Source: an uncultured Candidatus Saccharibacteria bacterium (GTDB lineage: Bacteria; Patescibacteriota; WWE3; 9FT-COMBO-53-11). Taken from it: DNA of 64,000 bases. Positions 1 to 64,000 of this stretch are shown one piece after another (the stretch's first letter is position 1; every line of letters starts with the position of its first letter). The stretch covers positions 21,018 through 85,017 of the forward strand of contig CAYGCK010000001.1 in the NCBI GenBank assembly GCA_964348395.1, written 5' to 3'. The translations under genes were made by a program, and so were the position numbers. A model generated the notes under the pieces. That model saw only the letters and a program-made list of their open reading frames with translations, ran no database searches and was not told the DNA's origin.

Positions 1-2299
1 AGTGTTCCTGATATATCCTTGAAAGCTCTGCAAGTGAAACACGCTCGCCGCGCAGTTTCCTCACCTCAAACTCTCGAAGAGTCTCGTGCACCGAGATTCC
101 AAAGCTCATAGGCGGTGTGGGAGGAGCAGGGATCTTAAGTATGTAAGCGTAGCGGTACTTCCAAGGACAGGTTTTGTAATCCTCCAGCTGAGAATAAGAA
201 AGCTTGGAGGGAATTTGTGCCTTAAGGTCTGCCCTCCTAATTTTCTTCTTCACCTCAATAACGGACGGGGTGGTCAGCCCGTCCGGCCTCTCGGGCACTT
301 CCAGACCTAACTCATGAATAAACTGTGAAGGACGCTTCTCCCGCAAACCTCCATAGTTTTGTGCAAACGACAAAAACAGCTGCTCTGAAGCCCGTGTCGC
401 TCCCACATAAAATAACCGCCTCTCCTCCTCAATGTGACCGGATTTTGCCAAATCCTCGGGTGAGGATTTATCCCCAGCTCTCGCGAACCGCAATTCCTTT
501 ATAAAGTGTTGCGGTAATTCAATAGAAGCTGACCGGCGCCTCGTTGGAAAACGGTCTGATGTCAAAGAAACCAAGAATACTACCGGGAACTCCAGACCCT
601 TAGCCGCGTGTACCGTCATAAGGTTTATAGTGTCGACATCCTCGATAACGGCCTGGGCTGGAGACTCGCCCGCCTCGATTAGCATATCGAGCCAATCGAC
701 AAGTTCGGGGATATTCGGTTCTCTGATTCGCGACTCGAACTGCTGGATTTTTTGAAAAAACAAAGAAATATTTTCGACCTTGAGTTGATTCTCCACACTC
801 GAAATTTCAGAAAGCTTTTCGACATAGCCGCTTTTTTGCACGAAGTCAAAGAGCAGATGGGACGGCGCAACGGTCAGCGCGTCGCGCGTTAGAGATTTGA
901 TTATCTTCAATCCCGGAAACTTCGCCTCCTCAAGAACATCGGACATTGCCTTGTGATCCCTGCTAGCTTTGTTTAAAAAATCTAAAACCTCTCGTGCCGT
1001 TAGCCCAAAGCTTGGTATGGATAAAACCTTAAACCACGCTATGTTGTCCTCTGGGTCTTTAATAACGCGAAGGACCGCCAAAAGCGCCGCGACCTCTTCT
1101 TGCTGGAAAAGTCCACGGTTACCGACAATCTGAAAGGGTAGCTCGTGTCGCTTGGCGGCTGCGATAAAAGGATCAAGGTGTGCGTTTGCGCGAGCCAAAA
1201 TAGCAAAATCCTTAAACTGCCGGCCTTGCGTGTTGACCATCTCGACAACTTTTCGCAAAACCGCTTCTGCTTCCTCCTCGGGCGCTCTCGTGTATAGCAA
1301 TTGAGGGTCTGGCCCGGTCTTTAAAGTATTTAGCTTCTTGGAGATCTTCTTTAGTTTAACCTCCAGACGGTTGGGGTTGTTGTTCTGTATAAGTTCATAG
1401 GTCAACCGCGCTATCGCATCGGTTAATCTGTAGGACGTTCTCAGGACCCTGGTTTTGGCCTGAGGATATATTCTTTTGAACTCTAAGGTGTTTGCGACTG
1501 ACGCACCGCGCCATTTGTAAATAGCTTGATCGTCGTCCCCAACTACGATAAGATTCGCAGAACGACTGGTCGACCGGACTGCTTGCCGGCTTGAAATGAG
1601 GAGTTTGAGTAAAGAAAATTGAGCAACATTTGTATCCTGAAACTCGTCGACGAAAATGTATTTGAATTGTTCGCGATACTGCTTGAGGATGTTCGGTCGA
1701 TCCTTAAAAAGTTTTATCGTCCAGGTTACAAGGTCGCCAAAATCAAGATATGAGTTTTTTACGAGAAGTTTTTGATACGCCTCATAAACCCGCCCGAGCT
1801 CAAGTTGCCGCTTTGCCTCCTCTTTCTCTTCTTTGCCTTTCGCCTTTTTCTTTTGCCTCATAGCCCACCTAAGGTACTCCTTTGGGGTTACCTCCTCGTC
1901 TTTGGCGCGTGAGAAGAAATTCAAGAGCGCGGTCAAGAATCGCGTTGGGTTGCCGAGCGGTCGATAATACTTTAGGGGTAGCTCGTAAAGATGTTGCCGA
2001 AGAAGTATCCAAGCCTCCGGTTCGGTTATTATCCGGTAAGCTGGGTCGAGTCCCACGTCGAGTGAGCGCTCGCGAAGGACACGCTCACAAAACCCGTGAA
2101 AGGTCAAAACCCAGGGCGGCTCATACCCCAGAGGCATCTCTTCGTCAAGGCGCCCGAGCATCTCCTCGGAGGCCTTTTCGGTGAAGGTCAAAGCCAGAAT
2201 GCCCGCGGGGTCTTGGTCTTTTTCAAGAAGTTTCTTAATCTCGTCCGTGATATAGGTGGTTTTTCCGGTGCCGGGTCCGGCTACGACAAGTCTGACCAT
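1..2299 (-). CDS. UvrD/PcrA-family ATP-dependent DNA helicase (3' end outside window)
   Basis: Minus-strand frame from ATG at 2299 reads MVRLVVAGPGTGKTT (Walker A). Further in: VDEFQDTN (helicase motif III, ~1590-1615) and IVVGDDDQAIYKWRGA (motif IV, ~1525-1575). Frame stays open to position 2, so the gene is partial; it is absent from the ORF track for that reason. Confidence 0.8.
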   Translation of the reverse strand, partial: MVRLVVAGPGTGKTTYITDEIKKLLEKDQDPAGILALTFTEKASEEMLGRLDEEMPLGYEPPWVLTFHGFCERVLRERSLDVGLDPAYRIITEPEAWILLRQHLYELPLKYYRPLGNPTRFLTALLNFFSRAKDEEVTPKEYLRWAMRQKKKAKGKEEKEEAKRQLELGRVYEAYQKLLVKNSYLDFGDLVTWTIKLFKDRPNILKQYREQFKYIFVDEFQDTNVAQFSLLKLLISSRQAVRSTSRSANLIVVGDDDQAIYKWRGASVANTLEFKRIYPQAKTRVLRTSYRLTDAIARLTYELIQNNNPNRLEVKLKKISKKLNTLKTGPDPQLLYTRAPEEEAEAVLRKVVEMVNTQGRQFKDFAILARANAHLDPFIAAAKRHELPFQIVGNRGLFQQEEVAALLAVLRVIKDPEDNIAWFKVLSIPSFGLTAREVLDFLNKASRDHKAMSDVLEEAKFPGLKIIKSLTRDALTVAPSHLLFDFVQKSGYVEKLSEISSVENQLKVENISLFFQKIQQFESRIREPNIPELVDWLDMLIEAGESPAQAVIEDVDTINLMTVHAAKGLEFPVVFLVSLTSDRFPTRRRSASIELPQHFIKELRFARAGDKSSPEDLAKSGHIEEERRLFYVGATRASEQLFLSFAQNYGGLREKRPSQFIHELGLEVPERPDGLTTPSVIEVKKKIRRADLKAQIPSKLSYSQLEDYKTCPWKYRYAYILKIPAPPTPPMSFGISVHETLREFEVRKLRGERVSLAELSRIYQEH

Positions 2300-2327
2300 T
2301 AAGAAAACTATACCAGCATCCTAAAAC

Positions 2328-2355
2328 TTGCATTTTAAAAGTTATGGGTTACTAT
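2328..2355 (+). promoter_or_regulatory. sigma70-like promoter (TTGCAT-N16-TACTAT) for the Flp pilin gene
   Basis: -35 TTGCAT at 2328-2333 and -10 TACTAT at 2350-2355. The leader contains hairpin CCCGCC-TCA-GGCGGG just before the SD GCAAGGAGAG. Confidence 0.45.
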
Positions 2356-2421
2356 TTAAGGCGAGCGCACCCTAAACTGCAAGTCAAAAACCCGCCTCAG
2401 GCGGGGCAAGGAGAGTTACAC

Positions 2422-2568
2422 ATGTTGTTTGCACCCAAGGAACGAGGCCAGGGCTTGGTCGAGTATGCTCTGATCCTGGTTTTGGTCGCGGTCGTCGTGA
2501 TCGTGATCCTGGCACTCCTGGGCCCGGCCGTCGGCAACGTGTTCAGCAACATCGTCAGCAACATCTGA
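2422..2568 (+). CDS. Flp/Fap-family type IVb pilin (48 aa)
   Basis: MLFAPKERGQG|LVEYALILVLVAVVVIVILALL carries the Flp hallmark G-x4-EY followed by a hydrophobic helix. SD AAGGAGAG lies 6 nt upstream of ATG 2422. The ORF-track start at 2344 falls inside the promoter spacer and is rejected. Confidence 0.8.
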   Translation: MLFAPKERGQGLVEYALILVLVAVVVIVILALLGPAVGNVFSNIVSNI

Positions 2569-2589
2569 TCGACTATCGATTCGAGAAGA

Positions 2590-2662
2590 CTTAACTAGTT
2601 CATCTGCACAGGAAGGGTGCGCGGGGCGATTGTGTGTTTGTCCGCACAGTCGCCCTTTCCTG
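2590..2662. terminator. imperfect long hairpin between convergent genes (possible bidirectional terminator)
   Basis: cacaggaagggtgcgcgg ... ccgcacagtcgccctttcctgt forms an approximate inverted repeat and is followed by an attttt run. Confidence 0.3.
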
Positions 2663-2663
2663 T

Positions 2664-3644
2664 TTAACCGATTTTTAACACCCGAACCTGCCGGGTTTCC
2701 TCCTCAAACTTAAGGACGCGAAGGCCGACAAGTCCCCGGTAAACAAGCTCAAACACCCCAATGCAAAAGAGTGTAAAAACCGGAGTCAAGAAAAGCAGAG
2801 AAAGCGCTACACCGAGTGAGGCAATGAGCGGAATGAAGGGAAGGTACGGACCCAAGAAGTCCGCTATAAAAAGATCCAAATCCTGGCCTAGTTGCTCTCG
2901 GAGAGATTCGCTCAAGTTTTGCGCGAGTCGGTCTGGAGTACCCACCTCCCCCTCACCGAGAGTGATATTAAACTGTTCCTGCAAAACCTCAAGAAGACCC
3001 GTCTTTTTAAGCTCCTCTAAAAACTGCTCCTCGGATAGTTCCTGCGAACCGAATTGCTCCTGCACCTGCTCTATTGCTCGATCGACCACAAAGTTAAGCG
3101 TCGGGTTAAGAACCTCCTCGGGGACCTTAAATTGGGAAACCGCGGAGTGCTGGGTCGAAAAGTAAACCAAAAACCCGCCGATTACAGTAAAAAAGAAAAA
3201 GAACCTAGAATAGGAAGCCCCAAACATAGTAGAGGAGAAAATAGAACGGGTTGAGACGGCGCGGCGGGAGACATAGTCAAGAACCAAAAGCGCCCCAAGA
3301 TAAAGAAAGGGTAAAAAGAGCCGAAAGTGCATCGGTATAGGGACGGGCGCGGGCCCGACAAAAAACGCCAGACCAAAGCCCAGGGTTGCCGACCCATAAC
3401 CAATCGCTCGCCATACCCTATCGGATGTAACAGAAAAAATGGTTAGAAAAGCGACGGTTAGAACAAAGGATAATACAAGCGGTAAGAATCTCCTCCAAAG
3501 AGCGGGATCCAAGATAAACCCCTCCCTAAAAACCGCCTCTAAAAAGAACCCCAAAGCAACGCTCCCTAAAACTACGGCGGCGGCAACCAACGCCATCTTT
3601 GGGTTAAACGCTGTTTTCGATTCTATGCTTGACGATGCCTCCAC
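2664..3644 (-). CDS. hypothetical polytopic membrane protein
   Basis: 326-aa ORF with several hydrophobic helices and an acidic coiled region; no recognisable family. Confidence 0.5.
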   Translation of the reverse strand: MEASSSIESKTAFNPKMALVAAAVVLGSVALGFFLEAVFREGFILDPALWRRFLPLVLSFVLTVAFLTIFSVTSDRVWRAIGYGSATLGFGLAFFVGPAPVPIPMHFRLFLPFLYLGALLVLDYVSRRAVSTRSIFSSTMFGASYSRFFFFFTVIGGFLVYFSTQHSAVSQFKVPEEVLNPTLNFVVDRAIEQVQEQFGSQELSEEQFLEELKKTGLLEVLQEQFNITLGEGEVGTPDRLAQNLSESLREQLGQDLDLFIADFLGPYLPFIPLIASLGVALSLLFLTPVFTLFCIGVFELVYRGLVGLRVLKFEEETRQVRVLKIG

Positions 3645-3646
3645 AG

Positions 3647-4573
3647 TTACTTCCTTGGTTTTGAGTCCAAATCCTCCAAGCTTTCCAACTTGCCCAAAAG
3701 CGAAGAAAAGACAGAAACCAATCTATCGACGTTGTTTTTTGCATTTGCCACCTGATTGGAAGCGGTACCCAAGAGCCCCTCAAAATCCCGCGCGTCTTTG
3801 GAAACGGAATGGATCATTCTTATAAGCTCCTCCGCCTGTTCGGCAAACTGTTCGCGCTTTAGAGAAAAGGTCAAAAACTGCAACGTAACCCAGAACGTCT
3901 GTGGAGAGGTAAAGTAAGCCCTTTTAGAGAGTGCGTACTGCCAAAGTTCCGAATCAGAAACCACCTCCTGGAACATTGGCTCGTAGGGCACATACATAAG
4001 AACAAAAGGTACCGTCCCCTCATCCGGGCGGATGTAGGAAGCGGTTTCATCCAGCTTTTGCTTCACATTTCTTTTGAATGCGCGCCAAGCTGGGTCCCTT
4101 TCCTCCTCGCTCTTAGCGGAGGCATAGACCTGGAAATCTTCGACGGGGAACTTGGAATCCACGGGAACCAGAAGCCCACCGCTTGTTTTCACCACCGCGT
4201 CAACCCTATCTCTTCCAAGCTGATATTGAGCTTCCCACCTGTCCTTGGGCAAAACCTGGCGTAAAAGGTCAGTCAGAACCGCCTCCCCCACACCTCCGCG
4301 GTACTTAGACGCCTTGAGCGATTCTTGAAATTCTCTAAGCTGGGTAGTCACATCGCGCACACCTCCGATATCACGAGTCACCGCATGGAGGCGTTCATCG
4401 AGCGATTTGAGATTAGCGCCGAGCTCACCCCGGTGTTGCTCAAGCCTCTGCAAAATCTCCTCCCCCCTGAAACGGGAGCCCCTCTGGCTCCTCTCCTCAA
4501 GAAGAAGAAAGAGAATACCCCCAACCGCCACCAATAGGACGACAATGAGAATAATGATTAAAGCGTCCATCAA
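3647..4573 (-). CDS. rmuC: DNA recombination protein RmuC homolog
   Basis: N-terminal TM, coiled coil, and a C-terminal region (VPFVLMYVPYEPMFQEV ...) typical of the RmuC family. Confidence 0.7.
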   Translation of the reverse strand: MMDALIIILIVVLLVAVGGILFLLLEERSQRGSRFRGEEILQRLEQHRGELGANLKSLDERLHAVTRDIGGVRDVTTQLREFQESLKASKYRGGVGEAVLTDLLRQVLPKDRWEAQYQLGRDRVDAVVKTSGGLLVPVDSKFPVEDFQVYASAKSEEERDPAWRAFKRNVKQKLDETASYIRPDEGTVPFVLMYVPYEPMFQEVVSDSELWQYALSKRAYFTSPQTFWVTLQFLTFSLKREQFAEQAEELIRMIHSVSKDARDFEGLLGTASNQVANAKNNVDRLVSVFSSLLGKLESLEDLDSKPRK

Positions 4574-4617
4574 GAAAAGTCTATCAGAGTCCCTTTTCGC
4601 TAAGCTTAAAGAAGAAG

Positions 4618-5016
4618 ATGAGAAGAACTCTTCCCACGAGAAAAAAAATCAAGCGCGACGCGACCCCTAGGGTAATTTACCTTATTGGGTTCTTGGCCTA
4701 CGCGGCGTGGGGCGGATGGGCGTGGGTACTATTTAACCTTGCGCCCGAGGGGGTACCTAACCAGCTTGTCTTCTTAGGTACCTCCTTTCTTGCGCTTTTC
4801 TTGACCTTTCTCTTCCTTTTTTACCAAGCCGCAAAAGAGGCAACCGGTAAGGCTCCCCCAGTTGTGTTTTACCCAGCGGCTCGGCGCGCTTTTTTTGTCG
4901 CTTTCTTTTTTCCCGCTCTTGGAGTGATGAAACTACTTGGAATTTTTAATCTTATCAACGCCGGGCTTTTGAGCTTGATCCTCCTTCTTGTTGAGATTCA
5001 AATAAGTAGAGGTTGA
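4618..5016 (+). CDS. small membrane protein, unknown function
   Basis: 132-aa ORF with 3-4 predicted TM helices. Confidence 0.4.
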   Translation: MRRTLPTRKKIKRDATPRVIYLIGFLAYAAWGGWAWVLFNLAPEGVPNQLVFLGTSFLALFLTFLFLFYQAAKEATGKAPPVVFYPAARRAFFVAFFFPALGVMKLLGIFNLINAGLLSLILLLVEIQISRG

Positions 5017-5040
5017 TGGCAAGAGGTATCATTAACTGAA

Positions 5041-6462
5041 ATGCCAAAGGAAAAGTTCTATGTCACAACCGCCATACCCTACGTCAACGCCGCCCCTCAT
5101 ATTGGGTTTGCTCTCGAGATTGTCCAAACGGACGCCCTAGCCCGCTACCACCGCTTGCTCGGTGAGGAAACCTATTTTCTGACCGGAACTGATGAAAACG
5201 CTCTAAAAAACGTCCAAGCTGCTTTGACTGCGGGGGTGGACGTAAAGACATTTGTCGACCAAAACTCCCAGCGCTTTGAAGACTTAAAAGGTGTCTTAAA
5301 TATCTTGTCCGACGATTTCATAAGAACGACCGAGGACCGCCACAAGAAAGGTGCTCAAAAACTTTGGAAGGCTTGTAGGGGAGAGGACATATATAAGAAA
5401 AAGTACAAAGGGCTCTACTGCGTGGGGTGCGAGGAGTTTAAAACAAAAAAGGAACTGGTCGACGGCAGGTGCCCAGAGCACAACACCGTACCGGAGAAGG
5501 TCGAAGAGGAGAACTATTTCTTCCGTCTTTCCAAGTATCGAGACGAACTCAAGAGTCTAATCGAGAAAGACGAGCTGAAAATCGTCCCCGAATCTCGAAA
5601 GAACGAGGTTCTCTCCTTTATCAATCAAGGCTTGGAAGATTTTTCCATCTCCCGCTCAAAAGAACGAGCGAAAGGGTGGGGCGTCCCTGTTCCGGGCGAC
5701 GCTACCCAGGTAATGTACGTTTGGTTTGACGCCTTAGCCAACTACATAACCGGTCTGGGTTACGCAGAAGAAGGCGAACTCTTTAAGAAATTCTGGCTCA
5801 AAAATGAGAGCCGCGTGCACGTCATCGGCAAGGGAATCCTGCGCTTCCACGCCGTCTACTGGCCGGCGATGCTCCTGTCGGCCGGTCTTCCCCTACCGAC
5901 TGCAGAGTTTGTCCACGGCTACCTCACCGTCGAGGGGCAAAAAATCAGCAAGTCACTGGGCAACGCTATAGATCCCTTTACCCTTACCAAAAAGTACGGA
6001 ACCGATCCCGTGCGCTACTATCTCCTCTCCAAATTTTCACCTTATGAGGATGGAGATTTTTCAGAAAATCACCTCAAAGAGGTTTATAATTCCGATCTGG
6101 CTAACGGGTTGGGAAATTTGGTGTCTAGGATAGCGAAGCTAGCCGAAGGAAGAAAGTTCGAAGTTAAAAGTTCGAAGTTAAAAGTTGAGAAGTATCATAA
6201 ATCCTTGGAGGAATTTAGGTTTGACGAAGCCCTAGGATTTATTTGGTCAGAAATTTCGGAATTGGATCGGTACGTAAACGAACAAAAACCTTGGGAAAAG
6301 AAAGGCGCTGACCTTGAAAAAGATCTGACCCACCTAACCTCCAACCTATTACACCTGACGCCTATCCTAGAGCCCTTCCTCCCAGAAACCGCGGAGAGAA
6401 TCCGGAAACAATTCAGCGGAAAGATCACTCCCGCCGAACCCCTGTTCCCTAGGATAGGGTAA
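5041..6462 (+). CDS. metG: methionyl-tRNA synthetase (short form)
   Basis: YVTTAIPYVNAAPHIGFALE (HIGH motif), KISKSLGNAIDP (KMSKS motif), and a class I aaRS catalytic core resembling MetRS. Confidence 0.85.
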   Translation: MPKEKFYVTTAIPYVNAAPHIGFALEIVQTDALARYHRLLGEETYFLTGTDENALKNVQAALTAGVDVKTFVDQNSQRFEDLKGVLNILSDDFIRTTEDRHKKGAQKLWKACRGEDIYKKKYKGLYCVGCEEFKTKKELVDGRCPEHNTVPEKVEEENYFFRLSKYRDELKSLIEKDELKIVPESRKNEVLSFINQGLEDFSISRSKERAKGWGVPVPGDATQVMYVWFDALANYITGLGYAEEGELFKKFWLKNESRVHVIGKGILRFHAVYWPAMLLSAGLPLPTAEFVHGYLTVEGQKISKSLGNAIDPFTLTKKYGTDPVRYYLLSKFSPYEDGDFSENHLKEVYNSDLANGLGNLVSRIAKLAEGRKFEVKSSKLKVEKYHKSLEEFRFDEALGFIWSEISELDRYVNEQKPWEKKGADLEKDLTHLTSNLLHLTPILEPFLPETAERIRKQFSGKITPAEPLFPRIG

Positions 6463-6487
6463 AATACTAGGGATTGCGCCCTAATAG

Positions 6488-8005
6488 ATGGTCAAGGAAT
6501 TAGTCGAAAAACACGAAGATAAGTTCCACAGATTTTTTGAAATGGTGCCGGGTCTTTTGACCTGGGGGGTGTTGCTGTCCCCCGTATGGCTCGGTAGAAT
6601 TGCGCCTCAAGTGGTTGTTTTCTTCTTGACCTTCTTGGCAATATTTTGGGTCTACCGCGCCTTTATACACCTTGTCGGGGTCGTGGTAGGCTACCGTCGC
6701 TACAACCGAGAGAGCAAGGTCGATTGGCTTTCTGAGATTCAAAACCTTTGGGGATTTGAACACCTTAAACACCTCGTCATAATCCCGGCCGTCTCGGAAA
6801 GCTATGAGGTTTTGGAAGGAACCTTCTCCTCTATCGCCGACCAAGATTACCCCCAAGACAAGATCTTCGTCGCTTTCTCGGTAGAAGAGAAAAACGCCAA
6901 GCGCATCCTCAAGGACGTTAAGAAGATAAAAAAGAAGTTCGGAAAGCGACTCGGTACCGTTTGGACATTTGTCCACCCCAGGGGATTACCCGGGGAGGCG
7001 GTAGGTGCGGCCTCCAATAGAACATGGGCGGCAAAACGAGCGGTTGAAAAGATTAAGGAACTCGGATTTGAAACGGACGATTTTCTCATGACCACGCTTG
7101 ACGCAGATATGCGGTTTCACCCGCAGTTTCTGGCTCGTCTTTCTCGCGCGTTCTTAACCGACCCGGAGCGCAAGAACAAGTTCTTCCAAACGGCCGTCTA
7201 TCTTTTTGACAACAATCTTTGGGACGTGCCGCCTCTTATGAGGATACAAGCAAACTCCATAACGCTGGCAGTCTTATCCTCCTGGGTCATAGAACCGGAC
7301 CGCAAAGATACGTGGTCTTGCTACTCGGTGCCTCTAACGACCCTTATGGAGACGGGCTACTGGGACACCTCTTTGGGGGTTGACGATACGCCGTTTTACT
7401 GGAGAACTCTTATTAAAAAGGAAGGAAATTTTGAGGGACATCACTTCTACGTGCCCGTCTACGCCGACGCGGTACAAGACGAGGGGTTCATTAAAACCCA
7501 TGTTTCCCAGTACAAGCAGCTCCTTCGTTGGGGGTGGGGCGTTATAACCTTTCCCATCGCCATGAAAGGTTTCCTTACGACCAAGATGTCTTTATCCCTC
7601 AAGCTTTCCAAGCTTTATCATCTCCTGGAGCAATACACCATCTGGAGAACGGTTACCTTTCTCATAACCTTTGGTTTCTTGCTTCTAACTCTTGCCAACC
7701 CCGATATAAGACTTACCTCGGCGGGTTACAGGTTGCCTAAGATAACGGGTGTTATCCTCACAACCGCGTTTATCTTCCTTGTCCCTTTGACATTCCTGCG
7801 CTCCAAGATATCAAGCAACATCCCATCTGGCTGGCCGTGGTGGAAAAGAGTGTGGGCGTGGGTTGAGGGTCCTCTTGTGATACTCAATCTTCTAACCTAC
7901 ACCTTCATACCTTACATAGACGCGGAAACCCGTCTCATGCTAGGAAAACGACTTGAGTTTTGGCCCACCCCTAAGGTAAGAGAACAAAAAGAAGATGGGG
8001 TCTAA
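6488..8005 (+). CDS. membrane glycosyltransferase family 2 (processive, cellulose/chitin-synthase-like)
   Basis: DAD (DXD) motif in TTLDADMRFHPQFL, QxxRW motif (QYKQLLRW), and flanking TM helices. Confidence 0.65.
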   Translation: MVKELVEKHEDKFHRFFEMVPGLLTWGVLLSPVWLGRIAPQVVVFFLTFLAIFWVYRAFIHLVGVVVGYRRYNRESKVDWLSEIQNLWGFEHLKHLVIIPAVSESYEVLEGTFSSIADQDYPQDKIFVAFSVEEKNAKRILKDVKKIKKKFGKRLGTVWTFVHPRGLPGEAVGAASNRTWAAKRAVEKIKELGFETDDFLMTTLDADMRFHPQFLARLSRAFLTDPERKNKFFQTAVYLFDNNLWDVPPLMRIQANSITLAVLSSWVIEPDRKDTWSCYSVPLTTLMETGYWDTSLGVDDTPFYWRTLIKKEGNFEGHHFYVPVYADAVQDEGFIKTHVSQYKQLLRWGWGVITFPIAMKGFLTTKMSLSLKLSKLYHLLEQYTIWRTVTFLITFGFLLLTLANPDIRLTSAGYRLPKITGVILTTAFIFLVPLTFLRSKISSNIPSGWPWWKRVWAWVEGPLVILNLLTYTFIPYIDAETRLMLGKRLEFWPTPKVREQKEDGV

Positions 8006-9446
8006 ACTTAAAAACCTCCTTAAGGAAAAGCCTAGATTCTTGAGCTCATCTCCCCTTATTTTTCCTTTTGGCCTTTCGGCGCTCGTGATCTTCGCCGCTA
8101 CCTTTACTTTGGCTCTTTCCTTCGGAACGCTTCCGCAGGAGGTTCCGCTCCTTTTCACAACAAGCCAAGCTCTAACCAGCAAATCCCTACTTTTTGCAGT
8201 GCCGGCACTTTCCGTTTTTTTTGTTGTCGTGGACGCAATAGCGGCGGAGGTGCTCCTTCGGCGAGGCGAAAAGGCCGCCGCCGTATTCCCGGCCTTCCTA
8301 GGTCTTTTTGTAAGTTCTATACTGTCGGGATCATTATTTAGAATCGTCAGAGTTTTCCCTATCTCCCCGCTTCCTTTTGAGCGGTTGTTATATCCCCTCC
8401 TTCTCCCGCTCGCCGTTTCTATAACCCTCGGTTTGCTTTTGACCTATGCGACAATCTTGGTCGCGAGGAAACTTCGCCTTTTTGACCGTCCCCACGGCCC
8501 CTACCCCAAAGTCCGCCCCATCCCGCGCCTCGGCGCGATTCCTATTTTTCTAACTTTTACCATGACCGCTCTCGCCTTCACACCCGCCGATCGACACCTT
8601 GTTGCTTTTCTTGCCGGGGCAGCTTTAATAACTATCATCCAAACCGTCGACGACGTGAGACCGCTCCCGCCCCTCGTGCAGGGTGCGGGGCATGTTTTGG
8701 CGGCCTTGATTATCGTTGCAGGAGGCGGTGGGGTGGATTTTATAAGAAATCCGCTCTCCCAATGGGTCGGGGGCCCTTATATCAGGCTCGACGCCATCGA
8801 AATACCAATAGCGCTTTTCGGAACAACCTACCATTTCACCGTTCTTGCCGACCTCTTCACCGTTCTGTGGGTTTTTGCGCTTATAAACGTGGTCGATTGG
8901 ATAGACGGGCTGGACGGGCTGGCCGCCGGCGTGGGAACGTTAGCGGGAGCGACGATTGTTCTTATATCCTTTATGGCTCAAACACCTGCGACCGCGGTTT
9001 TGGGAACCATTTTGGTAGGAACCCTTCTGGGTTTTTTGCCCTTAAACTTCTACCCGGCAAAGATATACCTGGGGGGAGGGGCGTTTCTTCTAGGGTACCT
9101 TTTGGCCGTTCTCTCCATCTTCTCGGGCGCAAAAACGGGAACGGCGATTTTGGTTCTAGCTATACCAATAATAGACGCGGCGTTTGTTATCTATAGACGG
9201 CTAAGGGCTGGTAAATCGCCCTTCAAAGGGGATAAAACCCATCTTCATCACAGACTTCTCGAGGCCGGATTCGCTCATCCGCATATCGTATTTTTGGAAT
9301 GGTTTGTGGTTTTAGCTCTGGCGGTGACGGCGGTCGCGCTTAGTGGATTCGCCAAGTTTGCGGCAGTTGCACTAGTATTTGCTGCAACTCTATTAGCAAA
9401 CAGATTACTACTAGCACACCTTGAGTCAAGAGCCCAAAAGCTTTAG
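7995..9446 (+). CDS. WecA/TagO/MraY-family polyprenyl-phosphate N-acetylhexosamine-1-phosphate transferase with N-terminal extension
   Basis: VVDWIDGLDGLAAG, KIYLGGGAFLLG and DKTHLHHRLL motifs are diagnostic of the GT4 MraY/WecA family; about 10 TM helices. Confidence 0.7.
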   Translation: MGSKLKNLLKEKPRFLSSSPLIFPFGLSALVIFAATFTLALSFGTLPQEVPLLFTTSQALTSKSLLFAVPALSVFFVVVDAIAAEVLLRRGEKAAAVFPAFLGLFVSSILSGSLFRIVRVFPISPLPFERLLYPLLLPLAVSITLGLLLTYATILVARKLRLFDRPHGPYPKVRPIPRLGAIPIFLTFTMTALAFTPADRHLVAFLAGAALITIIQTVDDVRPLPPLVQGAGHVLAALIIVAGGGGVDFIRNPLSQWVGGPYIRLDAIEIPIALFGTTYHFTVLADLFTVLWVFALINVVDWIDGLDGLAAGVGTLAGATIVLISFMAQTPATAVLGTILVGTLLGFLPLNFYPAKIYLGGGAFLLGYLLAVLSIFSGAKTGTAILVLAIPIIDAAFVIYRRLRAGKSPFKGDKTHLHHRLLEAGFAHPHIVFLEWFVVLALAVTAVALSGFAKFAAVALVFAATLLANRLLLAHLESRAQKL

Positions 9447-9849
9447 GAGCTTTAGCGGCTGTTTGAAGTTTGTTTTGCATCCTCACAACCCACATCACCG
9501 TCCCCCAACGTTTCCCAAAAAAAGCAAGAGGTAGGTAATAAATATCCGGAAGTATAGAGGCCACAAAACAGGCTCCCAAGGTTACTGCGACGCCGAAATC
9601 AGGCATGGCAAAATAGATTAGAAAGAGGGCGAGGGACAAAGCGACTAAAAAATCAAAAAGGACGGCTTTAAAAGCGGAACGTGAGATTCTTTTGAAGCGT
9701 TTCTCAAGAAGCCCTAACCCCACCTCGTCCCAGTGAGGAACGGCGTCCAAGACAAAATGTGAAGCAAACGCCAAAGGCACCGCTATTTTAGGGTCCGGAA
9801 TAGCAGCGCCGATCGCCATCCCTGCGGCCACGTGAGGGGTAAGTAGCAT
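9340..9849 (-). CDS. possible membrane-bound metal-dependent hydrolase (YdjM/DUF457-like)
   Basis: HVAAGMAIG ... HFVLDAVPHWDE pattern; no SD; 106-nt convergent overlap with the preceding gene lowers confidence. Confidence 0.35.
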   Translation of the reverse strand: MLLTPHVAAGMAIGAAIPDPKIAVPLAFASHFVLDAVPHWDEVGLGLLEKRFKRISRSAFKAVLFDFLVALSLALFLIYFAMPDFGVAVTLGACFVASILPDIYYLPLAFFGKRWGTVMWVVRMQNKLQTAAKAPKAFGLLTQGVLVVICLLIELQQILVQLPQTWRIH

Positions 9850-9922
9850 ATCAGTTGATAGTTTATAAGTTGTTGGTTTCGATTATCAAACTAAACTTTT
9901 ACGATAAAATCATTAAGGAGCA

Positions 9923-10855
9923 ATGCTTTTTCGTAGCGCAAGAGCAATCCTTATCTCCGCCCGACCTTGGCAATGGCTGAAAAACCTGAGTCTTTTTGCA
10001 GCGGCGTTTTTTGGAGGGGATCTTTTTAAGCTGGGTTTTCTACCAAAACTCTTTTGGGCTTTTGTCGCCTTTTGCCTACTTTCGTCAACCGCTTACTTGA
10101 TAAACGATATACGGGATAGGAAGAAGGATCAGAAACATCCTACCAAGAAGAAAAGACCGATCGCCTCGGGAGAATTGTCGGTGGGGTGGGCGGTGGTGGT
10201 TGCTGCAGTTTTAGGCATCGGAACTTTGACTTACACCTATATCTCCTTCAACGCTTACTTTTTCTTAGTGTCGGTAGCTTTTATTATCCTTCAGCTAAGC
10301 TACAGTTTTTTGATAAGGGACGTAATCATACTCGACGCTTTGTGGGTTGCCGCGGCTTTTGTCCTCCGGGTTTACGCAGGAGCTTTCGTTATCCCAACAC
10401 CAATCTCCGCGTGGCTGATACTATCCGTAATAGGTTTATCGCTGCTTCTTGCTTTTGGTAAACGCCGTAGCGAGCGGACCCTTTTGTCTAAGTTGCATAA
10501 AAGGCTTTTGACTCGGGAGACTCTTCGCCACTACCCCGATACGCTGCTGGATTCTATGATCGCTATGTCCTCCTCCTACACAGCCTTGGCCTATTCAATT
10601 TTTGCCTTCCAAAGTTCGCCGGAGGGGGCGTCGTATCTTGCCGGGATCTTGCCCGCCACTCTCGCCTCCCCGAAGTGGGCACTTCTTACCGTACCTCTAG
10701 TCCTCTATGGTATAGCGAGATATCTTTTCGTAATTTACGAAAAAAAGGAAGGAGAATCTCCTGAGAAGGTTCTTATCACCGATTTGCCGCTTCTGGCTGT
10801 GGTTTTGGTTTGGGTTTTTACCTCCTTCGTTATCGTTTATTCGCTCGGGGACTAA
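9923..10855 (+). CDS. UbiA-family prenyltransferase, decaprenyl-phosphate phosphoribosyltransferase (DPPR synthase)-like
   Basis: NDIRDRKKDQKHPTKKKRPIASGEL matches the Rv3806c-type NDxxDxxxDxxHPxKxxRPIAxG motif. SD TAAGGAG precedes the ATG; 8-9 TM helices. Confidence 0.7.
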   Translation: MLFRSARAILISARPWQWLKNLSLFAAAFFGGDLFKLGFLPKLFWAFVAFCLLSSTAYLINDIRDRKKDQKHPTKKKRPIASGELSVGWAVVVAAVLGIGTLTYTYISFNAYFFLVSVAFIILQLSYSFLIRDVIILDALWVAAAFVLRVYAGAFVIPTPISAWLILSVIGLSLLLAFGKRRSERTLLSKLHKRLLTRETLRHYPDTLLDSMIAMSSSYTALAYSIFAFQSSPEGASYLAGILPATLASPKWALLTVPLVLYGIARYLFVIYEKKEGESPEKVLITDLPLLAVVLVWVFTSFVIVYSLGD

Positions 10856-11917
10856 CTAAAGCTTTTTTGAAAATTCGGCGGATACCCAACCCTCGCGCCC
10901 CTGAAAGTCTATCTTAAACCATCCGCCCTGCTCACTAAGGTAGGTATATGTATCGCCAGGAGCGGCTTTTCCGATCTCCGAGTAGGTCGTGCCGGGGCCG
11001 GATCGAACGCGCAGAAACCCGAGCCCGGTTTCCAGAATTTGAACCTTGGGAGGAGTGGGATACAGTTTTGAAATCACCAAGTTGAGGGTGTTTTGGCCAG
11101 CTTGCGAGAGGGTGCTACCTTGCCCGAGATACCCCACGCTATAACTCTCCTCCGTCCTTGGCAAAGAGGCTATGGCAACCTCAGAACCCGCCGAATCGTA
11201 AAACTTCCCGTCCTCCGTCAGGAAGAAGTCATAAGATGCTCCTCCCTCACGCGTTACCCAAAATACTACACCTTGAACCCAGACGGACAAATCGGAATAT
11301 AGCGCTTGGATGCCGGTTGAAAGGTTTGACAAGGTTATCTTGTTATGCGGAGAAGAAAGTTCCTGAGGGCTTTCCGGAAAAGGCCTGAGAGCAAGGTTAG
11401 CCGAAACATTCAACCTAAACCCATCCCTAACAGATATTTTCACGGTCCTTGGAAAGTAACCCTCTTTTTTGATTTCTAGTTCGTACTCACCGGGATCTAT
11501 AGAGCGGGATAACGGAGAGTCTCCGATAGATTCGCCGTCCAAAAAAACCTCGGCGACGGGCTTTGTTATTACCAGAAGCTCACTCCCCGTCGAGGACTCC
11601 GAAAACCAAACCACGTGTCCACCGGAGAAAGTTTCCGACGGTCCTGTGACCCAATCGACGACGCTTAAAGCGCCGGATGTTAAGTGGACTTTTTGATTAA
11701 AATCTCCGAATTGGATAACCGGGTCCCCGGGTTCGAGTTGCTCTGAGAAGTAGGGGGTCTCCCCGACCTCCTCCCCACTTAGATAGACCTTCTGCCCCTG
11801 CGGATCGGAATTTATAGACAAGGCGGCGCGGCGGGCTATTGCCCCGCTTAAGTAAACCGCGGCGACCAAGCCGACGACGATGAGAAATACAACAACCCAG
11901 CGAAGTTTCCTTAGCAC
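10856..11917 (-). CDS. PEGA-domain protein with C-terminal SH3b domain, N-terminal TM anchor
   Basis: VFLDGESIGDSPL ... PGEYELEIKKEGYFP (PEGA) and GFLRVRSGPGTTYSEIGKAAPGDTYTYLSEQGGWFKI (bacterial SH3-like). Confidence 0.6.
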   Translation of the reverse strand: MLRKLRWVVVFLIVVGLVAAVYLSGAIARRAALSINSDPQGQKVYLSGEEVGETPYFSEQLEPGDPVIQFGDFNQKVHLTSGALSVVDWVTGPSETFSGGHVVWFSESSTGSELLVITKPVAEVFLDGESIGDSPLSRSIDPGEYELEIKKEGYFPRTVKISVRDGFRLNVSANLALRPFPESPQELSSPHNKITLSNLSTGIQALYSDLSVWVQGVVFWVTREGGASYDFFLTEDGKFYDSAGSEVAIASLPRTEESYSVGYLGQGSTLSQAGQNTLNLVISKLYPTPPKVQILETGLGFLRVRSGPGTTYSEIGKAAPGDTYTYLSEQGGWFKIDFQGREGWVSAEFSKKL

Positions 11918-11979
11918 GCCTCTAGTGTAACAGAAGAAAAAAGACCGCCGAAATCAAAAGACTCGGCGGCGTCTACGCT

Positions 11980-12195
11980 CTACCTCCAGATCCCCGCCCT
12001 CCAAAGCGTAAAGAGTGCGAGAAAGCTGAAGCTTCCCGAACAGAAAGACATAGCGACGATCCCCCACATCAGGAATTTGGGCAACCCTTCTCCCAGCCTC
12101 ACCAAGCTGACGACCAGGATAATGAGGGAAAGAACCAAAGCAAACAGCACACAGGCTGCAGCGATTTCTGCTCGTCGACGAGTCTCGGGATCCAT
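11980..12195 (-). CDS. small membrane protein (71 aa), hypothetical
   Basis: Internal ATG at 12195 preceded by GGAAAGGAGGGG. The longer ORF-track version runs antisense through tRNA-Cys. Confidence 0.3.
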   Translation of the reverse strand: MDPETRRRAEIAAACVLFALVLSLIILVVSLVRLGEGLPKFLMWGIVAMSFCSGSFSFLALFTLWRAGIWR

Positions 12196-12283
12196 CGTCC
12201 CCTCCTTTCCTAAAGTTGTATTAGCTATAGGGTAACAGCGGAAAGGATTGAAATCAATTCCGGGTGTTAAAATACACTCGTAT

Positions 12284-12357
12284 GGTGCGGTGGCCGAGTG
12301 GTTAGGCAGGCGCCTGCAGAGCGTCTCACGGGGGTTCGACTCCCCCCCGCACCTCCA
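12284..12357 (+). tRNA. tRNA-Cys (GCA)
   Basis: Cloverleaf folded by hand: acceptor GGTGCGG/CCGCACC, T-arm GGGGG-TTCGACT-CCCCC, anticodon loop CTGCAGA, encoded CCA. Confidence 0.85.
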
Positions 12358-12382
12358 CCAAATCACGAGAGGAGGTGAAAAC

Positions 12383-12799
12383 ATGGCTTATTACGACTTT
12401 GACTTTCCATCAATCTTTAAACTTTTCGGTTGGGGCGGTATGGACGAGAACATGCCCCGCTTCTCATCCGCGGGTTTGAATATCCACGAGGCCAAAGGAG
12501 AACTTGTGGTTGAAGCCCCCGTTCCAGGCGTCAAAAAGGGTGAGGTAACTGTCGAGGTTGCCGATGGGGTTATCAAGATTGACGCCGTCCACCGGGAAAC
12601 GGAGGAGGAGAAAAAAGAAAAATCCTTCATTTACCGAGCCCAGAGGGCACGCGAGTTTCACTACTCGACCTCCCTACCTAAAGAGGTAAAAGAGGGTGAA
12701 GCCAAAGCGAAGCTCGAGGACGGGGTTTTAAAAATCCACATCCCCCTAAAAGAAAGCGCAAAGAAAAAGCGCTCCACCGTCCCGGTTGAGGGAGAGTAG
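12383..12799 (+). CDS. Hsp20/alpha-crystallin small heat-shock protein
   Basis: SD GGAGGTGA lies 5 nt upstream. An alpha-crystallin-domain-like core (LVVEAPVPGVKKGEVTVEV ... LEDGVLKIHIP) is present. Confidence 0.8.
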   Translation: MAYYDFDFPSIFKLFGWGGMDENMPRFSSAGLNIHEAKGELVVEAPVPGVKKGEVTVEVADGVIKIDAVHRETEEEKKEKSFIYRAQRAREFHYSTSLPKEVKEGEAKAKLEDGVLKIHIPLKESAKKKRSTVPVEGE

Positions 12800-12808
12800 G
12801 TAGAGCGC

Positions 12809-12979
12809 CTAGCCTTCGAGCCTAAAAAGACGGGCAAAGAAGGCAAACGATAGTACCAGCATGGCGGGAGCCCAGAGACCGGAGGTAACTCGAAAAATGA
12901 GGCCGGCGTTCCAGAGCTCGGCTCCCACGAAGTAGACCACAACCGCCCCGGCCCCTACCGCCAGAAGAAATTTGAACAT
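12809..12979 (-). CDS. small membrane protein (56 aa)
   Basis: ATG at 12979 with SD GAAAGGAGAC; two hydrophobic helices. Confidence 0.3.
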   Translation of the reverse strand: MFKFLLAVGAGAVVVYFVGAELWNAGLIFRVTSGLWAPAMLVLSFAFFARLFRLEG

Positions 12980-13022
12980 CGAACGTCTCCTTTCTATAGG
13001 TTTTAACCATTTTAGCACGGGA

Positions 13023-13625
13023 TTACCTTTTTTTGAAGATTTTGCGGAAAAGTCCGTCCACAATCTCCCTTAAGCGGAGCGGGAAGAGATGTCCATAGTG
13101 GTTAAACTTGACGAGGAGGATATTTCCCCTCTCACCCTCCAAGATTGTGACACCGGTGTTGGCGACGTGGGAGTTTTTGATGAGCTGGTCACGGTAACCC
13201 AAGCTGTAAAGGAGCGCTTTGGTAAACACCCCGTGGGCTATGATTGCAACCCTCTTCCCCTTCTCTTGCCGGATAACCTTATCCAAAGCTTTCCGTCCAC
13301 GCTTCATCACCTCATTCAACGATTCCTTCCCACCGACAGGAAAATCCAATTCCATATGGTGGGTCTTGACGTATTCGGTCCAATCCTCCGGTGAGTTGGT
13401 CGAAATCTCGCGAAACTCGGGGACTATCTTAACGCCGAGTCCTAACCCATCCCCCACAACCTTCGCCGTCTCGACAGCTCGCTTGAGGTCGCTAGAGTAG
13501 AGGGATTCCGCACCTTCTCCCGCTAAAAAACGAGCAAGAGCCAAAGATTGCCTCTCGCCAAGTCTTGTTATACCCCCGTCCTCCGCCTCCTGCGCGTGAC
13601 GGCAAAGATAGATCCTCATAATCAC
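13023..13625 (-). CDS. histidine phosphatase family protein (phosphoglycerate-mutase-like)
   Basis: RHG motif (IYLCRHAQ) and a downstream AIIAHG histidine motif. Confidence 0.7.
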   Translation of the reverse strand: MIMRIYLCRHAQEAEDGGITRLGERQSLALARFLAGEGAESLYSSDLKRAVETAKVVGDGLGLGVKIVPEFREISTNSPEDWTEYVKTHHMELDFPVGGKESLNEVMKRGRKALDKVIRQEKGKRVAIIAHGVFTKALLYSLGYRDQLIKNSHVANTGVTILEGERGNILLVKFNHYGHLFPLRLREIVDGLFRKIFKKR

Positions 13626-13708
13626 AACAGTTTATCAGAAGTCGACTTGACGTTTAAGGTTTTTAGTTCCAAAATTGGTGAAACCTATAAGGAAAGGAGA
13701 AGGACCAA

Positions 13709-14860
13709 ATGCCACTGAGCAAGAAGCATTTCCCTTGGTACCTGGGAGGTTTTTTTCTGTTCGGCCGACTGGTGTTTCTGACGGTACAATCGGAAACGGC
13801 AACCTGGCCCTTCTACCAGCTTGCCGAAATGGGGTGGCCGTACCTCGATTTGTGGGTGGAGTACCCACCTATCTTCCCGTTCCTCTCCAAGATTTTGTTC
13901 TATCTTGCGGGTGGGACCGAGCATGCGTTCGGTTACATGGTTGGGATTACCCTAGCCCTGGTCCATGGATTAGGAATCTCCCTCTTCGCACTTGTTTCTC
14001 GCGAAGTCCACGCCCAATACGAGGATCGTGAGCTTTGGTGGGTTTATCTCGCTTTCGCCCTTATCCTCTCTGCGGGTGGAATGTCTTTTGACGTTCTGGC
14101 TCTTACCCTGATGCTTTTGGGGATCTACTGGGCACTAGCGGGGAAAGATTTGGCCGCCGGGGTAACTATAGGTATTGGGATGCTAAGCAAATGGTTTCCC
14201 GTCTTCGCACTTGTAGGTTTCTTCGCTGGTCTGCCCAAACGGCGGGCGCTCACCATAACCCTGGTCGCGTTTGCCTTGGTCGGGGCGACCTTGGGAGTAC
14301 TCTATGCGGCTTCGCCGGAGATGACCGTCGCCTCCTTGAAGTCGCAACTGACGAAGGGCTCTTGGGAAACCGTCTGGGCGCTCCTGGACGGCAACTACCA
14401 AACCGGTAACTTCGGTGGCCCCCTCTCGGAGCGATTGGACCCTTCTTCGGCCGGTAAGCTCGCGAGAAAACCCGCCGTAGTTCCCGGCTGGATGACACTT
14501 GTCGCGTTTGGAGCGGTTGGTCTTTGGGAGCTCTCAAAGGTCAAAACCGACTCCAGGAACGCCGTCTCCATGCTGGGCCTGACTTGGTGTCTGTTTGGAC
14601 TTTGGACCCCGGGATGGACGCCGGCGTGGGTGGTCTACATAGTGCCGTTCGTTCTTCTCGCATTGCCGAGAAAGAAAGCGCTGCTTTTCACCGCCACCCT
14701 AACTCTGATATCGCTTCTTGAGTGGCCCGTACTTCTGACGCGCGGAAGGTTCGATCTACTGCCGATCCCGGTGATCGCTCGAACCGCTCTGCTGGCCCTT
14801 CTGGCAATCGAGTTCGCGCGGAATTCTTTACGCAAGAGTGGCCGATACCCTCTCCGGTAA
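13709..14860 (+). CDS. polytopic membrane protein, possibly a GT-C-type glycosyltransferase
   Basis: Strong SD AAAGGAGAAGG; about 10 TM helices; no firm family assignment. Confidence 0.5.
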   Translation: MPLSKKHFPWYLGGFFLFGRLVFLTVQSETATWPFYQLAEMGWPYLDLWVEYPPIFPFLSKILFYLAGGTEHAFGYMVGITLALVHGLGISLFALVSREVHAQYEDRELWWVYLAFALILSAGGMSFDVLALTLMLLGIYWALAGKDLAAGVTIGIGMLSKWFPVFALVGFFAGLPKRRALTITLVAFALVGATLGVLYAASPEMTVASLKSQLTKGSWETVWALLDGNYQTGNFGGPLSERLDPSSAGKLARKPAVVPGWMTLVAFGAVGLWELSKVKTDSRNAVSMLGLTWCLFGLWTPGWTPAWVVYIVPFVLLALPRKKALLFTATLTLISLLEWPVLLTRGRFDLLPIPVIARTALLALLAIEFARNSLRKSGRYPLR

Positions 14861-14920
14861 GGACTTATCCGTACCGGAGAGGGAGCGTTAAAAATCTAAC
14901 CAAAGAAAGGAGACGAGAAT

Positions 14921-15679
14921 ATGGCTAAGCGTGATCCGCGCCACCCGGCGCTTCGCGGCTATCAGGTTTGGCGTTGGCTTGGGAAGAGCATCCTCAAAGC
15001 CAAACCACTCTTCGGAACCCAGATCTTGGTTGTGCAGGAGGCGGTTCGGGTTCGCTTGAACGCGAAATACCGGACTACGCTCTCTCAGGGAATCTTCCTC
15101 GTCCCCCGTTGGATCCAGGCTCCAGAGTACGAACTCGAGAAATTCCTCAAACTCTCCCAAGAAGAGCTTCGAGAGAAGGGGATAGTCTGGGTCTCTGAGA
15201 AGGATGGATACTACCTCCTCATCTTCCAACAGGTCGAGGATATGGACCACCTGGTTCGCCAGCAGGACCACATCCTTTTTGACGAGGTGCACACCAGGGC
15301 GTTTGACCTACAGATCAGACCCTATATCCTGGTCCGAAAGACCGCGGCGCGGGAGCTTCGCGAGGTACGTCAAAGACAGCTGACTATGAGGAGGAGGCAG
15401 ATTGAGCGTCTAAGAGAGGGGAAGCTCCGCCCGCCCATCAAACTCCTCAAGGACCCCAAGAAGATGACTCCTAAGGTCATCCAAGGGGTTGTGAACCACC
15501 TTAAGAAGGTGGTCTCCGAGCTCGACGAGATTATCGAGCGGCCGCTTGTGGTAAGGAGAAAGAGGGCGCAGAGGAGCATCCGCTCCGCGATACGCTGGAT
15601 TGGCGAGAGAAATTTCTATCTGGCAAGACGCAGGCTCGAGAAGGCTCTCGAGAATCTGATTTGGCCAGAAGAAGAGTGA
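14921..15679 (+). CDS. basic (R/K-rich) soluble hypothetical protein
   Basis: Strong SD AAAGGAGA; 252 aa; no TM; no recognisable domain. Confidence 0.5.
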   Translation: MAKRDPRHPALRGYQVWRWLGKSILKAKPLFGTQILVVQEAVRVRLNAKYRTTLSQGIFLVPRWIQAPEYELEKFLKLSQEELREKGIVWVSEKDGYYLLIFQQVEDMDHLVRQQDHILFDEVHTRAFDLQIRPYILVRKTAARELREVRQRQLTMRRRQIERLREGKLRPPIKLLKDPKKMTPKVIQGVVNHLKKVVSELDEIIERPLVVRRKRAQRSIRSAIRWIGERNFYLARRRLEKALENLIWPEEE

Positions 15680-15719
15680 GAAGGCTTGGGTCCTAAAGCG
15701 GCTCAGGCCTTTTTCTTTT

Positions 15720-15971
15720 TCAGCCAGCTTTCTGGCTCTCAAACCTTTTGTATTCCTCCGCCATCTCCGGAGTTATAAGTTCAAGAACCTTATCCCTTAT
15801 CGCCGAGGTTTTGATGACCTCCTCCTCGGCAGCGGTTGGAGCCCACGCCTCAACCTTGTCGGCGACCGCACCGGCCTCTTCCCCCGAAAGACCCACCCGC
15901 GTGAGCGCGGAGGAAATCTTAGATTTATCAAAGTCAACTACCTGACCGTCTTTCTTCTCGACCTGAAGCAC
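15720..15971 (-). CDS. stand-alone ATP-cone domain protein
   Basis: VEKKDGQVVDFDKSKISSAL fits the ATP-cone consensus (V-x-KRDG-x-x-E-x-FD-x-x-KI). Confidence 0.5.
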   Translation of the reverse strand: MLQVEKKDGQVVDFDKSKISSALTRVGLSGEEAGAVADKVEAWAPTAAEEEVIKTSAIRDKVLELITPEMAEEYKRFESQKAG

Positions 15972-15999
15972 TTATATCACCCCCTCATCCAAAATACTT

Positions 16000-16266
16000 T
16001 TATTTTTTGCTAAGCACCTCCCAACACCACCCGAAAATGTAGCCCGTTACCCACAAAGAACCGGTAAGAATTATGCCACCCAAGAGGAAGTTTTCTAGGG
16101 TTAGGTTCCACGAGCCAAGGACCGAAAGGTCCATCCCGTGCATCCACCACTCTGTAGCGGTTAGCGAGAGATCGGGCAAAAGCCAAACTATGAGGGAACA
16201 CAAAGCCCAAAGAATCGCTGTTGATAGCGCAAAGGCGTTAGCCAGAACCATTTTGTCCAGCTTCAC
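16000..16266 (-). CDS. small membrane protein
   Basis: GTG start preceded by GGAGGTGA; 3 TM helices. Confidence 0.4.
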   Translation of the reverse strand: MKLDKMVLANAFALSTAILWALCSLIVWLLPDLSLTATEWWMHGMDLSVLGSWNLTLENFLLGGIILTGSLWVTGYIFGWCWEVLSKK

Positions 16267-16353
16267 TTGTTCTTATCACCTCCCCCCAAAAGCAAACCCT
16301 TCCCTTCTTTAAGACTAGAATATTAGGTCTCGATTTCACAACCCACCGTTTTC

Positions 16354-16382
16354 TTTACACTATAGGGTTGGGAAGGTATAAT
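16354..16382 (+). promoter_or_regulatory. near-consensus sigma70 promoter TTTACA-N17-TATAAT
   Basis: -35 at 16354-16359, 17-nt spacer, -10 at 16377-16382. SD GAAAGGAG at 16401 and ATG at 16417 follow. Confidence 0.5.
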
Positions 16383-16416
16383 AGTTTTAACCCTCAAAAA
16401 GAAAGGAGTATGAGAT

Positions 16417-16971
16417 ATGGGACTCAGATTGCGCGATATTCTAGGTCCGCTTATCTGGATGGTACCTCTGGGAGCTGCGACCTTTTTCCTCATGGTCAAG
16501 TTTGGAGAGCAAATCTCCATGGAGCGAAGGGCGCAGGTGGCGGTGGAGGAGACCCTTATGGGGCTCAATATCCCCGCCTGCCGCACCGACTCCGAGATTG
16601 CCTCCTACCTTGCAAGGGCAGAAGACGCCCTCTACGAGGCCGATCAGGACGCCAAAAGCTACCACTTGAAGCGTGAGGAAAACCAGGAGGTGAATCTCGC
16701 GACGCGTTTCAGGGTGAGGTATCTTACCTGGCAACAGGTTGAGCCCCCAGCTTGTGCGGTCGAGATACACGAGCGCATGCTCGCCTACTTTAAGGCTTAC
16801 GAGCGGGCCTACACCGTGAAGCACAACGGAATCTTGGGAGAGCTTTTAGATCCCGTCTACATGGGCTTCATCGGCGTGGGAGTCGAGAACCTTGAGGTCG
16901 CGTGGCGTTTGATCCAGGCCCTCAAAGTCCCACCCCCGCCGCCGAGGAATAACAACTTCCTACACGCCTAA
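16417..16971 (+). CDS. hypothetical protein with N-terminal TM helix
   Basis: 184-aa ORF with its own promoter, SD and terminator; no known domain. Confidence 0.55.
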   Translation: MGLRLRDILGPLIWMVPLGAATFFLMVKFGEQISMERRAQVAVEETLMGLNIPACRTDSEIASYLARAEDALYEADQDAKSYHLKREENQEVNLATRFRVRYLTWQQVEPPACAVEIHERMLAYFKAYERAYTVKHNGILGELLDPVYMGFIGVGVENLEVAWRLIQALKVPPPPPRNNNFLHA

Positions 16972-16980
16972 ACGCGAACA

Positions 16981-17014
16981 GGTGTCCGACCCTCCCACGG
17001 ACACCTTTTCTTTT
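16981..17014 (+). terminator. rho-independent terminator
   Basis: GGTGTCCG-loop-CGGACACC followed by TTTTCTTTT. Confidence 0.65.
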
Positions 17015-17026
17015 ATCCCATAGAAT

Positions 17027-17055
17027 TTGACCGTTAGCGTTATTGCTGGTAACAT
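17027..17055 (+). promoter_or_regulatory. candidate promoter TTGACC-N17-TAACAT
   Basis: -35 at 17027-17032; -10 at 17050-17055. Confidence 0.35.
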
Positions 17056-17072
17056 TACGGAGGTCTGGTATT

Positions 17073-17104
17073 GCACCTGCCTTCGGGCAAGGTGCTTGTT
17101 TTTG
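17073..17104 (+). promoter_or_regulatory. terminator-like hairpin in the leader (attenuator or short sRNA 3' end)
   Basis: GCACCTGCC-TTCG-GGCAAGGTGC stem with tetraloop, followed by TTGTTTTTGG, about 120 nt upstream of the lipoprotein start codon. Confidence 0.4.
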
Positions 17105-17223
17105 GCTCCTTTAAACCAAAACCTCCCGGGACGCGAAAGGGATTTGAGAGTCTCGAGTCTCTCTCGCGTCTCAGGGGCAGGGGCGCACAAAGATCCGAAA
17201 CACCTACGTTCAAGGAGCGTACC

Positions 17224-17835
17224 ATGAAGAAACTCTTGTTCGTGGTGGCCGCACTCGCCCTGCTGGTGGCGGCGTGCGTCCCCGAAGGGGTGACCGGCGA
17301 CGTCCTCGGTTTCTGTGAAGCCGACGGGCGGGTGTACGCAAACCTCACCAACACCACCGACGAAGACGTCGATCTTGAAGGCGCTTGGGGTCTCGGCGTT
17401 CTTGGCGCGGGCGAAACCGCGCTCGGATACCTCGAGGTGGAAGACGGCGAAGGACTAGATCCTTGGTGCCCGCCGCCTCCAGAGGTAGAGCTTCCGGTGG
17501 CCATCCCTAAGATGTGGCTCCTCACCGGGCCTTACGTTGAGCGAAAAGAGCCCGGCGTCGGCTATTCGGGCCACACATGCATCCTGATCAGCGAATCACA
17601 CCCCGCTGTGGAGTGGCAGAACGCCAAGTGCTTCCCCATCAACGATCCCACCTGGACGGCGACCAACGCGCCGTGCGCCGGGCCCGTCTATGAAGACGGT
17701 TCCGACGAGGGTTTGTGGGCGTGTGATGCGCAGATGCGTGCTGAAGGAGCCGGCCGTCTACCGTTGCACGACGCCGACGGCCCAGATCTGATGGAGGTCT
17801 ACCAGCAACACCTGTCCAACATCGGCGACGAATAA
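17224..17835 (+). CDS. Cys-rich lipoprotein, unknown function
   Basis: SD AAGGAG; signal peptide MKKLLFVVAALALLVAAC with lipobox; 10 Cys; GC-rich coding. Confidence 0.6.
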   Translation: MKKLLFVVAALALLVAACVPEGVTGDVLGFCEADGRVYANLTNTTDEDVDLEGAWGLGVLGAGETALGYLEVEDGEGLDPWCPPPPEVELPVAIPKMWLLTGPYVERKEPGVGYSGHTCILISESHPAVEWQNAKCFPINDPTWTATNAPCAGPVYEDGSDEGLWACDAQMRAEGAGRLPLHDADGPDLMEVYQQHLSNIGDE

Positions 17836-17847
17836 CATCGCCACTAA

Positions 17848-17884
17848 GGTGCTCTCTCTGCCCCGAGAGCACCTTTTTCTTTTT
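17848..17884 (+). terminator. rho-independent terminator
   Basis: GGTGCTCTC-loop-GAGAGCACC followed by TTTTTCTTTTT. Confidence 0.65.
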
Positions 17885-17890
17885 GCTTCA

Positions 17891-17933
17891 AAAAAGATTC
17901 GGGGCTGGGTAAACGCCGACTATACCCAGCCCC
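17891..17933 (-). terminator. minus-strand terminator (11-bp perfect stem followed by T-run)
   Basis: GGGGCTGGGTA / TACCCAGCCCC stem; on the minus strand it is followed by TTTTTT. Confidence 0.45.
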
Positions 17934-18072
17934 ATCCATCAAGGAGGAGAAGATGAGAAACACCGCAGGTTGCCTCTCATGTTGTCCACCAACCAAACGG
18001 GCCTGCACGCGCTTGGAAGGCTTGCTTGGCCTGCATGTGCTCTTCTTCTTCCACAAAGAGTCTAACACGAAA

Positions 18073-19134
18073 TTACTCTTCCCCAAACGCCTCCTCAAGA
18101 AGAATCTGCATCGCTTCGCGGTTAGGTAAAAGAACCGCCGCTCCGCCTGGTGTTCTCCAGGGGTCAACCATGGAACGCTCAATCGCAAACTGCCGAAGCG
18201 CCGCCGAATCCGCAACCACGTCGACCGCGAGAGGGACGAGAGGCAAAGCGTCCCCCAAGGCGACGTCGGTCTCGACCATACCACGATATACCTCGTAGAG
18301 ATCGGGAACCTTGGAAAGCCCGCCCAGAGAAACCACCTTTCTAAAGATCGCGAGCATCACTTCCTGCTGACGGCGTAGACGGTCGAAGTCCCCGGTTGTT
18401 TTCCTCATTCGCACATAGCAAAGCGCCGTCCACCCGTCCATATGGTAAGTTCCTGGTGCAAACCGGTACCAGGTTCCGCCACACTCGTCGGTGAGGTAAC
18501 CCGTCACCTCGACGTCTATCCCTCCTAGAGTGTCGACTATATCCATAAAGCCCCAGAAGTTGACCAAGACGAAGCGGTCGACCTGCACACCGAAGTTGTA
18601 GAGCAGAGTCTGCTTGACGCGCTCCGCTCCTCCCCAACCCCAAGAGGTGTTTACCCTGTCCATACGCGCGCCTGGGACATAGACGTAGAGGTCCCGAGGT
18701 ATGGAGAGGACGGTTGCGGTTCCCGCGCTTGGGTTTAGCGACACAATCATAATGGTATCGGTCCTAAGGCCCGCAGTATAGGGGCGCTGGTCGGAACCCA
18801 AGAGAACCACGTTGAGCGTACCATCGGGAAACTCGATCGGCCTCACGGGGCGGGGGATCTCGGTCGAGGACGGTTCCGAAGGTCCCGCAAAGTTCTCCCA
18901 CGGGTCAACCGGAGTAGGTGTAGCGGTTGGGGTGTGGGTTACCGTTGGCGTGTAGGTCGCCGTCGGTGTAGGTGTCTGCGTCGGAGTCGGCGTTTCGGTC
19001 GCCGAGGCGGTTTTAAACGGCGTCGGAGTCGGCGTCCCAAAAACTGGTAACGGGACGTCAGAGCGGCTGCAGGCCAAAACCGCCGACAAAAGCATAACCG
19101 TCGCCGACAAAAGGGTAAATGTTGTCTTTCTCAC
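18073..19134 (-). CDS. LytR-CpsA-Psr (LCP) family protein, lipoprotein with PT-rich linker
   Basis: VVLLGSDQR ... TDTIMIVSLNP ... LSIPRDLYV motifs typical of the LCP family; signal peptide with Cys; TPTPTPT linker. Confidence 0.75.
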   Translation of the reverse strand: MRKTTFTLLSATVMLLSAVLACSRSDVPLPVFGTPTPTPFKTASATETPTPTQTPTPTATYTPTVTHTPTATPTPVDPWENFAGPSEPSSTEIPRPVRPIEFPDGTLNVVLLGSDQRPYTAGLRTDTIMIVSLNPSAGTATVLSIPRDLYVYVPGARMDRVNTSWGWGGAERVKQTLLYNFGVQVDRFVLVNFWGFMDIVDTLGGIDVEVTGYLTDECGGTWYRFAPGTYHMDGWTALCYVRMRKTTGDFDRLRRQQEVMLAIFRKVVSLGGLSKVPDLYEVYRGMVETDVALGDALPLVPLAVDVVADSAALRQFAIERSMVDPWRTPGGAAVLLPNREAMQILLEEAFGEE

Positions 19135-19218
19135 TCTCTCCTCCTTAATTATGGTTTAGGGTGCTCTCTAGTTGCTTTAATTATATTCTGTCCCACCAAG
19201 AAACAGGTAAGATAAACT

Positions 19219-19770
19219 ATGCCTGCTGAAACTGCAACTTTTGCCGGTGGGTGTTTTTGGTGTACCGACGCCATCTTTAGGAAATTGAAAGGCGTGGAGA
19301 AAGTAACGGTAGGGTACGCCGGCGGAGAAAAGGGATCCCCGACCTACGAGGAGGTATCAACCGGCTCGACCGGACATCTCGAGGCGGTGCAGATAGAGTT
19401 TGACCCCGAGGTTGTCTCCTTTGAAGAGCTTTTGGACGTCTTCTGGACAACTCACGACCCCACCCAAACGGGCGGCCAGGGCCCCGACGTGGGACCGCAA
19501 TACCAGGCCGCCGTCTTTTACCATTCCGACGAACAAAAAAGCAACGCTGAGAAATCCAAGCGCTCGCTCGAGGAATCCGGGCAGTATAAAGAGCCCATTA
19601 TGACGCAAATCCTTCCCTTCAAAACCTTCTTCCCAGCCGAAGAATACCACCAAGACTATTTCGCCAAAAACCCACACGCCCCCTACTGCCAGGTGGTGAT
19701 AAAACCAAAGGTCGAGAAGGTCGAAAACCTATTTCCGAGTAAGTTAATAGAGAATAGGAATAGTGAATAG
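19219..19770 (+). CDS. msrA: peptide methionine sulfoxide reductase MsrA
   Basis: GGCFWC active-site motif. Confidence 0.9.
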   Translation: MPAETATFAGGCFWCTDAIFRKLKGVEKVTVGYAGGEKGSPTYEEVSTGSTGHLEAVQIEFDPEVVSFEELLDVFWTTHDPTQTGGQGPDVGPQYQAAVFYHSDEQKSNAEKSKRSLEESGQYKEPIMTQILPFKTFFPAEEYHQDYFAKNPHAPYCQVVIKPKVEKVENLFPSKLIENRNSE

Positions 19771-19780
19771 TTAGGAAAAA

Positions 19781-20170
19781 ATGGAACTGACAGAAAAAGA
19801 GTGGCAGAAGAAGCTTTCGCCCGAAGAGTATCGGGTCCTTCGCCAGTGCGGCACCGAACCCCCTTTCTCCGGGCAGTACGTCTATACCAAAGATAAAGGT
19901 ATTTACCGCTGCAAGGCGTGCGGAAATCCCCTCTTCTCCTCCGAAACCAAGTACGAATCCGGAACCGGATGGCCGAGCTTCTTTGACGTTTTGGAAACCG
20001 GGAAAGTAAAACTAAAAGAAGACAAGAGTTTGGGGATGGTGAGTACCGAGGTGGTGTGCTCCCGCTGCGGCGGCCACCTGGGGCACCTCTTTGACGACGG
20101 CCCGGAGCCCACCGGAAAAAGATACTGCATCAATTCTCTAGCTCTTAATTTGGATTCTTCCAAAGGGTAG
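19781..20170 (+). CDS. msrB: peptide methionine sulfoxide reductase MsrB
   Basis: Zinc-binding CxxC pairs, GTGWPSF, and RCGGHLGHLFDDGP. Confidence 0.9.
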   Translation: MELTEKEWQKKLSPEEYRVLRQCGTEPPFSGQYVYTKDKGIYRCKACGNPLFSSETKYESGTGWPSFFDVLETGKVKLKEDKSLGMVSTEVVCSRCGGHLGHLFDDGPEPTGKRYCINSLALNLDSSKG

Positions 20171-20207
20171 TCAAACCGGCGACCGTCTCCTTAAAGGAGG
20201 AAACAAA

Positions 20208-20237
20208 ATGATAAACTACCCCTGTAGGAATGGCTAG
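20208..20237 (+). other. 9-codon upstream ORF (MINYPCRNG) with perfect SD, overlapping the next gene start
   Basis: AAAGGAGG at 20193-20200; ATG at 20208; stop TAG at 20235-20237 overlaps ATG 20230 of the downstream gene (ATGGCTAG). Confidence 0.3.
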
Positions 20238-20724
20238 AATACTGCGAGTTAGAAAAAAGAGGAAGAAGAAGGGTGGCTTGGGAAAGATAAAACCCTTTCT
20301 TTTGCCATCCTCGCTTATGCTTCTGGCGGTTCTAGTTGCCCTTTATATCCTCGTCTTTGGGTTGCCAGGTTTAAAATCGACGACAGCTCCGACCAATCCA
20401 GTTATAGAAAACCTTTCCCCCACCTCGGGCTCCGTGGGAGAAGAGGTAACCGTGAAGGGAACCGGATTTACCAAAACCGCAAATAACGTCCTTTTTACCA
20501 GCCAGGACAGTATGCCGGGGTATATCTCAAATCTCGAGTCGAAGGACGGGAAGACACTTAGGTTCACGGTGCCCAACGGTTTGGACCTTTGCCCCCCGAG
20601 CGCAGAAGACCTTGGAATCCCCTGCTCTCTGGCGTACCCTCAAGTTACCGGCGGGATATATCAGGTCGAGGTTTACAACTCTCAAGGGGGGAGTAACAGC
20701 ACCACCTTCACGGTAACGGATTAG
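20230..20724 (+). CDS. IPT/TIG-domain surface protein with basic N-terminus and signal anchor
   Basis: IENLSPTSGSVGEEVTVKGTGFTKTANNVLF is IPT/TIG-like; N-terminal TM. Confidence 0.5.
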   Translation: MARILRVRKKRKKKGGLGKIKPFLLPSSLMLLAVLVALYILVFGLPGLKSTTAPTNPVIENLSPTSGSVGEEVTVKGTGFTKTANNVLFTSQDSMPGYISNLESKDGKTLRFTVPNGLDLCPPSAEDLGIPCSLAYPQVTGGIYQVEVYNSQGGSNSTTFTVTD

Positions 20725-20745
20725 TGGCGATAGCTAGTCACTAAA

Positions 20746-22392
20746 TCAAAACTCACCGCCCATTCCGGCGCCGGGCGGCATTTGTGGGGTTTCCTTCTTC
20801 TCCTCCGGAATGTCGGTTATGAGGGACTCGGTAGTCAAAACCATAACCGCGACGGAGGAGGCGTTTTGCAGGGCGCTCCGTGTAACTTTGGCCGGATCGA
20901 TGATACCTCGCGAGACCACGTTGCAAAACTCTTCCCTTAGGGCGTCCCAACCCCACTGGGCGGCGTCAGCCGAGCGTTTTCTTTCGATCTCAGAAACCAC
21001 ATATCCGGCGTCCACGCCAGCGTTTGCTGCGATAGCGCGAAGCGGCTTGTCGAGCGCCTTATAAACGATGTCCCGACCAAGCGCAACGTCCGCATTTTCT
21101 TTGGATGCGGAAAGCTTCTTTACGGATTCTCTCGCCCTAAGAAGGGTGATACCTCCGCCGGGAACTATCCCCTCCTCAAGCGCCGCCTTGGTCGCCTCGT
21201 ACGCGTCCGTCACGCGGTGCTTCTTCTCCTTCATCTCGACCTCAGTCGCCGCTCCGACGTAGATAACCGCGACCCCACCCGAGAGCTTGGCGAGACGCTC
21301 TTCGAGCTTCTCACGGTCATATTCGGCCTCGGCAGCCTCGATTTGCGATTTTATATGCTCCACCCGAGCGTTGATATCCCGCTTGGTTCCCTTTCCTCCG
21401 ACGATGATGGACTCCTCCTTTCCGGCAATAAGCCGGTCGGACTGGCCCAAATCGTCCAAAGTCACGGAGTCCAATTTCCGTCCGGTATCCTCCGAGATAT
21501 AATTTGCACCAGTCAATATTGCTATATCCTGGAGCATCTCTTTTCTTCTATCCCCGAAACCCGGTGCCTTTACAGCTACCACATTTATTGTGCCCCTAAG
21601 CTTATTAACTACCAAAGTGGCGAGTGCCTCCCCGTCGATATCGTCGGCGATTATAACTACATTCTTGGTTGTTTTGACTACATTTTCCAAAACGGGGAGT
21701 AGGTCGTTTAAGGCGGATAACTTCTGATCGGTTATCAACACGCGAGGCTCCTCGACCACGGCTTCTCCTCGATCGGCGTCGGTAATAAAGTAAGCGGAAG
21801 CAAAGCCCTTGTCTATGACCATACCTTCTTTGTACTCGACGGTGGTTTCCAACCCTTTACCTTCCTCGACGGTTATCACCCCGTCGTCGCCGACCTTCTC
21901 AAATGCCTCGGCGATAAGCTCACCTATCTCCTGGTCCTGGGAGGATATCGCGGCGATTTGGGCTTTCTCCTCCTTAGACTTTATGGGTTTGGCTATCTTT
22001 TCGATTGCGGCTGTAATCGCCTCGACCGCCTCTTCAATCCCACGCTTTAAAAGCATAGGATTGGCTCCGGCGGCGATCGCCTTAAGGCCTTCGTTCACAA
22101 TCTGGGCGGAAAGCAGGGTCGCGGTTGTTGTGCCGTCACCCGCGACGTCGTTGGTTTTGGAAGCGGCCTCCGAAACGAGCTGTGCCCCCATATTCTCGAA
22201 AGGGTCCTCGAGCTCAATCTCCTTGGCGACCGTCACGCCGTCGTGGACTACATTCGGCGCTCCCCATTTCTTGTCGAGTGCTACGTTTCTCCCTTTGGGG
22301 CCCAAAGTGGTAACCACCGCTCGGGCCAGTTTGTCTATCCCTGCTTTAAGTTTTTCCCGCGCCTCCTCGGCGTAGATTACTTGCTTTGCCAT
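20746..22392 (-). CDS. groL: chaperonin GroEL
   Basis: [12 protein letters not shown] ... [11 protein letters not shown] ... C-terminal GGMGG. True ATG at 22392; the ORF-track start at 22410 is an upstream extension. Confidence 0.95.
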
Positions 22393-22399
22393 CTTCCAT

Positions 22400-22693
22400 T
22401 CACCCAACAACGGCCAGTATGTCGTCCGCGTCTACTATTAAGTACTCCTTTCCTTCTTGATCTTTGATTTCGTCTCCGCCAAAGCGTTTATAGAGCACGT
22501 GGTCGCCAACTTTAACCTCGGGTTTTATAAGCTCCCCCTTTTCTCGCTTACCCGGCCCTACCGCAAGAACCTTCCCCTCCTGCGGTTTTTCTTTCGCGGT
22601 ATCCGGAATGACAAGGCCTGACGGGAGCTTCTCCTCTCGCTCGAGGGGCTGCACCAGTACGTTATTTCCAAGCGGCTTAACCTTAAATTTCAT
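22400..22693 (-). CDS. groS: co-chaperonin GroES
   Basis: [22 protein letters not shown] ... typical GroES; 7 nt upstream of groEL. Confidence 0.9.
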
Positions 22694-22718
22694 GAGCTCA
22701 AAAGTTGTTTCGCGGACA

Positions 22719-22737
22719 CCTTAGAGCGCGCCTAAGG
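22719..22737. promoter_or_regulatory. inverted repeat CCTTAG-N7-CTAAGG in the groES leader (not CIRCE)
   Basis: Palindrome at transcript positions about +16 to +34 relative to the predicted promoter. Confidence 0.3.
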
Positions 22738-22758
22738 CAGGGGCTCACACAATTTGTC

Positions 22759-22787
22759 ATTCTAAACACGACGGCTATTCTTGTCAA
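22759..22787 (-). promoter_or_regulatory. near-consensus sigma70 promoter for groES-groEL (TTGACA-N17-TAGAAT on the minus strand)
   Basis: Plus-strand tgtcaa at 22782-22787 and attcta at 22759-22764. Confidence 0.5.
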
Positions 22788-22852
22788 GGGTGAACACGCA
22801 AAACCGTGACTGCGGCTCACTTTTGTTTGGATTTCGCAAAGCCGAGTCCAAA

Positions 22853-23764
22853 TCAAGGGTTATCAGGAGAAAAATCCGGGTTTCGATGTTTTAGAGAGTA
22901 GAGCTTGACCCGGTAGGCCGAAAGGATTCTTCTCGATAAGTCGATGGGGTGGAAAAAGATGCGCTCTCGCTCGACAATCTCTCGGGTCCTTCTTTTTCTC
23001 ATATAGTAGAGCTGTAACCGATGCAACAAATAGTCAGTCGCGGTCAAAAATAGGTTTAAGAGTCTTTCTAAAACGTTTCTCTTTCTCGGGGCTTTTATCT
23101 TAATTTCCGGAATTTCCGCGTTTGGGAGGTACTTCTTAACCCAAGGATTTTCACCTAAGAATCTAAGATGCGTAAATTCCCGCGCCCAAAGGGGTCGAGC
23201 CAAATAAACCTCGTGGGCGGAAAAAAGATTTTGTTCGCCCTCCGGTACCCTAAGAGCGTTCTCCGCCAAAAACATATTTAGACAAACCATGTCGGGCGCT
23301 TTCTCCACTCCCGGCTTTCGCTTGACCCTCAAAACCGAGAAAAGGAGGTAGGATAAGAGCCGAACAAGCCAGACCCTTCCTTTGGCGGTTACTACCAAAA
23401 AATCAATATCGTCTTCCTCTTTGGCGTTTCCCGCAGCCAGTGCCCCGGTTAAAAAAACCGCCTTCACCCACGGAATCCTGCGAAGGTGTCTTGATAGACG
23501 GAGCGCCCGTACATATTTTTTCTCGCTTATCTTTTCGCGGCGCGCGCGCTCCCCAACCACCTCATTCCGGCCCGGCAGGTGGTAAAACCCATCCATCTTT
23601 GAGATTTGTCGCTCCGCTACAAGTTGCGCCAGAGTCCGTCGCACCGATAGAGCATCACCCTGGTGCTCGACCAGGAAGCGAATAACCTCATCCTCGGTTA
23701 AGGGGTAGTCAAAAAGATCACGATAGCAAAGCGTCCTTAAAATAGCTTCCCCGACCTCCTCCAT
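22853..23764 (-). CDS. Pol-beta-superfamily nucleotidyltransferase-fold protein
   Basis: AVFLTGALAAGNAKEEDDIDFLVV matches G[SA]-x9-13-DxD of minimal nucleotidyltransferases. Confidence 0.4.
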   Translation of the reverse strand: MEEVGEAILRTLCYRDLFDYPLTEDEVIRFLVEHQGDALSVRRTLAQLVAERQISKMDGFYHLPGRNEVVGERARREKISEKKYVRALRLSRHLRRIPWVKAVFLTGALAAGNAKEEDDIDFLVVTAKGRVWLVRLLSYLLFSVLRVKRKPGVEKAPDMVCLNMFLAENALRVPEGEQNLFSAHEVYLARPLWAREFTHLRFLGENPWVKKYLPNAEIPEIKIKAPRKRNVLERLLNLFLTATDYLLHRLQLYYMRKRRTREIVERERIFFHPIDLSRRILSAYRVKLYSLKHRNPDFSPDNP

Positions 23765-23794
23765 ACCTACAGTTTAAGGTTTAAATTCCAAAGT

Positions 23795-24208
23795 TCAAAG
23801 CGCAAGGTTCAAGGCCCTATTGGCTAACCGATCGGCGTGGGCGTTTTTCTCTCTCGAAACGAGCTTGTAGGTGACCGCCGGGAATTCCTTCTCTTTGCTC
23901 CTGACTTCGGTTATCAACTCTCTGAGATGCCGAGCTTTTACCTTGAAGTCCCCTTTAAGCTGCGAGACGACAAGCTGTGAATCCATAACACAAACCAAAC
24001 TATCCCCGCTTTTCACTCTTCGCTTTGCCAGCTCCAAACCAAGAAGAAGCGCTTTGTATTCGGCCTCGTTATTGGTCATCCGACCCAGAAATTGGGATTT
24101 CTCCTCAAAAATTGTTCCGCCCCCGTTCTTTAAAACCACCCCGGCGGCGGCCGGTCCGGGGTTGCCGCGGGAGGCGCCATCTGTAAACAAAAAATAACGC
24201 ACAACCAA
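23795..24208 (-). CDS. rnhA: ribonuclease HI
   Basis: FTDGASRGNPGPAAAGVVL ... NNEAEYKALLLGLE ... HADRLAN catalytic DEDD residues. Confidence 0.8.
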   Translation of the reverse strand: MVVRYFLFTDGASRGNPGPAAAGVVLKNGGGTIFEEKSQFLGRMTNNEAEYKALLLGLELAKRRVKSGDSLVCVMDSQLVVSQLKGDFKVKARHLRELITEVRSKEKEFPAVTYKLVSREKNAHADRLANRALNLAL

Positions 24209-24276
24209 TAGTATAGTACAGCTCTGGTTTTGCGGGATTTGGTCACTCTTGGAAGAAGTAATAGAATGAATTTGGA

Positions 24277-26832
24277 ATGCGTATCCTTCTTGCCTACGGG
24301 CAAAGACAATTTTCCAAAAAGCTTAAGGAGAGACTTGAAAAGGAGGGACATGCGGTATCCATCCTGGAAAAAGGGAGACCGCCGCGGGCCGCCTACGACG
24401 CCGTGGTTCAGCTCGGCCGCGACCCTGCAGACCTTGCCGAGGGAACGCGGGATCTTCTGGAGAAGGTAGTAAAGGATAAAGCGAGGTTTTTCCTCGTCTT
24501 ATTCAGAACCGACGAGCGCCTTTATGAGGAGGCAAGCGGATTCGCCAAAAGCTTGACCTTAGAGTGGGAGCAAAAGAAGAATGTTCCGACGACAGTTTTG
24601 AACCTAGCGCGACTTTACGGACCGGGAATCGAAAACAAAGACGCCGGCGCTGTCGGGCACCTGATTAAAGAATTTCAGGAAGAGGAATATCTAACCTTAT
24701 ACGGGCGCGGCGAGGATACGGACTATTATCTTTACATAGACGACGCGATAGAAGGCGTGGCTCGTGCTATCGAAGAAGCGCGTCGCAGCGAAACCTATTC
24801 CGTCTCCCCCTCCTCACCCACCTCCTCCGAGGCAGCGGCACGACTATTAACCGAGATCGGCGGAGGACGCCACGACTTACGCTTCCACCGCGGGCTCACA
24901 TCAGTAGAAAGTAAGGGAAAAGTAGAGGGCAAGCCGTTACCTAAGTTCGAGCCTAAGACGTCGTTTGAGGAAGGCGTTTTGAGCATTCTAAAAACACAAG
25001 GCGCGCCCCAAGCAAAGAAATCCGCAGATCTCCCGCACCTTAGAGCACCTCTTATCAAATGGCGGCCGCGGTTGCACTTGCGAGCGCCTAAGAAGCGCGA
25101 ACTTGTAACCGGCGCGCTGGTTCTTATTGTCGTCGCTCCCCTTATCTATCTAGGCACGGAGACGACGCTTGCCCTTTGGCAGCTCAAGAAGACCAAAGAC
25201 GCTCTATTGTCGTTTGACTTCGCCCAGGCGCAGACAGCAGCGCGGCGATCTATGGAGGGTTTTGAGAGGCTCGGTAAGTTTATACCTCAAGCTCGCGCGG
25301 GTCGCTACGCCGCGGAGGCGGCTTACGAGATCTCCTTGGAGGCGGACACCCTCGAGGCCGCCATAGAAAATCTTCGAAGAAGCTACAGAGGTGGGGAAGT
25401 CTCTCCCCAAAGTGAAGGTGATTTTCGATCGTTTGCCGTCTCTCTTGAATCTGCCAGACAAAAACTGGCCGTCTCTCTGCTCGAGGTTAAGTCCTCCCCT
25501 CTACCTTCTCTACCTCAAGGCAACGCCGCCATAAAGGAAGTCGAGGAGCTTATAGAGACCGCGACGGAGGCGCTTGATATCGCCATACCCTTCGCTAAGG
25601 AGGCGCCGGACTTTTTAGGTTATAAGGGTCAGCGAAACTACTTAATCCTCTTTCAAAACTCCACCGAACTACGCTCTCAGGGAGGATTCGTGGGGTCTCT
25701 TGCCGTCCTGAGTTTAAAAGACGGCGGGATAGAGAACCTCGAGTTCTTCGATTCTTATGAATTCGACAGCGGACCCAAAGCCCTCTCGCATCCTGCGGTA
25801 GCGCGCTTTCTTGAAGTCTCATCCGTTCCGCTTCGCGAGGCCAACTTCACCCCTTCCTTCCCCCAGGCGGCTAGAGATATCTCCGCCATCTTCGAAGAAG
25901 CCCACGGCGCTACCTTGGATGGGGTGTTGGGGGCCACACTGACTTTCGCTAAAGATCTGGTTGGGGCGACGGGCGAGCTCGAGGTGGCCGGGTTCGAGCG
26001 AACGATAACCGCCGATAACTTATTTGAAGTTACAACCCAGGAGGTAGAGCTTGATTTCTTCCCAGGCTCGACCAAGAAAAAACGCTTTATGCAAGGCTTG
26101 GGAGAGGCGCTTATTGGTAAGCTTTTCTCTCTTGAAACCAAAAATCTATCTAGCGTCGTCGCGGTGGCGGAAGAAGCGCTCGAGGAGAAAAACTTGCTTC
26201 TTTACTTCAAGAACGCTCAACTGGCACAGGCGGTCTGGGAGGCAGGCTTTGACGGCCACATACCCCAAAACGAGGGAGACTTTCTTCTGGTCCTCGATAA
26301 TACCTCGTCCGGAAAGGTCAACGAAGTCTGGGTGGAAAGGGGTGTCTCCTATCGTGTTTTCGCCCCCGACAAGGAGCAAGACATTCGCGGCGAGGTCACG
26401 GTGACTTGGGAGCACAAGGGGACGGACGCGTGGCCCTCCAAAAGCTATGACAACCTCCTCATGGTTCTCGTTCCCTCCGGGACAAGGTTTCTGGCCGCGC
26501 GCTTGAACGGCGAGTATTACTACAACACATTCGTTTTCGAGCAAGACGGAAAGACCGGATTCGCTGCCTACTTCGAAGTTCCCAACCAATCCACGACGGA
26601 GTTTATCTTTACCTACGAACTACCCTTCGGACATCCGCAGGACATAACTAGCTATAGCCTTACGGTCGGGAAACAACCGGGAACATCGGGGGACCAGTTT
26701 TCCTTTGCGTTTGAGGAGCCGATAGGCAAAGAGGCGGTATCGGAGGATCTCAGCCGAGATGGCGGCAGGCTCGTCTTCGAAGGAACGCTCGAGCGCGACC
26801 TTACATTTGATATCGAAGTAGGACAAAGATAA
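24277..26832 (+). CDS. DUF4012-domain protein fused to a degenerate N-terminal NAD-epimerase-like domain
   Basis: YLILFQNSTELRSQGGFVGSLAVL (DUF4012 signature). N-terminal LYGPG ... YLYIDD resembles the C-terminal half of epimerases but lacks GxxGxxG. Confidence 0.6.
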   Translation: MRILLAYGQRQFSKKLKERLEKEGHAVSILEKGRPPRAAYDAVVQLGRDPADLAEGTRDLLEKVVKDKARFFLVLFRTDERLYEEASGFAKSLTLEWEQKKNVPTTVLNLARLYGPGIENKDAGAVGHLIKEFQEEEYLTLYGRGEDTDYYLYIDDAIEGVARAIEEARRSETYSVSPSSPTSSEAAARLLTEIGGGRHDLRFHRGLTSVESKGKVEGKPLPKFEPKTSFEEGVLSILKTQGAPQAKKSADLPHLRAPLIKWRPRLHLRAPKKRELVTGALVLIVVAPLIYLGTETTLALWQLKKTKDALLSFDFAQAQTAARRSMEGFERLGKFIPQARAGRYAAEAAYEISLEADTLEAAIENLRRSYRGGEVSPQSEGDFRSFAVSLESARQKLAVSLLEVKSSPLPSLPQGNAAIKEVEELIETATEALDIAIPFAKEAPDFLGYKGQRNYLILFQNSTELRSQGGFVGSLAVLSLKDGGIENLEFFDSYEFDSGPKALSHPAVARFLEVSSVPLREANFTPSFPQAARDISAIFEEAHGATLDGVLGATLTFAKDLVGATGELEVAGFERTITADNLFEVTTQEVELDFFPGSTKKKRFMQGLGEALIGKLFSLETKNLSSVVAVAEEALEEKNLLLYFKNAQLAQAVWEAGFDGHIPQNEGDFLLVLDNTSSGKVNEVWVERGVSYRVFAPDKEQDIRGEVTVTWEHKGTDAWPSKSYDNLLMVLVPSGTRFLAARLNGEYYYNTFVFEQDGKTGFAAYFEVPNQSTTEFIFTYELPFGHPQDITSYSLTVGKQPGTSGDQFSFAFEEPIGKEAVSEDLSRDGGRLVFEGTLERDLTFDIEVGQR

Positions 26833-26860
26833 GGGAGCGTGTTAAACTTTTCCTCGATTT

Positions 26861-27562
26861 ATGGAACTTTCGGCTAAGAAACGCAAAATTCTAGGCAAGA
26901 AGGTCAAATCCCTAAGGCGCGGCGGCGTCCTGCCTGCCGTCGTCTTTGGCGGGGGGAAGCCATCGCTTCCAATTGAGCTGGACGAGACGGAGTTCAGTAG
27001 GGTTTACAACGAGGCGGGAGAGTCGACCGTAATAGACCTTATACTCGGTAAAGACAAGCAAGACGTCCTAATTTCCGAGGTTCAGATCGACCCTTTAGGA
27101 AAAGTTATCCACACCGACTTAAAGCGGGTCGCGGCCGGCGAAAAAATCACGGCCAACGTGGCGATCGAAATCGTAGGCGAGGCGGCGCCCGTTAAAACCG
27201 GCGAAGGTATCCTTTTACCCCTCTTGGATGAGATTGAGGTCGAGGCTTATCCGAAAGATCTGCCGTCAGAAATCAAAGTGGACGTCTCCAACCTCACCGA
27301 GATTGGGCAGGGTATTGAGATAAAAGACTTACCTATAGACCCCAGAAAGGTGGAAATCTTAGGACACGAGTCGAACGAGCTCGTCGTAAAGATCGATTAC
27401 CCCCAGGTCGAAGAGGAGGAGGAGGAGGAGGAAGCGCCAGTTTCTGAGGAAGCGGCGGTTGCCGCGGTTGAGGCGACCGAGGAGAGACCGGAGGGCGAAG
27501 GGGAAGAGGAAACCTCTACCGAAAAAGAACCGCAAGAGTCGGAAGAAGAAAAGCAAGACTAG
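26861..27562 (+). CDS. rplY: 50S ribosomal protein L25 / general stress protein Ctc with acidic tail
   Basis: KKRKILGKKVKSLRRGGVLPAVVFGGG N-terminus; poly-Glu C-terminal tail. Confidence 0.8.
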   Translation: MELSAKKRKILGKKVKSLRRGGVLPAVVFGGGKPSLPIELDETEFSRVYNEAGESTVIDLILGKDKQDVLISEVQIDPLGKVIHTDLKRVAAGEKITANVAIEIVGEAAPVKTGEGILLPLLDEIEVEAYPKDLPSEIKVDVSNLTEIGQGIEIKDLPIDPRKVEILGHESNELVVKIDYPQVEEEEEEEEAPVSEEAAVAAVEATEERPEGEGEEETSTEKEPQESEEEKQD

Positions 27563-27564
27563 AT

Positions 27565-29757
27565 TTACCTTTTAAGCGCTGCAGGCCAGGAGCTTTGCAG
27601 CAAGAGACCTTTCATATCCAACTCCTTCCATACCTCCTCCGTTACAAACGGCATAAAGGGATGCAGCAGCTTCAACGACGTGGTTACCAAGGTTGAAAGG
27701 GTATAGATCGCACCCAAATCCCCGGTTTTCAAGCGCCCCTTCGCTTTTTCAATATAAACGTCTGCCACCCTGTGCCATACAAACTCGTAAAGCACCTCGG
27801 CGGCGTGGGAGAACCGGAAATTATCAAGGCCGCGGCCAACCTTGCCTACTACCCCGTCTAGTTCCCTTAGAAATTCCACGTCCGTCTTCTCCAATTCCTT
27901 TGGTTCGTCGACCGAAACCTTCACACCCTCAAGGGACATCTTCGTAAACCGCCCAATATTCCAAATTTTGTTGGCAAAATTCCTCATCCCTTCGATCTTC
28001 TTCTCCCCAATCTTTGAGTCATTACCGGCGGCGACTCCCCAAATCAGAGCGAACCGCAAAGCGTCCGCTCCGTAAGTTTCGACTATGTCCATTGGATCGA
28101 CCACGTTGCCAGCCGATTTGCTCATCTTCTTCCCAAACGCGTCGCGTACCAACCCGTGAAGATAGACGGTCTCAAAAGGGATTTTTCCCGTTGCAAAAAG
28201 ACCGAGCATTATCATACGCGCGACCCAGAAGAACAGGATCTCGTATCCGGTTTCCATAACGCTGGTGGGGTAAAAGTATTTGAAGTCCTGGCTGTGCTTG
28301 CCGTTCCAAGAAAACCCTAGCGTGGTATAGGGCCACTGACCCGAGGAGAACCAGGTGTCAAAGGTATCGGGGTCTTGGATTATGTTGGTACCTTTGCACT
28401 TTGGGCATTTTGGCGGCTTTCTGGTTTGAACAAAGACCTGCCCGCATCCCTCGTCCCCGCGAGCTATCTCTGGATTCATAGATTTTTGAAGCTCGGAGAG
28501 ACCCTTGGTCCCGCAGTACCAAACGGGCATCCTATGCCCCCACCACAGCTGTCTGGAAACGTTCCAATCCTCGATGTTCTCCATCCAATGGAAGAAAACT
28601 TTATTAAAGCGCTTGGGTAGTATCTTTATCTTTCCGCTTCTGACCGCTTTCATAGCGTCCTCGGCGAGCGGTTTCGTCTTTACGAACCACTGAAGTGATA
28701 GTAGGGGTTCAACTGTGGTCTTGCAACGCTCGCAGATCCCGACCGAGTGTGTGTAGTCTTTAATATTTTCTATTAGGCCTTTAGTTTTCAAATCCTCGAC
28801 CACCTTTTTTCTAGCTTCTTTTTTAGAAAAACCTTCATAAGCGCCTCCCTCGGCGGTTATCCTGTCGTCAAAACCGATAACCGTGACCTGGGACAGGTTG
28901 TGGCGCGCGGACATTTCGTAGTCCGCGGGGTCGTGGGCAGGGGTAACCTTGACCGCCCCCGTCCCAAACTTAGGATCGACGGCGTTGTCTTTGATAACGG
29001 GAATTTCGCGATTTAAAAGAGGGAGAACCGCTGTTTTGCCGACAAGTTTTTTATAGCGCCTGTCCTTCGGATTTACTGCAACTGCTGTATCTCCGAGCAT
29101 GGTTTCGGGTCGGGTGGTAGCAACAACGACGTGCGATCCTCCCCCTTTAAGCGGGTACCTTATGTACCAAAGTTTGGTTTTTTTCTCCTCGTGTATAACC
29201 TCTAGGTTGGAAAGAGTGGTCTCACACCGCGGGCACCAGTTGACCAGACGCTCGCCGCGATAGACCAACTCCCTCTTGTGAAGACGAACAAAAGTTTCAA
29301 GCACCGTATCGCTTATTTTTGGATCAAGTGTGAACTTCTCTTTACTCCAACCGCAGCTCGCCCCTAAGGCGCGGAGTTGGTCGTACATAGCTTTCTTGTT
29401 CTTTTGGGTAAAGTTATAAACTTCCTTGTAGAAACGCTCTCGGCCCAGATCCCGGCGGGTTTTCCCCCGCTTGCCAAGCTCCCGCTCGTAGACGACCTGA
29501 GTCAAAATTCCCGCGTGATCGGCGCCCGGGAGCCATAACGACTCGTCCCCTCGCATCCTGCGGTAGCGGATCATAATATCTTGCAGCGTCACGAAAAGGG
29601 CGTGCCCAACGTGCAAGGGTGCGTTGGCATTTGGGGGAGGCATGATAATAGTAAAAGGGCGACTTGACGGCTTGACGGCCGGGGAAAAGGCGCCGGAGCG
29701 CTCCCATTTTTTATATATTTCCTTTTCAACAGTTTGCGGTTTGAAGGTCTTATCCAT
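27565..29757 (-). CDS. valS: valyl-tRNA synthetase (short form lacking the C-terminal coiled coil)
   Basis: PPPNANAPLHVGHA (HIGH), NWCPRCETTLSNLEV, KMSKSAGNVVDP (KMSKS). Confidence 0.85.
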   Translation of the reverse strand: MDKTFKPQTVEKEIYKKWERSGAFSPAVKPSSRPFTIIMPPPNANAPLHVGHALFVTLQDIMIRYRRMRGDESLWLPGADHAGILTQVVYERELGKRGKTRRDLGRERFYKEVYNFTQKNKKAMYDQLRALGASCGWSKEKFTLDPKISDTVLETFVRLHKRELVYRGERLVNWCPRCETTLSNLEVIHEEKKTKLWYIRYPLKGGGSHVVVATTRPETMLGDTAVAVNPKDRRYKKLVGKTAVLPLLNREIPVIKDNAVDPKFGTGAVKVTPAHDPADYEMSARHNLSQVTVIGFDDRITAEGGAYEGFSKKEARKKVVEDLKTKGLIENIKDYTHSVGICERCKTTVEPLLSLQWFVKTKPLAEDAMKAVRSGKIKILPKRFNKVFFHWMENIEDWNVSRQLWWGHRMPVWYCGTKGLSELQKSMNPEIARGDEGCGQVFVQTRKPPKCPKCKGTNIIQDPDTFDTWFSSGQWPYTTLGFSWNGKHSQDFKYFYPTSVMETGYEILFFWVARMIMLGLFATGKIPFETVYLHGLVRDAFGKKMSKSAGNVVDPMDIVETYGADALRFALIWGVAAGNDSKIGEKKIEGMRNFANKIWNIGRFTKMSLEGVKVSVDEPKELEKTDVEFLRELDGVVGKVGRGLDNFRFSHAAEVLYEFVWHRVADVYIEKAKGRLKTGDLGAIYTLSTLVTTSLKLLHPFMPFVTEEVWKELDMKGLLLQSSWPAALKR

Positions 29758-29779
29758 GGGAGTTCAGAGTATAAACCGT

Positions 29780-30421
29780 CTACTCATACGTGTAAATCTT
29801 ACCCCGATACTCCCCCTTTATCAAAGAGCGAGTCTTGGCGGTTGGGCGAAGTGTATAAAGGTCGGACGCGTCCCCTATCGTCTTCGCGGACAGGTATTCG
29901 TTGAAGCGCGGGCGAAGTTCTTCGATTAAAATCCCGTGCTTGAAAATCTCCTCTTGCACGGCGAGCGCACGAACGGAGTCGAGTGAGCCGTACGACAAAA
30001 ACACCCGCGCTCGCTCGCCGCGGGTTACGGCTTCGATTGCGCGCGAGAGAAAAAGGGAGACGCCTTGCGGGGTGTAGGGCGGGTCGGTAAAAACCACGTC
30101 GAAGGAGCGGGTGAGCCTTTTGGGGAGAGGGCTTGCCAAGTTATGCCGCACGATAGAGATTGCCCCTTTGCCCTCTTTTTTAATCACAGCGAGGACGTCA
30201 GGATCGACGTCCAAAACCCAAAGCTCACTATTTTTAGCTTTCGCTAGACAAGCGAGAGAGGTCAGGTCGAAATCGCCAAGAAACAGTATCTTTGAGTCGG
30301 TCAAGAAACCTAAAGTTGCTAGAAGATCGGCGCGGGCGTGGACGGTCTTTTCGGTTGCGCCAAACTGATCGAATGTCCTTTTAGGTTCGGGCCGAAAGGA
30401 GGAGAGGGTAGGCTCGCTCAT
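29780..30421 (-). CDS. DUF43/BpsA C-terminal-domain-like aminopropyl- or methyl-transferase-fold protein
   Basis: ILFLGDFDLTSLA and FDVVFTDPPYT motifs. Start taken at the internal ATG 30421, because the upstream part of the ORF-track ORF overlaps the next gene. Confidence 0.5.
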   Translation of the reverse strand: MSEPTLSSFRPEPKRTFDQFGATEKTVHARADLLATLGFLTDSKILFLGDFDLTSLACLAKAKNSELWVLDVDPDVLAVIKKEGKGAISIVRHNLASPLPKRLTRSFDVVFTDPPYTPQGVSLFLSRAIEAVTRGERARVFLSYGSLDSVRALAVQEEIFKHGILIEELRPRFNEYLSAKTIGDASDLYTLRPTAKTRSLIKGEYRGKIYTYE

Positions 30422-30432
30422 ACATAATCTAC

Positions 30433-32055
30433 TTACTCTTCCTCCGTCACTACCCCTTCGAGTTGATTGATAGTTGCTTGAGCGGTTCCCAAAGCCTCGG
30501 TCGCGGTCTTTCCGGCCAAGACGTCCCGAACCGCTTGTTTCAAGGCGTCGGCGTACGAGTCGTTCCCAGAGAAGTCCACGATCTTGCCGGATACCGCGTT
30601 CGCAGCGGATCCAAGAAGAGAGCCTAAAACATCGTGCTCCTCCACGGCCGAAGCGAGCGAGCGAAGGGCATAGGGTTCGCCAAAAAGACGCGATTGGCTC
30701 GCGGTGGAATAAAACGTCCTCTGCTGCTCCTCTTCCGTCAGGAATTTCAAAAACGCCCAAGCTACGTCAGTCCCTTCGCTCGCCCGGGAAACCCCTTCCA
30801 TCCAAAACGTTCCCCAGTGTACCCCACCCTCCCGCGCACCGGGCAGCTGGGGAACGGCGACGGCGGCGAGCTCTATTTGCGGATTAAGGTTTACTACGTC
30901 GAGAGCCCTCCAGGAAGGTGCGACAATCATTGCAACCTGCTCGTTAGCAAAAGCGTTGACCGAAAAAGGCAACGTAGCGTCCCACACCCTATCCTCCGTC
31001 GAGAAATTGGTGTAGAAGGTCAACGCGTCCGAGGCCGCCTGTGTCCCCAATTCTGTAAGTGGGTTGACTCCGCTTTGGGCGAAAAGAAGAGAAAGTATAT
31101 CCGCGGAATGTGAAACGTTGTCGCCGGTCCCAAAAGCCGCTCCGGAGAAAAGTATCTTCCCCCGTTCCGAGTCGTTCCCTTCCCACGTCGTGAGACGCAC
31201 CGCCTCTCGCCTAAAATCCTCCCAAGTTTTTATAGTCAAGGACACGTCAACTCCTTCAAAAAATTTTTTGTTGTAGAAAAGGACCAGACCGTCGTATTCG
31301 AGTGGAATCGCATAAATATCCGCTCCCGCCTTAGCAGAGCTTAAAGCAACGGGGTAAAAACGAAGAACGTATTCCTCCTCGGTCAAAACGTCGACTGGCA
31401 AAGAGGATAGGTTCGAGGAGAAGTCTGCAACCCAAGAGTTGTGAATTCTAAAGATATCAGGACCGGTCCCCTGTGCAAGACGCGTTAGGAGGGTTTCTTT
31501 GTACTGCTCGAGCGAGCCGAACGAGCGTTTTTCATAGACTACGGACACGTCCACGTTGGGGTTTTCGCTTTCGTAGGCCTGCTCAAAGCTTGAAATAAGC
31601 GGCTGTATCACGTCGGCCTCCTCCCAAAGACCCCAGTAGGTCAGCTCGACGGTTCGCTTACCTCCGAAAAGCGACCCTATAATCGGGATTTTAGAAAGAT
31701 CAAGAGATAGAAAAGTAAAAGCCAAAAACCCTAGAAGAACAACTATACCAACGATAATAAGAGGTCTTATAAGTCCCCTGATTCTCTCGATCATGTTCCC
31801 TGCGGGCGGGGTGGGAGGCGGAGGGGGAGGTGCTTGTGGTGGAGACGGCGGAGGAGGTGGCGGCGGGGCCGGCTTGGGGGGCGCTGCTGGGAGCTTAGGT
31901 GCTGGCGCTGCTGGCGGCGGGGCCGGTTGAGGCGGAGCCGGCGGTTGGGTTTTAGGGGGGGAAGGGGTAGTCGCCCCCCCGGGAGGCGGAAGGCTCGGTG
32001 AATCTTCCTTGACAGGCAGGTTTTCAGAAGGAGTGGCAGGTTTTTGCTCCATCAT
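30433..32055 (-). CDS. extracellular solute-binding protein (family 1) with Pro-rich N-terminal tail and TM anchor
   Basis: About 85-aa Pro/Ala-rich N-terminus, TM, then an SBP_bac_1-like body. ATGA overlap with the upstream gene suggests translational coupling. Confidence 0.6.
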   Translation of the reverse strand: MMEQKPATPSENLPVKEDSPSLPPPGGATTPSPPKTQPPAPPQPAPPPAAPAPKLPAAPPKPAPPPPPPPSPPQAPPPPPPTPPAGNMIERIRGLIRPLIIVGIVVLLGFLAFTFLSLDLSKIPIIGSLFGGKRTVELTYWGLWEEADVIQPLISSFEQAYESENPNVDVSVVYEKRSFGSLEQYKETLLTRLAQGTGPDIFRIHNSWVADFSSNLSSLPVDVLTEEEYVLRFYPVALSSAKAGADIYAIPLEYDGLVLFYNKKFFEGVDVSLTIKTWEDFRREAVRLTTWEGNDSERGKILFSGAAFGTGDNVSHSADILSLLFAQSGVNPLTELGTQAASDALTFYTNFSTEDRVWDATLPFSVNAFANEQVAMIVAPSWRALDVVNLNPQIELAAVAVPQLPGAREGGVHWGTFWMEGVSRASEGTDVAWAFLKFLTEEEQQRTFYSTASQSRLFGEPYALRSLASAVEEHDVLGSLLGSAANAVSGKIVDFSGNDSYADALKQAVRDVLAGKTATEALGTAQATINQLEGVVTEEE

Positions 32056-33275
32056 CCTTGAGAATAGCTGAAGGAGAGTCCTAAAGTCAAAGAAAGAAGA
32101 AAAAGACCTTGAGGGGAGGTAAGGAAGTAATGGTCAAAAAGTCCCAGAAGAACGATCTGGGAAAGGGAAACGGCAAGAAGCCGTTGCTTCCTCTTTACAG
32201 TCGTCCAGAAAGCAAAAGCGAAAAGAAGGAGAAAGGATAAAAGGGCAAACCCCCCGCTTTCCGCGGCCACGAGGGCGAAAATGTTGTGAACTGGTTGAAT
32301 GAATAAGGTCAGCCCCGATGGAACGCCAAATTCAGGAAGGTGTCGGGTAAAAGTGCTCAAGCCAACACCCCAAAAAGGAGCGCTCTTGAACATGGAGAAA
32401 GCGCTTTTCAGCAGGTCTACTCGCCGCGAAACGGAGAGATCTCCGAAGAAGGTTTGGTAGCCCATCAAAAAAAGCGCCATTTTCCTGGTTAGTATGAGAA
32501 ACCCAAGAAAGCCTAGGCTTAAAGATACAAAAGCGGTCCGCGAGAAGGATATAAGGGTTCCAAAAAAGCCAGACACAGCAAGACCCCACAAACGTGTCGA
32601 AAGAACCCAAAGAAAGACCACGCTTGCTACACCGCCTAGGACGTTGGGGTGGGGAAAGGTTGCATAAGGTCTGAGCACATCCGCCCCCAAGAAACTGGTT
32701 TTGGCGACTCCAGCTAAAGATGGGTAGATGGTGGGTTCCCCCAAAAACCAGTATCCGAAAATATTTCTTTGCAAAATAAATTGAGTGAGAGCCAAAAGAA
32801 AACTCCAAAGAACACCCGCCCCCACTAGCAAGAACACTTCCCGTCTTCTGCTCCAAGATACATTTTGCGAAACCCAATAAGAAAATATGAGCCACAGAGA
32901 AATCTCCAAGAACCGAACCAGAGATACTACTCTAAGGTCACTTAGAAAAACCGAGGGAAGAAGAGAAAAAAGAAACAAAGTTAGCAAAAGAAGAAATATT
33001 CTGTGTTCCCCCACGGGTTTCTTCCAGGAGGAGGTGATAAGAAGTAAGAAAACAAGAATTTCCGTTAAATATAAAGCGGGAGAGAGGTAATCTACCAAAA
33101 CCCCCAACACATAAGAAGAGGGAGTTACAAAGTGTTTTGCAAGATTTGCGGGAAATAAGATGAAAACTAATATAAAGATAAGTCGTTGTAGTAGGGCCCG
33201 TGGATTGGTGGAAAAACTCCGCTCTAATCTGATAAAGAGTTTCCTCGTCTTGTGGAAAGCCTGTTTAAGGAGCAT
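32052..33275 (-). CDS. O-antigen ligase/polymerase-like (Wzy_C) membrane protein
   Basis: About 10 TM helices with a periplasmic loop containing ATFPHPNVLGG. Confidence 0.45.
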   Translation of the reverse strand: MLLKQAFHKTRKLFIRLERSFSTNPRALLQRLIFILVFILFPANLAKHFVTPSSYVLGVLVDYLSPALYLTEILVFLLLITSSWKKPVGEHRIFLLLLTLFLFSLLPSVFLSDLRVVSLVRFLEISLWLIFSYWVSQNVSWSRRREVFLLVGAGVLWSFLLALTQFILQRNIFGYWFLGEPTIYPSLAGVAKTSFLGADVLRPYATFPHPNVLGGVASVVFLWVLSTRLWGLAVSGFFGTLISFSRTAFVSLSLGFLGFLILTRKMALFLMGYQTFFGDLSVSRRVDLLKSAFSMFKSAPFWGVGLSTFTRHLPEFGVPSGLTLFIQPVHNIFALVAAESGGFALLSFLLLFAFAFWTTVKRKQRLLAVSLSQIVLLGLFDHYFLTSPQGLFLLSLTLGLSFSYSQG

Positions 33276-33320
33276 TTACTTGTTGGGGAACACTTCGTAC
33301 TTATTTTGACAAAAAAGGGC

Positions 33321-34643
33321 TTAGGCGGTTTTCCCCAAAATTTCCACACGGAGGGTGTCGATCTGGTTTTTGAGAAGGGTGTTCTGCCTCAACTCCTTTT
33401 CTATCTTGTCGACACCGTAAAGAACGGTGGTGTGGTCGCGGTCTCCTAAAAGACCCCCTATGTCTTTAAGGGAAAGGCTGGAAAGGTCTCGTAGAAGATA
33501 AGCGGCGACGTGTCTGGCGGTAACGACTGTTCTGGTTCTTTTTTCGGATTTGACGGCGCTTTCTTCGACGTTGAATCGTTTACAGACGGTGGAAACTATA
33601 TCCTCTGGGGAGCCGGCGGCTCCGGCTGAGGCGCTGGGCAAGAGCGCACTGATAAGCTCTTTGGTTGGAGAAACACCGTGGGCCGAAGATACGGCTAAAA
33701 GCTTTTGCAGGAGCCCCTCGAGTTGTCTTATGCTCCCGGTGATATGCTCGGCTATCTCCAAAACGACTTCGTCCTGCAGCGTAGCTCCCTGCTCGGCCGC
33801 CTTTCTTTTAAGAATCTCCATTTTCATATCGAGGTCGGGGGTCTGGATGTCGGCGACCATTCCCCCGGAGAATCGTGAGACGAGTCGTTCCTCGAGCCTT
33901 TTTATACCCGAGGGATGGCGGTCGGAGGTTAGGACTATCTGCTTGCCGGAAAGATAGAGCTCGTTAAAGGTGTTGAAGAACTCCTCTTGCGTCGCTTCCC
34001 GTCCGGCAAGAAACTGAATGTCGTCGACCAAAAGCACGTCGACTTGACGATATCTTCTTCGAAAGCTCGAGGTAGAGCGCTTGTCTTGAATCGCTTTAAT
34101 AAGCTCGTTGGTGAAGCGCTCACTCGGGGTATAAAGGACCCGGGTTTTGGAATCACGCTCTTTTATGGCGTTTCCCACAGCGTGAAGAAGATGGGTCTTT
34201 CCAAGCCCGACGCCCGAGTGAAGAAATAAAGGGTTGTGTAGATTTCCGGGTCTCTCTACGACAGCCTGCGCCACGCTCGTTGCTAGTTGATTCGAGAGGC
34301 CTACCACAAAAGATTCGAAAGTATAGGAGGAGACGAGGCCGTCAAGCTCTCCGGATTTAAAGATGGGCCCGAGCTCTTGCGCCTTAGCCGAAGCAACTTT
34401 CTTGACCGCAAACGACGCGGTACAGGAGATCCCGGACAAGGTACTCAACGTTTCCTCTATCTTTGCACCATAGCGATGTTTTAGGTACTCCGTGGATAGC
34501 CTGTTGGGACAGGAGACGACTGCGACACCGTCGTCGAAGGAATCGAGAGCGGTTCCGGAGAAGAAAGCCCCCACAACCGCCTTCGAAAGCTCCGTCTCCA
34601 GGCAGGAGATAGTGTTTTTCCAAATCTCTCTGTTGTCTTGCAT
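33321..34643 (-). CDS. dnaA: chromosomal replication initiator DnaA
   Basis: NPLFLHSGVGLGKTHLLHAVGN (Walker A), sensor motifs, and a C-terminal DNA-binding domain. Start at the internal ATG 34643. Confidence 0.9.
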   Translation of the reverse strand: MQDNREIWKNTISCLETELSKAVVGAFFSGTALDSFDDGVAVVSCPNRLSTEYLKHRYGAKIEETLSTLSGISCTASFAVKKVASAKAQELGPIFKSGELDGLVSSYTFESFVVGLSNQLATSVAQAVVERPGNLHNPLFLHSGVGLGKTHLLHAVGNAIKERDSKTRVLYTPSERFTNELIKAIQDKRSTSSFRRRYRQVDVLLVDDIQFLAGREATQEEFFNTFNELYLSGKQIVLTSDRHPSGIKRLEERLVSRFSGGMVADIQTPDLDMKMEILKRKAAEQGATLQDEVVLEIAEHITGSIRQLEGLLQKLLAVSSAHGVSPTKELISALLPSASAGAAGSPEDIVSTVCKRFNVEESAVKSEKRTRTVVTARHVAAYLLRDLSSLSLKDIGGLLGDRDHTTVLYGVDKIEKELRQNTLLKNQIDTLRVEILGKTA

Positions 34644-34673
34644 GGCTTGCGTGGGGCAGGGGGATTTAATTTC

Positions 34674-34690
34674 GCTTAAAGCCTTTAAGC
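34674..34690. promoter_or_regulatory. perfect 8+1+8 palindrome GCTTAAAG-C-CTTTAAGC upstream of dnaA
   Basis: Seen in the dnaA-rpmH intergenic region, about 30 nt from the dnaA start. A tandem AGTTTTGG repeat at 34748-34764 lies nearby. Confidence 0.3.
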
Positions 34691-34848
34691 TAAAGAGGCA
34701 GGGACAGCAAGCTAAATCTAAAAAAGCTATCAACGCCCTGTCAAGATAGTTTTGGAAGTTTTGGGTGTATGTTATAGTAGTCTAGCCCTTGGGAAAGAAC
34801 CAATGCGCGCGTCATAACCTTATAACGAAAGGAGCACAATAATTACCC

Positions 34849-34983
34849 ATGCCAAAAAGGACATATCAGCCTAAAAAAAGAAAGAGAAAGCGAGTCCATG
34901 GATTTTCGAAGCGAATGCGAACCGCCGGCGGGCGAGCCGTTCTTAAGCGGAGGAGGAAGAAAGGACGAAAGCGCCTGACTTAA
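34849..34983 (+). CDS. rpmH: 50S ribosomal protein L34
   Basis: [44 protein letters not shown]; not in the ORF track because it is under 60 aa. Confidence 0.9.
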
Positions 34984-35339
34984 TGTTATCCAAGAGGAAC
35001 CGGCTTTTATCGGATTTCGATTTTAGAAGGGTCCGAAAGGTTGGGGAGAGATTCGATACCTCATACTTCTCTTTATTTATCGCCAGGTCTAAGAAAGACA
35101 TCCCCGCACGCTTTGGTTTCGTGATCTCTTTGAAAGTTAGTAAAAGCGCCGCCAAAAGAAACAGGGTTCGGAGAGTTTTGACTAGTGAAGTGGAAAAAGC
35201 TCTCCCCCAAATAGCGGGCGGTGTAGAAGCTGCCTTTTTTGTCCGAATTCGGGCGGTTGGGGCCGACGTCCAGGAGCTTAGAAAGCAGGTTCGAAGAACC
35301 TTTCGGGAGGCAGGGATCCTAAAAGAGGAAAACACTTGA
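34983..35339 (+). CDS. rnpA: RNase P protein component
   Basis: TAATG overlap with rpmH; basic 118-aa protein with RnpA-like [13 protein letters not shown] ... motif. Confidence 0.8.
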
Positions 35340-35373
35340 AAGTTTAGCCCCTTGCCTGCACAATGGTGTATAT

Positions 35374-35643
35374 ATGAGCGCTAAAAAGATTATCTTACGA
35401 GCCATCGACCTCTACCAGAAAACCGTATCCCCAGACCACGGGGTTTTGGGTAAGGCGGTTTTAGGAGGGTCGTGCCGGTTCGAGCCAACCTGCTCCCAGT
35501 ATTCGCGGGAAGCCATGGAAAGGTACGGAGTCTTGAGAGGAAGTTTTTTGGGAGTAAGAAGAGTTTTACGCTGCCATCCGCTGGCGAGAGGAGGATATGA
35601 CCCGGTGCCGCGACTTAAAGGCGGCGGTCTTTTGGAATCATGA
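35374..35643 (+). CDS. yidD: membrane protein insertion efficiency factor YidD
   Basis: [19 protein letters not shown] ... [14 protein letters not shown]. Confidence 0.85.
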
Positions 35644-36317
35644 ATCTCTGGAACACGTTCCTTATCGATCCTTTGACATCGGCTCTTTTTTTCCTTTATC
35701 AAAACTTGGGGCAGAACTTAGGCCTTGCGATTATTGCTTTGACTTTGGGCCTTAGAATTCTCCTTTTTCCTCTTGCTTTGCCTGCAATCCGTTCGACAAA
35801 AGTTCAGCAGGAGCTGAAACCCGAACTTGACAAGATAAAGAAAAAGTACAAGGGAGACCGTCAAAAGATGTCTGTCGCCCAGATGGAACTCTTCAAGAAG
35901 CGTGGGGTTAACCCTTTTGCAGGATGTCTTCCTCAAATTTTACAGCTTGTTATCCTCATAGCTCTCTATCGCGTCTTTATTGTGAACCTAGGAAACGGCG
36001 CCCTGGACCCGCATTTTCTGATTTGGGATTTGTCCGTAAGAGATAGATATCTGATACTCCCCATTTTGGCCGCAGCGGTTCAATTTTTCCTCTCTAAAAT
36101 GACGCTTCCGCAGGTTTCCGAAGAGCACAAGGCGGCGCACGAGGCAGGAGGGAGGGAGGAAGATTTCGCAACCGCCTTCCAGCGCCAGAACCTTTATATC
36201 TTTCCTATCTTGACGCTTATTCTGGGTTTCCAATTTCCGGCGGGTCTTATGCTCTATTGGCTCGTCTCTTCCCTGATTCAGCTTTTGCAGCAGTGGGTGA
36301 CGGTCCGTATCTTGTGA
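35640..36317 (+). CDS. yidC: YidC/Oxa1-family membrane insertase (short form)
   Basis: ATGA overlap with yidD; 5 TM core; PF02096-like region. Confidence 0.8.
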
Positions 36318-36335
36318 TACTCTTTTAAGAGGTAG

Positions 36336-36809
36336 ATGATTGAAGTTACGAATTTCCTTAAAGGAAAATCCGAGGAAGTCACAAAACGTATGGGTCTTGA
36401 GGCGGAAGCCTCAGTCTCCACAGATGACGATAGGGTCATGGTTGAGCTTAAAGCGCGCGACGAGGAAGATACCCCGCTTCTTATCGGGTTTCACGGTCAG
36501 ACTCTAAATTCTCTTCAAACCATCTTGCGCACAATGGCGTTTCGCGCGTTTGGTGAAGTTCCTTCTGTTTTGGTTGAGGTAGGAGACTACCGGAGAAATC
36601 GTGAGGAGGAGATAACCCGACGAGCGCTTGAGGCGGCGGACAAGACGAGATTCCTCCTAAAAGAGGTGTCATTCCCGGCTATGTCCGCCTATGAGCGGCG
36701 TATCATTCACATAGCTCTTTCTGGGGAAAAGGGAGTCAGAACCGAAAGTCGAGGGGAGGGACGCGAGAGACATGTGGTGGTTGTACCAGAGGGGCAAGGA
36801 CGCGATTAA
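36336..36809 (+). CDS. jag: Jag/KhpB R3H-domain RNA-binding protein
   Basis: LLIGFHGQTLNSLQ (KH-like) and ERRIIHIAL (R3H). Confidence 0.75.
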   Translation: MIEVTNFLKGKSEEVTKRMGLEAEASVSTDDDRVMVELKARDEEDTPLLIGFHGQTLNSLQTILRTMAFRAFGEVPSVLVEVGDYRRNREEEITRRALEAADKTRFLLKEVSFPAMSAYERRIIHIALSGEKGVRTESRGEGRERHVVVVPEGQGRD

Positions 36810-36830
36810 CCGTCGCTAGCTTTAAAAAAT

Positions 36831-37922
36831 ATGAAAGTAACTATACTTCAAGAAAATCTTCTGCCGAAGCTCTCTGCGGTTTCCAGGTTCGCCTCTTCCC
36901 GCGCAGCGCTCCCTGTTTTGGAAAACATTCTTTTGACTGCGGAGCGCGGAGTTCTAACTTTAAGCGCAACCGATTTAGACACCGGGGTGAGGACTAGCGT
37001 GGGTGCGAAGGTTGAACGTGGGGGCTCGACCACTGTTCCCGCGCGGCTTTTGGTTGGACTTATTGGAAACCTTCCCCCGGGACGTCTCATACTCTCCTCG
37101 CAGAAAGATATTTTAACTGTCGAGGCCGAAGATTTTGCCTCCAAAATCAATGGTCTTTCCTCCGAGGAATTCCCGGCGTTTGTTGAGGAAGGAAAGAAAG
37201 CATTCGCGATTGACGCCAAAACTTTTAGGGAGGCTATCACGCAGGTTTCCTTCGCGGCTGCTCAAGACGAGTCGCGCCCTATTTTAACCGGGCTTTTACT
37301 TCGTCTAGATGGTGGGATTTTGACTCTGGTGGGGGTTGATGGGTTTCGTCTTGCGGAGAAGAGGATAAAGATAGAGGGGACGGATATGTCCGTTGTTGTG
37401 CCCTCCCGATCTTTTGCTGAAGTTTCAAAACTTATGAGCGGAGAGGTTGAGGTTTTACAGTCTGAGGGCGGTCAGCTGATTTTCAAGAGCGAAGATTTCA
37501 CGGTTTTCGCTCAAGCGCTTGAGGGGGAATTCCCGGAATACGAGCAAATAATACCCTCGAATTTTGAGACGAAAATTACCTTTAGCAAGGACGAACTTTC
37601 AAAAGCGGTTCAGCTTACCTCCATATTCTCTGAGGTTGGGACGGGAATTATTTCTTTGGACTACGATCCCAAAGGAAAAAAGCTTGAAGCATCGTCGCAG
37701 GAATCGGAAAGCGGGGAGGCAAGGCAAATGGTCGCAATATCGGGTGAGGGAAAGCGCGGAACCATCTCTTTTAATTCTCGCTACCTAACCGACGCTCTGA
37801 ACGCTCTTGGGTCCGAAGAGATTGTTCTGTCCCTAAACTCTTCTGTCGATCCGGTCCTTTTCTCCGTCCCCAAGGATAAGACTTACATCCACGTCGTGAT
37901 GCCCGTTAGGCTGCAGGGATAA
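36831..37922 (+). CDS. dnaN: DNA polymerase III beta sliding clamp
   Basis: Three-domain clamp; PVLENILLTAERGVLTLSATDLDTGV and a C-terminal VVMPVRL region align with DnaN. Confidence 0.9.
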   Translation: MKVTILQENLLPKLSAVSRFASSRAALPVLENILLTAERGVLTLSATDLDTGVRTSVGAKVERGGSTTVPARLLVGLIGNLPPGRLILSSQKDILTVEAEDFASKINGLSSEEFPAFVEEGKKAFAIDAKTFREAITQVSFAAAQDESRPILTGLLLRLDGGILTLVGVDGFRLAEKRIKIEGTDMSVVVPSRSFAEVSKLMSGEVEVLQSEGGQLIFKSEDFTVFAQALEGEFPEYEQIIPSNFETKITFSKDELSKAVQLTSIFSEVGTGIISLDYDPKGKKLEASSQESESGEARQMVAISGEGKRGTISFNSRYLTDALNALGSEEIVLSLNSSVDPVLFSVPKDKTYIHVVMPVRLQG

Positions 37923-38054
37923 TATATCGCTCGGTTCTCCCACACTTATCGTTGATGCTCGCCCCTTACGGGTCGCGGCTGTCTTAAGCGCAGGTGCTTT
38001 AAGACCCACGCCGCTCTCGCAAAGCAACGTCTGCGTTTAGTGAAAACCTCGCTT

Positions 38055-38330
38055 TTACAGGATTCTAAACTTAATCTCCTCCACCGCGCGAGCGGGAAGC
38101 TGCTCGTTTATCACCTTCTTGAGTTCTCTTGCTTTCAAAAAAAGCTCTTGTGAGTGTGTGGGAGAGGGGGAAGCTAAGACGAGTCTGCCGTCTTTGAACG
38201 AGACCATTTCTGCCCACTTTGGAAGTATTCTTTTGCAGATGGCTTCTACCTTAAGAGCCAGAGCGACTCCTCTTATGGGGCTTCTGCGAAGCGACGTGTC
38301 CAGGGTATCTTTGAGCGGCTCGAATGTCAT
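38055..38330 (-). CDS. DUF721 (DciA-like) small protein
   Basis: W-x-E ... DGRLVLASPSPTHSQELFLKARELKKVIN fits the DUF721 pattern; 4-nt overlap with the preceding ATPase ORF. Confidence 0.45.
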   Translation of the reverse strand: MTFEPLKDTLDTSLRRSPIRGVALALKVEAICKRILPKWAEMVSFKDGRLVLASPSPTHSQELFLKARELKKVINEQLPARAVEEIKFRIL

Positions 38331-40357
38331 TTTTTAGGGCTTTCCTCGGGAGGAGTCGGAGGAGCTGGTGGTTTTGGCGGTTTTGGTTCCCCTCTTTCCT
38401 CCGTCGGTAACCCCCGCTCTTGTGCCTCTTGCTCGAGTTTCTCTTTGATAGCCAGGATTTCCTTGGGTGAAGAGGTTGCTAAGGGATGTTCGTCTGCTGA
38501 GGCGACGACCTGCATGGCGACGTGGTTTGGGCCGGCGAAGAAAAGACCTTCCCCGACGTTGGCTGACAAAAGGAGATGTTTCTCCCCTTCTGATAAGTAG
38601 AAGACCTTGGCTATCTCGTCTATCGCCGCAGGGTGCTGCTTTAGAAGAATTTGAATCGAGGAGTTTGTGACTATCGCCTTACCGTAATCCGAGCGCAAGA
38701 AATCGGCGACGTCTTGGGTGATGGTTGTTAAGCCCAGGTAATACTTGCGAGCGCGTTTGGCAATTGAGTACATAAAGGTCGCAGAGTCGGGGTGTTGCAT
38801 CAGATACCAAGCCTCGTCCACGATCAAAATTCTCTTTTTTAGTTCTCGCCGGATTCTATTCCAAATAAAGTCCAAAATTATATACATCGCGACCGGCCTA
38901 ACCTTCTCCTCCAGGTCTCGGGTGGAGAAAACGGTAAAGGTGTTCTTGATATCCACCGTTGACGGTTGGTCGAAAATACCCGCCAAGGATCCGGTGACAT
39001 ACTGCTCCAGCCGGTCGGCCAGGGGCTTACCTTCCTCTGATGCCTTTAGAACCTCGTAAAGGTCGCTCATTACAGGAGCGGGGTTGCTGTGAGTCGCAGG
39101 ATCCTGGGTAATCCCTTTCTTTGCGTAGGTTTCCAAGAGCGCTCGGTCCAGCAACGCGTCTTCCGAGGGGGAGAGGCTTCCCATCACAATCTTGAAAAGC
39201 GTGTGAAGCGAGAGGATTTTAAGGGCGAGTTCGTTCGCCCCCTCCTCGTAGGTTCCGGACAAGTCAAAAGGATTTATCTTGGCCGGGGAGGTTGGCGAGA
39301 AGGTGATGAAGTCTCCCCCAATGGCGCCGGCCAACTGCTCGTACTCTTTCTCAGGGTCGATTACCATGATTTCCGTCCCAAACATCAAGGAGCGCACCGC
39401 CTCGAGCTTAACCATATAGGATTTGCCGGCCCCGGACTTGGCAAAGACGACCGAGTTGGCGTTCTCGAGCGAGAACCGGTCGAAGATTATGAGGGAGCCG
39501 TTGTGCTCGTTAATACCGTAAAGAATTCCTTCGTTTGCGGTAAGCTCCGAGGAGGTTAGAGGAAAGGTGGTCGCAAGAGAGGTCGTGTCCATGTTTCGCA
39601 TTATCTTGATTTTGTCTTGACAGGTCGGGATGGTCGACTGGAAGGCCTCCTCCATACGAAGCGTCGTGTGCTTGGAGAGAAGAAGAAGCGAACCCAAGGT
39701 TGACTCAACTTTTTTGGTCACCGCTTCCAATTCTTCCAAGGAATCAGCGGCCACTGTTATGTAGAAGGAGAATTGGAAGAAGCGTTCGGTCCCTTTGACA
39801 AGCTGCTCTTGGAGGGTTTTCGCGTCCTCCAAGGCGGCCTCGACCGCCGGATCCACAACCCGTCCCGTCTTTTCCGACTCCTTTATGGTAGCCTCAAGCT
39901 CGGCTATTTTTCTCCTAAGATCGCTCAAAACCCCTCGGGACTCAACCGGGTAATAGAACATGGAGATGGTTAGGGTATGCGGGAAATTGATGAGTGGGGA
40001 GAGCCAGTTTGCTCCGACAAATCTGGGGTAGCCGGAGACGAATATGGTGCGCACAAATGTCTCTCCGATTTTAAGGTGGTTGAAGTCGACGTCCAAGGAC
40101 GGGGGCGCAATAATATCTTGAACCGTAACCTGGCCGGCGGCTATGGTTTGAGCCAACTCGTCCATGCTTCGGACTCCCACCCCGCCGGTGGGCTGCACGG
40201 CCGGCGTTGGGGAAGCCGGAGGCAAGGACGGGGACTGGGGCGCTGCTGGCGGCGGGGTCTGGGGCGGGACCGCGGCTCCTCCCGCTGCAACTTGAGGAGC
40301 GGGCGGCGCTCCTTCGGGCATTTGGTTTTGTGGGTTTTGTGGTGTTTGAAACTCCAC
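38327..40357 (-). CDS. VirB4/TrbE/CagE-family type IV secretion ATPase, C-terminal ATPase part
   Basis: Walker A VVFAKSGAGKSYMV and Walker B RILIVDEAWYLM. GTG start 2 nt after the upstream stop, with GGAGG 9 nt upstream. About 60-aa Pro/Ala/Gln-rich N-terminal linker. Confidence 0.75.
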   Translation of the reverse strand: MEFQTPQNPQNQMPEGAPPAPQVAAGGAAVPPQTPPPAAPQSPSLPPASPTPAVQPTGGVGVRSMDELAQTIAAGQVTVQDIIAPPSLDVDFNHLKIGETFVRTIFVSGYPRFVGANWLSPLINFPHTLTISMFYYPVESRGVLSDLRRKIAELEATIKESEKTGRVVDPAVEAALEDAKTLQEQLVKGTERFFQFSFYITVAADSLEELEAVTKKVESTLGSLLLLSKHTTLRMEEAFQSTIPTCQDKIKIMRNMDTTSLATTFPLTSSELTANEGILYGINEHNGSLIIFDRFSLENANSVVFAKSGAGKSYMVKLEAVRSLMFGTEIMVIDPEKEYEQLAGAIGGDFITFSPTSPAKINPFDLSGTYEEGANELALKILSLHTLFKIVMGSLSPSEDALLDRALLETYAKKGITQDPATHSNPAPVMSDLYEVLKASEEGKPLADRLEQYVTGSLAGIFDQPSTVDIKNTFTVFSTRDLEEKVRPVAMYIILDFIWNRIRRELKKRILIVDEAWYLMQHPDSATFMYSIAKRARKYYLGLTTITQDVADFLRSDYGKAIVTNSSIQILLKQHPAAIDEIAKVFYLSEGEKHLLLSANVGEGLFFAGPNHVAMQVVASADEHPLATSSPKEILAIKEKLEQEAQERGLPTEERGEPKPPKPPAPPTPPEESPKK

Positions 40358-40359
40358 GA

Positions 40360-41076
40360 CTATTGGCCTCCTTCGACCGCCGGTTGAACAAACGTAGAGG
40401 TGTAGTTCCCGGCTCCTCCTGCAATATGTTGCACCCTCGCCTGCTCTGGATTATATATCTCGTAGAAAAGTTCGATCAGCTCTGGAGTTGTGAGTTGACG
40501 CGCCTTGATCCCTAAACGCTCCAGCTGTTTTGTGACGTGGTCTCGCTTGGGTTCAAGATCGGTTTTTGCCTGTTCTATGACCTGGGATTTATTGACCCGC
40601 GGCGCTTTGGGTTTTCGGCCAAACAGGAAATCCAAAATTCCCGGTTTTGGCAACGTCACCGCTCCGTAGTAGGGTATGGCGATATAGAACCTCTTGTCCA
40701 AGACTTCACCCTTTTGAACCAAAGACACGATGAACTCCTTGTAGGAGTCTATCCTTTCTCTGAGGTATGGGTTGGCTTGGGAAGCGGTGCCTTGGGCTTG
40801 CTCGTCGACCCACCGCAGGTAGTTTGATATATCAAGCTTTCGCGAGCGAATGACTATCTGTAAAGGGAAAGACAGTGAGTTTAGCATAGAGGAGTAGGCC
40901 GCGATCATCGAATCCTGCTCTTTTTCCGAAAGAAGATCGAAGTTGACAGAGGTCGCCTCCAAGACCAGGGCAGCTCCCCCGTTTTTAAGGATTACCAAAT
41001 CCTCGTGTATGTCGAGGATGTCGAGGTGTTCTTGGGTCGAGGCTTGTTTTGGTGTTTGCGGTTTTCCTAAGGCCAT
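40360..41076 (-). CDS. VirB4 N-terminal-domain-like protein (split from the ATPase ORF)
   Basis: GAALVLEATSVNFDLLSEKEQDSMIAAYSSMLNSLSFPLQIVIRS resembles the N-terminal CagE/TrbE/VirB4 region. TAATG overlap with the upstream gene. Confidence 0.5.
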   Translation of the reverse strand: MALGKPQTPKQASTQEHLDILDIHEDLVILKNGGAALVLEATSVNFDLLSEKEQDSMIAAYSSMLNSLSFPLQIVIRSRKLDISNYLRWVDEQAQGTASQANPYLRERIDSYKEFIVSLVQKGEVLDKRFYIAIPYYGAVTLPKPGILDFLFGRKPKAPRVNKSQVIEQAKTDLEPKRDHVTKQLERLGIKARQLTTPELIELFYEIYNPEQARVQHIAGGAGNYTSTFVQPAVEGGQ

Positions 41077-42530
41077 TATCCTTTGGGTTTGATCTCCAAC
41101 TCCTCTACTTTCTCTCCTGTAAGCTCAAGTTTTATTGTATCAAAGGGTTGGGGAGCCTTCGGTATCTCTAAAGTGTAAGTTCCATTGGGCAAGGAGGCGG
41201 TGGCGAACTTCCCAAGCTCGTTGGTTCGCGTCGCTCGAACCACATTTCCTTTGGCGTCTTTTATTACGACGAGGGTCTGGGACAACACCCCGCCTCCTGA
41301 GTCGTGTACGACTCCCTCTATGGCGTTTGCCTGCTCCCCAGTTTTGGGCGCAGGTTTTTTGTCCACTTTGGGGGCAACCTTTTTTACCGTCGGCAAGGGA
41401 GACGGCGGAGGAGGTGGCGGCGGAGCTGAGGGCTCCTCAACCTTCTCCTCCTTAGCCGGTTCGGGTTTTGGTTGGGGTGGGGGCGGTGGAGGAGCTTTGC
41501 CCTCCTCTTTTATGGTGACCTCCTCGGGAGGTGGAAGCGGTATCTCCTTGGGGGGTGGGGTGGGTGGAGGCTCGGGTTTTGCAGGCGGCGCCTCGGGCGC
41601 CGGCGGAGCCGGCTCGGGCTCCTGTGCTACTGGTTGGATAGGCGTGGGGGGGAGCTGCGGAGCCCCTGGGAGTTCGGGCTCAAGAATTCGTTCCCTCGCC
41701 GGGGCATAGACCGCCTCTCCCGATATAGCAATCGGGGTTAGACGCCTACCGACCCTGACGTTTTTTCGGGTTGTGAAGTAGCTTGCCGCCTCTCCGCGCT
41801 GGACCTTGTAGACCTTCTCTGCTGCCCAGTTTATCGGCGAGGCCAAGGACGGTCTTTTCTGGATTTTCTGTACCTCGATAAAGCGAAGCTCGGGCAAAGT
41901 GGGCGCCGGCGGTGCGGGCTTCTCCTCTGGGAGGAGGGGGGCTTCGGGGGGTTTGACGGCTTCTTTGGGAGGAGCTCCGGGGGTTGGAGGCGGTGTGGGT
42001 AAAGCAGGAGGTGCTTTGGGAGCGGTGATCTGCCGCGCCAAGACATTTATGGACTGAAGATACTGCTTCTCCTCCAGATCCAAAGGGCTAATTTCCCCTT
42101 CCTTCTCGCGGACCGCCTCAAGGTAGGTCTGCAACCGCCGCTCCGCTTCCTCTTTGGAGACTCCGGGCGCCGTCTCGGCGGCGATTTTGGGGATTTCCAG
42201 GGTTAAAAACTCGGGAGGTTCCTTGCTTTGCACCCAGACTCGGCGGGTCGGCGCGTAGACCGCTCTCAAAAACGACATCAACCATTGGTCGAGAGGTTGG
42301 TCTTGAACCGGAACAAAGGCCAGACCGACGCCGATAAGGAGAGCGCCTATTGAGAGAAGTAGCCGTATGGGAAGGAATAACCCAGAGGAAAAAATTGCGA
42401 AAGCTAGGACTCCGGCTATTGCCAGAAAGACAAACTGGCGGATAGTAAAGTCGCCTATGAGCTTGAACTGGACCCCAAAAACCTCCTGCGGGACCGGGTG
42501 TTGTTTTCGTGCTTGCGGTTCTTCGGGCAT
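41076..42530 (-). CDS. VirB3/PrgI-like 2-TM protein with long Pro-rich spacer and C-terminal beta-sandwich (CarboxypepD_reg/Cna-B-like) domain
   Basis: N-terminal FGVQFKLIGDFTIRQFVFLAIAGVLAFAIF plus a second TM; about 250 aa of PxxP repeats; C-terminal GVVHDSGGGVLSQTLVVIKDAKGNVVRATRTNELGKFATASLPNGTYTLEI. Confidence 0.4.
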   Translation of the reverse strand: MPEEPQARKQHPVPQEVFGVQFKLIGDFTIRQFVFLAIAGVLAFAIFSSGLFLPIRLLLSIGALLIGVGLAFVPVQDQPLDQWLMSFLRAVYAPTRRVWVQSKEPPEFLTLEIPKIAAETAPGVSKEEAERRLQTYLEAVREKEGEISPLDLEEKQYLQSINVLARQITAPKAPPALPTPPPTPGAPPKEAVKPPEAPLLPEEKPAPPAPTLPELRFIEVQKIQKRPSLASPINWAAEKVYKVQRGEAASYFTTRKNVRVGRRLTPIAISGEAVYAPARERILEPELPGAPQLPPTPIQPVAQEPEPAPPAPEAPPAKPEPPPTPPPKEIPLPPPEEVTIKEEGKAPPPPPPQPKPEPAKEEKVEEPSAPPPPPPPSPLPTVKKVAPKVDKKPAPKTGEQANAIEGVVHDSGGGVLSQTLVVIKDAKGNVVRATRTNELGKFATASLPNGTYTLEIPKAPQPFDTIKLELTGEKVEELEIKPKG

Positions 42531-42589
42531 ACCCTAACAAAAGCGTATCAAATTCCAGGTTCGCTCTGGAAACGCCCTATTGCCAAGAA

Positions 42590-42618
42590 CACCACCTCGT
42601 GCTATCCTATAGTTAAGC
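42590..42618 (+). promoter_or_regulatory. candidate promoter TTGCCA-N17-TATCCT
   Basis: Precedes SD AAAGGAGGAAG and ATG 42663. Confidence 0.4.
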
Positions 42619-42662
42619 ACCTATCCAGATAAATAAATCCTGACGAAAGGAGGAAGTATCCA

Positions 42663-43109
42663 ATGTTCGTGATCGACTTTATGTCCCGAGCATGGCCTTA
42701 CCCGGCTTTGGCTCTGGCACTCGCCGCGATTGTGGCCTTCGCGCTGGCGCACCGCCCCTTCCGGCAAGGCGTTTGGTCGCTGATCGAGCGATTCGCCGGT
42801 TGGTTGCAGACCAACACCCCTAAAGCAGGGGGTATGGTTTGGACTCTCGGCGGCAAGGGACTGGGAGGACTGGCTAAGATAGTAGTCTGGGTCCTCTCCA
42901 AAGCCGGAGTTGTGATCCTGCTTCTCTTTCTCCTAGGCATCCTTGGGATTGCTTGGCAGATAGGGAACTTCGGTTTTCAGGTGGGGGTCCAGTACGAAGG
43001 AGACGCATTCACGACCTTCTTCAAGTGGTCTGCTTTAGCGTTTGCTCTGCTCCTGGGAGGTATAGTCTTGATCCCTCTCTTTGCGACGCTAAAGAAGCTG
43101 GTGAGCTAG
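42663..43109 (+). CDS. membrane protein (4 TM), unknown function, embedded in the T4SS-like island on the opposite strand
   Basis: Good SD; 148 aa. Confidence 0.45.
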   Translation: MFVIDFMSRAWPYPALALALAAIVAFALAHRPFRQGVWSLIERFAGWLQTNTPKAGGMVWTLGGKGLGGLAKIVVWVLSKAGVVILLLFLLGILGIAWQIGNFGFQVGVQYEGDAFTTFFKWSALAFALLLGGIVLIPLFATLKKLVS

Positions 43110-43129
43110 AGAGTGTGGGAGGTGCAACG

Positions 43130-43177
43130 GCCCTGGGTTTACGTCTTTTTAAGACGAGCCCGGGGCTTACTTTTTGC
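43130..43177 (+). terminator. compound hairpin followed by T-run (terminator between convergent genes)
   Basis: Outer stem GCCCTGGG / CCCGGGGC enclosing CGTCTT-TTT-AAGACG, then TTACTTTTTG. Confidence 0.4.
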
Positions 43178-44408
43178 CGAACATACCCTTAATATCTAGG
43201 GCGTCTTCGACCATTGATGGGGCTTTGAAGGCGGCGGCGATCATTATTAAAGCCAGTACTCCCCCTATAACTCCTTGCGCTCCGAAAACCCCGCCGGCTA
43301 AGTCCCCGTAAGTTCCGCTTATTACGTTTTGTATCCTTTCTGTCGCGCTGGCGGCAGTGCCGACTGCTAACCCTACACCCAGGTAAAGGAAGAACAAGAC
43401 TACCGGGAATACCAAAGTCTTAGCGGTAACGTTTTTAAAGAAGTTTGTTATCGATCCCTCCTGACCGGGTAAAGAGCCAAAGAGGAGAAGTATCGGGGAG
43501 AAAACGGTGTAGATAAGGATGTAGCCGTAAGCTATTAAGACTCTTATGAAGGTCAACCCCAAAAGTACCACGGCCGCGACAGCAAAAATTGCCAGAAGAA
43601 CCAGCGATGAAAGCGCGCTTTGCACCTCGGCCAAACCTTCGAGCCCTCCTAAGAAAACTCCGGTTATCATAGCAGGAGCGGGAGAAAGAGACGCTGCTAT
43701 CGAGCCAGCTCCACCCACAAGGTCAGCGGTTATAGTGCCAAAGGCCTCGGAAATGGCCGTGAGAACTAGATTACTAGTGAAAACCGCGCCGACGTCGATG
43801 ATAAGAGCGATAATAGGGTACGAGAAGGTTATGAGAACCAATCCCAGCAGTATTTTGGGAAGAGCATTGGTGAAAGTTACGACGACTCTGGGAGAAATTT
43901 CCTTTTGCAGGATAATCATAAGGCCGATCACGACCACCACTATCACAAAAAGCCCGTACGCCACGTTTCTCATCCCGCTCCAAACCTCTCGAATGGGGGT
44001 GAGAGCTCCCTGTCCCAAAGTTTCCTGAGCTCTTACTGGGGTATTAAGGAGGTTATCGGCGAGCTCTCCTCGCACGTACTCGCCCAAATCCACAGGCGGA
44101 AAAGTATAGGCCAGTCCCCCCATCCGACCGACAGCCGCCACCAGACCTTGGTCCCAATCCCCACGAACCATCTTATTGATATCCCCGATACTAACCTCGT
44201 CGAAATCTTCCCCAACAGTGGTATAGGAAACGAAGTTCATAGCGGATACGCCGGCGGCGCGGACGGTGCAGTTTATATTAGTAATACACTTAGCTTTTTC
44301 CCACAGGTCGTCAAAAGGCCAAAGGTCAATGGCGTGTGCCGGAGCGGCTTTAAAGCCAAAGAGGGCGAGAGTTATTAAAGGTATCAGGAGAAGTTTAAGC
44401 TTCTTCAC
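43167..44408 (-). CDS. VirB6/TrbL-like polytopic membrane protein with signal peptide and periplasmic N-domain
   Basis: GTG start; signal peptide; about 110-aa exported domain; 6-7 TM helices. Assignment rests on topology and context, not on a motif. Confidence 0.35.
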   Translation of the reverse strand: MKKLKLLLIPLITLALFGFKAAPAHAIDLWPFDDLWEKAKCITNINCTVRAAGVSAMNFVSYTTVGEDFDEVSIGDINKMVRGDWDQGLVAAVGRMGGLAYTFPPVDLGEYVRGELADNLLNTPVRAQETLGQGALTPIREVWSGMRNVAYGLFVIVVVVIGLMIILQKEISPRVVVTFTNALPKILLGLVLITFSYPIIALIIDVGAVFTSNLVLTAISEAFGTITADLVGGAGSIAASLSPAPAMITGVFLGGLEGLAEVQSALSSLVLLAIFAVAAVVLLGLTFIRVLIAYGYILIYTVFSPILLLFGSLPGQEGSITNFFKNVTAKTLVFPVVLFFLYLGVGLAVGTAASATERIQNVISGTYGDLAGGVFGAQGVIGGVLALIMIAAAFKAPSMVEDALDIKGMFGKK

Positions 44409-44481
44409 TACGGAACCATTGTATCAAATTAATTTAGAAACTAATTCAACAAATTGATTCGAGAATGCTACCATTTATCCG

Positions 44482-46422
44482 ATGGCGGTTTTCCAGAACA
44501 TCTTTAGCTTCTTTATGCCCGGTAGGCGCCCCGCCTCTCCTGATGGAGGCGGAGGTCCCACGGATCCGGCTGCTATGCAGCGCACGTTGGGCACGATCGA
44601 AGCAACGCTTAGGGAATATGATGTTTCGGAGGGGATAATCGCAAATGTTAGACAAGATTTTATAACGGCTTTTAACGCGGGGACGGCTCCGGTCACTTCT
44701 CTACCTGGTGTGCCCGGCGCAGCGATTTCTAACCTCCGCGTCAATCTTTACAACCTCGCCACTGCCCCGAGTAAGGTCACGGATTCGTGGCAGAAGACTC
44801 TAAGGAATACTCTCAACCAAAACCTTATCACCAGACACTTGGAGGACAAGCTCGTTGTCGAACAGGTATTGGGCGCTCTAGGTGGGGAGCTTGTCGGCGC
44901 CGATATCAGAAACGCCTTTTCCGCTTGGGTTTACCAGACGGATAGCAGATCAGACCGTATAGAGAAAGCAATGGAGATTGGGGAAAAGCTCGAAACCTCC
45001 CTCGATGCAAGAAGATCCGCGCTTCAAGAGCAATTGGAGGCCGAGTTGAGTCGATTATCCGACCCCGCCCATGTGCGCGTTCGCCTCGAGGAACTTAAAA
45101 ATCAAGGGGTAAAGACGATTAATGGAGTAGATGTGGAACAGGCTTATCGTGGAGCTCTTTTTGCCGAGTTAAAACTAAAAGACCATCAAAGCAACTACCA
45201 AAAAGCGCTTAGCGACGCTGCCGCCTTTGAATCTAGAGGAGATACAAAGCGAGCCGCATCGATGCGGGCTAACGCGGAGTTTATCCAAAAAAATTTGAAC
45301 AAGGATTTAGGCCGATGGCAGTCGACGTCCAAAGGCTACAGACAGACCTGGATCGGCGAAGCCGCCTCCTCGATACAGGCTCGAGCAGCTGCTCTTGAAG
45401 CAAGCTACAAACAACTATCCACTTATCTGAGAAACAGGAACATCCGTTATGGCGTTCACAACTTTTTAACAACCCTGCGCAAAGATGGGGTCGGTGGAGT
45501 GTTTCGGGAGTATGCTTGGAAGAGCTTCACAAAGAGATTGGGAAGCCTCTACCCGCCAAACGCTATAAGGGCGTTTCTGAAAAAAACCCCCATACTTAAG
45601 CCTTTGCAGATAGTGAACCAATGGAGAGCTCAGCTGACCTCGTTAGCCCTAAAAGGAATCACGCAGTTAGCTCGGAAACTGGGGTTGGGGAGGATCTTAG
45701 GTGCTGCGCTTGGCTCTGCGCTTCCCGGTGCTGGAACTGCCTTAGGGGCCGTTTTAGGAGCTGTTATTCAGTTCGCTGGAGAAGTGGTTATTGAAAAGCT
45801 GGGCGGGGTGCTTAAACTTGTGGGGTATACAATTGCGGGGGCTATGGGGTGTGTAATGCTCGTTTTGGTAGGGTTTGTGATTCTTGTTTCCATTATCCTA
45901 AGCGACTATTCTGCCGCCGAGGGGATTGACTGTGATCAGACCGCAACCGCCACCGACGCGTGCGTCGCCTCCAAAGCCGCGGTCAAAAACATTGCGGACA
46001 ACTGGGGCGTAGGGCCCGGGAACCACGTGGAGGAGTGCTACAACGACGTAATCGCCAAATCCAAGGAGGTTGGGGTGGACCCTCGAATCTCTATGACGAT
46101 CTGGCTAAACGAAAGTAACGCCTCAAACTACGAGCTTTATAAGCGGTTGGGTGAACCGCCTCAGGATTTTGGTATCCCCGCTCGCGCCGGCGACGGATTC
46201 ACCGCCCAGATAACCACCTTTCTCAACTTCTACAAAAGCAGCCATCAAACTTATGCGTCGTGCTATCAGGGTTACAGCGACGCGGAGGGTTTCTTTAGAG
46301 CGTTTTGTACCGCGGGGCGGGAAGAGTTTGGGGTGGGACAGTGCCCTAACCTCACCGGAGAAGGTGAGGATTGTGTGGATATCTATACGGGGGTTTATAG
46401 TTCGATTAACAGGTGCCAGTAA
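44482..46422 (+). CDS. large coiled-coil membrane protein with Cys-rich extracytoplasmic C-terminal domain (possible SLT-like lytic transglycosylase motif)
   Basis: No signal peptide; about 430 aa helical; 2 TM helices near 440-480. The C-terminus AKSKEVGVDPRISMTIWLNESNAS resembles the SLT catalytic E-S region, weakly. Confidence 0.45.
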   Translation: MAVFQNIFSFFMPGRRPASPDGGGGPTDPAAMQRTLGTIEATLREYDVSEGIIANVRQDFITAFNAGTAPVTSLPGVPGAAISNLRVNLYNLATAPSKVTDSWQKTLRNTLNQNLITRHLEDKLVVEQVLGALGGELVGADIRNAFSAWVYQTDSRSDRIEKAMEIGEKLETSLDARRSALQEQLEAELSRLSDPAHVRVRLEELKNQGVKTINGVDVEQAYRGALFAELKLKDHQSNYQKALSDAAAFESRGDTKRAASMRANAEFIQKNLNKDLGRWQSTSKGYRQTWIGEAASSIQARAAALEASYKQLSTYLRNRNIRYGVHNFLTTLRKDGVGGVFREYAWKSFTKRLGSLYPPNAIRAFLKKTPILKPLQIVNQWRAQLTSLALKGITQLARKLGLGRILGAALGSALPGAGTALGAVLGAVIQFAGEVVIEKLGGVLKLVGYTIAGAMGCVMLVLVGFVILVSIILSDYSAAEGIDCDQTATATDACVASKAAVKNIADNWGVGPGNHVEECYNDVIAKSKEVGVDPRISMTIWLNESNASNYELYKRLGEPPQDFGIPARAGDGFTAQITTFLNFYKSSHQTYASCYQGYSDAEGFFRAFCTAGREEFGVGQCPNLTGEGEDCVDIYTGVYSSINRCQ

Positions 46423-46425
46423 GGG

Positions 46426-47112
46426 TCAGTCGATCAAAAAATAGTAGCTGTATTCGTTTAAGTCAACTCCGATTGCTTCCAAATCCCCAAGAGCTCTGTT
46501 TTTAGCCGCTTCTACCTCCGCTCCCAGAGCGTTTTCTCCAAGAGTTAGGCGGATTCGGAATGCCTCTTTTTCAAAGTTGTAGACGATAACATACTCGTTG
46601 GTTTCTATAGGGATGCTCGCGTACCAAGGATAGGTTTTATAGAAATCTTTTTCGGCCTCGGCGACCAAGAAGTCGTCCGCCGCCTGCTGTCGGGCTTCCT
46701 CTTCTATTTGTTCCTTGGCTTTGTCCGTCGTTTTAAAAGAAAATGAATAGATCTCCTTCTGCTTGTAAAGGACGGCTACGGTGTAGGTTGTTGCGCTCTC
46801 CAATCCCTGGTCGATGGTTACCTGGAGGGTATTTGCGGAACTCCAGGTGGCGGAGGAGTCCGTCTCTGGATTGATTACCACAGCGACGTCGCTTTGGACG
46901 GCCCCATCCAACTCTTCTTGGAACGTTATCTCCAACGGGAGAATACCGAGTACCCCTTCTTCGTTGTCCTGGGGAATTGTTGAGGCGACAGCTGGCATAA
47001 GCTCGGGCTCTCTTATTAACAAGATCCCTACGATGAGCATAGCAATCAAACCCACTATCAAAATAATTGCGGTTATGGTTATAGTCCTTGGGGAGATATC
47101 TTCTAATTTCAT
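46426..47112 (-). CDS. N-terminally anchored hypothetical protein, last gene of the pilin operon
   Basis: ATGA overlap with the CHAP gene; single TM. Confidence 0.45.
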   Translation of the reverse strand: MKLEDISPRTITITAIILIVGLIAMLIVGILLIREPELMPAVASTIPQDNEEGVLGILPLEITFQEELDGAVQSDVAVVINPETDSSATWSSANTLQVTIDQGLESATTYTVAVLYKQKEIYSFSFKTTDKAKEQIEEEARQQAADDFLVAEAEKDFYKTYPWYASIPIETNEYVIVYNFEKEAFRIRLTLGENALGAEVEAAKNRALGDLEAIGVDLNEYSYYFLID

Positions 47113-48995
47113 GGTCTGCCAAAACCCTCAATCTTAAAGCCGCCGGCACTTTGGATTCGACCGTCGTCTCCAACGGGCAAGACCAACGATTTTGTAGCCG
47201 CGTTTGAGTGAACTATTCTGATAGCATCCTGCGTGACGCTATAGACTATACCGACGTGGTTTATACGCCACGAGGTAGCGTTTGAGACTCTAAAGAAGAC
47301 TGCGTAACCCGGCTGAAGATTGTGCCAGGTGGCGTCTCTTGCGGCGATGAACCTCCCACCGCTGGAGTAGGTTTCGGTGCCCCCCGAGGCAGTAACGATG
47401 GCCCCAAACGATTTTGCCATTTCGTTAGAGAGAAGACTGTAGCTTTTGCCGTGGGTGGTGTTAACCAAACGCGTACACCAAAACATGTTTATAAATTTAT
47501 CCGGCGGGTATGGGGGGTTGGGGTTTCTTGCGTATTCGGCCTCGTCAAAGTATTGGGGGTAGTCATCCTTACTCCAGTTCCAGAGACACCAAAATCCCTG
47601 GTAGAGATTGTTTACGATTTCCCAAGCCCGCCCGGCGATTCCTCCCATGGTATTGGGGAACTCCAGTGGGGTAGCCTCGTCGGTGCATACAATCGGAAAT
47701 CCGGCGAAGGGCCCAAACGCCGCTTCGCACGCCCCGACAGCCGCGTTTGCCGGGTGGGCGGTGAGTTGGTCGTAGATGCAGGAAGTGGCGCTTCCTACGT
47801 TTCCAAGGTCCGCGATGTGAAGGTTTGAACTATCGTTATATGTGGCTTTGCCCTCGCTGTGCGGATCGTAGACGTAGTTTAGGAGGGGTTTGGCCTGTTC
47901 GGTCATAAAGAACTTCCCTGGAGGAAGAAGAACATTGAGCACGCCACCACCACCGGCGGTGGTGCTCGGGGCGCCTATCCTCTCCCACGCGTCGCTGGCG
48001 TAGGATACTTCTGTCTGCGTGTCGAGATTTCCTCCAATTTCGTAATTGAATTCCCCCGCGCTGTCGGGGCAATCTGTAATGTTGCCGTCCTCATCGGTTT
48101 CGCAGGGTAGCCTCTCCTCCTCTGCATCCTCCTCCGGAACTGGTTGATACGCCGTCCAGGGAGCAACTCTGTGGGGATTGGCGTCCGCGAAACCTACTGT
48201 CGGTGTAACCACGATGGTGCTGGGGTCGTAGGCGGAGCAATCTTTGTCTAGATCCGGTATGTCCGCAACCTCTTGGGTAAAGGGAACTAGAGCTTGTTTC
48301 AAGAGCCCAAAACGGTCATAAAGGGGAGAGACCTCGCCAAATCTCCCTTGGACGTCGTAGTTTGCGACGGCTTCCTCTTCCGCTCCTAGTTGGAGGTCGT
48401 AGTATCCTAGCCGGTTGGGGTCAAAGCCGGTGTCTTCATAAACCGCGCTGGGGATTGTGGTAGTGAAACCCTTTTGAAGGGCTCGGTTGTTGAGGATTAT
48501 GGTTCCCGTGACCAGCTGGCCCTCCGACTTGGTGAGTTCCTCGAGCGGGTCGCGGTCGTCCTGTCTGTAGTTAGGAGCTAGAACGCGGGCTATGGAACCA
48601 TTAAGTTCCCCAGGCTCGTCGGATGTGGGGTCCCCCGATAGAGCGAGTCGGTTGGCTCGCCTAAGGTATGGGGGCATTTGGGAGTCTTGGAGGTTGAGGT
48701 TCCCTGGACCGGTGTAGTCGGCGAAGAGTTTGGCGAGAACACAAGTGACGAAACCGATTAAGCCGCCTTGAGAGCACGCCTTGTTAATAACATCGTCTTC
48801 CTTAAGCTCGTTGGGGTTGGTAGCTACGTCGGAAGGTGATAGGCTCCCACTCTTAAACTGTGGACAAACCGTAGTTGCCGCGGTGACTTGAGGGGCAGAG
48901 CCAAGAATTAAGAACAGAAGAACAGTAAGCAGGACTAGGGGTTTTCTTGGGATATTCATCAAGAAAATCTTATCAGAAATATCTTGAAACCCCAT
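47109..48995 (-). CDS. secreted cell-wall hydrolase with C-terminal CHAP-like domain
   Basis: Signal peptide; C-terminal NMFWCTRLVNTTHG ... GYAVFF ... HVGIVYSV gives a Cys/His arrangement like CHAP amidase/peptidase. Confidence 0.55.
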   Translation of the reverse strand: MGFQDISDKIFLMNIPRKPLVLLTVLLFLILGSAPQVTAATTVCPQFKSGSLSPSDVATNPNELKEDDVINKACSQGGLIGFVTCVLAKLFADYTGPGNLNLQDSQMPPYLRRANRLALSGDPTSDEPGELNGSIARVLAPNYRQDDRDPLEELTKSEGQLVTGTIILNNRALQKGFTTTIPSAVYEDTGFDPNRLGYYDLQLGAEEEAVANYDVQGRFGEVSPLYDRFGLLKQALVPFTQEVADIPDLDKDCSAYDPSTIVVTPTVGFADANPHRVAPWTAYQPVPEEDAEEERLPCETDEDGNITDCPDSAGEFNYEIGGNLDTQTEVSYASDAWERIGAPSTTAGGGGVLNVLLPPGKFFMTEQAKPLLNYVYDPHSEGKATYNDSSNLHIADLGNVGSATSCIYDQLTAHPANAAVGACEAAFGPFAGFPIVCTDEATPLEFPNTMGGIAGRAWEIVNNLYQGFWCLWNWSKDDYPQYFDEAEYARNPNPPYPPDKFINMFWCTRLVNTTHGKSYSLLSNEMAKSFGAIVTASGGTETYSSGGRFIAARDATWHNLQPGYAVFFRVSNATSWRINHVGIVYSVTQDAIRIVHSNAATKSLVLPVGDDGRIQSAGGFKIEGFGRP

Positions 48996-49010
48996 TGGAA
49001 AGAAATTTAT

Positions 49011-49379
49011 CTAGCGGGCGATGGATGTCAGGACCAGATTTACGATAAATATGGCCGCAATAATAAGAACGAGTCCAAGAATTGAGTAGGTGATGGTTGC
49101 TTTGGCGGTCGAGAGAGATTTTTCGTCACCTCCGGACATCATGTATTGGATTCCACCGTAGATGAGAAACAGTACCGCCACTGTTCCGGCAAGACCGAGA
49201 AGGACATCCACAATTCGCGCGATTATGCAAAATATGCCAGATATCTCTTCGGTTGAGCACGCGGTGAGGGATATTCCAAGGTAATCCTCTATAAAGTCAA
49301 AGGCACTAGCCGCAAAAACCGGCTGAGCCAGACCTAATGAGGCAATCGCTGCTGCAGATGAGCTCAATATTATTTTCAT
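49011..49379 (-). CDS. VirB2/TrbC-like pilin paralog 1
   Basis: SD AAGGAGG 7 nt upstream of ATG 49379. Signal peptide, then two hydrophobic helices separated by IYGGIQYMMSGGDEKS. Confidence 0.55.
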   Translation of the reverse strand: MKIILSSSAAAIASLGLAQPVFAASAFDFIEDYLGISLTACSTEEISGIFCIIARIVDVLLGLAGTVAVLFLIYGGIQYMMSGGDEKSLSTAKATITYSILGLVLIIAAIFIVNLVLTSIAR

Positions 49380-49442
49380 CGTTATCCTCCTTTCAACGTT
49401 AAACACTTTAAGACCAAGCGCTGGGGCAATCCTTACCTAAAT

Positions 49443-49796
49443 CTAGACTGCACAGGCCGGTATATTTGGTGTGATTGTACGTAAGACAACGTTGACGATC
49501 AACCAGGCCCCAAGAACAATTACAAGCCCGATAACCGCGCTAGTAATTCGGCCTCGTGCCTGCTCAACCCCAATCTTATCTCCGCCGGAGGTCATGTACT
49601 GGATACCACCCATAATGAGAATAATGACGGCGATTGTTCCGGCTATTCCGAAAAGGATGTTAGTGATAGCGGAAGCAGCGTCGCAGATGGAATCCCACCG
49701 CAACGGGTTTTTCCCTGCCTGCGCGAGAACCGGTGTAGCTGACAACGCTAACGCACTGATTGTTGCTGCTGTCGTTTTGACTTTGTTTCTAAGCAC
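49443..49796 (-). CDS. VirB2/TrbC-like pilin paralog 2
   Basis: GTG start with GGAGGTGA SD; signal peptide; IMGGIQYMTSGGDKIG between two hydrophobic helices. Confidence 0.55.
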   Translation of the reverse strand: MLRNKVKTTAATISALALSATPVLAQAGKNPLRWDSICDAASAITNILFGIAGTIAVIILIMGGIQYMTSGGDKIGVEQARGRITSAVIGLVIVLGAWLIVNVVLRTITPNIPACAV

Positions 49797-49811
49797 TTAT
49801 TTCACCTCCTC

Positions 49812-50429
49812 TCAAAACGGAAAGATGTCCGGACTAATACCTATAATCCTAATTCCGATTATATGGAGTATTACAGTGGATATCAAGAGAAATACTAAGC
49901 CGGATATTGCGGCCGTGATTTGGGCTCTTGCCTTTTGGAGTTTGTCCGGGTCACCCGTGGATGTTGCAACCCCGTACCCACCGACGACGATTAAAAGGAT
50001 GGAAAGTAAGGTTCCTATACCGATACCAACCCTAAGAAGCACGGTGGCTAGAGCCGTGGGGTTGGTGGGGAGCGTGATGAATCCTATGTCGATCTCGTCC
50101 TTGCCCTCTGGTAATTTGATTTCCACTTCCCCGGCCTCTTCTCCCTCTACATTGTTGGTTGGAGTCGTTTCCGGCTCTGGAGTCGGGGTGGGCGTTGGTG
50201 TTCCATCGTCGCAGGTGTAAGTTCCTGATGCGCAGGTGGATGGGGATCTGGGTAAACATGGGTTGGGAGAGGGAGTGCAGGTGCTGGGCTGAACATCACA
50301 ATAATTATCCGCGCGTAACTGACAGTTGTAGGTCGCCGCGTAAGTTGTGGATAGTGAGGAGGCCGATAATCCAAGGAAAGTTAAGGTTATGAGCAAACCG
50401 AAAAATATCTGGGCAAGTGATTTCTTCAT
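49812..50429 (-). CDS. VirB2/TrbC-like pilin paralog 3 with Cys-rich / PT-rich N-terminal extension
   Basis: Signal peptide MKKSLAQIFFGLLITLTFLGL; Cys-rich segment and TPTPTPTPEPETTPT linker. C-terminal LLSILLIVVGGYGVATSTGDPDK ... hydrophobic pair. The upstream part of the ORF-track ORF is rejected because it overlaps the divergent gene. Confidence 0.5.
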   Translation of the reverse strand: MKKSLAQIFFGLLITLTFLGLSASSLSTTYAATYNCQLRADNYCDVQPSTCTPSPNPCLPRSPSTCASGTYTCDDGTPTPTPTPEPETTPTNNVEGEEAGEVEIKLPEGKDEIDIGFITLPTNPTALATVLLRVGIGIGTLLSILLIVVGGYGVATSTGDPDKLQKARAQITAAISGLVFLLISTVILHIIGIRIIGISPDIFPF

Positions 50430-50508
50430 TCTCAAGCTGATAATAGCAGAACTCACGGGAAATACGCTAGAGGATAAAGCGGCCGGCCCCTTGCTACAAT
50501 ATAAAGGT
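50430..50508. promoter_or_regulatory. divergent promoter region; extended -10 (TGCTACAAT at 50492-50500) places the transcription start at or next to ATG 50509 (leaderless)
   Basis: TGn-TACAAT ends 8 nt before the plus-strand ATG. A minus-strand TATTAT lies 10 nt before pilin-3 ATG, with no SD. Confidence 0.3.
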
Positions 50509-52323
50509 ATGGTTCCAAAACTGCCCCAAGTTCGCAAACTCACTGTTTTTGGTTTAGTTCTCGCTCTCCTTGGCGTAGTAATAAGCTTCCAACTTACCTC
50601 GGCGGATGAGCTCGACGACGTAACCAACGAGCTTTCCCAGCAGCAACAACAGCTTTCCGATCTTGAAGAAAGAAAAGAACAGCTGGCGCGGGATATCTCC
50701 TCGGCCTCTGCATCTTTATCCCAGGTTTCTGCCGAGCTTTCACAAGCAGAAGAAGAGTTATCGGCGATAGAAAGTGAGCTCGCCAAGCGTGAGGCGACTC
50801 TAAAGCAGTGGGAGGAAGACCGCAACTTCCTTATAAGAGTCCTCTACAAACAAAGCCGCGTATCCCCTGTCGAGGTGGTTTTTTCCTCCGACAATCTGGT
50901 TGAATCGACCAAAAACCTACAGTACTACGATGACAACCTAGATCTTCTTAAAGACCGGATAGGATTACTGGTCGACGAGATAGGGGTTTTCCAAGCCAAC
51001 AAAGCCACCGCCCGGCAGTTGCGTGATGATCTTGCCGCTCTTAGGGATCAATATCAATACCGTCTTGCTTCAAGCCAGCGCCAGTTTTCTTCAACTTCCT
51101 CGCAATTAGCTTCCGTCAAGTCTTCGATCCAAAACCTAACCGCGCAGCAGGAACAGTTGATACTGGCAAAGTTTGCTGCTGGTGGCGGGAGTGAGACGGT
51201 TGGGGATAGCCCACCTCTATCCGAGCAATTACCTGACCCATCGTTCTCCCCCGCTTATATGGTGGCCGCCTACGGGTATCCCCATCGAATTGGGATGAGC
51301 CAGTACGGGGCCTATGGTCGAGCGAAGAAAAACCAAGATTATAAATCAATTCTGGCTGCTTATTACAAAGTTTCTGCCTCAAGTATCCAGACTTACCGGG
51401 TTGGAGGAACTATCCACGTAAAGGGTTGTAGCGTAGGCCCACCGCCTTGGTACCCCGGAGGAGGAGGTTGGAGTCAGAGTACTTGTCAAAGCAAAGGGTA
51501 TAAGTGGTACGACGCCACTTTAAGCATGGAAACATATATTAAGGGTCTTGGAGAAATGCCACTAAGTTGGGGAAGCGCTGCGATGGAGGCATATAAAGCC
51601 CAGGCGGTTGCTGGACGTAGTTATGCCTGGGCCTATGCGGATGGAAATGGAGGGACTATTTGCCCATCAACTTACTGTCAGGTCTATTTGGGTTATAACA
51701 AAGGGAGTTACTGGGAACAGGCCGTGAACGCTACACCGAACCAAGTGATTGTACAGGGCGGAGCCCCACTTAAGGCGTTCTATCACTCCACCGCCGGTGG
51801 TTACACCATCTCTACGCAGCAATGGACTAGCTACTGGAACTACATCGATGGCATTAAAGACTTTCACTCCGACGGACAAGCATACGAGCAGGTCGCTAGT
51901 GCTCCTTGGTACCACACTGGATGGGGTTCTCGTACCGGTAGTGGTTATAATCCTTGGATGACGCAGGAAGAGTTTGCCGATATCTTCAATGCAATTCTGC
52001 TTTGTCGCAAGTCGAACACCCAGCCCTACGAACTCGCTTCCGACTGTCCGTATATGCAATACCTCTCTCCGATAGACAAAGGCGGTTGGGATATGCCCAC
52101 AGTTCGAAACAACGTTTCGGGTGTTACTCCGATAACGTCTATCTCGGCGGTTGTTCCCACATTTCCATCAGGAGTCCCGGCCAACACCTCGACTGTCCTC
52201 GTTTATGGGTCACATGGAACTTACGCCTTTAGCGCCCGTTACTTTAGGGATATGTTCAATTTACGCTCCCGCGGGACTCTCCAAATTCCTACCTACCGCT
52301 TCGATTTCACTGTTAAGCAGTAG
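50509..52323 (+). CDS. SpoIID/LytB-family lytic transglycosylase with N-terminal signal anchor and long coiled coil
   Basis: ETYIKGLGEMPLSWGSAAMEAYKAQAVAGRSYA ... TYCQVYLGY ... FYHSTAGGYT match the SpoIID domain. N-terminal about 230 aa is coiled coil with a QQQQ stretch. Confidence 0.75.
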   Translation: MVPKLPQVRKLTVFGLVLALLGVVISFQLTSADELDDVTNELSQQQQQLSDLEERKEQLARDISSASASLSQVSAELSQAEEELSAIESELAKREATLKQWEEDRNFLIRVLYKQSRVSPVEVVFSSDNLVESTKNLQYYDDNLDLLKDRIGLLVDEIGVFQANKATARQLRDDLAALRDQYQYRLASSQRQFSSTSSQLASVKSSIQNLTAQQEQLILAKFAAGGGSETVGDSPPLSEQLPDPSFSPAYMVAAYGYPHRIGMSQYGAYGRAKKNQDYKSILAAYYKVSASSIQTYRVGGTIHVKGCSVGPPPWYPGGGGWSQSTCQSKGYKWYDATLSMETYIKGLGEMPLSWGSAAMEAYKAQAVAGRSYAWAYADGNGGTICPSTYCQVYLGYNKGSYWEQAVNATPNQVIVQGGAPLKAFYHSTAGGYTISTQQWTSYWNYIDGIKDFHSDGQAYEQVASAPWYHTGWGSRTGSGYNPWMTQEEFADIFNAILLCRKSNTQPYELASDCPYMQYLSPIDKGGWDMPTVRNNVSGVTPITSISAVVPTFPSGVPANTSTVLVYGSHGTYAFSARYFRDMFNLRSRGTLQIPTYRFDFTVKQ

Positions 52324-52346
52324 GTTATTCTGCTATCATAATCCTG

Positions 52347-54341
52347 ATGCCTCAGGAGTTAGAGGTTAAAGTCTCCAAACTAGAAGGCTCCCCTGCCGCC
52401 GAGCGCGGAAAGACTGTTCAGGTTTTCGAGTTCATCCCCCCTCAAGGAGAGGATTTTCCGGAAGAACGAGGACAACTTTTTGCCGTTGTGGAGGTGAATT
52501 TGCCCACCGAGCGGCAAGAGGTGGATTTGACCGAGGACGCGGCTTTGGCCGCCAAACTCGTTTGGGATACCCTAGTCGGAACCTATTATGATCCATCGGA
52601 AGAAACAGCGCTAAAGGCGCTGGAGGATGCAACCGAAACCGCCCGCGAGAAGCTTAAAGATTTCGCCGAGGATAGCGACCTTAACCTCATAGCTGTCGCC
52701 ATTTTAGGAAACGTCGCTTATTTCTCCCGCGTCGGCGGCGGCGCACTTTATCTTAGGCGAGGCGCGGAGGTTAGAGATTTAGCTCAAGAGGAGGAAGCCG
52801 TCGATATCGGTTCCGAGATTTTAGAGGGAGACGATGTTTTAGCCGTGGGGTCCCCGGTTTTTGGCAAAAACTTCACCGCCGCCAACCTCCCTCAAACGGA
52901 ATTTCTGGTTAAACAATTCGAGCAAGGGGTTAAGGTCCCGGGTTTTTCCGCTCTCCTTTTAATGCTCAAACCCTCAAGGGAATCACGCGAGGAGGCGGTA
53001 AAAAATGGGGTATCCCGCTCCCCACTCGCAAAGATTTTCAAAAGAGCAAAGAAACTGCCCGCGGATCTGCCTAAAGTTAAGCTCGGCGCCTTGTCCCCGT
53101 CAAAACTAGGTAAAGGGGTTTCGCGCTTCTTGAGCGACCGCGTTTCTCGAGGCAAAAAGCTAGCGGAGGCGAGAAAGGCGGCGCCTGAGGAGAGAGAGGG
53201 CGGGGAAGAGCTTAAGGCGCTCAAACCGCCTAAGCTTAAAAAGCTTCCCCGGCTGCCATTGTCGCGAATCATTGCCGTTTTGGTGATTCTTCTTGTCGTT
53301 TCCATCGGGTTCACCGTATGGAGGCAAGCGCAAAAAGCCAAGGCGGAGGAGTTTGAACGCATCATCACCGAAACCACGCAAAGTTTGGACGAGGCGGCAG
53401 GTCTGGTGGGGTTGTCAAACGAGCGGGCGCTTGAGCTCGTCGAAGAAGCGCGTGCCGATTTGGAGCGGGCGAGGGATATAGACCCCCGCTCTGGCGAGAT
53501 AGACCCCTTGTTGTCGCGCGCCGAGGAACTCTACAACGCCATAGAGAAAATTACTCCGGTTGGGGAGGAGCATATAGTATACGATTTGGGACTCCAGGTC
53601 GAGGGGGCTCAGGGTGTAGCCATCTCCGGTTCTGGAACCACACTTTATGTTGCAGATTCAACAAGCGGATCGGTATTTTCGATTGTTATCCCTTCGGGGG
53701 AGGGGGAGCTTCCGCAGGTTTCGGCTATCGCAGAGGGAACTATACAAGGTATCCGCGAGATCGGCTCCGAAGGCGGATTCTTATATCTACTTTCCGAAGA
53801 TAAACTCTACCGGTTTAACTTGTCGACCAAGGCGGTCGACGAGCCCGTACCTTTCGAGCGCTATAGCCTCTCCGTCTCCTTGGATACATACTCTGGGAAC
53901 GTCTATCTTTTAGTTCCCGAGGAGGATCAGATCTACAAGTTCTGGAATCTCGAGACGGGATATTCTAAGGCGGTTTCTTGGGTTAAGGCGGTCGTGGACT
54001 TGGGGTACTTTACGGATATGGCGGTGGATGGGGATATCTGGCTCTCCGCCTCCGGTGGAGAGATTATGCGTCTGACCAAGGGTGAGGGCACCGCTTTCGC
54101 GATTTCCAATCTGTCGACACCTTTTTCTAGTGTGAACAAAATATTTACCCGCCCCAATCTAATCCGCCTTTACATTCTTGACACAGGAAACCAGAGGGTC
54201 GTGGTTTTGGACAAAGGAGGGAATTTTGTCCGGCAGGTCAAGGGCGACGGATTGGAGGGAGCTACAGACCTTTGGGTTTCGGAGGACGAGAAAACACTCT
54301 ACATACTCGTAGGTAGCAAGATTTACCGCATAGGTTTGTAG
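52347..54341 (+). CDS. membrane-anchored protein with C-terminal beta-propeller-like repeats
   Basis: Central TM (IIAVLVILLVVSIGF). C-terminal repeated LYV/LYI ... D motifs suggest NHL/YVTN-like blades. The N-domain is unassigned. Confidence 0.45.
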   Translation: MPQELEVKVSKLEGSPAAERGKTVQVFEFIPPQGEDFPEERGQLFAVVEVNLPTERQEVDLTEDAALAAKLVWDTLVGTYYDPSEETALKALEDATETAREKLKDFAEDSDLNLIAVAILGNVAYFSRVGGGALYLRRGAEVRDLAQEEEAVDIGSEILEGDDVLAVGSPVFGKNFTAANLPQTEFLVKQFEQGVKVPGFSALLLMLKPSRESREEAVKNGVSRSPLAKIFKRAKKLPADLPKVKLGALSPSKLGKGVSRFLSDRVSRGKKLAEARKAAPEEREGGEELKALKPPKLKKLPRLPLSRIIAVLVILLVVSIGFTVWRQAQKAKAEEFERIITETTQSLDEAAGLVGLSNERALELVEEARADLERARDIDPRSGEIDPLLSRAEELYNAIEKITPVGEEHIVYDLGLQVEGAQGVAISGSGTTLYVADSTSGSVFSIVIPSGEGELPQVSAIAEGTIQGIREIGSEGGFLYLLSEDKLYRFNLSTKAVDEPVPFERYSLSVSLDTYSGNVYLLVPEEDQIYKFWNLETGYSKAVSWVKAVVDLGYFTDMAVDGDIWLSASGGEIMRLTKGEGTAFAISNLSTPFSSVNKIFTRPNLIRLYILDTGNQRVVVLDKGGNFVRQVKGDGLEGATDLWVSEDEKTLYILVGSKIYRIGL

Positions 54342-54414
54342 CACACTACTAAACCCGATCTGACTACCTGCTAACTATACTATTATACTTTCCGTTGGTT
54401 AGTGGATCTAGTAA

Positions 54415-54506
54415 TGGCGGAGGGTGTGGGATTCGAACCCACGCGGCGGCTGTTAACCACCAACGGTTTAGCAAACCGTCGCCTTAAACCACTCGGCCAA
54501 CCCTCC
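54415..54506 (-). tRNA. tRNA-Ser (GCT)
   Basis: Reverse complement folds as a type II tRNA: acceptor GGAGGGT, anticodon loop TTGCTAA, long variable arm, T-arm GTGGG-TTCGAAT-CCCAC, CCA. Confidence 0.85.
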
Positions 54507-54557
54507 GTACCCTTTATTTTACCAGCAGGGCGCTTGCTTTTTGCTAAACTACCCTTG

Positions 54558-55055
54558 ATGGAGCGGCAGGGGGAAAAGGAAAACATTCTTTTGGAGTGGG
54601 AATCCCCAGAGAGAGCGTTCACAAAAAAGGGAACATCCTACTTTCGCAACCTCTTCACACTTTTGGCGATTTTGGCCGCGGTCGCTATCTTCTTTAAAGA
54701 GTTTCTTCTCGCCGGAGTTTTGGCGGCTCTCGGTTTCGTGAAGTGGGCGCTCGGGACGACCCCTCCCAAGGAATCCAAGCATTCCGTTTCCAACCTCGGC
54801 ATAAGGACCCACGGGCACCAGTATACCTGGGACCAGCTCAAGGACTTCTGGTTCGACGAGATTGCTGGTCAGCGAGCGCTTCTTGTGGATACAAAGAGCC
54901 TCTATCCCGGAAGGCTCTTTCTTATTCTGGATGGGGCTAAGGAGGGAGAGGTCAAGGAGACGCTTAGGCAATACCTCCCTTACCGCCAAAAGGTCAAAGA
55001 AGATTTTCTGGAGAAGATCTCCGTCGGTATCGCCCGTAAGTTTCCATTAGAGTAG
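54558..55055 (+). CDS. hypothetical membrane protein
   Basis: Internal ATG chosen because the upstream part of the ORF-track ORF is antisense to tRNA-Ser; 2 TM helices. Confidence 0.4.
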   Translation: MERQGEKENILLEWESPERAFTKKGTSYFRNLFTLLAILAAVAIFFKEFLLAGVLAALGFVKWALGTTPPKESKHSVSNLGIRTHGHQYTWDQLKDFWFDEIAGQRALLVDTKSLYPGRLFLILDGAKEGEVKETLRQYLPYRQKVKEDFLEKISVGIARKFPLE

Positions 55056-55087
55056 GTTTTCCGTTCTCGGGTTATAATTAAATGTTA

Positions 55088-55164
55088 GTCCTCGTAGCTC
55101 AACTGGACAGAGCGTCAGCTTGCGGAGCTGAAGGTTGGGTGTTCGAGTCACCCCGGGGACACCA
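55088..55164 (+). tRNA. tRNA-Arg (anticodon GCG as read)
   Basis: Acceptor GTCCTCG/CGGGGAC, D-arm GCTC-AACTGGACA-GAGC, anticodon stem TCAGC/GCTGA with loop TTGCGGA, T-arm GGGTG-TTCGAGT-CACCC, CCA. Near-identical D-arm to the tRNA-Arg(CCG) downstream. Confidence 0.75.
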
Positions 55165-55168
55165 TTTA

Positions 55169-55258
55169 GGAAGGGTGGCAGAGTGGACGATTGCGCACGC
55201 CTTGAGAGCGTGAGACCCCGCAAGGGGTTCGGGGGTTCGAATCCCTCCCCTTCCGCCA
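55169..55258 (+). tRNA. tRNA-Ser (TGA)
   Basis: Type II tRNA: acceptor GGAAGGG, anticodon loop CTTGAGA, long variable arm, CCA. Confidence 0.85.
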
Positions 55259-55263
55259 CACTT

Positions 55264-55351
55264 GGAGGGGTCGCATAGTGGCCTAGTGCGCACGCTTGGA
55301 GAGCGTGTAATCCGAAAGGATTCGCGGGTTCGAATCCCGCCCCCTCCGCCA
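55264..55351 (+). tRNA. tRNA-Ser (GGA)
   Basis: Acceptor GGAGGGG, anticodon loop TTGGAGA, long variable arm, T-arm GCGGG-TTCGAAT-CCCGC, CCA. Confidence 0.85.
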
Positions 55352-55352
55352 C

Positions 55353-55429
55353 GCGCCCGTAGCTCAACTGGACAGAGCGTCGGTTTCCGGAACCGAAGGC
55401 TGTGGGTTCAAGTCCCTCCGGGCGTACCA
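55353..55429 (+). tRNA. tRNA-Arg (CCG)
   Basis: Acceptor GCGCCCG, anticodon loop TTCCGGA, T-arm GTGGG-TTCAAGT-CCCTC, CCA. Confidence 0.85.
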
Positions 55430-55461
55430 TCTAAATTGGTGTCGGTGAATTCCGGAGGAAT

Positions 55462-55478
55462 AGTCGCCTAAGGCGACT
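55462..55478 (+). other. short hairpin AGTCGCC-TAA-GGCGACT downstream of the tRNA cluster
   Basis: Perfect 7-bp stem; no T-run follows. Confidence 0.25.
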
Positions 55479-55503
55479 GCTCGAGTCCTGCTGGGAGCAC
55501 CAC

Positions 55504-56259
55504 CTATCTGGATAGATATTCCTCAAGAGTAAGACCTTGGTTAAAAAGTTGAGTAGCCAGATCGATTCCGACCCACCTCACATGCCAGGGTTCCGATATG
55601 TACCCCGTGATGCTCTCCTTCCCCGGTGGGTAGGAGACCACGAACCCAAAGCGATGGGCGTTTTTGGCTACCCAGGGAGCCGCTGGGCTCGACACGAACC
55701 TCTCAAAATTTACGTTTTCCGCAAGAGCCAAATCGACGGTTGTCCCGAGCTGATGCTCGGAGTGTCCAGGGAGAGCTGAACCCCTCAGAGCCGCCTCCCA
55801 CCCGACCTGCTCCACCCACCATAAGAAAACCAGCTCCTGCTCGGCGTAGGAGCGGTAGGCCGAAGCGACCGCGAGTTCATAGCCCGCCTCCTGTGCCGCG
55901 CCGAAAAGTTGGTAGAGGTAGGGGAGAATACCTGCTCGTAACCTTTGGGTTCCAAAGGTAGGTACCGACGTAATCTGTGTGAGATTGGTAGGGACGTAGC
56001 TTGATGGCAGACCATAGATTTTGTTTATATGCGCTAGAGTTGTGTCTTCGACGGCGGATAAAACTACCTCCCCTTGGGGAGCCAGAACGCTCCTCTCCTC
56101 GGCGAAGGTTCCCTCCTCGATCTCAACCGGCGGAACGGTTACAAATAGATCGTAGTAGGATGAGGCAGATATCTCCCGTGGTTGAGAGATTCGGCTTGCC
56201 ATACCAAAAGTCAGAATAAAAAGGTAGGATACGACGGGGTAAAGTTTTTCTTTATTCAT
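55504..56259 (-). CDS. M15B (VanY-like) D-Ala-D-Ala carboxypeptidase family protein
   Basis: SAYRSYAEQ, LPGHSEHQLGTTVDL and EPWHVRWVG zinc-binding motifs. Internal ATG 56259 chosen because the upstream part is antisense to tRNA-Ser(CGA). Confidence 0.7.
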   Translation of the reverse strand: MNKEKLYPVVSYLFILTFGMASRISQPREISASSYYDLFVTVPPVEIEEGTFAEERSVLAPQGEVVLSAVEDTTLAHINKIYGLPSSYVPTNLTQITSVPTFGTQRLRAGILPYLYQLFGAAQEAGYELAVASAYRSYAEQELVFLWWVEQVGWEAALRGSALPGHSEHQLGTTVDLALAENVNFERFVSSPAAPWVAKNAHRFGFVVSYPPGKESITGYISEPWHVRWVGIDLATQLFNQGLTLEEYLSR

Positions 56260-56284
56260 ATCATTATTATAATGATAAGGAAGA

Positions 56285-56372
56285 GGAGGCGTGCCGGAGC
56301 GGCCTAACGGGCTGGTCTCGAAAACCATGCGGGGTTTACCCCACGGAGGTTCGAATCCTCCCGCCTCCGCCA
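56285..56372 (+). tRNA. tRNA-Ser (CGA)
   Basis: Acceptor GGAGGCG, anticodon loop CTCGAAA, long variable arm, T-arm GGAGG-TTCGAAT-CCTCC, CCA. Confidence 0.85.
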
Positions 56373-56382
56373 CTCGACTCTG

Positions 56383-56601
56383 ATGTGCATAGCAACGCCG
56401 GTAAAAATTATTAAGCTGAAGGGTTCAAAAGCCACCGTAGACGCGCTGGGCGAGAAGCTTGACGTGGACGTAAGTCTCCTGAAGAATGTCTCCGCGGGAG
56501 ACTATCTTTTGGCTAAAGGTGAGCTCGCCATTCAAAAACTCGCCCCAGAAGAGGCGCGAGAAATATTAAAATTGGTTGAGGAGTGCGAGCATAACTCATG
56601 A
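56383..56601 (+). CDS. hypC: [NiFe]-hydrogenase maturation factor HypC/HybG
   Basis: MCIATPVKIIKL ... GDYLLAKGELAI; N-terminal Met-Cys is typical of HypC. Confidence 0.8.
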   Translation: MCIATPVKIIKLKGSKATVDALGEKLDVDVSLLKNVSAGDYLLAKGELAIQKLAPEEAREILKLVEECEHNS

Positions 56602-57497
56602 CCAGACTAGAAAAACGCGGAACTCTTCTTGTCCTATCAACGGCCTTCATATCTGGTTTTTCCATTTTTGCCAATAAGTTTGGGGTTTCGGGTTTTGACC
56701 CTTACCTTTTCGCCTGGCTCAAGAACGCGAGCGTAGCCTTTCTTTTAGGGGCGCTACTTCTGGGCTCGGGCAATATCGGGAAGCTTAAGGCTCTAAACGT
56801 TAAGCAGTGGGGGCTTCTTGCTTTAATCGGCCTGGTGGGCGGTTCTATTCCATTTTTACTGTTTTTTAAGGGGCTTTCCTTAACCTCCGCGGCAAGCGCT
56901 TCCTTTATCCACAAAACCATGTTTGTTTACGTGGCGTTTTTGGCCGCCGTGTTTTTAGGGGAAAAACTAAATGCCCGGGTTTTAGCTGCGGGTTTGGCGC
57001 TTCTTTTGGGCAACGTTCTTTTCCTAAAGGTGCTTCGCCTAAGTTTGGGGACCGGGGATGTTTTGGTTTTTTTAGCGACACTTCTTTGGGCGGTTGAGAA
57101 CGTCATCTCCAAATACGCGCTTCGTGAACTCGCCTCTTCGGTGGTTGCTTTTGGGAGAATGGCGTTTGGGTCGGTTTTTATCCTTAGCTTTCTCCTTTTT
57201 GGCGGCTATCTTAACGGGATTGCTGATCTAACCACAGCACATTGGGTGTGGGTTTTGGTAACCTCCGCGTTTCTTTTTGGGTATGTTTCAACGTGGTACG
57301 CTGGGTTAAAGCACGTTAAAGCTACAGTTGCAACAAGCGTTCTTCTTTTGGGCGGTCCGGTGACCGCGTTTTTGGCTTTTGCCACCACCTCCGCCTTACC
57401 CGATATCGGGCAAGTGTTGGGGATAATGCTTCTGGTTCTTGGAGTAATCACAATTGGGAGGGTTTATGAACTCGTCAGGCCTTCAGCTGGCTATTAA
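56598..57497 (+). CDS. EamA/DMT-family transporter
   Basis: 10 TM helices in two 5-TM repeats. Confidence 0.65.
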   Translation: MTRLEKRGTLLVLSTAFISGFSIFANKFGVSGFDPYLFAWLKNASVAFLLGALLLGSGNIGKLKALNVKQWGLLALIGLVGGSIPFLLFFKGLSLTSAASASFIHKTMFVYVAFLAAVFLGEKLNARVLAAGLALLLGNVLFLKVLRLSLGTGDVLVFLATLLWAVENVISKYALRELASSVVAFGRMAFGSVFILSFLLFGGYLNGIADLTTAHWVWVLVTSAFLFGYVSTWYAGLKHVKATVATSVLLLGGPVTAFLAFATTSALPDIGQVLGIMLLVLGVITIGRVYELVRPSAGY

Positions 57498-58188
57498 ATA
57501 CGCACTTCCTCCGTGTCGGTTGGGTTTTTGCGGTCCCCAAGAAGAGGCGCGACGGCAGACGCTTTATGGCTTTGTCGTGGGGGAGGATGCTGGTGAGGAG
57601 AAGATTCGAAAAACCCTTGAAGGGTTTGAGGCGATGTACCCCTATCTTCGCCTTATCGCCTCAGAAAACGGGGTTTCCGATCCGTTTGAGAGAGAGGTTG
57701 TCGAGGCTCTTTGGGTCGGTAACGATCTTCTCGACGGGGTGCGCGTTGAGAGCCTCAAAAAGCTTATCCTCACCGACTTTGTTAAACCACGTCTTTTGAC
57801 AATGGATGAGGCTAAGGACAGGGCTTTGCGGGTTGTGGATGGGGTAGTTCCGCACCACAGCTTTCACGTTCTGGTTTTGGGATCTATAACCGGAAAAGTG
57901 GATCTGAGCGGGCCTTTGAGGGAGATTTGTCGTATAGGGTGGGGAAAGGTTTTAAGAGTTGGGGAGGGAAAGGTCAGGATCCGGTTTCGTCCTCTAAAGT
58001 TAGAAGCGTTGACGCTTGGGGAGGAGCGTGAGAAGGAGGTAGACTGGGATTCCCGTGTCACGCCGGGAGTTTCCACGGGCGATTATGTGTCTTTTCACTG
58101 GGGTAGGGTATGTGATGTTCTCGAGCCGGAAGGTATAGAGAGCCTCGAAAAGTACACAAAGCGCACGCTTAATGCACTGAACAGGTGA
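57466..58188 (+). CDS. hypothetical protein with HypC-like C-terminal motif
   Basis: C-terminus GVSTGDYVSFHWGRVCDVLEPEG resembles the GDYVLVHVGFAI region of HypC; weak. Confidence 0.4.
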   Translation: MNSSGLQLAIKYALPPCRLGFCGPQEEARRQTLYGFVVGEDAGEEKIRKTLEGFEAMYPYLRLIASENGVSDPFEREVVEALWVGNDLLDGVRVESLKKLILTDFVKPRLLTMDEAKDRALRVVDGVVPHHSFHVLVLGSITGKVDLSGPLREICRIGWGKVLRVGEGKVRIRFRPLKLEALTLGEEREKEVDWDSRVTPGVSTGDYVSFHWGRVCDVLEPEGIESLEKYTKRTLNALNR

Positions 58189-59425
58189 TACAGGGATCAA
58201 AGGCGCGAACAAGCATCTCCAGAAGCTTTTCGCGTCTTTCTTTTTTGAGGTTCTTGGTTTGAGCGACCAGATCCTTGGACGCCCTCTCCAGAGCCCCGAG
58301 GTTTTGAACCGTTGGGGTTATGATGTTGGCTTCGGTGATTATTCCTTTCGCATCTACGGTATATTCGTGATAGAGACCACCTCTTGGGGCCTCCAGTGCG
58401 CCTACGCCGGTTTGTGGGGATTTGAGCTCTGGGATTTGAGTAAATGATTTGTCCTTTTTAATGGTAACGTTTTCGGATAACGCTTTTACCATCTCTATGG
58501 CCTCTTCCGTGAAATGGACTATCTCTATCGCCTGGGCGAGGTTGTTGTTGAAGGGGTTCATTAGGTCGATTTTGGATTGCAAGAGGAGTTTTTTGGCTTT
58601 TGGAAAGAGGAGCTTTCCTTGGATGGCTATTCTTGGCAGCGCCCCGACCATGGCGGGTCTTCCCCTGTAGAAACCGAATTTGGCGGTTGAGAAGTCTCGG
58701 AGCGCTTCGCCGATTTCTTTTCTGTAGTCTTCGCTTACCCAAGAGGGCGCGCCGCTTGGCTTAACCTTCGGACTTTCGTATATGTTGTATGTTCCCTCCT
58801 CGTTTATTTGAGAGAGGGAAAGGAGAGGGCTTTTGAGCTTGGGGTATTTGAGATTGGATGCAAGATGTGCGGTTTCAATACCCGCCTTAAGGGCTCTATC
58901 GAGTTTTTTTGCAAGTTTCTTGAGCTCACCCTGGGCTGGGTATTTTAGGTAGCTGCCTATGGTGGTAGTTGTGGGGTGGGTGGATCGTCCGCCTACTATG
59001 AAAGCGATCTCATCCGAGACCTCCTTTAGGGTTAGAGCGGCTTTAAAGTGTTTGGGGTGGGAGTCCTTGAGCTCAAGTCCGGAGTCGATTCCTAGGTAAT
59101 CTGGGAAGGAGAGGAAGTAAAGGTGTAGGGCGTGACTTTGAATCATTTGGGCGTCGAGGTGTAGCTTCCTTAAAAGGACGGTGGTCTCGTCGGGCTTGAC
59201 TCCCAAGGCGTCCTCTATCGCTTTGAAGGCGCAGATGTTATGGGCGGTCGGGCAGACGCCGCAGATGCGGGCCGTAATCCAGGGGGCTTCGGCCGCGGGA
59301 CGTCCGACGACGATACCCTCAAAGAGCCGTTCGCTCTCGGTGACCTCGAGCACGACTTCGTTTTTTCGCCAATCGGTTCTTAGTCGTCCGTGGCCTTCGA
59401 TTTTAGTGATGATTGCGTCTTCCAT
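58169..59425 (-). CDS. hydA: [NiFe]-hydrogenase large (alpha) subunit, group 3-like
   Basis: N-terminal RICGVCPTAHNICAFKAIEDALG and C-terminal DPCITCSVH Ni-binding motifs. Confidence 0.85.
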   Translation of the reverse strand: MEDAIITKIEGHGRLRTDWRKNEVVLEVTESERLFEGIVVGRPAAEAPWITARICGVCPTAHNICAFKAIEDALGVKPDETTVLLRKLHLDAQMIQSHALHLYFLSFPDYLGIDSGLELKDSHPKHFKAALTLKEVSDEIAFIVGGRSTHPTTTTIGSYLKYPAQGELKKLAKKLDRALKAGIETAHLASNLKYPKLKSPLLSLSQINEEGTYNIYESPKVKPSGAPSWVSEDYRKEIGEALRDFSTAKFGFYRGRPAMVGALPRIAIQGKLLFPKAKKLLLQSKIDLMNPFNNNLAQAIEIVHFTEEAIEMVKALSENVTIKKDKSFTQIPELKSPQTGVGALEAPRGGLYHEYTVDAKGIITEANIITPTVQNLGALERASKDLVAQTKNLKKERREKLLEMLVRAFDPCITCSVH

Positions 59426-59456
59426 ACCGGCTTAAGCGTTCTCGAAATCCTTCTTC

Positions 59457-60218
59457 TTATTTGCTTGTCCTCTCTTTTAGTTTCTCGTAAGCTTCCGTTC
59501 TTTTCAGGAACATGGAAAAGTACTTTTCCGCCTCGTCCGAATCGGAGAACTTGAATACTATATCCAAGAGCCCCTCGACGTCGGCTCCTTCCCGCAGTCC
59601 AAAACAGCCCCAGCAGGCGCTTCCTCCGGTTACGCAGATCGCTCCGCACCCGCCTTGGGTTATGGGACCAAGGCAGGGCTTTTTGTTGATGAGTCGGCAT
59701 GGGTTACCGGCCTGCTTACATTCAAAGCAGACCGAATAACCTCTGGAATGCGGCTCCTTTCCTGCCAAAAGCTCCTCCACCACCCGGACCACCTCGTCGC
59801 GGTTTACGGGACAACCGTGGATGGGGAAATCGACGGTGACGTGGGCGGAAAGCGGTAGAGCGTCTATTCCTCGCGGTTTATACTTGGGGCCGTATATTTT
59901 CTTGTACCAGTAGGCGCGTTTTTCGGGATCCATGATGGCGGGGATTCCGCCTAAGGTAGCGCAGGAGCCCAGTCCGATTATCTTTTTGGATTCGCTGCGG
60001 ATCCACTTGAGCATATCTCGCTCTTCCTTGCTTATGGGGGTGCCCTCGACTATAGCTATTTCATATGGTCCGGGCTCCGCCCTTTCCTGTCCCAAGCGCC
60101 AGGTGACTATGTCGACTTGCTCGGCAATTTCAACCAGGCGCTCGCGTAAGCCCACAAGCTCCACTTGACAGCCCTCGCAGTCTGTAAATTCAAATATTGC
60201 AACCCTTGGTTTAGCCAT
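59457..60218 (-). CDS. hydD: [NiFe]-hydrogenase small (delta) subunit
   Basis: FEFTDCEGCQ, GSCATLGGIP and C-terminal Cys clusters. Internal ATG at 60218. Confidence 0.8.
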   Translation of the reverse strand: MAKPRVAIFEFTDCEGCQVELVGLRERLVEIAEQVDIVTWRLGQERAEPGPYEIAIVEGTPISKEERDMLKWIRSESKKIIGLGSCATLGGIPAIMDPEKRAYWYKKIYGPKYKPRGIDALPLSAHVTVDFPIHGCPVNRDEVVRVVEELLAGKEPHSRGYSVCFECKQAGNPCRLINKKPCLGPITQGGCGAICVTGGSACWGCFGLREGADVEGLLDIVFKFSDSDEAEKYFSMFLKRTEAYEKLKERTSK

Positions 60219-60220
60219 TT

Positions 60221-61045
60221 CTAGTCCCAATTCCCTTGAACCTCGTCGAAATTTAGAACCGGCCCGTCGATGCAGACGTATTTCTCTCCGGTTGTGCAGT
60301 GCTGACACTTCCCAACCCCGCAGTACATCTTCCTCTCCTCGCTCACAAAAATCCTTCTATCGGAGATTCCTAGCGGGCGAAGGATATTCTCGAGCGCGTT
60401 CGTCATAGGACCCGGCCCGCACATCGCGCAAGCGGTGTTTGTAGGGTTGATCTTTATCTCGTCGATGAGGGTGGAGACGAGTCCGACGTGGCCCTTCCAA
60501 TCGCGCGTTGGTTTGTCGACGGTTAGGATTACTTTGATTCCGGCTTCCTCCCAGCTTGAATAAAGCTCTTCGAATAAAAGATCCTTGGGAGTTGCCGCGC
60601 CGTAGAGCAGATAGACGTTGCCGAAGTTTTTCCGGTTTTTCGCTATGTAAGTCATGAGGGCGGATATGGGGGGTATACCGCACCCTCCGGTCACGGCTAC
60701 CACGTCCTTCCCTTGAAAAAAATCGAGCGGGAACCCCTGCCCGTACGGTCCGCGGATGGTTACCAAATCCCCTTCTTTTAAGCGATGCAGCGCCGCGGTT
60801 ACTTCCCCGACTTGTCGTATTCCAAATTCGACATAGCGATCCTCGTAAGGGGAGGACGCGCCGCCAAAAGGCGCCTCTCCGTATCCCCATAACCCCAGGA
60901 GAAAGAATTGTCCGGGGGCAAAAACCATCTCGCCGTCCACTTTGGGTAGCTTGCTGGTAGGTTTAAGGCGAAAGAGCTTGACGTTTGGGCTCATTTCGAC
61001 GATCTTCGTAAGTTTTGCGTTCTGTGGTTTGTACTCGTTCCCCAT
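60221..61045 (-). CDS. hydG: sulfhydrogenase gamma-like FAD/NAD(P)-binding subunit with C-terminal [2Fe-2S] Cys cluster
   Basis: Ferredoxin-reductase-like fold (GPYGQGF, VVAVTGGCGIPP) and C-terminal CGVGKCQHC. Confidence 0.8.
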   Translation of the reverse strand: MGNEYKPQNAKLTKIVEMSPNVKLFRLKPTSKLPKVDGEMVFAPGQFFLLGLWGYGEAPFGGASSPYEDRYVEFGIRQVGEVTAALHRLKEGDLVTIRGPYGQGFPLDFFQGKDVVAVTGGCGIPPISALMTYIAKNRKNFGNVYLLYGAATPKDLLFEELYSSWEEAGIKVILTVDKPTRDWKGHVGLVSTLIDEIKINPTNTACAMCGPGPMTNALENILRPLGISDRRIFVSEERKMYCGVGKCQHCTTGEKYVCIDGPVLNFDEVQGNWD

Positions 61046-61046
61046 T

Positions 61047-62051
61047 TCAAAACTCCCTCTTGGGATGAGCCTTTTGAAACTCCTCTACTATCTCCCCAAG
61101 AACGTTCTCGATATCTATACCCGCCGGGCAGTATTTTTGACAGCGACCGCAAGCCACGCACTGGGCGCGTCCGAATTCTTTGTAGGCGCGGACAAACTTG
61201 TGGTAGTACCAGTTGAAGTAACGCTCCTTTACGGTGGGTCTGAAGTTGTGCCCTCCGGCAATTTTGGCGAAGCTCGGCAGCGTGCAAGCCGACCACAACC
61301 TACACCGGCTGCAAGATGAGCCGTCGAGACTCTTTTGATCCTCCACTTCGAAGCAGTAGCAAAGGGGGCAAACATAGGTACATATTCCGCAGTTTATGCA
61401 TAGTTTCTCCAGTCGTTGCCAAATCTGAGGGTAGTTCTCTCTTGACCATTCAACGGAGCGGGCTAAAAGCTCGCTATCCAAAAGCATCTCGTCGAGCTTA
61501 CTCATCTTTTTGGGTTTCGGCTTGAGATCGATGTTTCTTGTTTCAAAAACGGGGAGACTGGCGATTTTCTGTCCCGCCTTTGTGGGGGCTATCGCGCGGT
61601 AAAATCCCTCTATCTTCTCCAAAACCAAGTCTCCTCCTGGTGGGACCCCGACTTCGTTTCCTGAGGCGGCGATAATGACGGCTTTGTTTCTTCTTTTGAA
61701 ATAAAAACTATCCTTTGGCTCATGCCTCATGATCTCGTCGAGCTCGCAAATACCCAAAAGATCCTTAAGATGCAGACCAAAGAGAACAAACGGTTTTGGC
61801 GGTGCGCTTGCCGTGACTTTTTTGCCCTTAACCGTAAAAAGCGTCTCTTTTGGGGGTAGGAAGAAGGTCTTAGGTGGCAGGACTGTGGTTTGGTAGTGTA
61901 AAACTATCTTTCCCGGATCCGAGACTTCAGAAAAAACTACTTCTTTATCTTTTTCCTGGGGGGCGAAAACCTCGAATCTATCTTTTAAAAGAGTAACAAG
62001 CTCGGGGATTCTACTTTGGTGAATAACTTTGATACCCACCCGTTTAAGCAT
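61047..62051 (-). CDS. hydB: sulfhydrogenase beta-like iron-sulfur subunit
   Basis: Two CxxCxxCxxxCP ferredoxin motifs (CINCGICTYVCP, CVACGRCQKYCP). Confidence 0.75.
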   Translation of the reverse strand: MLKRVGIKVIHQSRIPELVTLLKDRFEVFAPQEKDKEVVFSEVSDPGKIVLHYQTTVLPPKTFFLPPKETLFTVKGKKVTASAPPKPFVLFGLHLKDLLGICELDEIMRHEPKDSFYFKRRNKAVIIAASGNEVGVPPGGDLVLEKIEGFYRAIAPTKAGQKIASLPVFETRNIDLKPKPKKMSKLDEMLLDSELLARSVEWSRENYPQIWQRLEKLCINCGICTYVCPLCYCFEVEDQKSLDGSSCSRCRLWSACTLPSFAKIAGGHNFRPTVKERYFNWYYHKFVRAYKEFGRAQCVACGRCQKYCPAGIDIENVLGEIVEEFQKAHPKREF

Positions 62052-62084
62052 ATCAAACGTGTGGGCTTGCGGTTAAGAGATAAA

Positions 62085-63854
62085 ATGGGGGTGGCAATGG
62101 CAAATGAGGTAGAGGAAATAAAGCGTAAGATCGATATCGTTGATCTGGTCTCCTCTTACGTACCGCTTCAGAAAGCGGGGAAGAACCACAAGGCGCTTTG
62201 CCCGTTCCACAGCGAAAAGACCCCTTCCTTTATGGTTTCTCCCCAGCTGCAGATATTTAAATGCTTTGGTTGTGGGGAGGGTGGGGACATCTTTTCCTTC
62301 TACAGCAAGATGGAGAACGTTCCTTTTTCAGAAGCCTTAAACGAGCTCGCCCGCCGCGCTGGGGTTAAACTCCCCTCCCGGAAGAAAACACCGGAGGATG
62401 AGCAAAGGGAAAAGATTCACGAGATAAATAGACTATCCTCGGATTTTTTCCACTTTCTTCTCAAAGGTCATAAAATCGGAGGGTCCGCGCGCGAGTTTCT
62501 CAAAAAACGAGGCGTGAAGGATACATCCGTAGAGGAGTTTGGTCTAGGTTACGCACCGGACTCTTGGGACAGTTTGGGACGTTTTATCTTGAAGAAAGGT
62601 TACAGCACGACGGATTTTCTGCAAAGCGGTGTAGGAAGTAAAAAAGAAGGAGGACGCGGTTACTTCGATTTCTTCCGAGGGAGACTTATTTTCCCTCTTC
62701 GCTCGAGTGCCGGTCGAGTCGTCGGTTTTTCGGGGAGGGCTTTGGGCGGCGAAGAATCGCCGAAGTATTTAAACTCACCCGAAACCCCCGTCTTTGAAAA
62801 ACGTCGATTCCTCTACAATCTAGACCTCGCCAAACGTGAAGTGAGAAAGAAAAAAGACGTCCTCTTAGTTGAAGGGATGATGGACGTTATAGCTCTATGG
62901 GAGCGAGGGATTAAAAACGCCGTCGCGACGGGGGGAACAGCGCTTTCCGCAGAACACGTCGCCCAGCTTGCTAAGTTTGCAAATCGTGTGACCATTTGCT
63001 TCGACCGAGACGCGGCGGGGCTTGCGGCAACAAAGAAGGGTATCCTTCTTGCTCAATCGGCGGGACTCGAGGTTCGCGCGGTGCTGCTTCCCGAGGGCGA
63101 GGATCCGGATAAGGCTATTCGCGATGACGAGAAAGGGTTCAAGAAGCTTATTTCACAAGCCCCCTCGGTTTTTGACTATTATCTTTCCTCCGCACTCTCG
63201 CGCTTCGATCCCGACACCGCCGCCGGGAAGAAGGAAATTTCTCAGGAAATCCTGCCCTTGGTCAAAAGCTTGGCCAACGAGGTTGAGAAAGCGGCCTACA
63301 TCGGCAGACTCAGCGAGGTCTTGGAGGTCGCCGAGGAAGTTTTGTGGAGACAGCTCGAGCGCGAGCAGGCTATCGAGGATGAGGAAGCGTTTTCCAGGGC
63401 AACTAAGACCAAAGGGCTGACCTCGGCCTTGCCCAAGAAAGAAGCATATCTTATGGCTCTGCTTTTTTCTGCTCCCGCGCAAAGACTCCGTTCCTTGCAA
63501 AGAAAGATTGCCCTTGAGGATTTAGATGACGAGGGGTTGAGGAAGATTTTGCTTGAATTGCGGGAATACTTGAAGGGGGTAAAACGGTTTCTCCTCCAGA
63601 ATTTTTCTGTTAAACTGGGGAAACGGGAGCGAAAAGTTCTTGAGGAGTTGGTTCTTTTGCCTCTGCCCCAGAGCGAGCTTGCGGAGGAGTTTAGTCGTGC
63701 TCTATCATCCGTCAAAAAGGCACGACTCGTGAGGGAGAGACGGGACCTGGTCTCCCAGGTTCGAGAGGCTGAGCGAGAGGGAAAAACCGCTAAGGTTCGC
63801 AAACTCCAAAAACAAATCCATGAGATTAGTTCAAAGATAGATTCGGCGATTTAG
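62085..63854 (+). CDS. dnaG: DNA primase DnaG
   Basis: CHC2 zinc finger CPFHSEKTPSF ... CFGCGEGGD; TOPRIM LVEGMMDVIAL ... CFDRDAAG. Confidence 0.85.
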   Translation: MGVAMANEVEEIKRKIDIVDLVSSYVPLQKAGKNHKALCPFHSEKTPSFMVSPQLQIFKCFGCGEGGDIFSFYSKMENVPFSEALNELARRAGVKLPSRKKTPEDEQREKIHEINRLSSDFFHFLLKGHKIGGSAREFLKKRGVKDTSVEEFGLGYAPDSWDSLGRFILKKGYSTTDFLQSGVGSKKEGGRGYFDFFRGRLIFPLRSSAGRVVGFSGRALGGEESPKYLNSPETPVFEKRRFLYNLDLAKREVRKKKDVLLVEGMMDVIALWERGIKNAVATGGTALSAEHVAQLAKFANRVTICFDRDAAGLAATKKGILLAQSAGLEVRAVLLPEGEDPDKAIRDDEKGFKKLISQAPSVFDYYLSSALSRFDPDTAAGKKEISQEILPLVKSLANEVEKAAYIGRLSEVLEVAEEVLWRQLEREQAIEDEEAFSRATKTKGLTSALPKKEAYLMALLFSAPAQRLRSLQRKIALEDLDDEGLRKILLELREYLKGVKRFLLQNFSVKLGKRERKVLEELVLLPLPQSELAEEFSRALSSVKKARLVRERRDLVSQVREAEREGKTAKVRKLQKQIHEISSKIDSAI

Positions 63855-63862
63855 TATTTGAA

Positions 63863-64000
63863 ATGGCGAAATTTAAGAAAAAGGAATCGGTAATAATCAA
63901 AAAACTCCTTGAAAAAGGCAAGCGCGACGGCTACATAACCCAGGAGGAGGTATTGGAACATTTCCCTGAAGCGGAGGAGGATATAAAAAAGCTCGATAAC
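63863..64000 (+). CDS. rpoD: RNA polymerase sigma-70 factor RpoD (5' part only)
   Basis: MAKFKKKESVIIKKLLEKGKRDGYITQEEVLEHFPEAEEDIKKLD matches sigma-70 region 1.1; the classic dnaG-rpoD pair. Confidence 0.6.
   Translation, partial: MAKFKKKESVIIKKLLEKGKRDGYITQEEVLEHFPEAEEDIKKLDN

What the first reader, a model, noticed from the sequence alone, without database searches (positions are those of the whole stretch)
49011..50429. Three tandem divergent VirB2/TrbC-like pilin paralogs sharing a GG-x-QYM-x-SGGD loop motif
All three have a signal peptide and two hydrophobic helices. Paralogs 1 and 2 share an almost identical loop (IYGGIQYMMSGGDEKS versus IMGGIQYMTSGGDKIG). Paralog 3 instead reads VVGGYGVATSTGDPDK, and carries a Cys-rich segment plus a TPTPTP linker ahead of the pilin core. 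Two major pilins plus one decorated variant suggest a heteropolymeric or tip-differentiated filament.
Basis: partly seen in the sequence, partly recalled or inferred. Interest (0 to 1): 0.7.

Follow-up and report, generated by a model that had tools for sequence, protein, structure and literature searches.

The report
Three-gene T4SS pilin array, CPR bacterium
These are three small VirB2-like pilin genes from the chromosomal type IV secretion locus of an ultrasmall (Patescibacteria/CPR) bacterium; such pilin arrays are already published, so this is a further example, with some unreported details about how conserved each copy is.

Summary
Three adjacent minus-strand genes (P3 49812-50429, P2 49443-49796, P1 49011-49379) each encode a signal-peptide-like N-terminus, two hydrophobic helices and a short polar loop. 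They are the only such ORFs in the 64 kb window.

- **Family:** P1 and P2 pass Pfam's threshold for PF18895 (T4SS_pilin). P2 also passes for PF04956 (TrbC/VirB2). P3 is below threshold, but its profile matches the P2 profile at 98.6% probability.
- **Context:** they sit about 9 kb from a monoderm-type T4SS set (PrgI, split VirB4, a candidate VirB6-like protein) near dnaA.
- **Prior work:** tandem arrays of 2-11 divergent VirB2-like pilins in Patescibacteria T4SS loci are published (PMC12102498). They are essential in one cultured species (PMC10633639). This is a new member of a known kind.
- **The loop motif:** GGxQYMxSGGD is a signature of the whole family, not a special link between P1 and P2.

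Details I did not find reported:
- The three genes are ancient positional orthologues with a fixed order, next to SpoIID.
- The first gene carries a hypervariable head with an even number of cysteines.
- The P2 type keeps or loses its N- and C-terminal cysteines together.
- Fused multi-pilin chains exist.

A heteropolymeric or tip-differentiated filament is plausible but unproven.

The parts
49812..50429 (-). P3, the first gene of the array. It is a 205-aa decorated pilin: signal-like N-terminus, a 6-Cys segment (C36-C73), a TPTPTPTPEPETTPT/acidic linker, then the pilin hairpin with loop GGYGVATSTGDPDK.
   Evidence: ORF and sequence. PF18895 20.3 bits, below the 26.6 cut-off. hhalign to the P2-type profile 98.6%, E 5e-16. 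AF2 helices 124-156 and 161-196 at pLDDT about 80; Cys region below 55. Orthologues occupy the first position in 8 related loci.
49443..49796 (-). P2, the middle gene. It is a 117-aa pilin and the most conserved of the three, with loop GGIQYMTSGGDKIGVEQARGRIT. Cys38 follows the signal peptide and Cys115 is near the C-terminus.
   Evidence: PF18895 46.2 bits and PF04956 43.7 bits, both above cut-off. 32 homologues at 36-100% identity. AF2 hairpin 37-69 / 74-111, mean pLDDT 72. Identical to NCBI protein GTO10_01980.
49011..49379 (-). P1, the last gene. It is a 122-aa pilin with loop GGIQYMMSGGDEKS and a conserved C-x9-C (ACSTEEISGIFC) before helix 1.
   Evidence: PF18895 40.6 bits, above cut-off; PF04956 22.4 bits, below. 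AGGAGG lies 6 nt before the ATG at 49379. Orthologues occupy the last position in related loci.
50430..50508 (.). Short divergent intergenic region between P3 and the SpoIID gene. It is the presumed shared promoter region.
   Evidence: P3 starts at 50429. The SpoIID start is placed at 50509 (MVPKLPQV...) by comparison with the L001 orthologue. No promoter was demonstrated. No inverted repeats were found in 48900-50700.
50509..52323 (+). SpoIID-domain peptidoglycan-remodelling protein with an N-terminal coiled coil, transcribed divergently from the array.
   Evidence: PF08486 49 bits. It is adjacent to the first pilin gene in 15 of the related loci.
52347..54341 (+). Conserved 664-aa membrane protein of unknown function that accompanies SpoIID.
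   Evidence: Only sub-threshold Pfam hits. It co-occurs with SpoIID and the array in L001, L003-L005, L007, L009, L011-L013 and L017, and lies upstream of the array without a detected SpoIID in L006 and L008.
47109..48995 (-). 628-aa secreted protein with a weak CHAP-like C-terminus, 15 nt downstream of P1. It is a candidate cell-wall hydrolase in the same operon.
   Evidence: CHAP 18.8 bits, below the cut-off of 26. It follows the array in L002-L007.
46426..47112 (-). 228-aa membrane-anchored Ig-like (Big_5) protein. Its start overlaps the stop of the CHAP-like gene.
   Evidence: PF13205 35.6 bits. Syntenic in L002, L003 and L006.
44482..46422 (+). Conserved 646-aa protein of unknown function between the pilin operon and the VirB6-like gene.
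   Evidence: No Pfam or NCBIfam hit. Syntenic in L002-L004, L006 and L017.
43167..44408 (-). 413-aa polytopic membrane protein, a candidate VirB6/PrgH-like channel subunit judged by position and topology only.
   Evidence: No family hit. Translation shows many hydrophobic segments. Conserved downstream of pilin arrays in 13 of the related loci.
41076..42530 (-). PrgI-family (VirB3-like) protein with a long proline-rich extension and a CarboxypepD_reg domain.
   Evidence: PF12666 39.4 bits; PF13620 35.7 bits.
40360..41076 (-). TrsD-like protein, corresponding to the N-terminal part of VirB4 encoded as a separate gene.
   Evidence: NCBIfam TrsD E 1e-9 and the N-terminal region of VirB4_plasma E 6e-10, both below cut-off.
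38327..40357 (-). VirB4-like T4SS ATPase of the monoderm CD1110 family.
   Evidence: NF045971 391 bits against a cut-off of 325. PF19044 TraG P-loop 95.6 bits.

Best explanation
P3, P2 and P1 are the pilin module of the chromosomal, origin-proximal type IV secretion system that is typical of Patescibacteria.

**Shown here**
- All three belong to the PF18895/VirB2-like pilin superfamily.
- They form one tight operon with a CHAP-like protein and an Ig-like protein.
- They are linked to PrgI, a split VirB4 and a candidate VirB6-like polytopic protein (assigned by position and topology only).
- Each of the three is a distinct, separately conserved orthologue whose order (decorated type, P2 type, P1 type) is kept across related genomes.

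**Inferred**
- Each protein is exported by Sec, and its signal peptide is cut after VFA, AQA or TYA.
- The mature protein sits in the membrane as an N-out/C-out helical hairpin, with the conserved GGxxYMxSGGD-K/R loop on the cytoplasmic side.
- The VirB4 ATPase and the VirB6-like platform then extract the subunits and stack them into one surface structure, a pilus or a short conduit through the wall. As in F and T pili, the loop would line the lumen and both termini would face outward.
- SpoIID and the CHAP-like enzyme open the peptidoglycan locally.
- P2 type and P1 type build the body. P3 type is a low-copy or terminal subunit whose hypervariable, disulfide-bonded head is displayed outward, probably for contact with the host cell.

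**Confidence by step**
- Identity as T4SS pilins: about 0.9.
- Non-redundant roles for the three: about 0.6.
- Co-assembly into one heteropolymeric or tip-differentiated structure: about 0.4.
For: **Family membership**
- Pfam scores above threshold for P1 and P2.
- hhalign 98.6% probability between the P3-type and P2-type profiles.
- Only these three ORFs in the window hit the pilin HMM.

**T4SS context**
- VirB4 CD1110 family scores 391 bits. TrsD-like and PrgI genes are present.
- The same block (SpoIID + p664, then the pilin array, then CHAP, Big_5, p646, B6-like, PrgI, TrsD, VirB4) recurs, in whole or in the part each contig covers, in L001-L008, L010 and L017.

**Positional orthology**
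- Genes at the same position in different genomes share 58-69% identity over the 75-aa core.
- Genes at different positions within one genome share 30-44%.
- In 8-gene arrays of other lineages, the gene next to SpoIID scores best as P3 type and the last gene as P1 type.

**Disulfide-rich outward-facing head**
- In the 149 best P3-like representatives the region before the core has quartiles of 101, 155 and 239 aa.
- 125 of the 144 proteins that contain cysteine have an even count (binomial p = 2.6e-20).

**Structure**
- AF2 predicts a hairpin for P2 and P3.

**Co-assembly hints**
- Single chains carry 2-6 pilin hairpins, including P0162 with the order P3 type, P2 type, P1 type.
- P3 has a weak ribosome-binding site (GAGA), whereas P2 and P1 have GGAGG.

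**Literature**
- Pilin arrays are described in 383 Patescibacteria assemblies, near dnaA and without a relaxase (PMC12102498).
- The pilin series is essential in S. epibionticum (PMC10633639).
Against: - No filament built by a Patescibacteria T4SS has been observed in the papers I could search. The only CPR pilus structure found is an unrelated Ig-fold system.
- P3 fails Pfam's own threshold.
- The candidate VirB6 has no family hit.
- Signal-peptide cleavage, topology, stoichiometry and co-assembly are all inferred.
- The fused chains could include gene-calling artefacts, since some CPR lineages recode UGA.
- The coupled cysteine loss in the P2 type is a single evolutionary event.
Confidence: 0.55

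Rival explanations
1. The three pilins are interchangeable alternative major subunits. The array exists to vary the surface of the filament for different host strains or to evade host defences. This is the reading offered in the literature, by analogy with Bartonella and Anaplasma VirB2 paralogs.
For: - PMC12102498 proposes this for Patescibacteria arrays.
- Array size varies from 2 to 8 among the loci fetched here.
- The N-terminal head of the P3 type is hypervariable.
Against: - Each position is a separately conserved orthologue, at 58-69% identity between genomes against 30-44% within a genome, and the order is fixed.
- All three sit in one operon with their own ribosome-binding sites.
- There are no inverted repeats or other switch elements. 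P1 and P2 DNA are only 73% alike over their best 79 nt, so there is no recent gene conversion.
- All pilins of the S. epibionticum series are reported as essential.
Confidence: 0.15
2. The proteins are T4SS components but do not form an extended pilus. They make a short membrane- and wall-spanning conduit or stalk, or stay as a membrane pool that gates the VirB6-like channel.
For: - Monoderm MPF-FATA systems, to which this VirB4 belongs, are not known to make pili (PMC12102498 and PMC12857230).
- The three proteins give weak NCBIfam hits to the Mycoplasma ICE 'pilin-like conjugal transfer protein' family.
- Peptidoglycan enzymes flank the array, which fits a wall-spanning structure.
Against: - A large, hypervariable, disulfide-rich head on the first pilin is hard to explain for a buried component.
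- Nothing here separates a short conduit from a long filament.
Confidence: 0.25
3. They are unrelated small membrane proteins, for example holin-like partners of the neighbouring cell-wall hydrolases, and only resemble pilins through hydrophobic composition.
For: - They are small two-helix proteins next to SpoIID and a CHAP-like enzyme.
- Fold search is non-specific.
- There are no BLAST-level matches to plasmid pilins and no sequence matches to solved VirB2 structures.
Against: - Pfam scores are above curated thresholds for two pilin families.
- The polar loop motif is conserved, not only the hydrophobic stretches.
- Signal-peptide-like N-termini are present.
- Synteny with PrgI, VirB4 and the VirB6-like gene is conserved.
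Confidence: 0.03

Closest known systems
VirB2-like pilin arrays of Patescibacteria T4SS (Quinonero-Coronel et al. 2025, PMC12102498; essential pilin series SEML1_0006-0019 region of Ca. Southlakia epibionticum, Wang et al. 2023, PMC10633639)
   Same: - Tandem PF18895/PF04956 genes with low identity within the array. Here it is 31-51%; the published mean is 25% and maximum 54%.
- Linked to a monoderm-type VirB4, TrsD, PrgI and a VirB6-like gene.
- Close to dnaA/dnaN.
- No relaxase or coupling protein nearby.
   Different: - Nothing fundamental differs; this is a three-gene array in a WWE3-like genome.
- I did not find the following in those papers: the fixed order of three deep orthogroups, the conserved SpoIID/p664 neighbours, the even-numbered Cys-rich hypervariable head of the first gene, and the paired N/C cysteines of the second.
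TrbC/VirB2 conjugative pilins of Gram-negative T4SS (Pfam PF04956; T-pilus, RP4, F-family and H-pilus subunits)
   Same: - Signal peptide plus a two-helix hairpin with a short basic loop.
- P2 passes the Pfam threshold.
- Genetic linkage to VirB3-like, VirB4-like and candidate VirB6-like genes.
   Different: - The host is a monoderm, so there is no outer-membrane core (VirB7/9/10) and no VirB5 tip protein.
- There is no VirD4 or relaxase in the window.
- There is no evidence for head-to-tail cyclisation or a TraF-type peptidase.
- The relationship is visible only with profiles.
- Canonical systems use a single pilin, whereas this locus has three obligate paralogs.
Mbov_0395 / ICE_MMCAP2_0565 pilin-like conjugal transfer proteins of Mycoplasma ICEs (NCBIfam NF045849)
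   Same: It is the only NCBIfam model hit by all three proteins. It is an 80-aa two-helix protein of a monoderm MPF-FATA-type system.
   Different: Scores are 16-30 bits against a cut-off of 40, so these are not members. The Mycoplasma proteins occur as single copies in a mobile element.
Amplified VirB2 paralogs of Bartonella, Anaplasma and Rickettsia T4SS
   Same: Several divergent virB2 copies sit beside one T4SS.
   Different: Those are thought to serve antigenic or host-range variation in a diderm pathogen. Here each copy is conserved as its own orthologue.

Membership tests
Pfam PF18895 T4SS_pilin | Whole-protein score at or above the gathering cut-off of 26.6 bits | tested here: met
   P1 scores 40.6 bits and P2 scores 46.2 bits. 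P3 scores 20.3 bits, which on its own does not meet the cut-off. P3 is placed in the family by hhalign (98.6%) and by orthologues that carry a precomputed PF18895 hit (P0001).
Pfam PF04956 TrbC/VirB2 pilin | Whole-protein score at or above the gathering cut-off of 27.9 bits | tested here: inconclusive
   P2 scores 43.7 bits (met). P1 scores 22.4 bits (not met). P3 has no hit. Only P2 is a formal member. The others are related through P2.
VirB2-type conjugative pilin (functional class) | Cleavable signal peptide followed by two hydrophobic helices joined by a short polar loop | tested here: met
   Hydropathy and loop positions. AF2 hairpins. Pro22 and Ala25 at the putative cleavage site are nearly invariant in 32 P2 homologues. 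Cleavage itself is inferred.
VirB2-type conjugative pilin (functional class) | Encoded with VirB3-, VirB4- and VirB6-type genes | tested here: met
   PrgI and VirB4 (CD1110 family) are above cut-off, with a TrsD-like gene. The VirB6 assignment rests on position and topology only. Synteny is seen in L002-L004, L006, L010 and L017.
VirB2-type conjugative pilin (functional class) | Polymerises into an extracellular, lipid-containing helical filament | not testable with these tools
   No multimer prediction or experiment was available. No such filament is reported for Patescibacteria in the papers searched.
Cyclic pilins (TrbC of RP4, VirB2 of Ti, TrhA of R27) | Head-to-tail peptide bond made after C-terminal trimming | not testable with these tools
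   No cyclase or TraF-type peptidase was looked for beyond the Pfam scans of neighbours. P2 instead has Cys38 and Cys115, which are present together or absent together in 32 homologues. A disulfide tie between them is a hypothesis only.
Patescibacteria VirB2-like pilin array (PMC12102498) | Two or more PF18895/PF04956 genes in tandem, or separated by one gene, with low mutual identity | tested here: met
   Three genes are separated by gaps of 15 and 63 nt. Pairwise identity is 31-51%.
Patescibacteria VirB2-like pilin array (PMC12102498) | Chromosomal, near virB4 and often near dnaA, without a relaxase or coupling protein | tested here: met
   virB4 lies about 9 kb away, with dnaA at 33321-34733 and dnaN at 36831-37922. 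No relaxase or T4CP family was found among 28 ORFs scanned with Pfam or NCBIfam. Smaller ORFs and sequence outside the window were not scanned.

The most novel reading that the evidence does not exclude
The array encodes an obligate hetero-oligomeric T4SS appendage with a division of labour that predates the split between WWE3-like and Woesebacteria-like lineages.
- The first gene supplies a terminal or sparse subunit. Its hypervariable, disulfide-knotted head determines which host cell is recognised, making it a functional stand-in for the missing VirB5 or adhesin.
- The P2 type is the main shaft subunit. Its N- and C-termini are tied by a disulfide (Cys38-Cys115), a redox-based equivalent of the head-to-tail cyclisation of T, RP4 and H pilins.
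- The P1 type has a third fixed role.
- Fused multi-hairpin chains in other CPR genomes would then be covalent versions of the same neighbour contacts.
Probability: 0.25. Interest if true: 0.65.

Novelty: new member of a known kind. Interest (0 to 1): 0.35.

Why it matters
- The T4SS and its pilin series are essential for the epibiotic growth of the one genetically tractable Patescibacterium. Its function is described as completely unknown (PMC11665869).
- This window adds no new kind of system.
- The comparative pattern is still useful. Three deep orthogroups in a fixed order, a variable cysteine-rich head on the first, and conserved cell-wall enzymes alongside argue that the paralogs are non-redundant parts of one machine. 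They argue against interchangeable variants.
- That narrows the experiments worth doing in cultured Saccharibacteria: per-gene depletion, filament proteomics and disulfide mapping.
- It also points to the first gene's head as a candidate determinant of host range.

Tried and rejected
- **Foldseek against PDB with the P2 model.** Nothing scored below E 1.5. A conjugation-pilus chain (8dfu, Aeropyrum) appears at rank 8 but is not significant.
- **Profile search of solved-structure sequences with the P2 alignment.** No hit below E 0.5.
- **tblastn of P2 against 72,556 plasmids.** One marginal hit (E 9e-3) in unannotated Priestia DNA. There is no BLAST-level link to plasmid pilins.
- **Word-indexed homologue search with P3.** It found only 2 proteins. 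The exhaustive HMMER search was needed and found 5513 representatives.
- **Search for a phase-variation or gene-conversion mechanism.** There are no inverted repeats in 48900-50700. The only direct repeat is the homologous helix-1/loop coding stretch of P1 and P2, at 73% identity.
- **Cysteine co-occurrence in the P2 type as a statistical test.** The association is perfect in 32 sequences. The Cys-less sequences form one clade, however, so it reflects one coupled loss and is only suggestive.
- **AF2 on P3.** The Cys-rich head and linker are low confidence (pLDDT 41-55), so no fold can be assigned to the head.
- **'A Novel Pilus System in CPR' (bioRxiv 2026).** It was checked as a possible description of these filaments. 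It concerns unrelated Ig-fold donor-strand pilins.
- **The 249-aa plus-strand ORF at 49471-50220.** It is antisense to P2 and P3 and is treated as a shadow ORF.
Full report
**1. What is in the sequence**

The interval 49011-50429 holds three minus-strand genes. From the DNA I place them as follows.
- P3: 49812-50429, 205 aa, ATG start with only a weak GAGA upstream.
- P2: 49443-49796, 117 aa, GTG start 6 nt after GAGGAGGTG, 15 nt after the P3 stop.
- P1: 49011-49379, 122 aa, ATG start 6 nt after AGGAGG. The GTG at 49406 listed by the ORF finder is less likely.

Fifteen nucleotides after P1 comes a 628-aa gene. Its stop overlaps the start of a 228-aa gene. The array therefore heads a five-gene operon.

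Each protein has two long hydrophobic segments around a short polar loop. Each also has an N-terminal K/R-plus-hydrophobic stretch ending in small-x-small sites: VFA|A, AQA|G and TYA|A. Cleavage is inferred, because no signal-peptide predictor was available.

**2. Is it more than chance?**

Yes.
- BLASTP gives 51% identity and E 9e-22 for P1-P2, 34% and E 6e-9 for P2-P3, and 31% and E 1e-6 for P1-P3.
- An HMM built from 32 P2 homologues hits only these three among 720 six-frame ORFs of the window. The next best hit has E 2.3.

**3. Family**

- Pfam places P1 (40.6 bits) and P2 (46.2 bits) in PF18895 T4SS_pilin, whose cut-off is 26.6.
- P2 also falls in PF04956 TrbC/VirB2 (43.7 bits against 27.9).
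- P1 is below threshold for TrbC (22.4 bits). P3 is below threshold for PF18895 (20.3 bits).
- A profile of P3 orthologues aligns to the P2 profile over 72 columns with 98.6% probability and E 5e-16. P3 is therefore a divergent member.
- NCBIfam gives only sub-threshold hits, to the Mycoplasma ICE 'pilin-like conjugal transfer protein' model.
- AlphaFold2 predicts a helical hairpin for P2 (helices 37-69 and 74-111, mean pLDDT 72).
- It also predicts a hairpin for P3 (helices 124-156 and 161-196, pLDDT about 80). The P3 Cys-rich head and linker are at low confidence.
- Fold searches are uninformative for such a simple fold. Sequence searches against solved structures and against plasmids found nothing significant. 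The link to classical VirB2 therefore rests on the Pfam profile.

**4. Surroundings**

On the same strand, 7-11 kb away, lie:
- a PrgI-family (VirB3-like) gene;
- a TrsD-like gene;
- a VirB4 ATPase of the monoderm CD1110 family (391 bits against a cut-off of 325);
- a 413-aa polytopic protein with no family hit, which I take as a VirB6 candidate by position.

dnaA, yidC and dnaN lie just beyond. The cumulative GC skew turns at about 28-30 kb.

A SpoIID-domain protein is transcribed divergently from P3. The CHAP-like and Big_5 proteins follow P1.

No relaxase or coupling-protein family was found among the 28 window ORFs scanned against Pfam or NCBIfam.

P2 is identical to an NCBI protein from a MAG labelled 'Candidatus Saccharibacteria bacterium'. 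The closest loci in species-representative genomes are mostly labelled candidate division WWE3.

**5. What is already known**

- Quinonero-Coronel et al. 2025 (PMC12102498) scanned 3,035 Patescibacteria genomes with exactly these two Pfam models.
- They reported 441 arrays of 2-11 VirB2-like genes in 383 assemblies. Mean identity within an array was 25% and the maximum 54%.
- The T4SS is of monoderm type, often next to dnaA, and usually lacks a relaxase.
- Wang et al. 2023 (PMC10633639) showed that the pilin series in the T4SS cluster of Ca. Southlakia epibionticum is essential.

The finding is therefore a further example of a published class. The published interpretation of the diversity is adaptation to different host strains.

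**6. What the comparison adds**

A related JGI contig (L001) and 26 loci from species-representative genomes were fetched. They were scanned with the pilin HMM and with the window's neighbouring proteins.

*Conserved block and order.* Eight loci (L001-L008) have the same block: p664 and SpoIID on one strand, then the decorated pilin, the P2 type and the P1 type on the other. Where the contig continues, these are followed by CHAP-like, Big_5, p646, the VirB6 candidate, PrgI and TrsD genes; VirB4 itself is reached only in L010. Woesebacteria-like loci (L009-L013, L017) have seven or eight pilins (L013 is cut short by the contig end) in the same frame.

*Positional orthology.* Over the 75-aa core, genes at the same position in different genomes are 58-69% identical on average. 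Different positions within one genome are 30-44% identical. In the longer arrays, the gene next to SpoIID scores best as P3 type. The last gene scores best as P1 type wherever the array end lies within the contig. The three genes are thus old, separately maintained orthologues in a fixed order. This argues for distinct roles rather than interchangeable variants. There is also no inverted repeat or sign of recent gene conversion.

*The loop motif.* It recurs throughout all of these pilins, so it is the family signature.

**7. The decorated first gene**

- An exhaustive search with P3 found 5513 cluster representatives at E up to 1e-3.
- Among the best 149, the stretch before the pilin core has quartiles of 101, 155 and 239 aa.
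- That stretch is cysteine-rich and cannot be aligned beyond two cysteines and a juxtamembrane IP-TDP-like motif.
- 125 of the 144 cysteine-containing proteins have an even count (binomial p = 2.6e-20). This is the expected pattern for a disulfide-bonded extracellular domain.
- With an N-out/C-out hairpin, this head would point away from the cell and, in a VirB2-type filament, away from the lumen.

**8. Cysteines in P2 and P1**

- In 32 P2-type proteins, a cysteine just after the signal peptide and one near the C-terminus are either both present or both absent. All totals are even.
- The Cys-less proteins form a single clade, so this is one coupled loss and only suggestive.
- A disulfide joining the two termini would mimic the cyclisation of T, RP4 and H pilins. 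That is a hypothesis.
- P1-type proteins keep a C-x9-C before helix 1.

**9. Fused chains**

Sixteen of the 149 representatives carry 2-6 pilin hairpins in one polypeptide. P0162 has the order P3 type, P2 type, P1 type, and P0063 has six hairpins. If these are real, neighbouring genes make neighbouring subunits. Gene-calling artefacts were not excluded.

**10. Mechanism and verdict**

- **Most likely mechanism.** The three proteins are Sec-exported hairpin pilins. The VirB4/VirB6-type machine assembles them into one surface structure, helped through the wall by SpoIID and the CHAP-like enzyme. P2 and P1 types form the body, and the P3 type carries a variable disulfide-rich head.
- **Confidence.** Identity is about 0.9. 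Non-redundant roles are about 0.6. Co-assembly into a heteropolymeric or tip-differentiated structure is about 0.4.
- **Rivals.** A short conduit rather than a pilus (0.25), interchangeable variants (0.15), and unrelated membrane proteins (0.03).
- **Novelty and interest.** This is a new member of a known kind. Interest is 0.35, because the class is published but its function remains an open and testable question.

Noticed in passing
window 50509-54341 (+); also L001, L003-L005, L007, L009-L013, L017, L019, L020: A SpoIID-domain protein sits directly beside the first pilin gene in 15 of the related loci (13 divergent; upstream on the same strand in L019 and L020). It is usually accompanied by a conserved 664-aa membrane protein of unknown function. 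The Patescibacteria T4SS survey does not mention SpoIID and states that most genomes with VirB2 lack VirB1.
   Followed up: partly
P0063, P0162, P0053, P0055, P0104, P0177 and 10 others: Some polypeptides contain 2-6 pilin hairpins joined by 10-25-aa linkers. Several begin with a P3-type core followed by P2-type or P1-type cores. They could be genuine fusions, which would be a Rosetta-stone hint of co-assembly. They could also be read-through artefacts.
   Followed up: partly
window 49443-49796 (-), residues Cys38 and Cys115; alignment A2: In P2-type pilins the N-terminal and C-terminal cysteines are present together or absent together in all 32 homologues. The Cys-less proteins form one clade. 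The pair could be a disulfide tie of the two termini.
   Followed up: partly
window 38327-41076 (-): VirB4 is split. A 238-aa TrsD-like protein matches the N-terminal part of Mycoplasma VirB4, and it immediately precedes the 676-aa ATPase gene.
   Followed up: no
window 41076-42530 (-): The PrgI (VirB3-like) protein is unusually long at 484 aa. It has a roughly 250-aa proline-rich stretch and a C-terminal carboxypeptidase-regulatory-like (Ig-type) domain.
   Followed up: no
window 47109-48995 (-) and 44482-46422 (+): Two large proteins are syntenic with the array and have no confident family. The 628-aa one has a sub-threshold CHAP hit (18.8 bits). The 646-aa one has a cysteine-rich C-terminal part. 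Either could be the wall-opening enzyme of the system.
   Followed up: partly
L005 7795-9829: In one related genome a DnaJ-domain gene and a second gene on the opposite strand are inserted between the decorated pilin and the P2-type gene. In L001 a similar DnaJ-domain gene follows the array in place of the CHAP-like gene.
   Followed up: no
window 54415-56372: There is a cluster of six tRNA genes (four Ser, two Arg). Two listed ORFs (54402-55055 and 55504-56373) start inside tRNA genes, so their N-termini are probably spurious.
   Followed up: no
window 58169-62051 (-): Four adjacent genes look by eye like a cytoplasmic [NiFe]-hydrogenase set. The large subunit has RICGVCP and DPCITCSVH motifs. 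The other genes appear to encode a small subunit, an FAD/NAD-binding subunit and an Fe-S subunit. None was checked with a family search.
   Followed up: no
window as a whole; The source MAG is labelled 'Candidatus Saccharibacteria bacterium' at NCBI. The nearest loci in species-representative genomes are mostly labelled candidate division WWE3 or Patescibacteria group. Several related CPR MAGs are labelled 'uncultured Gammaproteobacteria' or 'Pseudomonadales', which are evidently mislabels.
   Followed up: no
window 49471-50220 (+): A 249-aa ORF lies antisense to P2 and P3. It has no support and is treated as a shadow ORF of the pilin genes.
   Followed up: no
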